Assembly (NCBI RefSeq): GCF_003264935.1
Contig: NZ_QLOE01000007.1
Span: 4,629-36,628, forward strand
Length of the DNA: 32,000 nt
Direction of reading: 5' to 3'
Origin: Methanothermobacter tenebrarum
Lineage (GTDB): Archaea > Methanobacteriota > Methanobacteria > Methanobacteriales > DSM-23052
Under the pieces are notes generated by a model. The model was not told the DNA's origin, did not search any database, and saw only the letters and a list, made by a program, of their open reading frames with translations. This document shows, in pieces, positions 1-32,000 of this stretch; position 1 is the first letter of the stretch, and each line of letters opens with the position of its first letter. The position numbers and the translations under genes are program-made.

Positions 1-62
1 GGATGAAAAAGATGAATTAAAAAACAGTAGAAGTGAATGGGAATACCCGGTGGAAAAAGACT

Positions 63-339
63 TTTGATTTAACCAAGCATTATAATTTTAGTGGGAAAAG
101 AGTGCTTGATGAGGATGTAGAAGTGGGATTTTCACCTATAAATATACAGAGGTATGGGCCAAGATTGTTGGTTTAGATATTTCCAAAACGATGATAAGGT
201 TCGCAAAAATTTTAAAGAGTGTCATAATTTTGTAAATTTGTTGCGTATAGGAAAATTCTCGGAAAAAGAATTTGATATTGCAGTTATAATCGATGTACTT
301 CACCATGTTCCCGCCTCTAAAGTGCTTAAAAGAAAATGA
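63..339 (+). pseudogene. Decayed class I SAM-dependent methyltransferase (frameshifted remnant, may trail on to ~540)
   Basis: Consecutive methyltransferase pieces sit in three different frames. GKRVLD starts near 63, but the glycine loop reads EDVEVG. KIVGLDISKTMIRFAK starts at 161 and ends in a stop. FDIAVIIDVLHHVP lies in the 154..339 ORF. No intact ORF joins them. Confidence 0.55.
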
Positions 340-642
340 AACGTGTTTCAAGTGACCTTATCTTATCTCAGAACCCAATACAACCCTATAAGAAGGATTA
401 AATAAGCTCAAATTCAGAAACGAGGATGTGAAGGAAACCTCTTTCATGAAATGGAAATTAAAAAAATGCATTAAATGAATTGAGCTACGAGAAAGTGACT
501 TGTTACAATTACAACTTCTCATCCCAAAAAAATCCACACCACAAAAACTAATAAGATTGAGAAAATAGAAGAAAAAATCAAAGAATACCCATACTGAGGA
601 AATTTAGTGGGGCACTTATCATAATAGCAAAAGGATAAAACC

Positions 643-1836
643 ATGAAAATATGTTATATTTCAAATTTGTATCCTCCAATGGTGTTAGGTGGCGCCGAGA
701 TCGTAGTAGAAAAAATCGCCACAGAAATGGCCAGAAGAGGCCATGAAATTATCATAATCACAAGCAATGACAAAAATAAACCCCAAACTATGGCCAACAA
801 CATCAAAATATATAGGCTTCCACTCAACATCTATCCTATCATAAATTTCCACAAGCAGAATCTTACCAGGAGAATACTATGGCACCTCATAGACTTAATC
901 AATATAAACGCCTACAAAAAGATCAAAGAAATATTAGAGAAAGAAGCGCCAGACATAGTCCATATACACAACTATAAAGGATTATCCACTTTATCCTTCA
1001 AACTGGTAAAGGATCTCAATATGCCCCTTGTTTTCACGGCACATGACTATTCAACTATCTGTATAAGGAGCAATCTTCTCAATGGAAAAGACCAAATATG
1101 CGAGGAGCAAAATTTTCCATGCAAAATCTATAACCAAATCCAAAGACTCCTCATAGATAAAAAACCAGACATCGTCACAGCACCATCAAAATTCGTGCTC
1201 AAAAAATTTGAATCCAAAGGCCTATTCAAAGATTCTAAAAAAATTGTGCTCCCCAACCCAATAGAACTAAAAGATGAAAACAACAAGAAAACCTACGATA
1301 CAATTGACATACTATTTGTCGGATCACTTTCAAAGCATAAAGGCCCCCATATACTCATTAAAGCATTCCAAAAAGTAAAAGGAGAAAATCTAAGGCTTCA
1401 CATTGTCGGAAAAGGCCCGTATTTTGAAGAAATGAGAAAGCTTGCAAGGGACGATAAGAGGGTTATATTCCATGGTTTTCTTCGTGGGAAGAGACTCATG
1501 GACATGTATAGGATGGCGAATGTCACGGTCGTGCCATCAATATGGTATGACAATTCCCCTATGGTAGTATATGAGAGTTTTATTTGTTCAACGCCTGTAG
1601 TTGCAAGTGGGATTGGGGGGGTACCAGAACTTGTCAGAGATGGTTATAATGGTTTTTTATTCGAACCTGGAAATGTGGATGAACTTGCAAATATATTAAA
1701 TGAAATTTCAGAAAATCCAAAGATTCTCAGGAAATTGGAAAAGGGAGCACGCAAATCAAGTAAAAAATATGATATAAAAAGGCATATGAGTAGTTTAGAG
1801 AAAATCTATAAGGGTCTAATAGAAGAAGGGGGATGA
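643..1836 (+). CDS. GT4-family (GT-B fold) glycosyltransferase
   Basis: 397-aa ORF. N-terminus MKICYISNLYPPMVLGGAE is typical of GT4. The C-terminal donor-binding domain reads PSIWYDNSPMVVYESFICSTPVVASGIGGVPELVRDGYNGFLF (E-x7-E type motif). Confidence 0.9.
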   Translation: MKICYISNLYPPMVLGGAEIVVEKIATEMARRGHEIIIITSNDKNKPQTMANNIKIYRLPLNIYPIINFHKQNLTRRILWHLIDLININAYKKIKEILEKEAPDIVHIHNYKGLSTLSFKLVKDLNMPLVFTAHDYSTICIRSNLLNGKDQICEEQNFPCKIYNQIQRLLIDKKPDIVTAPSKFVLKKFESKGLFKDSKKIVLPNPIELKDENNKKTYDTIDILFVGSLSKHKGPHILIKAFQKVKGENLRLHIVGKGPYFEEMRKLARDDKRVIFHGFLRGKRLMDMYRMANVTVVPSIWYDNSPMVVYESFICSTPVVASGIGGVPELVRDGYNGFLFEPGNVDELANILNEISENPKILRKLEKGARKSSKKYDIKRHMSSLEKIYKGLIEEGG

Positions 1837-1839
1837 AAA

Positions 1840-2781
1840 TTGCGTTTTGAGAGAATATTTGCAAGTAAATTGATGCATCCCAGGAGCCCAGTATGGTTGT
1901 CATATTATACTCTCATGGGTGCTAAAAAGGTTTTCAAGGCAATTAGGAATCCTTTGAAGGCTTTCATGTTTTATCTTGGCTTTTTCAATGAATGTACTTT
2001 AAATTTAAAATATTTGGGTAAAATAAGAGTTAGAAAGGATGATTTGAAAAATAATTTTTTTCAGACACTCGTAAGCGTATGTTCCATGGATTTGGGCTTT
2101 GAGCAGCGGAAAAAACTTTCCCATATAATTGCACAAAAAGATAAGGACATGATAGAAGTTGGTGATGTGAAGATAAAGAATTTAATACCTCTCTTTATTT
2201 TATTGGAGGTTTTTGTGTTGGAAAATTACAAGTTTGCAAAGCTAAAGCAGGGCGATATTGTATTGGATATTGGGGCCTCAGTCGCTGACAGTAGCCTTTA
2301 TCTTGCAAAAGAAGGATATACTGTTTATGCATTTGAACCTAACCCTAAAATATATAAAATCGGAGAAGAAAATCTTAAACTCAATCTTCATCTTGCAAGG
2401 AAAATCCATTACATAAACAAAGCAGTATCAACCAAAAAAGGGAAAATCAAACTAGATATAACAGGAGAAAGCCATATAGCCTCCCTATATACAAAAGGTG
2501 AAAACAGGATAACTGTAGATTCCACTACACTAAATGAAATAATAGAAAAATATAAAATAGTTCCCCAAGGATTAAAATTGGATTGTGAAGGCTGCGAATA
2601 CGAAATCTTAGAGGAAGCACAATTATCACCATTCAAAGAAATAATATTAGAATATCATCCACAACCCACAAAAAAAACACCACTAGAGATAATAAAGAAG
2701 TTAAAATCTGAGGGATTTCAAGTAAATTTAAGGGGCAATTATAGCATAGGTTTGATCCATGCATGGAGGAAGAAACAGTGA
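1840..2781 (+). CDS. FkbM-family SAM-dependent methyltransferase
   Basis: 313-aa ORF with VLDIGASVADSSLYLAKEGYTVYAFEPNPKIYKIGEENLKLN and LKLDCEGCEYEIL, both typical of FkbM-type methyltransferases. The ORF opens with TTG at 1840, 3 nt after the upstream stop; the first ATG is at 1873, so the exact start is uncertain. Confidence 0.8.
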   Translation: MRFERIFASKLMHPRSPVWLSYYTLMGAKKVFKAIRNPLKAFMFYLGFFNECTLNLKYLGKIRVRKDDLKNNFFQTLVSVCSMDLGFEQRKKLSHIIAQKDKDMIEVGDVKIKNLIPLFILLEVFVLENYKFAKLKQGDIVLDIGASVADSSLYLAKEGYTVYAFEPNPKIYKIGEENLKLNLHLARKIHYINKAVSTKKGKIKLDITGESHIASLYTKGENRITVDSTTLNEIIEKYKIVPQGLKLDCEGCEYEILEEAQLSPFKEIILEYHPQPTKKTPLEIIKKLKSEGFQVNLRGNYSIGLIHAWRKKQ

Positions 2782-4916
2782 AACGAGACATACTCTACAT
2801 CCTAATACTATTAATACTCACAGATATCAGTATTGTAACTAATATCCCTTTTTTAAGGCAATCTTTACCCTTCCTATTCTTTAGTATAGTCCCAGGTTAT
2901 TTGTTAGTTAAAGGTTTTAACATTAGACTTATTGAGAAGTTTAGTTTGTCTGTTGGGTTAAGTCTTGCTTTTATTATGCTCACAGGACTTTTTGTGAATA
3001 GCCTATACCCCTTAGTTTTAAGACCTTTAAGTTTGGTACCCTTGTTAGTCTCATTGAATATCCTTGTGCTTATCTTATTGTTTTTTTGTTTTAGAAAAAC
3101 GGGGGATATTAGCTTTTCCCTTGGAAAAGAGTGGAAGAGTGTATTTTCCCACCCGATTGTGTTTTTTCCTCTCTTTTTACCAATTTTAACAGTCCTCGGA
3201 TCCTATATTATGAATATATATTCTATTAATCTTATTTTGCTTTTCATGTTAATTAGTATACCAGTGTATATTCTTATTCTTGCAATGGAAAGAGACAAAG
3301 TACACCCTTTTGTTTATCCCATCACTTTATATTGTATTGGATTTTCTCTCCTCGCCTTGAATATTCTACCATCTAATTATATCATTGGAAGAGACATACA
3401 CATGGAATATTATTGTTTTAAGACAAGCCTACTCAATCATCATTGGGATATCCATGATCCCTATCATTCATACAATAGTTGTTTGAGCATCACAATATTA
3501 CCTGCTATTTATAAATATTTGTTGGGAGTGCCCCCTACTCTCATATTTAAGTTTTATTATCTTCTGATAGGGGCCATTGTACCTGTTCCTATGTATGTTT
3601 TCGCGAGACGCATCCTTAAAAGTAGAGAATTTGCATTTTATGCAACATTACTTTTAATGTTTCAATTCGCTTATACTTATATGGGACAATATGCTCGTCA
3701 GCTTATTGCATTTCTTTTTTTCGCCACTGCAATCATGACCTTAACAATTCCAATAAAAGAATCCTACAAGAAGATCCTATTCATAATATTTATCCTGGCA
3801 ACGGTATTTTCCCATTATACATCAAGTTATGTTTTTTTTGCTGTCGTGGCGATACCACCATTTATTATATGGGCAAGCAAGCACCTAAAAGGCAGATTCC
3901 ATTTTCCATGGAAATATTCGAGAACATTTTCTAATAAGAATCTGGCTCTCCTATTCTTTGTTATCATATTCTTATGGTATGCGCAGGTAACAGGTCCACA
4001 ATTTAGGGATGTTTCAAATGTTATTATAGAGACATTTAGGAGTATGGCGAATTTCTTCTCCCTAGATCTTAGGAATTATTCAGAGCAGGCTGTTCTTGGC
4101 ATTGGAATAGCCCACATACCCAACTTTTTGAGTACATTTGTCCATGACGTTATATTCGCTCTTATTGGCATTGGAGTTTTAGGATTATTCTTTAAATCAG
4201 AGTATCGAAAAAAATATGGGGTAAGTGATGAGTATATCGCCTCTACCATTGTTATATTGGCTATTCTTGCCTCATTTGTCATCCTACCATATGTATCGAA
4301 GGCTTATGGTGGTACAAGGCTCTTTTCACAATTACTGGTAATCCTGGCCCCTTGTTTCATAATCGGAGTCAAGTTTATTGTAGATTATGCGAAGAAGTTT
4401 AGGATGCCATTTGAACGAGAAAAGTTAATGAGAACTCTGATACTGGCACTTTTAATCCTTGGATTTATATGTACAAATTATCTTCAATATGAGCTTTTTG
4501 GCATCCCATACTCCTATGCCTACGACAGTGGTGGTGAGCGAAGATATGAAACATTCATCTATGACAGTGAAGTCACAGGCGCACAATGGCTAAACAACTA
4601 TGGCAACAAAAGCGCAACCATACACACCGACAGAGTAGGCGACCATAGAATCCTTCTGGGCTTCAACAAAAAACCTAAAACAGATCACTTTTTCTTTAAT
4701 AATACTGGCCCATTCCAAAAAGGAGATTACATCTATTTAAGACATTTAAATATAAATGAGGAACTTGTATTTAAAGATACTCCAGGTAGGCCTCCACGAT
4801 TTATTAATGGTAGATTGGAAATGGATAATGTGGAGCCATTAACAAAATATTTCTGGTTACTCACGGATAAGAGTACCATATATGATAATGGAGGGTCAAT
4901 GATTCTATTTGGATGA
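2763..4916 (+). CDS. Polytopic membrane protein of the glycan cluster (DUF2206-like; candidate polymerase or GT-C-type transferase)
   Basis: 717 aa. More than a dozen hydrophobic helices cover the first ~560 aa, followed by a ~150-aa soluble C-terminal domain. The start overlaps the FkbM gene by 19 nt. The family name is from memory only. Confidence 0.6.
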   Translation: MEEETVKRDILYILILLILTDISIVTNIPFLRQSLPFLFFSIVPGYLLVKGFNIRLIEKFSLSVGLSLAFIMLTGLFVNSLYPLVLRPLSLVPLLVSLNILVLILLFFCFRKTGDISFSLGKEWKSVFSHPIVFFPLFLPILTVLGSYIMNIYSINLILLFMLISIPVYILILAMERDKVHPFVYPITLYCIGFSLLALNILPSNYIIGRDIHMEYYCFKTSLLNHHWDIHDPYHSYNSCLSITILPAIYKYLLGVPPTLIFKFYYLLIGAIVPVPMYVFARRILKSREFAFYATLLLMFQFAYTYMGQYARQLIAFLFFATAIMTLTIPIKESYKKILFIIFILATVFSHYTSSYVFFAVVAIPPFIIWASKHLKGRFHFPWKYSRTFSNKNLALLFFVIIFLWYAQVTGPQFRDVSNVIIETFRSMANFFSLDLRNYSEQAVLGIGIAHIPNFLSTFVHDVIFALIGIGVLGLFFKSEYRKKYGVSDEYIASTIVILAILASFVILPYVSKAYGGTRLFSQLLVILAPCFIIGVKFIVDYAKKFRMPFEREKLMRTLILALLILGFICTNYLQYELFGIPYSYAYDSGGERRYETFIYDSEVTGAQWLNNYGNKSATIHTDRVGDHRILLGFNKKPKTDHFFFNNTGPFQKGDYIYLRHLNINEELVFKDTPGRPPRFINGRLEMDNVEPLTKYFWLLTDKSTIYDNGGSMILFG

Positions 4917-4939
4917 TAAAAAAATGACAGAGGTTATAA

Positions 4940-6670
4940 ATGAATATTTTGCCGGCACTTAATTGTAGGATAAGAGTAATGATGGTCTGGCTGGTGAATT
5001 ATATCGAAGTCTTAAAAATAAACCAGTTTAGTAAACTAAGGAAAATTGAGCAGCTTGGAGTGATCACACAAGTTGAACCTTCCGCCTCACATACAAGATG
5101 GGATTATGTTTTACTTCAACTCCATTTAATCAACAAAATACGTGAAAATATAGGAAATTTAGGTAACGTTGAAGTTGAAGGGGAAAAGTTGAGTGGTGCT
5201 GAAATTTTACAACTATGGGTTTTTCTTTTTAACATTGGACATCTTCCAGGCACTTTCGCTACAATGCGGGGCTTATTGTCAGCTTTGGTAAATGAGGAGG
5301 AATTAAGGGAAAGATTAAGAGAAAAAGTTCCTGAGAAAATTAAAAAGTATTTTGATGAAGTTATAGAAAAGAGGAATATTTTTGAATTGCCTAAACTTTT
5401 ATCATCAATACTTTTAAATGAGAGGTTAAATGAGCAGTTGTCGAAAGTTATCCCTGGGTTGATATACTGGTATTGGAAACCGGAGAAGAGTGAAAAAGAG
5501 TTGAAATCTGCTTCACCAAATTCAAATGAGGTGAAACTGGCTAAGAAGATTAAAAAATTGAAATCGTATTTTAGAATGGTTAGACGTTTGGCTTATATAT
5601 TCCTTGATTCGAAATACGTCAAGTCTCCGATAAGTTTTGATGTTTCTAAGATCCTTTTAAATTTTGACAATTACAAAGATTTGATAATGGAGCCAGGAAG
5701 TCAACTTGATAAAACTTTACAAGCATGCGAAGATTTCCTATCTGTAGCATTGTATCATTCCAAGGATACAATAACTCAACTGGGCATACATTCTAAAAAA
5801 GTTGTTTCTAAAGAAGTCGAAAGGACATTCAAAGACTATGAGAAGGATTTATTTAAACTCTTGAAGGACGAGACTATGTTTTATCCCAAGAGATATAACC
5901 CTCTACTTACTTTCCATGTTCTTCTTGACTTAAATCATGCCGGTCAAGACATTGATGAAATGATTGGGGAAATGAACAAGGATTTTTATGAGCTTGAAGA
6001 TGAGTTAAATAAAAATTGGCAAAAAGAGGCAATGATGATTTATCAGCCAGGCTCTAACAAAAAACATATCGCGGTAAACTTATCGATTTTCCAAGAACAA
6101 AACATTTGGCAAATAATAAAAGAATTTACTTCAAGAATTATAGATATTTCTAGTAATAAAAGGATTAAGGAAGTGCTCGATGAACAACTTTTTCCATGCC
6201 TTTTCAAATTTGCAATAAACACCCTATTCGAATCAAAATCTTTAAAAACATTCTATTTCGCCATTGACAGGATCTCTGCAGGTAAAAGAGAAAGTCTCAA
6301 AAAGAAGGTCAAGGAATGGCTTAATAAAGAAAATGATGAAAGTAAAAAGTACGAATTAGAATCATTAAAGAAAATAATAAAAGAGAAAGTAGATAAGGGT
6401 ATCATAGGCCATAGTATAAAAATAAAAGAAGAGGTAAGAGTAGAAAACCAGGATGGTCAAGATATTTGCGAATTCGATGCTCTATCATTACTAACCGATA
6501 AAAATGGCATGAGAGTATTATTCTTAGAAGCAAAAAGGGGAAAGAAAAGTCCGCAATCAGAGGCAAAAGATCAATTGAAGAGATCCTTGCAAAAATTAAA
6601 TTTATTAAAAGACGATAAGATCCAAACAGGCAAGAATAAGAAATATGCATATTACGAGGTGAAGCTATGA
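4940..6670 (+). CDS. Degenerate HD (SAMHD1/dGTPase-like) scaffold fused to a C-terminal PD-(D/E)xK nuclease core; function unknown
   Basis: 576-aa ORF with GAGGT 6 nt upstream of the ATG. NQFSKLRKIEQLG..PSASHTRWDYVLLQLHL, LFNIGHLPGTF and LAYIFLDSKY track the HD-dNTPase motifs, but every metal ligand is replaced. The C-terminus has EFD(513)AL, then 16 residues, then LFLE(530)AK(532)RG. The stop overlaps the next gene's ATG (ATGA at 6667-6670). Confidence 0.6.
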   Translation: MNILPALNCRIRVMMVWLVNYIEVLKINQFSKLRKIEQLGVITQVEPSASHTRWDYVLLQLHLINKIRENIGNLGNVEVEGEKLSGAEILQLWVFLFNIGHLPGTFATMRGLLSALVNEEELRERLREKVPEKIKKYFDEVIEKRNIFELPKLLSSILLNERLNEQLSKVIPGLIYWYWKPEKSEKELKSASPNSNEVKLAKKIKKLKSYFRMVRRLAYIFLDSKYVKSPISFDVSKILLNFDNYKDLIMEPGSQLDKTLQACEDFLSVALYHSKDTITQLGIHSKKVVSKEVERTFKDYEKDLFKLLKDETMFYPKRYNPLLTFHVLLDLNHAGQDIDEMIGEMNKDFYELEDELNKNWQKEAMMIYQPGSNKKHIAVNLSIFQEQNIWQIIKEFTSRIIDISSNKRIKEVLDEQLFPCLFKFAINTLFESKSLKTFYFAIDRISAGKRESLKKKVKEWLNKENDESKKYELESLKKIIKEKVDKGIIGHSIKIKEEVRVENQDGQDICEFDALSLLTDKNGMRVLFLEAKRGKKSPQSEAKDQLKRSLQKLNLLKDDKIQTGKNKKYAYYEVKL

Positions 6671-7743
6671 GAATCCTCTTCATCCATAACACGGCAATGT
6701 GGTATAGAATACCATTCTTTAAGAGATTAAATGAATTATTCAATGTCAAGTTCCTTTTTACAGACTTTAACCTAATTGGGGAAATATATGACGAATCATA
6801 TGAGAAGGCTTTAAAAGGTTTGAAAGGCTTAAATTATAAAATTCTCAATGGCATAGATGATCTAATAGAAGAATTGGTGCAATTAGACTATGATGTGATA
6901 ATAGGCGGATCTTGGGATTCTATACCTGAAATCTTTAGGAGTTTGATAGTTTATATTATTGGAAAATTAAAAGGTAAAAAGATTATTTTATTCCATGAAG
7001 ACTGGAATTGGGGATTCTCATTTAAACGGAAACTTATAAGTCCCATTGTCAAATTCTTCTGTATTCTTGCAGATGCCATAGTGGTACCCGGAAGCATCCA
7101 TAAAAGATATTTCATAGAGATCTGCGGAGATCCAGATAAAGTCTTTATAGCGCCTAATGCAACAACTCTCAAAATAGCTGATTCCCACGCCACTGATAAA
7201 AAGATTGTATTATATGTGGGTCGTCTCATAAAACGTAAAGGTGTTGATTATCTTATCAAAGCATTCCAAAAAATCAATGACCCCGAAGCATCATTGATGA
7301 TTATAGGATATGGGGAAGAAGAGGAAAAATTGAAAAGGCTTGCACATGGATCAAATAACATAATTTTTGTTGGTAAAGTTTCCCAGGATAATTTGTACAA
7401 GTATTATTCTAGGGCTAGTGTTGTGGTTGTACCTTCAATTAGTGATGAAATGGGTGATCCATGGGTTTTTGTATTGAATGAAGCAATGTTACATGGTAAG
7501 CCTGTAATTGCAACAGATGCAGTTGGTGGAGCATATGACCTTATCCAAAATGGTGTCAATGGTTTCATGGTGCCTGAAAAGAATGTTGATGAATTATATA
7601 AAGCAATAAAAACGATAATTAACGATCCTAGACTACAAGAAAAAATGGGGAAAGAATCAAAAAGGATAATAAAAAAAGGTTTTACCTATGAAAAAATGGT
7701 TGAAGGATTCAAAAAAGCCATTGAATACGTGGTGAGTCAATGA
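6667..7743 (+). CDS. GT4-family glycosyltransferase
   Basis: 358 aa. C-terminal GT-B donor domain reads VPSISDEMGDPWVFVLNEAMLHGKPVIATDAVGGAYDLIQNGVNGFMV. Both ends have 4-nt ATGA overlaps with neighbouring genes. Confidence 0.85.
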   Translation: MRILFIHNTAMWYRIPFFKRLNELFNVKFLFTDFNLIGEIYDESYEKALKGLKGLNYKILNGIDDLIEELVQLDYDVIIGGSWDSIPEIFRSLIVYIIGKLKGKKIILFHEDWNWGFSFKRKLISPIVKFFCILADAIVVPGSIHKRYFIEICGDPDKVFIAPNATTLKIADSHATDKKIVLYVGRLIKRKGVDYLIKAFQKINDPEASLMIIGYGEEEEKLKRLAHGSNNIIFVGKVSQDNLYKYYSRASVVVVPSISDEMGDPWVFVLNEAMLHGKPVIATDAVGGAYDLIQNGVNGFMVPEKNVDELYKAIKTIINDPRLQEKMGKESKRIIKKGFTYEKMVEGFKKAIEYVVSQ

Positions 7744-8881
7744 AATTCCTACTTAAAGGTGCTGAGTGTTCACGGAACAAGGGAACCGCCGCTATTTTGA
7801 AAAGTACTATTTTAACTTTAAAAATATTTTTTGAAAGACCTTCATTTGTAAGTACTAGTCCTCATCCAGCAGATGACAAAAGAAATTGTAAAAAAATCCG
7901 ATTTTTAAGTAATTCAAAGTTGCGCGTTTTTAAAGCTTATAAAGATAAAAATGATTTTGATTGCGTTTTAGATCTCAGCGGCGATACGATATCCGATGAT
8001 TATGGCAAACTTACGATTTTTGGTTTATTATATGATCTTATTATTTATAAAGGCCTTTTAAGAAAGCCCTATGTTATCTATGCTCAATCATTAGGCCCTT
8101 TTAGCAGCATTTTAACCAAGATAATTGCCAAGATAGCGTTTAGTTTTATCGACCTTATTATAATAAGAGAGAATATAACTGCCCAATATCTTGAAAAGTT
8201 AGGTATCAAAGGGTTTATATAGGGGCGGATCCTGCTTTTCTTCTCCCTAGCGCAAAGGAAGATACCCTAATTGAAATATTAAATAATGAGAGGATTCCAA
8301 CTGACAAAAAATTAGTTGGGATAAACATGAGCCAGCACTGTTATGATATCTTAGGAGACAAATCCAATGAATATCTCAATATTCATGCTCAACTAATAGA
8401 TCATTTAATTGAAGAACTTGACGTAAATGTTGTGCTGATACCACATGTAATATCTGAAGGTTTTGATGATAGAAGCGTATCATCACTCACATACTCCAAA
8501 ATAAAAAATAAAAAACATGTAAATATAATAAAAGGAGATTATACCCCTGAAGAAATAAAATCAATCATAGGAAACTGTGATCTTTTCATAGGGGCCAGGA
8601 TGCATGCTACAATAGCATCAACATCGATGTTTGTGCCAACTGTGGGAATAGCATACAGTCATAAAATGCATGGGATAATCGGCGAAATGCTCAACCTTCA
8701 AGAGTACGTAATCGATTTAGAAAAGTTGAATTCTGAGATATTAATTGAGAAGATTATGCTGGCATGGAAAAACAGGGAGAAAATAACTGAACATCTTCGA
8801 AAAAAAATCCCTGAAATAAAACAAAAAGCTCTAAAGAATGGGAAATTATTAAAGAAATTATGCGATTCACAACTTTCCTAG
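7740..8881 (+). pseudogene. Polysaccharide pyruvyl transferase (CsaB/WcaK-type), split by one frameshift near 8208-8222
   Basis: The 7740..8222 ORF carries the N-terminal half (GDTISDDYG, YAQSLGPF, IIRENITAQYLEKLGIKG) and ends in TAG. The continuation VYIGADPAFLLPS...LVGINMSQH is open from 8195 in another frame and runs into the 8327..8881 ORF (FIGARMHATIAS). The two frames overlap at an AAAGGG run. Confidence 0.7.
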
Positions 8882-10090
8882 AAAATCTATTCTGGCTTTT
8901 AAAGATGCGATAAGAGAATATAAAAATATGTATCTTTTTTTAAGTATCCATGGAATCTTCAACTTTGAGGGTTCAAAAAAGGCTATTATGCTATCAATAA
9001 AATCCATTCTAGGAAAATTACCATCATACAGAGAATTCCTGTGTAATTTTTTCTTCACATATAAATTGTAGATTTGCGAGAGAATAACCTTTTCAGGCTC
9101 GATAGGTTCTATTTCACAAATTTCCTTGTTCTTCATGTTCTTGAGGATTTTAGAGTTTTTTCTGGCTATGATAAGGGTCTTACCCTTTCTTTCACTTGCA
9201 AATTCGGCCAACCACGGGTCTCCAAAAGAAATATCAGAAAGCTCTGCCATATGGTCAACGCAAAGTTCGCATCTTTTGGGGACAAAAAGTTGCCCAAATC
9301 CGGATCCCCAATAATCAGATAATAATATTCTGATTCTGCCACCTGATTTTGTTTCAATTTTTAATTTTCCCGGCCAGCCTTCTCCACGATAAATTATATT
9401 TTTAACTTCTTCTTTTTTGACGTTAAGTTTTTTAAGTAGGAATTCTGTTGCCTTGAAACTAGGTGTATGATTGCAGAATATGCCAAGATGGTACTTTATC
9501 CTTTTTTTTAATTTTCTGTTGATCTTTTCTGCTTTTCTTATTCCATGTATGTGGCATGGTAAGCCCACAATGGCATATTTTCCTGGGGTTTTGAGTATTT
9601 CTTTTAATGCGACGTTTGCTGGTACTGGGCAATATTTGGATCCTTTTGATTCCTTTATTTCTTGTGTTGTGCGGGCTATGAATGGTTCAGGTTCAAAGGG
9701 TTTTTTGGGATTCATACGGGTTACGAGCGCACCATCAATAAAATTTTTTTCAAGTAGGTATAATAAGATTTGAGTTATCATACCTCCCGAAGATGAATTG
9801 TACCTTAATTTTTCATTTAATGAATAGCCAATGTAACAGCCCTTGTAGTTTCCAATTAGTAAATTTTTTGGTTGTTTCCCAAAAATATCATCGTTAAGTT
9901 CTCTGAAGTCTACACCAATCCCAGGGCAAACTCTAATGCATTTCATGCATTCATCACATTCCCCATTGATGATTGGCACATATAATCCCTTTTTTTGGTC
10001 GATTTCCATTCTTATAATATTTTGGGGGCATAAGGCTGCGCAAGTCCCGCAACCAATGCACAGATCCTCTATTTCGCCGACGTTTTTCAT
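8867..10090 (-). CDS. FrhB-family (coenzyme F420 hydrogenase/dehydrogenase beta-like) Fe-S flavoprotein
   Basis: 407 aa. The N-terminus has two 4Fe-4S ferredoxin motifs, CIGCGTCAALCP and CDECMKCIRVCP, followed by an FrhB-like body (GLPCHIHG, FCNHTPS). Its 3' end overlaps the pyruvyl transferase 3' end convergently by 15 nt. Confidence 0.8.
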   Translation of the reverse strand: MKNVGEIEDLCIGCGTCAALCPQNIIRMEIDQKKGLYVPIINGECDECMKCIRVCPGIGVDFRELNDDIFGKQPKNLLIGNYKGCYIGYSLNEKLRYNSSSGGMITQILLYLLEKNFIDGALVTRMNPKKPFEPEPFIARTTQEIKESKGSKYCPVPANVALKEILKTPGKYAIVGLPCHIHGIRKAEKINRKLKKRIKYHLGIFCNHTPSFKATEFLLKKLNVKKEEVKNIIYRGEGWPGKLKIETKSGGRIRILLSDYWGSGFGQLFVPKRCELCVDHMAELSDISFGDPWLAEFASERKGKTLIIARKNSKILKNMKNKEICEIEPIEPEKVILSQIYNLYVKKKLHRNSLYDGNFPRMDFIDSIIAFFEPSKLKIPWILKKRYIFLYSLIASLKARIDFLGKL

Positions 10091-11535
10091 GCTTCTTTCC
10101 CTAACAAGTTATTCAATAATAGTCTGTCATCATCTCCGAAGGTTCTCAATAGGAAGAGGGATATGAAGTAAATGAGTGTGGCAAGGCCGATGAGGATGAA
10201 TGTGTTCAAGTTTTTTATTGGGTATATTGTTAGAGCCATTATGATTGATGCTATTAGGGGTTTTGTGAATGTCTGGTTTACTTTTATTGTTTTATAATAG
10301 CGTCCTATATAGAAGAAGAATAGAGTGTATAGTAGGAGTTCTGAGAGTACTGTGGCTATGCTTGCACCTATGTAGCTGTAGTAGGGTATTAGTATGAGGT
10401 TTAGGATGATGTTGAAGGCGGCGCTTATGCCTACGCTGAACATTCTATAGCCTTGTCTGTTTATGGATGTTAAAAGCGTTCCTGTGATGCTGCTGACGAG
10501 TCTGAAGGGTATGAATAGGGCTAGGATTTGGAATGCTATTATGGCACTGGTATATCCTCCAGCATATAGTATTGATATGAATTTGTCTGCAAGTATGAAG
10601 CATCCAGTGGCAACGGGAAAGCCCAAGATTGCGAGGTACTTAGATGAAATGATTGTAAACTTTTCTAGGGATTTTTTATTTTTTTTGTAGTATTTTGACA
10701 TTACAGGGTAGATTGCAGTTGACACTATCCCTGCGACAATCATGCTTAGACTCAGGAGGGGATTGTAGGCTGCATTGTAAATTCCTACGGCAACATCATC
10801 CTTTAAAAAACCTAGGAGTATAGTGTCTATTTTGAAGAAAAATACTGCAAATAGCGAATTCAAGCCGAATGGTAATCCCATTATTAAAAGTTTTTTCTGA
10901 AGTTCCCAATCGATTTTAAAGAGTGGTCTTATAAATTTTTTGAAGCTTATGGTTACTGCGACGATCATATCTATGATGCCTGCTAGCATATAAATGTATC
11001 CAACTGCTATCACGCCGTAGCCCATGAATAAGACCGTTAGAGTGAGGGTTACGATTATTATACGTTCTATGATCTGGAATAGTGCGACGTATTCCATTTT
11101 TTCCCAAGCTTGAAAAAGTGAAAGATAAGTACTTGAAAGTGTGAGAAGGATGTTGTATATCCCAAAAAGATATAATAAAATCGATAGTGTTTTAGGGAAC
11201 CTTAAGAGCCATGTTATGAGAACGATACCTATGAAGGTTAAAATTGAAAGAGAAACCTTTAATAGGATAGCGTTATTCACATAGTGTTCTGAAAGTTGTT
11301 TTTCCCTTGCGATCTCCCTTATAAGGAGTTGGTTAACGCCAAGGTCTGCGAATATTACAAAAAGACTTGTAAATGAAAATGCGAAATTATATTTTCCAAA
11401 ATCGGCTTCTCCGAGAAACCTTGCAAGGTATATGACCAGTACAAAGGATATCAGAGCAGTTAATATTTGTGCAGTTCCTGTCACTCCCATGTTCTTTACT
11501 ATTCTCTGAATCTGATTCATGTAACCACTGAACAT
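10087..11535 (-). CDS. Wzx-type oligosaccharide flippase (MOP/polysaccharide biosynthesis protein family)
   Basis: 482 aa, about 12-14 hydrophobic helices, with the N-terminal pattern typical of PST-family flippases (ARFLGEADFGKYNFAFSF). Its 3' end overlaps the start of the downstream FrhB-like gene by 4 nt. Confidence 0.8.
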   Translation of the reverse strand: MFSGYMNQIQRIVKNMGVTGTAQILTALISFVLVIYLARFLGEADFGKYNFAFSFTSLFVIFADLGVNQLLIREIAREKQLSEHYVNNAILLKVSLSILTFIGIVLITWLLRFPKTLSILLYLFGIYNILLTLSSTYLSLFQAWEKMEYVALFQIIERIIIVTLTLTVLFMGYGVIAVGYIYMLAGIIDMIVAVTISFKKFIRPLFKIDWELQKKLLIMGLPFGLNSLFAVFFFKIDTILLGFLKDDVAVGIYNAAYNPLLSLSMIVAGIVSTAIYPVMSKYYKKNKKSLEKFTIISSKYLAILGFPVATGCFILADKFISILYAGGYTSAIIAFQILALFIPFRLVSSITGTLLTSINRQGYRMFSVGISAAFNIILNLILIPYYSYIGASIATVLSELLLYTLFFFYIGRYYKTIKVNQTFTKPLIASIIMALTIYPIKNLNTFILIGLATLIYFISLFLLRTFGDDDRLLLNNLLGKEA

Positions 11536-11605
11536 TCTTTTATGATACTGACATTACCTCTTATTGAATATATTATTTAAGGCCAATGATTGGGGTTACT
11601 TTAAA

Positions 11606-11716
11606 TTAAAGACTGGATCCTTTGAAATAGGATGATAGAATTAGTATGGCCAATAGAGCGAGTATTATACTTATAATTAAAAGTAGGATGATATTCGGTG
11701 GATTGAGCTTTTTCAT
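11606..11716 (-). CDS. Possible 36-aa single-pass membrane peptide
   Basis: Translates to MKKLNPPNIILLLIISIILALLAILILSSYFKGSSL, a basic N-terminus plus one hydrophobic helix. GGTGAT lies a few nt upstream of the ATG and an in-frame TGA two codons upstream fixes the start. Too short for independent support. Confidence 0.3.
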   Translation of the reverse strand: MKKLNPPNIILLLIISIILALLAILILSSYFKGSSL

Positions 11717-11827
11717 CCATCATCATCACCCTAATGTCTACTTCTTAAGATTAAATTTTCACTTGTTGGCGTTTTTTTGATATAGTTTTTGTTATTGGTT
11801 TCCTCTGGAGATTTGATGTTAGGTGTT

Positions 11828-12730
11828 TTATTTTTGTGTGTCTTTGTATGCTGTGGTTGCTGCTATTGCCCCTTCTGCGCATGCTGTAATCCATTGGTTG
11901 AGGCCGCCGGTTATGTCTCCGGCCGCATAGACTCTTTCGATGTTGGTTCTTTGTTGTTTGTCGGTTATTATGTAACCGGCCTTGTCTAGTTTTATTCCCA
12001 GGTTTTTTGCTAGTTTGTTTATGGGTTCTTCTCCTATTGCTATGAATATTCCGTCGGTTTTTATTGTGCTGGTTTTTCCTGTTTTCTTGTTTTCTATTAT
12101 GGCCTCTTGGACTTTTTCTTTGCCTTTGATCTCTTTTAGTACAGTGTCCCAGATTATGGGGATTTTTTGTTTTTTTATTTGGTCTTGTAGGTATTTTTGA
12201 GCCCTTAGTTGGTCTCTTCTGTGTATTATTGTTGGTTTGGATCCTATTTTGTGTAGGAATATTGCTTCTTGTAGTGCGCTGTTTCCTCCTCCGATTACTA
12301 GGACTTTTTTGTTTTTGTATAGTGGTCCGTCGCATGTTGTACAGTATGATACTCCTCTTCCTAGGAATTCTTTTTCTCCTGGGATTTTTAGTCTTCGGTG
12401 GCGTGTGCCTGTGGCTAGTATTATTGTTTTGGTTGTGTAGGTGTCTTTTTTTGTTTCTATTTTAAAGTTTTTAGAGTTTTTTTCGATTTTTGTGACTTCT
12501 TCTAGTTCTTTGAGTTTTGCATGTTTTGTTGCTTGTTTTTTCATTTTTTGTATGAGTTTTTGGCCTTGTATTTTTTCGTATCCTGGGTAGTTTTCCATGA
12601 GTGGTACTTCTAGTCCTTTTCCTCCTGCTATTCCTTTTTCGAGTATGAGTGTTTTGCTTCCTTGTCTTCCGGCGTATATTGCTGCTGTTAGTCCGGCTGG
12701 TCCTGCTCCTATTATTATTATATCATACAT
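11828..12730 (-). CDS. trxB: Thioredoxin-disulfide reductase
   Basis: 300 aa. FAD motif [17 protein letters not shown], redox-active CTTCDG, NAD(P)H motif [12 protein letters not shown] and C-terminal YAAGD. Confidence 0.9.
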
Positions 12731-12744
12731 TGGCTTGGTCTCCG

Positions 12745-12770
12745 AAAATTTTATAAACTTTATATTACTT
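12745..12770. promoter_or_regulatory. Bidirectional archaeal TATA region serving the tRNA pair (+) and trxB (-)
   Basis: AAATTTTATAAACTTTATATTA lies about 20-30 nt upstream of the tRNA-Glu 5' end (12783) and about 20-35 nt upstream of the trxB ATG (12730) on the other strand. This is a sequence-pattern call only. Confidence 0.45.
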
Positions 12771-12782
12771 AGAATAATATGT

Positions 12783-12857
12783 GCTCCGATAGTGTAGTCC
12801 GGCCAATCATCTCGGCCTCTCGAGCCGAGGACCCGGGTTCAAATCCCGGTCGGAGCA
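12783..12857 (+). tRNA. tRNA-Glu (anticodon CUC)
   Basis: Hand-folded cloverleaf. Acceptor GCTCCGA/TCGGAGC, D arm GTGTAGTCCGGCCAATCAT (archaeal tRNA-Glu-like), anticodon stem TCGGC/GCCGA with loop CT-CTC-GA, T arm CCGGG-TTCAAAT-CCCGG, discriminator A. CCA is not encoded. Confidence 0.9.
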
Positions 12858-12861
12858 TTTT

Positions 12862-12935
12862 GCGGCGTTGGTCCAGCCTGGTTAAGACACTGGCCCCCCA
12901 AGCCAGTGACCCGGGTTCAAATCCCGGACGCCGCA
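12862..12935 (+). tRNA. tRNA-Gly (anticodon CCC)
   Basis: Acceptor GCGGCGT/ACGCCGC, anticodon stem CTGGC/GCCAG with loop CC-CCC-AA, T arm CCGGG-TTCAAAT-CCCGG, discriminator A. It starts 4 nt after tRNA-Glu and is followed by a T-run. Confidence 0.85.
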
Positions 12936-12938
12936 CTT

Positions 12939-13535
12939 TTATAGTGTTGCGATTTCTCCTGCTGATGTTATTTCGAGTTTTTCGGGGTCTATGAATCCCA
13001 TGTTTCTTAGTTCTCTTATGTGGTTGTATGTCATGCCCCTGCTTATCCCGAGTTTTAGGGCGAGGTTTTTTACTGAGGTTTCTCCTTTTTTGAGTTCTTC
13101 TAGTAGTTTCTTTTTTGTCTTGGATATTCCGAAGCTTAGTATTGGCAGGTCTATTATTTCTCCTTCTTCTTCTGTTACGTAGGCTATTCTTTGGACGTCG
13201 TTGTTTCTGGCGTAGCATCCGAATAGTACTCCTAGGGCTTGGGTTTTTCTTCCTCCGCTTATGTTCACTACTATTTTTCTTCCTTTTGCTCTTTCTTCGT
13301 CTATTGTGTCTACTGTGTCCTTGGCTATTTGGACTACGTCGTATAGGCTTGTTTCTTTTATTTGTACTTTGATGAATTTTCCTAGTGTGTCTTCTATGAT
13401 CTTTTGTACTTGTTCTTTTTCTTTTGGTGGTTCTTCTTCCATTATTAGGACGACTTTTCTGGGTGAGAATTGTGTTATGCAGATCATGACTGGTTCTATG
13501 GAGTATACTGTTGATATTAGGGTTGTTTCCATCAA
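12939..13535 (-). CDS. Csa3-type CARF domain + winged-HTH transcription regulator (CRISPR-locus-related DNA-binding protein family)
   Basis: 198 aa. The N-terminal Rossmann-like domain has NISGGRK (13245-13265), matching the CARF [DN]x[ST]xxx[RK] motif. The C-terminal wHTH reads [35 protein letters not shown] lies 8 nt upstream of the ATG. Confidence 0.7.
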
Positions 13536-13716
13536 TTACTCCTCCTATATGAAATTTTTATGTGTGGGCATCTAATGGTATATTTTCCACATTTATAAAT
13601 AATATTATTATTTGTATGGTTGATATATTACATTGTCTGTTTATTCCTTTGAATCCCTCTATGTGTGGTTAAATTTTTTATGTTTCTTGTGGCCTGATAT
13701 ATTATCATGGGGGTTT
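13536..13716. promoter_or_regulatory. Divergent promoter region with an exact 10-bp direct repeat TGATATATTA (13621-13630 and 13695-13704)
   Basis: 181-bp AT-rich spacer between divergent genes. It has TATA-like elements (CATTTATAAATAA near 13590-13602, plus the two repeat copies). The repeats could be TATA boxes or operator half-sites. Confidence 0.45.
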
Positions 13717-15264
13717 ATGGTCTTGGAGGTTTGGAGGTCTTTGGATGATGGTTTGTTTCTTTGTAGGGTGAAGGTTTATGTTCCTGACAAGCCCGGTTCC
13801 TTGGCGAAGATCGCCAGTTATTTCGCAGATTATGGTATAAACATTTCATATTTTTATTATAATAGGTCTGAGCACCCCAATCGTGTCCTAGTTGAAGGGA
13901 AATCCGAGGATAATATATTCAAGCCTCTTTACAAGGATCTTTCAAGGGAAGGTTTCTTCAGGGAATTGTACGAGGAAGATCTCCAAATCACAAACTTGGA
14001 TAATATCCTTAAGGTTTCTGTTTATCTTGAAAACAAACCCGGGACACTCGCAGACTTCGCACGTATACTCAAAGGACATGATGCAAACGTAACCTACATG
14101 GTCTATAATGAGATGATATCAGAGAACAGGGCCGAGATAGCATTTTATGTGAAGGATCCTGGGGAGATTAGTGAACTTGCCAGGGAACTGAATGATCTAG
14201 GTTATCATTACAATTTTGAATATAGTGGAATTGATAAGGAGGAATCTGATAGGATAATCGGCTTAAACCTTGTTGAAATGTTCTACTTCAAACTCAGAGA
14301 AATACTAGACGATAAAGAAGTTGACAAAATAAAAAAGCTCGTTAACACCTCGAAAAAGCTCTCAGATACTCTCTTAAAGTTTAATAGGGAGGCTGGTCGG
14401 AACCTTGAAGCCGGCCAAGTATTCGGGAACATACTAGCACTTGCAATATCATCCAGGACGAAAATGGGGGACTCATTCCATTATAAGAGATTGCCTAGTC
14501 TGCCTGTGGGTGATATACTCTTACATGCCTTCAGGCCCCCGACTGGAGGCAACATCTACCTTTTAGAATATGATGATGATCTTGTGATGATTGACGGCTC
14601 CTATGGCATATACTATGATAATGTGAAGGTTATGTTGGAGGAGAATGGTTTGGATCCTTCAATGATAAATAGGATCTACCTTTCACATGCTGATGCCGAT
14701 CATGCCGGTCTTAGCGGATATTTCCAAGAGGAATATGGTGCGAAGGTTTTCATGCACCCAAGTGCAAAGGATATTATAAGAGAGGATAATCGTGCGGCAG
14801 GTTCAAACACCCCACTTCTTGAACTCAACCATTACTTCACGGTCCTCGTGAACCATTTCACAGAATGTAAGTTTCCAGAGACCTGGCAGGCCTACAAGAC
14901 AAAAAAGGAAGGCGAAATTGGAGAGTTCCCAATAATCGACAATTTCAAGGTGGGGGATCTTCACTTTAAAGTTCTTGAAAGTCTTGGGGGTCATATACCA
15001 GGGCAGGTTTTCTTTTTATCAGAGGATGCGGGGCTCTTGTTTACTGCAGATTATCTGTTATATGTACCTAGTTTAGAAGGTGATGAGAGAAGATTCTTGA
15101 ATATTCCAAGGTTTCTTATGACAAGCACCAATGCAAATTCAATGCTATTCCATGAAGAAATGCAAAAACTAGAAGAATTGGCGAAGAAAATCGACAAAAC
15201 TGGGAGAGGCTTGTTAATCTTACCAGGGCATGGAGACTATTATCCCATAAGATTAGCCCCATAA
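13717..15264 (+). CDS. Tandem ACT domains fused to a metallo-beta-lactamase-fold hydrolase
   Basis: ACT 1 is VKVYVPDKPGSLAKIASYFADYGINI and ACT 2 is LKVSVYLENKPGTLADFARILKGHDANV. The MBL motifs are SHADADHAG (an H-x-D-x-D-H variant of HxHxDH), GGHIPGQ, TADYL and LPGHG. The track ORF opens at TTG 13633. I place the start at the first ATG (13717), but TTG 13723/13741/13753 or GTG 13768 after the tandem GGAGG boxes are also possible. Confidence 0.75.
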   Translation: MVLEVWRSLDDGLFLCRVKVYVPDKPGSLAKIASYFADYGINISYFYYNRSEHPNRVLVEGKSEDNIFKPLYKDLSREGFFRELYEEDLQITNLDNILKVSVYLENKPGTLADFARILKGHDANVTYMVYNEMISENRAEIAFYVKDPGEISELARELNDLGYHYNFEYSGIDKEESDRIIGLNLVEMFYFKLREILDDKEVDKIKKLVNTSKKLSDTLLKFNREAGRNLEAGQVFGNILALAISSRTKMGDSFHYKRLPSLPVGDILLHAFRPPTGGNIYLLEYDDDLVMIDGSYGIYYDNVKVMLEENGLDPSMINRIYLSHADADHAGLSGYFQEEYGAKVFMHPSAKDIIREDNRAAGSNTPLLELNHYFTVLVNHFTECKFPETWQAYKTKKEGEIGEFPIIDNFKVGDLHFKVLESLGGHIPGQVFFLSEDAGLLFTADYLLYVPSLEGDERRFLNIPRFLMTSTNANSMLFHEEMQKLEELAKKIDKTGRGLLILPGHGDYYPIRLAP

Positions 15265-15345
15265 GATCCTATTTAAGGCCTCCCTATTACTTTTCCTTTG
15301 GGGGGTGGCCTGATTCCCGGAATATTGGGGGGGTGGATCCCCGTC

Positions 15346-15360
15346 TTTTTTTGGATTTTT
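15346..15360 (+). terminator. Oligo-T tracts (T7 then T5) downstream of the ACT-MBL gene
   Basis: CCCCGTCTTTTTTTGGATTTTT lies about 80 nt after the stop at 15264. Archaeal termination typically uses oligo-T. Pattern-based call only. Confidence 0.35.
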
Positions 15361-15370
15361 GATGGGGGGT

Positions 15371-15709
15371 TTATTCCTTGCTCTTTTCTTTGAACCATCC
15401 TGCTTCTTCCATGGCCTTTAGCGCTATTTTGGTGCTTTTGTCATCGCCTCTTGCCACGCTTATTCCAACTTTTTCCCCGGTAGCTTCTATTATCTTGCCT
15501 ATTGTCTTGTGTGTGAATCCTGGGCATAATATTATTGAATGTATTCCTTGTTTGACGAGTTCCTGGCATACTTCTATCGCCTGGTCCTCATCTTTTACTA
15601 GGATGCTTGTAAGTTCATATAGGCTTGTTTCGATCTTGCATTTGTCCCTTTGTGGTTCTGCATCTGGTACATATGCTATGAATGCGGTCTTAAATTTTTC
15701 AGTGCTCAT
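15371..15709 (-). CDS. Small conserved alpha/beta protein of unknown function (resembles DUF6506-type proteins, from memory)
   Basis: 112-aa ORF with clean coding texture. KTAFIAYVPDAEP...AIEVCQELVKQGIHSIILCPGF suggests alternating strand/helix structure. I recognised no catalytic motif. Confidence 0.5.
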   Translation of the reverse strand: MSTEKFKTAFIAYVPDAEPQRDKCKIETSLYELTSILVKDEDQAIEVCQELVKQGIHSIILCPGFTHKTIGKIIEATGEKVGISVARGDDKSTKIALKAMEEAGWFKEKSKE

Positions 15710-15753
15710 ATTAATATAAGATGGGGGAAATATAATATATACTTTTACTCTGT

Positions 15754-15954
15754 GTGTTGGGGGGTTTGTTAGGTTTGATACATTATAGGTTGGATGCGCC
15801 TGAAACTGTTAAATGTTCAGTTTGTGGTGGGGTTGCAGTTGAAATTGAGGAAGAATATCCTGAGGGAAATTTTGTCATGATAACCTATAAGTGTAGGGAT
15901 TGTGGACATATAGAAAGGAGGCAATATGGTAGGCCTACGAGTATAATAGATTAG
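15754..15954 (+). CDS. Small zinc-ribbon protein (CxxC...CxxC)
   Basis: CSVCGG and CRDCGH are separated by 27 residues. The ORF has only GTG/TTG start options (GTG 15754 or downstream TTGs), and a TATA-like AAATATAATATATAC lies at about 15729-15743. Start uncertain. Confidence 0.4.
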   Translation: MLGGLLGLIHYRLDAPETVKCSVCGGVAVEIEEEYPEGNFVMITYKCRDCGHIERRQYGRPTSIID

Positions 15955-16015
15955 TTCGTTATAGATAGATATAACGAACAATATAAGATCCACCAATAAC
16001 ATATGGGGGGATGAA

Positions 16016-16687
16016 ATGAAAACAGACTATGGGACCATCTCCGAGAAAATGAAGGATAAACTGGGACTTGAAAGATCCCCAGTGGCTGTTAAACTCGTGC
16101 TCCGCGAAGAAGACTTGCCCAAAGGCATTGAAAGGATAAGCGAGCCGGCAAGACACTGTGAAATGGTGATGAAAGCAAGCAGGGGCGAAATGTTCTACGC
16201 ACTAGCAGAGGACCAAGAATGCAAAGGAGGAGCAGGTGCCATCGGAGCCGATGAAATGCCAGAAAAAGTGAAAACCGGAGAATTCTACTATGAACTAGGC
16301 CGATTCTCAAGTTTCCCAGCCGCGAAAAGAACACTAGACCTAATCCCAAAAATAGATCTAAGATTCTATGCCGTAGTGTACGCACCACTAGAAAAAATAG
16401 AATTCGACCCAGATGTTATAATAGTGGTCTGTAACCCAGCCCAAGCCCTAAGGTTAGTCCAAGCCCTAGTCTATACCAAAGGTGGCAGAGCCAGGGGAGA
16501 CTTTGCAGGTATACAATCAATCTGTGCAGATGCAGTGGCAGGACCATACATGAGAGGCGAAGCCAACATAACACTAGCCTGCAGCGGGTCAAGACAATAC
16601 TCCGACATAAAAGAAGATGAACTCATAGTCGGTTTAACAGCCGAAAACATAGACTGTATAATAGAAGCACTCGAAGAAATGGCATAA
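16016..16687 (+). CDS. DUF169 (COG2043) family protein
   Basis: 223 aa. The N-terminus LGLERSPVAVKLV and the overall pattern (HCEMVMKASRGEMFYA, ECKGGAGAIG, CNPAQALRLVQA, GIQSICADAV) match my memory of the DUF169 family. GGGGGATGAA precedes the ATG. Confidence 0.75.
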   Translation: MKTDYGTISEKMKDKLGLERSPVAVKLVLREEDLPKGIERISEPARHCEMVMKASRGEMFYALAEDQECKGGAGAIGADEMPEKVKTGEFYYELGRFSSFPAAKRTLDLIPKIDLRFYAVVYAPLEKIEFDPDVIIVVCNPAQALRLVQALVYTKGGRARGDFAGIQSICADAVAGPYMRGEANITLACSGSRQYSDIKEDELIVGLTAENIDCIIEALEEMA

Positions 16688-16706
16688 AATATGGGGGGAT
16701 GGTCTT

Positions 16707-16910
16707 TTGGTAGAGATAACCGAAGTATTGGATGAAGCACGTGACTTAGCCGAAAAGATAAAAAAGTATAGGAAAGAGGCTGAGAGCGAGATTATAGCCT
16801 GCTGGGTCTATGATGTTCTGCTTTCAATGGAGAAGTTGGCCAAGATAGTTGAAGAACTACAGGATAGGGTAGATTTGCTCGAGGAGGAGCTAGAAGGTAA
16901 AAAATTCTAG
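16707..16910 (+). CDS. Small acidic coiled-coil protein, hypothetical
   Basis: 67-aa ORF with a TTG start 20 nt after the DUF169 stop. It is heptad-like (LAKIVEELQDRVDLLEEELEGK). No family recognised. Confidence 0.35.
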   Translation: MVEITEVLDEARDLAEKIKKYRKEAESEIIACWVYDVLLSMEKLAKIVEELQDRVDLLEEELEGKKF

Positions 16911-17542
16911 TTTCTCAATTTTATTTTTAAATAATCATCGAAAGTATTAAGGTTAATGAGTTCCATCTCATCTACGGGTTTTATAGCATATAAGCTTATA
17001 CCATCTTCTATTAGGTGCCAAAGTAATGGGTTGATATTACCTTTATAGGATGGCAGATACTCCAGTAGGAGTTTCCTGGTGGCTGCGAATGGCATCCCAA
17101 GGCCCCTTGGATCTTCTAAGCGACCGAAAGAGCCCCTACCAAGGATCGACAAGGTATCATCTTCTACCGCTTCAATAATCCTCTTGTAAGTTTTGGGAGT
17201 GACTGTTGGCTGGTCTCCGGCAACACAAAGACAAAACCTGCCCCGTGAGTTCTTCACACCATTTAAAAGTGAACCTGTCAATGGCAGATCATCCTGGTTT
17301 TCCACAATCTTAACATCTAGGTCGCTGATTACCGGGACTATATCATCCTTTTGGTGTCCGACGACAACGATACACTCATCCACGCCAGCCTCTAGGACAT
17401 TAGCTATGGTCTTTTCTATCACTGTACTATTATTTAATCTGAGCAAGAGTTTGTGCACTGGCTTTAAACCCCTCTTTTTCATATCCTCTTTCATCCTTTT
17501 TCCTTTACCTGCTGCTGTTATAATCCCTGATACCATCATCAT
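16907..17542 (-). CDS. MobA/MocA-like nucleotidyltransferase (NTP_transf_3 type)
   Basis: 211 aa. N-terminal GIITAAGKGKRM nucleotide-binding loop and a GDQP motif (CVAGDQPTV) characteristic of MobA-like NTP transferases. It starts 1 nt after the stop of the upstream gene. Confidence 0.75.
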   Translation of the reverse strand: MMMVSGIITAAGKGKRMKEDMKKRGLKPVHKLLLRLNNSTVIEKTIANVLEAGVDECIVVVGHQKDDIVPVISDLDVKIVENQDDLPLTGSLLNGVKNSRGRFCLCVAGDQPTVTPKTYKRIIEAVEDDTLSILGRGSFGRLEDPRGLGMPFAATRKLLLEYLPSYKGNINPLLWHLIEDGISLYAIKPVDEMELINLNTFDDYLKIKLRN

Positions 17543-17543
17543 T

Positions 17544-18719
17544 TCACGTTGGTATTAATCTGAGTATCTTAGCATATATTACCATGCTTGGACCTGATCC
17601 TTCAGTCCACATGATTATCATTATGGGATATTTTCCATCATTGTATACTTTAACATCTGTTGCCGGGTCGAAACCATATATGAGGGCGAAGTATCCCCAG
17701 CTTATACCTGTGGGTGTGGGTAATCCAGCCTTTGCAACAGCATCCCTAAGTGCCCTTGCTGGTGGACATGTACCATGCGAAGCATACCCACCGGGGGCCT
17801 TCGGATCCCTGGATGAAGTGAACTGGACTGTATCCTTTCCAGATGAACTTGTCCCAGGCGGCACTATAGTACCGTTCCATGCTTTTACGAATTCTCTTGC
17901 ATTGTATTCCCTGTTTATATCATCATATTCTGGGAAGGATTCAAGTTGGCTTGTGGCTGTTGCAATCTCCTCCACCTTGTAATGGCGCATGTAAGCCATG
18001 ATAGGGGTGCCTGCAGGGTATTGTTCCATGTATTTTTTCGTGTTTTCACCGAAGAATCTAGTTATCTGATCGGGTGGCACTTCTAGTCTGCCATCACTAA
18101 AATTAGAAAGTGAAAAGTCTATGGGTATCCTGTCGCCCACCTTCGATTCATTGTACCACTCTTTGAGTTCTGTGGTATTTATATAATCAGAATGTATATT
18201 ACCTATCCCCTCAGGTGATACCGTCTTTATCGTCTTATTTTTTTGCATGATAGCTATACCATCCTTTGTTTTAATGGCATAAGTGTAAGGTGTCTTGTAA
18301 GCCCATATGAAGTCTGCTGGTGGTTGTACAACTAGCTGGTCTCCTTTTATTGTTAACATCCCCGGACCCTCAAATTGGGAGGCTCTTCCACCAACTTCAA
18401 CACCCTCCGTAATTTCCTTGATTGGTGTCATCATAGTCCCAGTGAATAGACCATAAATGACCGCGCCTATATCTCTATCTTCTATGTTCTCGATTAGATA
18501 ATCTGGGTGTATGATTAGTGGTTCCTTTCTTATCTTGGCAGGGTCTGCTACTTGCATCCCACTCACTACCGTACTTCCTATGGGTAGGCTGCTTATCTCC
18601 TCAGGATCCTGTGGGGGTATACTATTCTGTATATGATAGTCTATTGGGGCCATTACAACAACTATTAATATTAGTATGACTATCAGGGTCCTAGGATCCT
18701 TTAAGGATGGTCTTAGCAT
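17544..18719 (-). CDS. N-terminally membrane-anchored extracytoplasmic protein of unknown function, in the Mur-ligase cluster
   Basis: 391 aa. One N-terminal helix (TLIVILILIVVVMAPI) precedes a large soluble domain. It has only one Cys, in the motif PGGYASHGTCPPARAL (C318, codon 17766-17768). Its start overlaps the upstream Mur ligase gene by 29 nt. Confidence 0.7.
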   Translation of the reverse strand: MLRPSLKDPRTLIVILILIVVVMAPIDYHIQNSIPPQDPEEISSLPIGSTVVSGMQVADPAKIRKEPLIIHPDYLIENIEDRDIGAVIYGLFTGTMMTPIKEITEGVEVGGRASQFEGPGMLTIKGDQLVVQPPADFIWAYKTPYTYAIKTKDGIAIMQKNKTIKTVSPEGIGNIHSDYINTTELKEWYNESKVGDRIPIDFSLSNFSDGRLEVPPDQITRFFGENTKKYMEQYPAGTPIMAYMRHYKVEEIATATSQLESFPEYDDINREYNAREFVKAWNGTIVPPGTSSSGKDTVQFTSSRDPKAPGGYASHGTCPPARALRDAVAKAGLPTPTGISWGYFALIYGFDPATDVKVYNDGKYPIMIIMWTEGSGPSMVIYAKILRLIPT

Positions 18720-20157
18720 ATTTATAACCCCCTTCTCCTATTATTAGGATAGTATCATCTTCATCTGCATATTCCAGGGCTTTTTGGATTGCCTCTTTTA
18801 CTTGTTGGTGGCTTGCCCCCAATGTCCCCCTTTTTATTTTTTGTCTACTAGAGTTTATATGTATGATCCTTGATTTTGTATGAGCTGATGCTTTCCTTGC
18901 ATTATATGATGCAGGTATTACGATGTCGGCATTTGAGAGTATCCTTGCTATCTCCTTGTCACCTTCTATTCCACTCTCAGAAGAAATCGTATTCACTACT
19001 ATTATCTTTCCAAGAGTTTCTTCTTTTACTAGTTGCATTATCGCCCTAACACCAGCAGGATTATGAGCATAATCTATAATTATCCTAGGCTTTTCTTTTA
19101 TTATTTCATGTCTTCCGCTGGCACCCTTGAATGAACTTATACCCTTAATTATATACTTGGGGTCTATGCCTAGGGTTAGGCTGGCGGCCGCCGCCGCAAG
19201 ACTATTATATACGTTGAAAAGTCCGCCTATTTTGAGTTTAATTGTCCCATCTACTATATTTAATCTGAACTTGTCCTTTTCTACTTGGGTGGCTTTAACT
19301 TCTGGTTGCGGTCTCTTGTAACCGCATGTACAATAGTAGTCTCCGAGGTGGCCTAGGAATCTCCTCTTGTATTTTAGGGGTTTGCCACAGTATGGGCATT
19401 CTCGATCCTCTGGGAATACCTCAAATGGGTGTTTGAGTGATTCTATGCCATAGAATGTTACTCTGTCTTTTGGGAGGTTGTTGGCGAAACTTGCTACTAT
19501 TGGATCATCTGCATTTAATATGATGTGTTGGGCGACATCTATGATTTCCCTTTTACATTTTATGTATGTTGGGAAGTCCTCTGGTGGTAGATGGTCCCTT
19601 GAAATGTTTGTTATAATAGCTATTTTGACTTTACTGTCTTTGGCTGTCTTTTTTATCTCACCTGGTCTCCCGAATGTTCCTATTTCAACTACTGCTATGT
19701 CACCTTCTAGTCTTGCTTGTAGGGCTGGTATTAGTTCAGTATTTCCTTGGATGTTAAGATGGTGTTCAGGAACCTTGTATCCAGCCACTCTTAGGATGTT
19801 TTTTAGGATATTTGTGGTTGTGGTTTTGCCATTGGTCCCAGTGACGCCCACAACTGGCTTTTTAACCTTACAAGATGCTATGATGTCCTCAACCGTTATG
19901 ATCTTTTTTCCTTTTATGAGTTGAAGTATATTCTCATTTTCTAATAGGCTTGGCGCTACTGCTATCTTATCAGCACCTTTTATTATTTCGGGGTTGTGGC
20001 CTCCGAGGTCTAGTTTGATGCCTTCTGCTTCGAAGATCTTGCGTAGGGGTGTTTCTTTGCGAATGTCTGAGACTGTTACTATCCCCTTTTTTGCAAGTAT
20101 TCTTGCCATTAGGCTGCCTACTGTCCCGCAACCCCCAAGTACTACTATATTCTCCAT
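18691..20157 (-). CDS. Mur-ligase-family peptide ligase (pseudomurein type), MurD-like N-domain, with Cys4 zinc-ribbon insert
   Basis: 488 aa. N-terminal Rossmann VLGGCGTVGSLMA, P-loop GVTGTNGKTTTT, ISRDHL, and C-terminal domain DYAHNPAG. The insert is CPYCGKPLKYKRRFLGHLGDYYCTCG (19324-19398). Confidence 0.85.
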   Translation of the reverse strand: MENIVVLGGCGTVGSLMARILAKKGIVTVSDIRKETPLRKIFEAEGIKLDLGGHNPEIIKGADKIAVAPSLLENENILQLIKGKKIITVEDIIASCKVKKPVVGVTGTNGKTTTTNILKNILRVAGYKVPEHHLNIQGNTELIPALQARLEGDIAVVEIGTFGRPGEIKKTAKDSKVKIAIITNISRDHLPPEDFPTYIKCKREIIDVAQHIILNADDPIVASFANNLPKDRVTFYGIESLKHPFEVFPEDRECPYCGKPLKYKRRFLGHLGDYYCTCGYKRPQPEVKATQVEKDKFRLNIVDGTIKLKIGGLFNVYNSLAAAAASLTLGIDPKYIIKGISSFKGASGRHEIIKEKPRIIIDYAHNPAGVRAIMQLVKEETLGKIIVVNTISSESGIEGDKEIARILSNADIVIPASYNARKASAHTKSRIIHINSSRQKIKRGTLGASHQQVKEAIQKALEYADEDDTILIIGEGGYKYAKTILKGS

Positions 20158-20158
20158 C

Positions 20159-21712
20159 TTAGAAGTTCTCCTTGTAATCTTTTATAGCCCTTTGGATGTC
20201 CTTTTTCACGTTTTGGTAAGCGTTAACAACACCAGGACCCATATGGATTATGGTATCCCCTTTTTCAGAATTTTCTAGGGCCTTTTTGATGGATTTGTAG
20301 ACGTTTTCTACTATTATGGTTTTTGTGGTGTTCGCTCCCCTGGCGACTTCTTCAGCAGCTTTCCAGTCTATTTCTTCTGTTGTTTCATTTTTAGCGCTTA
20401 CAATGAGAATGTCAGCCGCCTTTGCGAGTGTTCTGCCTATCTTGAATTTGTCCCGGACTGTTAAAGTGTCGGGGTTGTCAAGGCTTATTATAAGCCTACC
20501 ATCAAATTCCAAGCCATCAAATAATTTTTCCATGCTCTCAGGGTTATGAGCAGCGTCCATGTAAACTTTAACACCATCAAACTCGCCTATGATCTCGAAA
20601 CGACCTCTTATACCCTCGAATTGGCCTATACGCTCTTTTAAATAGTCTATGTCGAAGCCTAGTATGAGTCCTGTTGTAATGGCTGCTAGTGCATTTTCAA
20701 CATTAAATATCCCTGGAACCTTCAAAGTTACTCTTTCCTTGTATGGTCCGAAATATTCTCGTCTGAAATCTCCACATCCACATTTTATGTTCCCACACCT
20801 TTCACAGACGATTGTAGGTATTCTCCCAATTGTGAGGGTGAATTCTGATCCTTTGAGACCGTTTAATCTGATATTCTCGGCTTTAACATCAACTGGTAAA
20901 GGTCTTGTCACATAACTTTTACCATGAAATTCCACCTTCCTCTTTCTGCCCACGCTATAGATGATATGGGGCGATTTTAGCTCACTTGTGAGCTTGTTTA
21001 TTATGGGATCGTCCCCGTTGAGTATGAGCAATCCCCTTTGGTTGATAAGATCTTTGATGAGAAAGTTACGCTTGATATAATCGTTATAATCTTTAAATTC
21101 GTCGAGGTGGTCTGGGGTGAGGGTGGTTATAATACCAGCGCATAATTCAAGGCCTTGTGTCATCCTTATGGTACCATGTGGCAGTTCAAAAACTGCAAAT
21201 TCGCCCTTACCTATTTTATTCTCTATTAGTAGGTCGACTAGACCTTCAATGACAAGGGAATCTTCTAATGATGAAAAGGATATTGTGGGATGCTGTCCTT
21301 CTATGATATGTTTTATCATGTTTGTGGTTGTGGTTTTACCATCTGTGCCCGCCACCCCTATCATCGGAATTTTAATAAAAGAGTTGAGCATCTTCCCAAT
21401 CATAGAAGGTGTTATATACTCGATCTCCTTTTCTGTCTTCTTTATTAGTTTGTATATTATAGAATTTTTGGGGATGTTGGGTGAAATGAAGATTGAATCT
21501 GCCCATTCTATTTCCTTGGGATGATGTCCCCCAAAATGGAATCTTATACCATTTTTTTGCATCTCTTTTATCCTCTTTTTGGCCTTTGGGGGCAATTTTT
21601 CGAATTCTTTGATTTCTGTGACTAGCACTTCATTGCCAAGGTGGTGTAGTAGTTTTGCAGTGGGTCTGCCTGCGTTCCCTGCGCCGACCACTAGTATTTT
21701 TCTATTTTTCAT
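20159..21712 (-). CDS. Mur-ligase-family peptide ligase (pseudomurein type), second paralog, with Cys-rich insert
   Basis: 517 aa. VVGAGNAGRPTAKLL, P-loop GVAGTDGKTTTT, LTPDHLD and MDAAHNPES. The insert is CERCGNIKCGCG (20774-20806). One nt separates it from the downstream paralog. Confidence 0.85.
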   Translation of the reverse strand: MKNRKILVVGAGNAGRPTAKLLHHLGNEVLVTEIKEFEKLPPKAKKRIKEMQKNGIRFHFGGHHPKEIEWADSIFISPNIPKNSIIYKLIKKTEKEIEYITPSMIGKMLNSFIKIPMIGVAGTDGKTTTTNMIKHIIEGQHPTISFSSLEDSLVIEGLVDLLIENKIGKGEFAVFELPHGTIRMTQGLELCAGIITTLTPDHLDEFKDYNDYIKRNFLIKDLINQRGLLILNGDDPIINKLTSELKSPHIIYSVGRKRKVEFHGKSYVTRPLPVDVKAENIRLNGLKGSEFTLTIGRIPTIVCERCGNIKCGCGDFRREYFGPYKERVTLKVPGIFNVENALAAITTGLILGFDIDYLKERIGQFEGIRGRFEIIGEFDGVKVYMDAAHNPESMEKLFDGLEFDGRLIISLDNPDTLTVRDKFKIGRTLAKAADILIVSAKNETTEEIDWKAAEEVARGANTTKTIIVENVYKSIKKALENSEKGDTIIHMGPGVVNAYQNVKKDIQRAIKDYKENF

Positions 21713-22911
21713 TGTCTCACCATCTTTTCTATACCTTCTTGGATTTTTATGATTTTTTTCTGTCCATTACCCCCTATGAGTATTCTCTTGTATTTCCTGC
21801 TAAGATTTTTTAGTAATTTGATGATCTCATTGGTGTCTTTTGCGGTTAGCACTTTTGATGGTAAGTTCTTTGCATGTTCTAGGCTGATATTTACTGTGTC
21901 TTCGAGGCCTGGGAATAGTACTAAAATTTTTGGGGGTTTTTTGCCTATTTCTTGGAGTGTTTCGAATCTCCAGTCTTCGTTTTTTCTTGGGGTTCCTAGG
22001 AATATAATATCAAAATCAGTTTCTTGTAGTATTGTTTTCATGGCTGAGGGGTTGTCGATTTTCCCTATGATGATATTTGCATCATTGAATTTATAATTTT
22101 TTATACGCCCCTTTGGGGCTTCGAAATCACCTAGAGTGGAGTTTATTATACTTTCTGGCGCGCCTAATAGTCTGGCCGCTTCCGCGGCAGCTCCAGCGTT
22201 TAATTTGTTGAATTTCCCGAATAATTTGAGTTTTCCATTGTATGCACTGTATAGTATTGAATTTGGGGTTTTTAATTGGAGTGATAATGGGTCTTCCTTG
22301 TTGAGCAAGACCTTTTTTCCTTCTATGAACCTTCTGAGGCTCTTTTTGTAGTTTTTGATGGTTTTGTGGTGGTTCATGTGGTCTCGGCCTATGTTGGTTA
22401 GGATTATGAGGTTTAGGTTGAAGCATTGGTCCGCAAAATCTAGTGTCATGTCACATATTTCCACGACTATTATATCGTATTTTTTTTCTGAGGCTTTTAG
22501 TATGAGTTCTGTGTAACCTTGGAATCCTCCTCCAGCGTTACCACCTACTAGGACTTTTTTACCCCAGTTTTCTAGTATTTTTGTTATCATGAGGGCTGTT
22601 GTTGTTTTGCCGTTTGTTCCTGTGACCCCTATGGTATATGGTTTTTTGTGGTCTTCTAGGATTTTGCAGAGTAGTTTGTCTTCTATTTTCTTTTTGAGTG
22701 GTGATGAATAAAGGCTTGGGCTTAGAATTACGGCGTCGCATGCTCTTATTTTTTCCAGGTCATGGAAGCCCAAGTCTACTTCAATATCTTCTAGGCCCTC
22801 CAAATTTAGGTTGGTGTTGATGTCGGTGGCGTATACTTCGTATCCACGCTTTCTAAGTGATTTAACGGCTTTTCTGCCTTCGACGCCTAATCCTATCACT
22901 GCGAATTTCAT
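21709..22911 (-). CDS. Mur-ligase-family peptide ligase (pseudomurein type), third paralog, no Cys insert
   Basis: 400 aa. VIGLGVEGRKAVKSL, P-loop GVTGTNGKTTTALMI and NIGRDHMNHH. It overlaps the next paralog by 4 nt. Confidence 0.85.
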   Translation of the reverse strand: MKFAVIGLGVEGRKAVKSLRKRGYEVYATDINTNLNLEGLEDIEVDLGFHDLEKIRACDAVILSPSLYSSPLKKKIEDKLLCKILEDHKKPYTIGVTGTNGKTTTALMITKILENWGKKVLVGGNAGGGFQGYTELILKASEKKYDIIVVEICDMTLDFADQCFNLNLIILTNIGRDHMNHHKTIKNYKKSLRRFIEGKKVLLNKEDPLSLQLKTPNSILYSAYNGKLKLFGKFNKLNAGAAAEAARLLGAPESIINSTLGDFEAPKGRIKNYKFNDANIIIGKIDNPSAMKTILQETDFDIIFLGTPRKNEDWRFETLQEIGKKPPKILVLFPGLEDTVNISLEHAKNLPSKVLTAKDTNEIIKLLKNLSRKYKRILIGGNGQKKIIKIQEGIEKMVRQ

Positions 22912-22953
22912 GATGGGACACCAGAATAAGGGTTACAATCAGTAAGACTTTTT

Positions 22954-25467
22954 TTATCCTGTTTGGATTGTTGAGATTCCGCCATTTTTTTCTACTGTGA
23001 ATGTGTGGTCTGCGAGGTTTTCTAGTTCTTCTTCATGGGATACTATTATTATCTGTGAGCATTCTAATTCATCTAATATTTCTCTGAATTTTAGGAGTTG
23101 TTCTTTACTAAATCCGTCTGTTGGCTCGTCTAGTATGAGTATGTCTGATTTTATTGAGGAGTATCTTTGAATGATGGTGTTTAGTGCTAGTCTGTATGCT
23201 AGTGCTACGCTTGTTTTTTCTCCTCCACTGAGGTGCTCTATGTCTTGTTCGTAGCCTCCTTGTTCTATGATGGGTGTGAAGTTTTCGTCTATTCTCACTG
23301 TTTTTTCATTGTCTTCTACGAGTTTTTGGAACCAGCGTTGGAAGTGGCTGTTGAATTCTTGGTTCATTTGTAGCATTACATGGGTTTCGATGTCGTGTAG
23401 TGTTGGTATGAAGTATTCTTTGAGCCATTTAACATACTCTTTTAGCCTTTTTATGGATCTTTTTATCTTTTCTTTTTCTTTTATCTGTTCTTCCAATTCT
23501 CTGATTTCTTTTTTTATCCTTTTGAGCGCTCCAAGGTTTCTTTGGCGTTCATTTTCACATTCTCTTATCCTTTCCATGATTTGGTCTAGTTTATTCTGGT
23601 TTTGGTCTCTTTTTTCTTTTATTTTATCTTTTTTCTCTAGTATTTTGTCTAGTTTTTTGATTTTTTCCTTTGCGGATTCTATTTGGTTTGTTTTTTCCTT
23701 TATGATTCTTTTGTTTTCTTGGTATTCCATGTTTTGGGTTGGTTTTAGTTTCTTGATCATTTCTTGATGTGATCTTATGGAGGCTTTTATGTTGGCTATT
23801 TTTTCTTTTAATCTGTCTCTCTCACCCTCTAATTCACTCTCTTCGGTTTTAAGCCGTTTCATCTCATCCTGTATGCCTGATTTCGCTCTTATGCTCTCTT
23901 CTAGGCTTTTTATCATCCTTTTTATATTTTTTGTTTTTTCTTGGATTTTTTCTATCGCTTTATTATTTTTTTGGCAGGTTTGTTCCTTGTCTTCTAGTTT
24001 TTCTTTGAGGCTTTCTAGTTCTCTTTTGGCGTTTTCATATTCTCTTATTTCTTCTTTGAGCTTCTTTTTTTCTTTTATTTTTCTCTCGTATTCTTTTTTT
24101 GTTTTTTCAAGTTCTTTTTTCTGCTCTTGTTTTTCTTTGAGTTTCTTTTTGATCTTGGACGGGTTGACTGGGGCTCCGCATGTTGGACAAGTTTTTTCTT
24201 CTTTTATTGAGGAGTAGTCATTTATCTTAGCGTTGATTTCCCCTATTTTTTCCTCTGTTATCCCTATTTTTTTCCTGTATTTTTCTATGATTTCTTCGAC
24301 TTCTGTTAGGCTTTGAGTGGATGGTTTTTTAATCCTTTCCAAGCTTTTGATTTTTTTGGTGATCGTGGATTGTTCCTTTTTGATTTTTTCGTTGTCTTTT
24401 TGGATTTCTTGAAGTCTTTCTAGATGCTCTTGCTTTTGTTTTTTCAGGTTTTCTAATTGGTTTTTGCCTAGTAGTATGTTCTCATAGTCTTCTTGTATGT
24501 TCTCTATTCCCCTTTTTATAATTTCTAGGGATTCTTCTACCCTTTTTAGTCTCTTTTCTTGTTTTGATTTTTCTTTTTCTTTTTCCTCTTTTTCTAGAAT
24601 GTGTCTTCTGTACTCTTCTTCTATCCTCTCATTTTTCTTCTTGGCTTCTTCTATCTGCTCCCTTATAATATTAATCTTCTCTATCAGACTTTTTTTCTTG
24701 CTTTCAGCATATTTTACCTTTTCATATTTCATTTCTAACTCTTCGAGGTTGTATTCTACAAGTTTTCTCTTCTCTTCTAGTTTTTCCTTCTCATCTTCTA
24801 TTTTTCTGATTAAAAGCTCATACCTTTGCATTTCATCTTCACTGTCATCTTTCTTATCCTTTAATTTTTGTAGGTCGTGTATTCTCTCCTTGAGCCCATC
24901 AGCCCTTTTTCCAATCCTAGCCGCCACCATATTAGCGTTATTTATGGCTATCTTATAATCTTCCAATCTTAGAGCCTTTCTAATAGTCTTAAGCCGATCT
25001 TCAGGGTTCATGTTTATTATATTTTTCATCTCCTCTTGTGGGGTGAAAACAGCATACCTGTAAATGCGGCTTTTTGCACGCGGATTCAAAGGCTCATTAT
25101 ACTTTAATTTCTCAAGTATCTTGTCCTTCATCTCTGTCGGTCTCAAGTTCATCCTACCATTCTCTGTCTCAATATAACATTCACCCTGGCTTATACTCCC
25201 ATTAGTCCTTCTAAGACTCCTATAAACAGTGCAGGTTTTACCATCCACTTGGAATGTTAAGGACACATAACCCCTATTCGAACCCAGACGGAGCAGACCA
25301 GCCCCTCGTTGACCGCCAAGACCAAAAAGGGCGAACTCAACCGCTAAAAGTATTGTTGTCTTACCAGAGCCGATATCACCCTTAATAAATGTAACACCAG
25401 TAGAAAAGTCTATCCTCGCCTCCCTATAACTTCGAATATTTTTAAGTTCCAAAGATTTGATGATCAT
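22954..25467 (-). CDS. rad50: Rad50 double-strand-break repair ATPase
   Basis: 837 aa. Walker A GDIGSGKTT, a long K/E-rich coiled coil, zinc hook CPTCG (24178-24189), signature LSGGEKT, Walker B ILILDEPT and VSHEEE. Its ATG overlaps the mre11 stop. Confidence 0.92.
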   Translation of the reverse strand: MIIKSLELKNIRSYREARIDFSTGVTFIKGDIGSGKTTILLAVEFALFGLGGQRGAGLLRLGSNRGYVSLTFQVDGKTCTVYRSLRRTNGSISQGECYIETENGRMNLRPTEMKDKILEKLKYNEPLNPRAKSRIYRYAVFTPQEEMKNIINMNPEDRLKTIRKALRLEDYKIAINNANMVAARIGKRADGLKERIHDLQKLKDKKDDSEDEMQRYELLIRKIEDEKEKLEEKRKLVEYNLEELEMKYEKVKYAESKKKSLIEKINIIREQIEEAKKKNERIEEEYRRHILEKEEKEKEKSKQEKRLKRVEESLEIIKRGIENIQEDYENILLGKNQLENLKKQKQEHLERLQEIQKDNEKIKKEQSTITKKIKSLERIKKPSTQSLTEVEEIIEKYRKKIGITEEKIGEINAKINDYSSIKEEKTCPTCGAPVNPSKIKKKLKEKQEQKKELEKTKKEYERKIKEKKKLKEEIREYENAKRELESLKEKLEDKEQTCQKNNKAIEKIQEKTKNIKRMIKSLEESIRAKSGIQDEMKRLKTEESELEGERDRLKEKIANIKASIRSHQEMIKKLKPTQNMEYQENKRIIKEKTNQIESAKEKIKKLDKILEKKDKIKEKRDQNQNKLDQIMERIRECENERQRNLGALKRIKKEIRELEEQIKEKEKIKRSIKRLKEYVKWLKEYFIPTLHDIETHVMLQMNQEFNSHFQRWFQKLVEDNEKTVRIDENFTPIIEQGGYEQDIEHLSGGEKTSVALAYRLALNTIIQRYSSIKSDILILDEPTDGFSKEQLLKFREILDELECSQIIIVSHEEELENLADHTFTVEKNGGISTIQTG

Positions 25468-26726
25468 AAAAGATCACCTAGGGACTTATCAAGTGACAAT
25501 ACACGAAGAGCATCACGAAACATCCCATCCTCATAATCTATTCTGCGCTCATTAGGTTTCCTATCCCGCTTCAAAACATCCAAAAGTTCCTTGGCAACAT
25601 CAACATCACACTCTCTGAGAACATCCAAGTTTTCCCTGTTCTCCTTGAAAAGGATCTTTTCAATCTTTGAAGCATCCTGATCAAACCTAACCCTTATCCG
25701 CCGTCTTTCACGGCGCTTGAGGCCATGCCGGTTTATGTTAACATGTAAAGCCCCCATCTCCATGAGCAGATTCCTTATCCTTAAAGGATCTATATCGGCT
25801 GTTTTACCTGATGAAAGCTCCCCCAAAATCTTCACCATAACGAGCTTATCCTCAACATCACAAACTTGTAGCTTGGAAATTATATCATCCATAGCCTCCT
25901 GGGAGCCTTTACCTGTAACATCATATTCAAAATAGGCATATTTAACAAAATCCAATGGCATAAAATTCGTACTCTGGATAGTATCATCAAATTCTATAAT
26001 ATAAAATCCCCGCTGTTTGCCATTGGCATTTGCTTCAAGATCAGTTGCATATGATCCAAACAATGGCCCAGGATAGACTATCAGACCATAATCTTCTTCA
26101 TATTTTTCTATCCTCTCATGTAGGTGACCCCCCGCATAATAATCAAAGCCTTGGGGGAAAAGGTTTAATGGGATGGATTCCATCTCTGAAAGATATGCTG
26201 GTTTAAATTCTGTTATGGCACTATGAAAAAGGAATATCTTAAACCCTTCCTCGGCTTCTAATGGGCCCCTGTCAAGGTATCTGAACTGTTCTATTTCCAT
26301 ACTCATTCTACGGGCTGATATACCCGTAAGTTTCGCCCCAGTCACTGGGTCCGCGGTAAAATCAAGAGTATACCCTTTTTCTTCTCGGCGGATCTTGTCC
26401 ACCCTTTTTAGTAAACCCGCGCTTTCAAGCACGTCAATCATTGATGTTCTGGTTGGACTGTAATCATGACTCCCATAACATACATATACCGGTATTTTAG
26501 CCTCTTTGAGACCTCTTAATATTTTAGCGACTCCCTTGACAACTTCCATATTGGGTATGTTAGAATGGAATAGATCCCCTGATATTAGGATAAAATCAAC
26601 CTTTGAATCGATGGACCTCTTGATGGCCCTTTCAAAACTTTCAAGTTCTAGCCTTTTAAGTTCTGTGTATCTATGCGCCCCAAGGTGACAGTCTGCTAAA
26701 TGAGCGAATCTATACATAATCTGCAC
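25464..26726 (-). CDS. mre11: Mre11 nuclease
   Basis: 420 aa with a GTG start. Phosphoesterase motifs FAHLADCHLG, SGDLFH, YGSHD and GGHLH. Confidence 0.9.
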   Translation of the reverse strand: MQIMYRFAHLADCHLGAHRYTELKRLELESFERAIKRSIDSKVDFILISGDLFHSNIPNMEVVKGVAKILRGLKEAKIPVYVCYGSHDYSPTRTSMIDVLESAGLLKRVDKIRREEKGYTLDFTADPVTGAKLTGISARRMSMEIEQFRYLDRGPLEAEEGFKIFLFHSAITEFKPAYLSEMESIPLNLFPQGFDYYAGGHLHERIEKYEEDYGLIVYPGPLFGSYATDLEANANGKQRGFYIIEFDDTIQSTNFMPLDFVKYAYFEYDVTGKGSQEAMDDIISKLQVCDVEDKLVMVKILGELSSGKTADIDPLRIRNLLMEMGALHVNINRHGLKRRERRRIRVRFDQDASKIEKILFKENRENLDVLRECDVDVAKELLDVLKRDRKPNERRIDYEDGMFRDALRVLSLDKSLGDLL

Positions 26727-26729
26727 CTC

Positions 26730-28298
26730 TTATAAGTCCTCGGGAGATAGGAGTGGGGGTTTCTCCTTTGTTTCACTTATTTTGTCTTTGACATGTTCTT
26801 CGAAAAGCGGTATTTTGATGGGTACTGCGAATTTTGTGAATATGCTAGTCACTATAGCCTCTCCCCTGTCAAGACTTGCTATTGCCCGGTTATCATCTGA
26901 TAAGTCTTGTGATGCGCTTGCTATGATCTCGGATCGTTCTTGTGACATTTCATTTCCCAAGATTATCTTCGTGTTCATATTCGCAAGTATTGTCCTGGGG
27001 ATTAAAGTTACAAGTTGTGTTATGGCCACGAGTCCAATGTTGAATTTCCGGCCTTCCCTTGCTATTGTACTGTAAATGTTATGGCCTTGTCTTTCTATGA
27101 CTTCTTTGCCAAGGACTCTTGGGGCTTCTTCGATCACTATACCGATTATGGGTTTCTCTTCTAATTTCCCTTCTGCTTTGTACTTCTGGTATTTGTTGAA
27201 TAATGCTCCGACGATTATGCTGCCTACTAGTAATTCTGCTTCGCCCATAAGCCGTGAGGTGTCTATTATAACGATTTCACCATCTTCTAGGGATTTTATA
27301 ATATCTTTGATGGTTGAATCCCCAGCGTCTGTTGTGAATACACCTCCACGAGATTCTAATCGGCCTTCTTCTTCGTAAATGCCGAGTATGTTATCGAATT
27401 TTCTCTGAAGGACGCTGAGAGTGCTGGGACTTACTTTTTCCTTGGTTCCTTCCTGGTTCTCGACTTTTTCTCCTCTTATAATGTTTTGTATCCAGTTCTC
27501 TTCGAACTTGTTATGGTAAAGTTTTATTGCATCCTTTTGTGCGCTTGTAAATTCGACTATACCATCGAAATGTTCCGGTCTTATGGATCTAAGGTTTATG
27601 TTAAGGGAAATTGCCTCGCCTTCAACCTTTGAAATCTCGGGAGTATAATATCTGAGTTTCTCTTGGTTGGGATGGTCTTTTAATCCTTTTTCGTTTCTGC
27701 CATAGTATTCGTCGTGGGGGTCGAGGACTAGCATGCCTATGTTTTCTATGTCCATGAGTTCCCAGAGCATCACCTTTACTAGGTTACTTTTTCCCCTGCC
27801 TGTTGTTGCAGGTATAAGGATGTGGTGTGGTATTGCTTCTCTGGCATTAACGTGTATCTTTGTTTTAAGTTCTTTTGAGCCGCTTCTCACATTGCCCAAG
27901 TAGAGTGGATCTTCTATTTCCTTTTTTAAAAATTTGAGATCATCATCTTCTATGCGCCTTACATGGGTGAAAAATTTTGGCAGTCTCTTGGGTAGTTGTG
28001 GTTTACCGTTTCGTATTTGGAGTATGGTTTTTGCTTCTGCGATTATATAATTTCTAAGCTCCTCATCTAAAAATTCCACCTGGGAGCCGCGGTTTTCGAG
28101 TTGAATCCCTGAAGCGAGTTCTCTCATGACCTGTGGGACTTGTGAATGATAAACTAGATCCTTTACTTGTAAGATGCTATAGTTGCCATCGTCCTCTTCT
28201 GCAACTAGTAGATCTCCGAGTTCTATCCTTGAACCACTCCTTTCTCTTATAAAAATCTTTGAAGTTTCTCCTCCTATGATCTGCCCTATGGCACTGAT
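26730..28298 (-). CDS. herA: HerA hexameric helicase (FtsK/HerA family)
   Basis: Walker [12 protein letters not shown] and Walker [11 protein letters not shown]. The track ORF starts at ATG 28127. The same frame stays open for 69 more codons and encodes an N-terminal barrel typical of HerA ([45 protein letters not shown]). I extend to ATC 28296-28298, which lies 9 nt after AGGAGG; the 5' end is uncertain. Confidence 0.8.
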
Positions 28299-28311
28299 AT
28301 TGGATTCCCTC

Positions 28312-29406
28312 CTATCTAATTTTTTTATCCTTGATCATGGCTATCCTGTTTAATTTTTCATGGGCGTCAACCGCCCTTATATGATATTTCAACTCTTCTA
28401 GGACGTCCTCTGGTAATCCTGATAATATACTTGCCTTGTACATTTTCACTTCATCCATACGTACCCTTGCGTTAAGGTCAGCATCTATGAGACCATATGG
28501 GTAGCCAGGGAATGTGGGGTCAACTGTATTTTCTCCAATGGCAGATATTATCTCGGCTTCATCATCTTTGCCGAAGAGGTCTAATCTAAAAATATAATCT
28601 GAGAGTTCATGTAATTTAACAATCATTATCTTTATAAGGTGCCCTTTCACCTCTTTAGGTTTTAGGAGATGATACCATCTTTCATAATTTTTATCTTTTG
28701 CCAATTTTCTAATGGAGGCTATTAGAGAATTTCCAGTGGGTGTAGGTAATGTGCATGTTTTTGAAAGGCCTGCAAGGTTAACACCTATTTTATCAGCGGC
28801 TTTTAATATTCTATGTAGGTATATGCGCTCTCCTTCGAATGATGTGTCCAGCGAACCATCTTTCACAAGTATGTCACCATCATCAAGTTCCTCTTCTATT
28901 ATACGAGTGCTGAAGCTCCATTCAGCGAATCTTCGAGCAACCGAGAACATTCTACTTCGTTGGTAAAAATCTGGGGGTCCTGGGAGCGTTACTGTAAGAT
29001 CTTCTTCCATTGGCAGATACTTTCTATGTTCTTCTGAGAGTGGGAATATCTTCACTTTACCTACTTCTCCATTCTCTGAATCATGGACACTAAGATAAGA
29101 GAAAAATTCTATCTTTTCAGGTATCCTGGAGGATGGTCTTTGACGTTCTTTGCCCTTGAAGAGATTGAAGTATACCCTATTTACTTGTAAGGAGAATCTT
29201 GGGGCTTCTAATATAGTGTTGTTCCCACCGTCAACAAATGCCATTAAATGCGGTTCAACGTCCCTAAGGGGTTTGAAATAATCATCATGAGAATTGCGGA
29301 TCCCATGGCCTCCTGAAAAATATTGACTGTCAATGTCCCTTTTAACCTCTTTTTCAAGGGTTTTAATTATCTTTTCCAAGACCCCCAATATTATAACCCC
29401 CACCAC
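28312..29406 (-). CDS. nurA: NurA 5'-3' nuclease
   Basis: 364 aa. NurA-type motifs AFVDGGN and ILVKDGSLD, and operon context with herA-mre11-rad50. GTG start at 29406 (alternative GTG/TTG within the first 10 codons). Confidence 0.8.
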
Positions 29407-29423
29407 GTAATACGTGGGGCTTT

Positions 29424-29984
29424 TTATTCTTTTTCTATTATAACGGCTGTACCATAGGCTAGGATCTCTTGCATGACATTAGATATGGAATCAGAATCAA
29501 ATCGTGCGCTTATAATAGCATTAGCTCCAAGTTCCTTTGCATGTTCTATCATGCGATCAATAGCCTCTTGGCGTGCATGCTCCATCATGGTAACATACTC
29601 TTTGATTTCCCCCCCAACTAGAGATCTTAAGCCGGCCCCTACTTGGCCTCCAATTCCTCTGCTCCTGACTGTAAGACCGTAAACGAAGCCTAAAGTTTCA
29701 ACTGCACGATATCCTGGGACATGATTTGAACTTACAACAATAACATCCTCATATTTACTAGGCGCTGCTGGTTTTTCCTCTTCCAAGCGTTTTTCTTCGA
29801 GTTTGGTGCCGCATTCTTCGCAGAAATTGGCATCAGGCCCATATTCTCTATTACAGTTAGGGCAATACTTTATGGGCTCCTCTGCCCCTTCTCTTGGAGG
29901 AGTTGATGGTTCAACCGCTCCCTTTCTCCTTTTTTCTTCCAATCTTCTTTTCAGCTCTTCGGCGGATACCATAATATTCACCAA
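29424..29984 (-). CDS. Zinc-ribbon + YbjQ/UPF0145 (DUF74) domain protein
   Basis: 186 aa. The N-terminus has CPNCNREYGPDANFCEECG. After a linker comes a complete YbjQ domain (VPGYRAVETLGFVYGLTVRSRGIGGQVGAGLRSLVGGEIKEY...ANAIISARFD...AYGTAV). Confidence 0.8.
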   Translation of the reverse strand: MVNIMVSAEELKRRLEEKRRKGAVEPSTPPREGAEEPIKYCPNCNREYGPDANFCEECGTKLEEKRLEEEKPAAPSKYEDVIVVSSNHVPGYRAVETLGFVYGLTVRSRGIGGQVGAGLRSLVGGEIKEYVTMMEHARQEAIDRMIEHAKELGANAIISARFDSDSISNVMQEILAYGTAVIIEKE

Positions 29985-30091
29985 ATTTATTTTCTAATTT
30001 TCAAGGTATATATGAGTAACTTCCCATTGGGGTTTAATCCAATACCCCATTACAATTTCTTAAATATTAGCCCTGATAGAAATGTTATTCT

Positions 30092-31462
30092 ATGAAGCTT
30101 CGAAGGGCTCTTACATTATTTGATGTTGTGAACCTTGTAATTGGGACTATTGTCGGGGCTGATATTTATATTGTGGCTGCTGTTGGTGCGGGGGCCCTTG
30201 GACCTGCATCTATACTATCATGGTTTATAGCCGGGATTATGGCGATTATAATCGCACTTGTATTCGCCGAGTCTTCATCGGTATTAGCCCGTGTAGGCGG
30301 ACCCTATGCGTATGCTCGGCATGTATTTGGGGATTTCATAGGGTTTCTTGTGGGTTGGTCTCTTTGGGTGTCATCATGGGTTGCTATAGCAGTTTTCCCT
30401 GTTGCATTTGTTTCATATTTGCTCCATTTTCTGTCATTGGATCCTATCATGCAAGGCTTGGTTAAAGTTGTTTTCATAGTTTCTTTAACTCTGGTAAATT
30501 ATAGGGGTGTGAAAGTGGCTGGTAAGGTTAATGATGCTTTGACTGTTTTGAAGCTGGCTCCACTTTTTATCTTCGCCCTTGCCGGTCTGGTTTACTTTTT
30601 AATGAAACCTGATGTTCTCATGGCTAATTATACGCCTTTCGCACCTTATGGTCTGGGAGGATTGGGTGGTGTTGTTGTATTAGTGTTCTGGGCATATGTC
30701 GGTTTTGAGCTTGTAACAGTACCGTCTGATGAGGTTATAGACCCTAAAACTACGATACCAAGGGCTATAATCCTTGGGATGGTGTTTATAATGTTCTTTT
30801 ATCTTGTCACAAATTTTGTTATATTAGGTGTTGTCCCATGGGATCTCCTTGCGAATAGCCGGGCGCCCTTGGCACTTGCAGGGTACATGTTACTAGGACC
30901 CTTGGGGGCTCTTCTCATGACCATAGGGGCTCTATTTTCAATATCTGGTTCTGAGGAGGCTGGTATACTTTCTACTGCGAGGATATTATATGCTATGGCA
31001 TCTGATGGTCTTCTTCCAAGGGTCTTCGCTTCGGTACATCCAAGGTATAGAACACCACATGTGAGTCTGGTTTTCCAGAACTTAACAGCTATGGTAGCGG
31101 CTATTCTGGGAACGGCCACACAACTTATTAGTATTTCTGTGTTCACTTTACTCTTCTGTTACATTCTGACTTGTATATCATTACCTTTACTCAAGAAGGA
31201 AAGGATACCTATTAAGGCTATCCTAGGATTTTTTGTATGTGTTTATCTTATGGTTAACTGTTCGGTTGACTCTATACTTTGGGGTCTGCTTTTAACTTTT
31301 ATTGGAATCCCATTATATTTGAAGTATGCAACCCATCAACCAGACGCGACTTTCAGGATCCTGGCAAGACAATTGCAGGACAAGATACAGGCTAGGAGGG
31401 AGAGAAGATTCCTCGCCAGGTTCCTCAGATTAATATCTGATTTCACGAAAAAGCTAAAATAG
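30092..31462 (+). CDS. APC-superfamily amino acid/polyamine permease
   Basis: 456 aa, about 12 TM helices. N-terminal LTLFDVVNLVIGTIVGADIY, WAYVGFE and RYRTPH are patterns typical of APC transporters. Confidence 0.85.
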   Translation: MKLRRALTLFDVVNLVIGTIVGADIYIVAAVGAGALGPASILSWFIAGIMAIIIALVFAESSSVLARVGGPYAYARHVFGDFIGFLVGWSLWVSSWVAIAVFPVAFVSYLLHFLSLDPIMQGLVKVVFIVSLTLVNYRGVKVAGKVNDALTVLKLAPLFIFALAGLVYFLMKPDVLMANYTPFAPYGLGGLGGVVVLVFWAYVGFELVTVPSDEVIDPKTTIPRAIILGMVFIMFFYLVTNFVILGVVPWDLLANSRAPLALAGYMLLGPLGALLMTIGALFSISGSEEAGILSTARILYAMASDGLLPRVFASVHPRYRTPHVSLVFQNLTAMVAAILGTATQLISISVFTLLFCYILTCISLPLLKKERIPIKAILGFFVCVYLMVNCSVDSILWGLLLTFIGIPLYLKYATHQPDATFRILARQLQDKIQARRERRFLARFLRLISDFTKKLK

Positions 31463-31504
31463 GTTTATATATAAGTTTGATAGAGAAGAATAGGAGGTGG
31501 CTAG

Positions 31505-32000
31505 ATGAATAGATTATATGCATTGGTATTGGCGTCGCTTATACTATTCCTTGGGATTGGCGTCGGATCAGCGGCTTCAATGTTCTATACCAATAATTCA
31601 GTGCCCACAGAGAACAGTACATTGTATACTGCGCCAATAGTCTTGAATAAGACCATGCAAATAAAGTATATGATAAAGGACAATACAACAACAAAGTATG
31701 GTATAATTAAGCATGAAATAACAGGAACAAATAGGAACCGGACAATATATCCTACGATATCATTTAATGGTACCGCGCTTTCCCTAGTCTTCCCAGAAAA
31801 TGTGTATTATACAGTGAATGGTAAGATGCCAACCAACAAGAGCACACTCTATACTTCACCAATAATCTTAGACAAGAACATGATAGTAAAGTATCTGATA
31901 GTGGTTAATGGCACAAAGTATACGGGAATAGTTAAGCACACACCATGCAAGCTTGTTAAGAAGGTTCAGGCAAGGAAGATGAATCACAAATGGGTGAAGC
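31505..32000 (+). CDS. Secreted, sequon-rich repeat protein (5' partial, runs off the window)
   Basis: AGGAGGTGG lies 4 nt before the ATG. A signal-like N-terminus (LYALVLASLILFLGIGVGSAAS) is present and the frame is open to 32000. Two copies of a ~33-aa module, STLYT(A/S)PI(V/I)L(N/D)K(T/N)M..KY, lie at 31616-31714 and 31841-31939, and there are eight N-x-S/T sequons. Confidence 0.6.
   Translation, partial: MNRLYALVLASLILFLGIGVGSAASMFYTNNSVPTENSTLYTAPIVLNKTMQIKYMIKDNTTTKYGIIKHEITGTNRNRTIYPTISFNGTALSLVFPENVYYTVNGKMPTNKSTLYTSPIILDKNMIVKYLIVVNGTKYTGIVKHTPCKLVKKVQARKMNHKWVK

Follow-up and report, generated by a model that had tools for sequence, protein, structure and literature searches.

A putative pseudo-dNTPase-nuclease protein encoded in a glycan gene cluster of Methanothermobacter tenebrarum belongs to a large unnamed family with a candidate role in defence

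Why should a protein that looks like a dead nucleotide hydrolase joined to a nuclease be encoded in the middle of a glycan gene cluster? This question is raised by a gene of Methanothermobacter tenebrarum found in the window analysed here, a stretch of 32,000 nucleotides of its genome. The gene is an open reading frame of 576 amino acids plus stop, situated between a DUF2206 gene and a gene for a GT4 glycosyltransferase inside a glycan cluster of ~11 kb (Table 1). The encoded protein is 100% identical to a hypothetical protein of M. tenebrarum. The initial annotation, read by eye, had described an HD-dNTPase without its metal ligands fused to a nuclease core, and had suggested that the gene was acquired and the system not a described one.

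Table 1. Features of the gene and its flanks, with positions in the window, and genes found close to its homologs, with the loci concerned
Feature	Position or locus	Strand	Basis
Whole ORF, pseudo-dNTPase-nuclease fusion protein (predicted)	4940..6670	+	Full-length homology to most ~600-aa representatives among 150 listed
Shine-Dalgarno-like GAGGT, 5 nt before ATG	4930..4934	+	Direct sequence reading
GAGGTGA Shine-Dalgarno of downstream GT4 within ORF 3' end, and ATGA stop/start overlap (6667-6670)	6656..6670	+	Direct reading
DUF2206 membrane protein, upstream flank of insertion	2763..4916	+	Pfam E 1e-77
GT4 glycosyltransferase, downstream flank of insertion	6667..7743	+	Pfam E 8e-42; orthologs used in synteny test
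SAMHD1-type HD-fold core, aa 8-283, catalytically dead (predicted)	4961..5788	+	hhalign, Foldseek, profile vs 9mr6
Q38-L39-G40 = SAMHD1 Q149-L150-G151 (3'-OH contact, 2' steric gate), kept	5051..5059	+	Profile alignment
R53-W-D-Y56; R53 = SAMHD1 R164 (kept), Y56 replaces metal ligand H167	5096..5107	+	Alignments
F97-N98-I-G-H101; replaces metal ligands H206-D207, H101 = H210 (kept)	5228..5242	+	phmmer, hhalign
R215-R-L-A-Y219-I-F-L-D223	5582..5608	+	hhalign, alignment A5, SAMHD1 indexing of L041
Y272 = SAMHD1 Y374 pocket-closing tyrosine, kept	5753..5755	+	hhalign to Y of 'QVYxH' motif
Middle alpha/beta region, aa 284-465	5789..6334	+	AF2 confident; no significant sequence match
Predicted PD-(D/E)xK nuclease domain, aa 466-576	6335..6667	+	AF2 secondary structure, hhalign, sub-threshold Pfam
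E472, conserved acidic, helix alpha1 of nuclease core	6353..6355	+	127/130; invariant in alignment A1
D513 (E-F-D-A; D-G in most relatives), predicted strand beta2	6476..6478	+	130/130
E530-A-K532, predicted strand beta3	6527..6535	+	E 127/130, K 129/130
Type I R-M adjoining family gene	L009, L010, L025, L042		
GmrSD near family gene	L016		
Eco57I-type enzyme and PLD-SNF2 helicase near family gene	L013		
DEAD/MZB 1801-aa helicase near family gene	L032		
PDDEXK_1-RNaseH-SF1 helicase near family gene	L027		
UvrD-HSDR_N_2-S24 protein near family gene	L028		
AAA_15/21 ATPases near family gene	L005, L030, L036, L026 (L026 with DUF4435)		
TIR proteins near family gene	L005, L042		
Tn7-like TnsD/TnsE near family gene	L042		
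ICE carrying family gene	L001		
Mu-like transposase near family gene	L018		

The protein is a member of a family of 855 clusters at 50% identity, of which 391 reach E<=1e-30. The members are mostly ~600 amino acids long and uniform in architecture, and they are patchily distributed over archaea and bacteria in at least 10 phyla or classes, strains of the Bacillus cereus group included. Among the members are WP_151619055.1, from the B. cereus group, and a homolog from Halobacillus. No model in Pfam, NCBIfam, PADLOC or PHROGs matched the M. tenebrarum protein, and a search of 72 family members against Pfam and PADLOC gave no consistent family. Membership in a named defence family of PADLOC-DB v2 (Shedu, Hachiman and the PDC candidates included) was rejected, as no HMM matched. 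Nor was the family described in the literature searched by architecture and accession, or in a recent preprint on modularity-based discovery. These empty searches agree with the initial view that this is not a described system. The family is large, unnamed and previously undescribed; the sensor-nuclease kind of protein is in itself already known. When it comes to mobile replicons, a tblastn search of sequenced plasmids and phages with a Bacillus member gave no match, the M. tenebrarum protein matched one Peribacillus megaplasmid, and the family was found on one contig only in IMG/VR. Hardly any sequenced plasmid or phage carries it.

The N-terminal ~280 amino acids display a SAMHD1-type HD fold. 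Using hhalign against five genuine HD-dNTPases, amino acids 8-283 were matched at 95.7% (E 9e-9, 224 columns). A phmmer search of the PDB with the same protein found 2q14 (E 7.6e-4) and 2hek (E 4.9e-3), and the family profile matched the SAMHD1 of Rhizophagus (9mr6) with an E-value of 9e-7. The AF2 model of the protein has a pLDDT of 83.6 and a pTM of 0.84, and the top 50 Foldseek hits obtained with it are all SAMHD1 or HD-dNTPases, with probabilities up to 1.0 and with both 2hek and 2q14 among them. The Pfam HD models gave no match to the protein, and a search of a viral structure library returned HD-domain matches only. The likeness to HD-dNTPases noticed by eye is thus far above chance, being recovered by both profile and structure searches. 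The Foldseek alignments to SAMHD1 cover ~480-500 columns, and the fold possibly reaches to about amino acid 465, the middle region (aa 284-465) possibly being the counterpart of the C-terminal lobe of SAMHD1.

The metal ligands of SAMHD1 are H167, H206, D207 and D311 (PMC5207538). Throughout the family they are replaced, in M. tenebrarum by Y56, F97, N98 and R215. In an alignment of 130 relatives, which is the basis for all conservation counts given here, Y56 is found in 127, N98 in 115 and an arginine at position 215 (5582-5584) in 129, and position 97 varies and is practically never a histidine. The changes of EH to DY and of HD to FN had been correctly assigned by eye to D55-Y56 (5102-5107) and F97-N98 (5228-5233). 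The initial annotation was also right that all four ligands are lost, but the change of D to A which it placed within 5588-5608 corresponds to D314 of SAMHD1 (A218), while the true ligand is D311, here R215. Since all four ligands are replaced, no dNTP hydrolysis is expected; an active dNTPase was rejected as a candidate, and dNTP triphosphohydrolase activity is predicted to be absent.

In contrast to the metal ligands, the residues that read the sugar are kept. Y219 corresponds to Y315 of SAMHD1, and D223, present in all 130 relatives, to D319, which contacts the 3'-OH. The Q38-L39-G40 motif was mapped by an ungapped profile alignment to residues 141-166 of full-length SAMHD1 (7ujn_A); position 38 is Q in 86 and H in 39 of the 130 relatives, and L39 and G40 are found in 128 and 129. 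Y272 is kept in 129, its numbering link to Y374 of human SAMHD1 being drawn partly from the motif. R164 and H210 of SAMHD1 contact phosphate, and their equivalents are also retained, position 53 being R in 119 relatives and K in another 9, and H101 being found in 123. The pocket equivalents Q38, L39, D223, Y272, R53 and H101 are accordingly kept in 86-130 of the 130 relatives. The roles of Q149, L150 and Y374 in reading deoxyribose and the 3'-OH are described for SAMHD1 (PMC5207538). Pocket positions are near-invariant even though the relatives share only ~20% identity, which speaks for a functional site rather than a bare scaffold, and from the retained residues we infer that the pseudo-HD domain may sense nucleotides. 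The same residues could perhaps be kept for structural reasons and not for ligand binding.

The C-terminal ~110 amino acids are predicted to form a PD-(D/E)xK nuclease, as suggested by the conserved motif, by the topology of the model and, weakly, by hhalign. The secondary structure in the AF2 model (H467-483, E486-497, E508-520, E523-531, H538-552, E569-575) would correspond to an alpha-beta-beta-beta-alpha-beta order; pLDDT is ~90 for most 10-residue blocks of the domain and 67-83 for a few. E472, D513, E530 and K532 make up the acidic...D...(D/E)xK catalytic set of the superfamily. D513 and E530-A-K532, both named in the initial annotation, are present as described, and the homologs keep the D..ExK triad while sharing the loss of the HD ligands. 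The hhalign match is to the nuclease domain of HsdR (37%, E 3.5e-4, 31 columns), with the ExK motif and the Q-helix aligned. Matches to Pfam in this domain are sub-threshold only, several of them being to PD-(D/E)xK families (HSDR_N, HamA, PDDEXK_9, Endonuc_Holl), and the protein gave nothing above threshold against DUF4263 or other Pfam nuclease families. A profile of the domain had no match in the PDB and found two fragments only in a database of 5.8 billion proteins, and a single-sequence model of amino acids 320-576 was poor (pLDDT 56). The domain probably cuts DNA actively.

The homolog loci were retrieved with alignment A1. In a raw tally, 16 of ~26 loci have defence or mobile-element genes as neighbours (Table 1), and about 10 of the ~26 have no obvious defence neighbour. 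SRA-HNH type IV enzymes were also seen among the neighbours. The homologs are thus not confined to glycan clusters, and most of them adjoin defence or mobile-element genes. No recurrent partner gene was conserved across the loci, and a conserved two-gene system was therefore rejected.

Because the usual neighbours elsewhere are defence and mobile-element genes, a role in defence against viruses is likely. On balance we lean towards the explanation that the gene encodes a standalone nuclease directed against mobile elements and gated by a pseudo-dNTPase sensor. The dead HD pocket would bind a ligand of the 2'-deoxynucleotide type without hydrolyzing it, and the invariant R215 may replace the metal in contacting the phosphate. 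Occupancy of the pocket would shift the conformation or the oligomeric state, in the way that SAMHD1 responds to bound dNTPs, and this ligand-induced change would allow the nuclease to cleave DNA when the cell is infected. The gene itself would move on its own, as a single gene carried in defence islands, transposons and ICEs. A more specific proposal is that the family senses the deoxynucleotide pool directly, the pocket binding a dNTP or a non-canonical dNTP of a phage and thereby switching on the fused DNase; we put this forward tentatively, as a possible but rather unlikely mode of action.

If the pool-sensor proposal is true, one protein would provide a route from a virus-disturbed nucleotide pool to DNA cutting in both archaea and bacteria, distinct from dNTPases that deplete dNTPs and from nucleases that depend on second messengers. 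The family also offers a testable handle on how cells might take a disturbance of the dNTP pool as a signal of infection, with the Y, N and R conserved in place of the metal ligands as ready targets for mutation. The defence explanation, if true, would give archaea and bacteria one more immune module, which is widespread, unnamed and made of a single gene; archaeal defence systems are under-sampled. It would also represent a new evolutionary route, from an antiviral dNTP-degrading enzyme to a pseudoenzyme sensor driving a nuclease.

The SAMHD1-type HD fold is common to the family, SAMHD1 and the bacterial defence dNTPases, i.e., the dGTPase of Tal et al. 2022 and CloA of Clover. The QLG, HxR, GH, Y..D and Y blocks for deoxyribose and phosphates are also conserved here, and like the defence dNTPases the family is found in defence islands. 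Clover shows that a dNTPase scaffold can serve in defence by sensing phage-induced dTTP (PMC12265719). The present family differs from SAMHD1 and the defence dNTPases in the replaced metal ligands (Y, x, N, R), with no hydrolysis expected, and from the latter in that the output would be a fused nuclease instead of dNTP depletion. Unlike Clover, it has no partner nucleotidyltransferase.

The END nucleases combine an inactive EndoIII with a type IIS-like nuclease, the inactivated enzyme domain acting as the sensor (PMC12191111). As in these enzymes, the type IV restriction enzymes and Shedu, a non-catalytic or inactivated recognition part and an endonuclease are here found in one polypeptide encoded by a lone defence-island gene, but in place of EndoIII, SRA or the N-terminal domains of Shedu the sensor would be a pseudo-dNTPase. 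Cap4 and Card1/Can2 are nucleotide-activated PD-(D/E)xK effectors with SAVED or CARF sensors, for which a partner cyclase makes a dedicated second messenger. The proposed logic, a nucleotide-binding sensor gating a PD-(D/E)xK nuclease, is the same, whereas here there is no conserved partner and the sensor is derived from a dNTP hydrolase. A dead HD-superfamily domain kept as a switch for a fused catalytic domain is also found in RelA, where the pseudo-HD domain is an allosteric switch (PMC8012599). RelA, however, belongs to the RSH HD subfamily, has ppGpp synthetase as its output and serves housekeeping rather than conflict biology.

An alternative that we consider unlikely is that the protein is a modification-dependent (type IV-like) restriction endonuclease, in which the dead pocket, instead of sensing free nucleotides, reads a flipped-out non-canonical deoxynucleotide of phage DNA or a DNA end, and the fused PD-(D/E)xK domain cuts nearby. 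The modular logic would be like that of the END nucleases, with an inactive EndoIII base-reader fused to a nuclease (PMC12191111), and SAMHD1 itself is reported to bind ssDNA and RNA (PMC10711556). The retained deoxyribose-specific residues fit such a reader as well, as do the single gene without its own methyltransferase or partner and the frequent R-M and type IV neighbours (GmrSD, SRA-HNH). The equivalents of R164 and H210 together with the invariant arginine of the metal site nevertheless fit a phosphate-rich free nucleotide better than one within a chain. Furthermore, the catalytic pocket of SAMHD1 is deep and closed, no HD-dNTPase is known to flip bases out of duplex DNA, and the protein has no evident DNA-binding domain.

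It is more doubtful still that the pseudo-HD domain is a scaffold for structure, oligomerisation or nucleic-acid binding, with the nuclease serving mobile-element biology (element maintenance, a toxin or anti-defence, for instance) or DNA repair and recombination and not immunity. Pseudoenzyme domains do often persist as scaffolds, the gene is carried by an ICE, a Tn7-like and a Mu-like element, and the loci without defence neighbours would be accommodated. Against this, L39, R53, Y56, N98, H101, R215, D223 and Y272 are near-invariant among relatives of ~20% identity, and no antitoxin-like partner is conserved. The patchy spread, the rapid gain and decay and a location next to R-M, TIR and AAA_15 genes form a pattern typical of genes for defence.

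The last question is how such a gene came to lie in a glycan operon. The Shine-Dalgarno sequence (4930-4934) and the overlap of the stop codon with the next ATG, both pointed out in the initial annotation, are seen in the sequence, the TGA stop sharing ATGA (6667-6670) with the GT4 start. In the orthologous archaeal clusters L046-L049, DUF2206 overlaps GT4 directly and the family gene is absent, and in a close relative (L044/L045) the DUF2206-GT4 junction holds only a stop-riddled remnant of it. Since the orthologous clusters lack the gene or keep a decayed remnant, it appears to have been acquired. Judged from gene order, the position in the glycan operon and the translational coupling are incidental to the M. 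tenebrarum lineage, where the gene would have been inserted between DUF2206 and GT4 by a chance landing, with no role in glycan synthesis. The earlier suggestion of acquired DNA is thus upheld by synteny. The T-ending, C-poor codon style is common to the entire block of low GC between ~1.8 and 10 kb, and a gene-specific codon bias was rejected.

A component of the surface-glycan pathway, such as a nucleotide-sugar-binding regulator co-translated with GT4, would suit the placement, the ATGA overlap and the recurrence of the DUF2206-GT4 neighbourhood in one relative as well as a bacterial homolog by a GT2 cluster, but it is very improbable, being largely refuted by the synteny above, by the location of most homologs outside glycan loci, by an overlap that is not conserved (a 38-nt gap is found instead at the P0005 locus) and by a conserved nuclease triad with no obvious role in glycan synthesis. 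For genome annotation, the defence explanation would mean that a glycan operon can harbour a gene which is in fact a defence cassette inserted into it.

The computational analysis revealed that the family gene is a standalone gene encoding a protein of two modules, an N-terminal one that has lost its metal centre through conserved replacements and a C-terminal one with a conserved nuclease motif, and that its homologs are found in defence and mobile-element neighbourhoods. The ORF lies exactly where the initial annotation had placed it, and its product is 100% identical to an M. tenebrarum protein annotated as a hypothetical protein, which makes the window archaeal.

The N-terminus of the window protein is a genuine SAMHD1-type HD fold. 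A phmmer search of PDB sequences matched the HD phosphohydrolases 2q14 (E 7.6e-4) and 2hek (E 4.9e-3) over aa 29-143, and the family profile matched Rhizophagus SAMHD1 9mr6 (E 9e-7). An AlphaFold2 model built from an 11-sequence alignment was confident (pLDDT 83.6, pTM 0.84), and its top 50 Foldseek matches in the PDB were exclusively SAMHD1 and bacterial HD-dNTPases, the best being 9ec2_B (E 1.1e-4, probability 1.0), with 2hek, 2o6i, and 2q14 also present. A viral structure library returned HD phosphohydrolases only. Five genuine HD-dNTPase genes retrieved by tblastn were aligned (alignment A5), and hhalign matched the family profile to them with 95.7% probability (E 9e-9, 224 aligned columns, aa 8-283).

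The metal of SAMHD1 is coordinated by H167, H206, D207, and D311, while L150 acts as the steric gate at the 2' position, Y374 shuts the pocket, and the 3'-OH is bound by D319 and Q149 (PMC5207538). The counterparts in the family (see table) were assigned by several alignments. Those of Q38, L39, R53, and Y56 come from an ungapped match of the family profile to residues 141-166 of full-length SAMHD1 (7ujn_A). The comparison with A5 aligns F97-N98 to the H-D pair, H101 to the histidine of 'HDxGH', and R215, A218, Y219, and D223 to the first Asp, second Asp, Tyr, and last Asp of 'DRLDYxxRD'; a phmmer match between an A5 member (L041) and SAMHD1 equates these with D311, D314, Y315, and D319. Y272 aligns to the Tyr of the 'QVYxH' motif and is presumably equivalent to Y374. 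R164 and H210 are phosphate contacts in SAMHD1. The initial annotation was right that all four metal ligands are lost, but its fourth, a change of D to A, is A218 at the D314 position, and the true ligand D311 has become R215.

Conservation was counted in 130 full-length representatives with a mutual identity of only about 20-30%. Judged from these alignments, the catalytic metal site is dead across the family and the nucleotide pocket residues are kept, including the deoxyribose contacts and the putative phosphate contacts. Since conservation extends to the replacements, and the residues that read the deoxyribose persist, the region points to a remodelled, putative binding site without hydrolysis rather than to decay.

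The predicted secondary structure of the C-terminal region (H467-483, E486-497, E508-520, E523-531, H538-552, E569-575) has in the model the alpha-beta-beta-beta-alpha-beta order of PD-(D/E)xK nucleases, with pLDDT about 90 for the majority of 10-residue blocks and 67-83 for the few others. E472 (conserved in 127/130) is placed on the first helix, D513 (130/130) on beta2, and E530-x-K532 (127/130 and 129/130) on beta3. A 40-sequence C-terminal profile (A3) gave a weak hhalign match to four HsdR nuclease domains (A6; 37%, E 3.5e-4), in which just the strand with ExK and the Q-helix after it aligned. Pfam gave scattered sub-threshold matches, with HSDR_N, HamA, PDDEXK_9, and Endonuc_Holl among many unrelated families, and the profile matched nothing among PDB sequences. 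The predicted nuclease assignment is strongly suggested but not closed.

We infer that the pocket accommodates a 2'-deoxynucleotide-type ligand but does not hydrolyse it, R215 possibly standing in for the metal. Binding would change the conformation or assembly of the protein, and this change may in turn gate DNA cleavage by the fused domain. In SAMHD1, the helix that carries Y374 shifts by about 10 Å onto the dNTP (PMC5207538). In Clover, a defence dNTPase scaffold is able to read phage-induced dTTP (PMC12265719), and in the END nucleases a fused nuclease can have an inactivated enzyme domain for its sensor (PMC12191111). The strongest alternative is a type IV-like enzyme, where the pocket would read a modified nucleotide in DNA; less likely, the pseudo-dNTPase domain is a scaffold only. 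The proposed ligand-gated nuclease agrees with the initial annotation, whose description and main interpretation stand, except for the fourth ligand, the codon bias, and the glycan and coupling context.

Features of the window, of two related loci, and of the window protein (counts among 130 representatives; SAMHD1 equivalents in the last column)
Feature	Position	Strand	Count	Remark
GT4	643-1836			glycan cluster
FkbM methyltransferase	1840-2781			glycan cluster
DUF2206	2763-4916			glycan cluster, upstream of family gene
Shine-Dalgarno-like GAGGT	4930-4934	+		5 nt ahead of ATG; read from sequence
Family gene ORF	4940..6670	+		576 aa
ATGA overlap	6667-6670	+		family gene TGA stop/downstream glycosyltransferase ATG; read from sequence
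TTG-start ORF, 115 aa	6402-6749	-		antisense to nuclease domain and GT4 start; probably spurious
GT4	6667-7743	+		glycan cluster, downstream of family gene
Pyruvyl transferase	7740-8881	+		glycan cluster
FrhB-like protein	8867-10090			glycan cluster
Flippase	10087-11535			glycan cluster
Thioredoxin-reductase-like gene	11828-12730	-
HFX_2341/HTH regulator gene	12939-13535	-
Rad50-like/Mre11-like pair	22954-26726	-		837 aa (SMC_N, AAA_23) and 420 aa (Metallophos)
Stop-riddled remnant of family gene N-terminus	L044:7187-7450; L045 ~3560-3760			between DUF2206 and GT4
Q38			Q 86, H 39	Q149, retained
L39			128	L150, retained
R53			R 119, K 9	R164, retained
Y56			127	H167, metal ligand, replaced
Position 97			variable, essentially never His	H206, metal ligand, replaced
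N98			115	D207, metal ligand, replaced
H101			123	H210, retained
R215	5582-5584		129	D311, metal ligand, replaced
D223			130	D319, retained
Y272			129	Y374, retained

The first ~11.5 kb of the window is a surface-polysaccharide cluster forming a low-GC block, and the codon style regarded as peculiar to the family gene is common to the whole block. The synteny comparison used orthologs of the downstream GT4 in L044-L049. The ancestral arrangement is seen in L046/L047 (51% identity) and L048/L049 (44%), where the stop of DUF2206 overlaps the start of GT4 and no gene separates the two; the remaining cluster is syntenic in the former pair and merely partly so in the latter. In the close relative L044/L045 (74%) the junction has an 835-bp gene-free gap with a same-strand tblastn match to family aa 18-88 (36-37% identity, E ~1e-3 in a 1.1-kb search space), and its translation, '...VALYGNPRFILLKKEKFIDSL*NVEQLCVIIFLN*KRLF...', is the family N-terminal block with in-frame stops. 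The relative P0005 (L003, L004) has an intact family gene and a 38-nt gap to GT4 in place of the overlap; DUF2206, unlike in the window, is inverted and lies on the other strand than these two genes, a rearrangement at the same junction. The absence, the remnant, and the rearrangement together indicate that the gene was gained at the DUF2206/GT4 junction and later kept, rearranged around, or lost by lineage. Such turnover is typical of accessory genes and not of genes belonging to a pathway. The glycan operon and coupling are thus present in the window but incidental to the gene, and a glycan role, contradicted by the synteny of orthologous clusters, is essentially excluded.

The pyruvyl transferase is split in the window (ORFs 7740-8222 and 8327-8881, Pfam profile positions 1-143 and 182-280), probably by a frameshift that makes it a pseudogene or by a sequencing error; its orthologs in L003, L004, L044, and L045 are single 378-aa genes. 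The downstream GT4 passes the gathering score of PF20706 'GT4-conflict' (28.7 bits, cutoff 26), a secondary match also seen in several orthologs, but its match to Glycos_transf_1 is far stronger (143 bits).

Elsewhere, 28 loci cover Methanobacteria, Methanosarcina, Bacteroidota, Cloacimonadota, Desulfobacterota, many Bacillaceae, Clostridia, Planctomycetota, Chloroflexia, and Pseudomonadota. An all-against-all comparison of neighbours gave no recurrent partner gene. Among 137 neighbours (±3 genes) the commonest Pfam families include AAA_21, AAA_15, N6_Mtase, HsdM_N, Methylase_S, HSDR_N, ResIII, SWI2_SNF2, Eco57I, phage integrase, and Mu transposase, and the commonest PADLOC matches include AriA, AbiLi, GajA, Old, and type I MTase and REase models. 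Type I R-M directly adjoins the gene in L009, L010, L025, and L042. Other neighbours are GmrSD (L016), an Eco57I/TaqI_C enzyme with a PLD-SNF2 helicase (L013), an 1801-aa DEAD/MZB helicase (L032), a PDDEXK_1-RNaseH-SF1 helicase (L027), a UvrD-HSDR_N_2-S24 protein (L028), AAA_15/21 ATPases (L005, L030, L036), AAA_21-DUF4435 (L026), TIR proteins (L005, L042), an ICE (L001), a Mu-like transposase (L018), and, at most 9.5 kb away, SRA-HNH (L043). By raw count, 16 of ~26 independent loci have defence or mobile-element neighbours, and ~10 have nothing obviously defensive nearby. Sequenced plasmids and phages rarely carry a member of the family; in IMG/VR a single contig carries a relative (L050, IMGVR_UViG_3300028422_001962, match 8001-9602, 26% identity over aa 21-555).

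In L042 (Bacillus cereus group, WBPK01000039.1) a Tn7-like element (TniQ/TnsD, TnsE) carries HsdR, HsdM, HsdS, a TIR-domain protein, and then the family gene, a compact defence cargo. The P0011 loci (L005-L008) have a conserved opposite-strand trio ahead of the gene (a 322-aa protein, a 436-aa AAA_15/21 ATPase, and a 217-aa protein); L005 also has two TIR_2 proteins, followed by a ROK gene and a GT2 cluster, so that here, as in the window, defence genes abut a glycan locus. The genuine, ligand-intact HD-dNTPase-like gene of L041 (Sinorhizobium meliloti pSymA, 46791-50033) appears to share an operon with genes for a radical SAM protein, a 3'-5' exonuclease, and an AAA ATPase, adjoined by a divergent gene for a 'three-Cys-motif partner protein TcmP', and together they may constitute a separate defence-type cluster.

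The sequences form a real and large family that has no name. Among 1.84 billion cluster representatives, a profile search matched 855 proteins with E<=1e-3, of which 391 reached E<=1e-30, and most of the 150 representatives listed are full-length (~600 aa). No consistent Pfam or PADLOC match was found among 72 diverse members, nor any meaningful NCBIfam or PHROGs match for the window protein. Named members, including Bacillus cereus-group entries such as WP_151619055.1, are all annotated 'hypothetical protein', and full-text literature searches turned up neither the architecture nor specific accessions. The family is a new variant among the known defence proteins that pair a sensor with a nuclease, with a predicted defence function; a pseudo-dNTPase in the sensor role is absent from all the libraries and literature searched.

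Further along the window, the thioredoxin-reductase-like and HFX_2341/HTH genes have an extreme third-position bias (A3 ~0.65, C3 ~0.28, T3 0.00-0.04), and the plus-strand AT skew around them is -0.45 to -0.51. The strongest AT skew of the window, down to -0.66, coincides with the Rad50-like gene.
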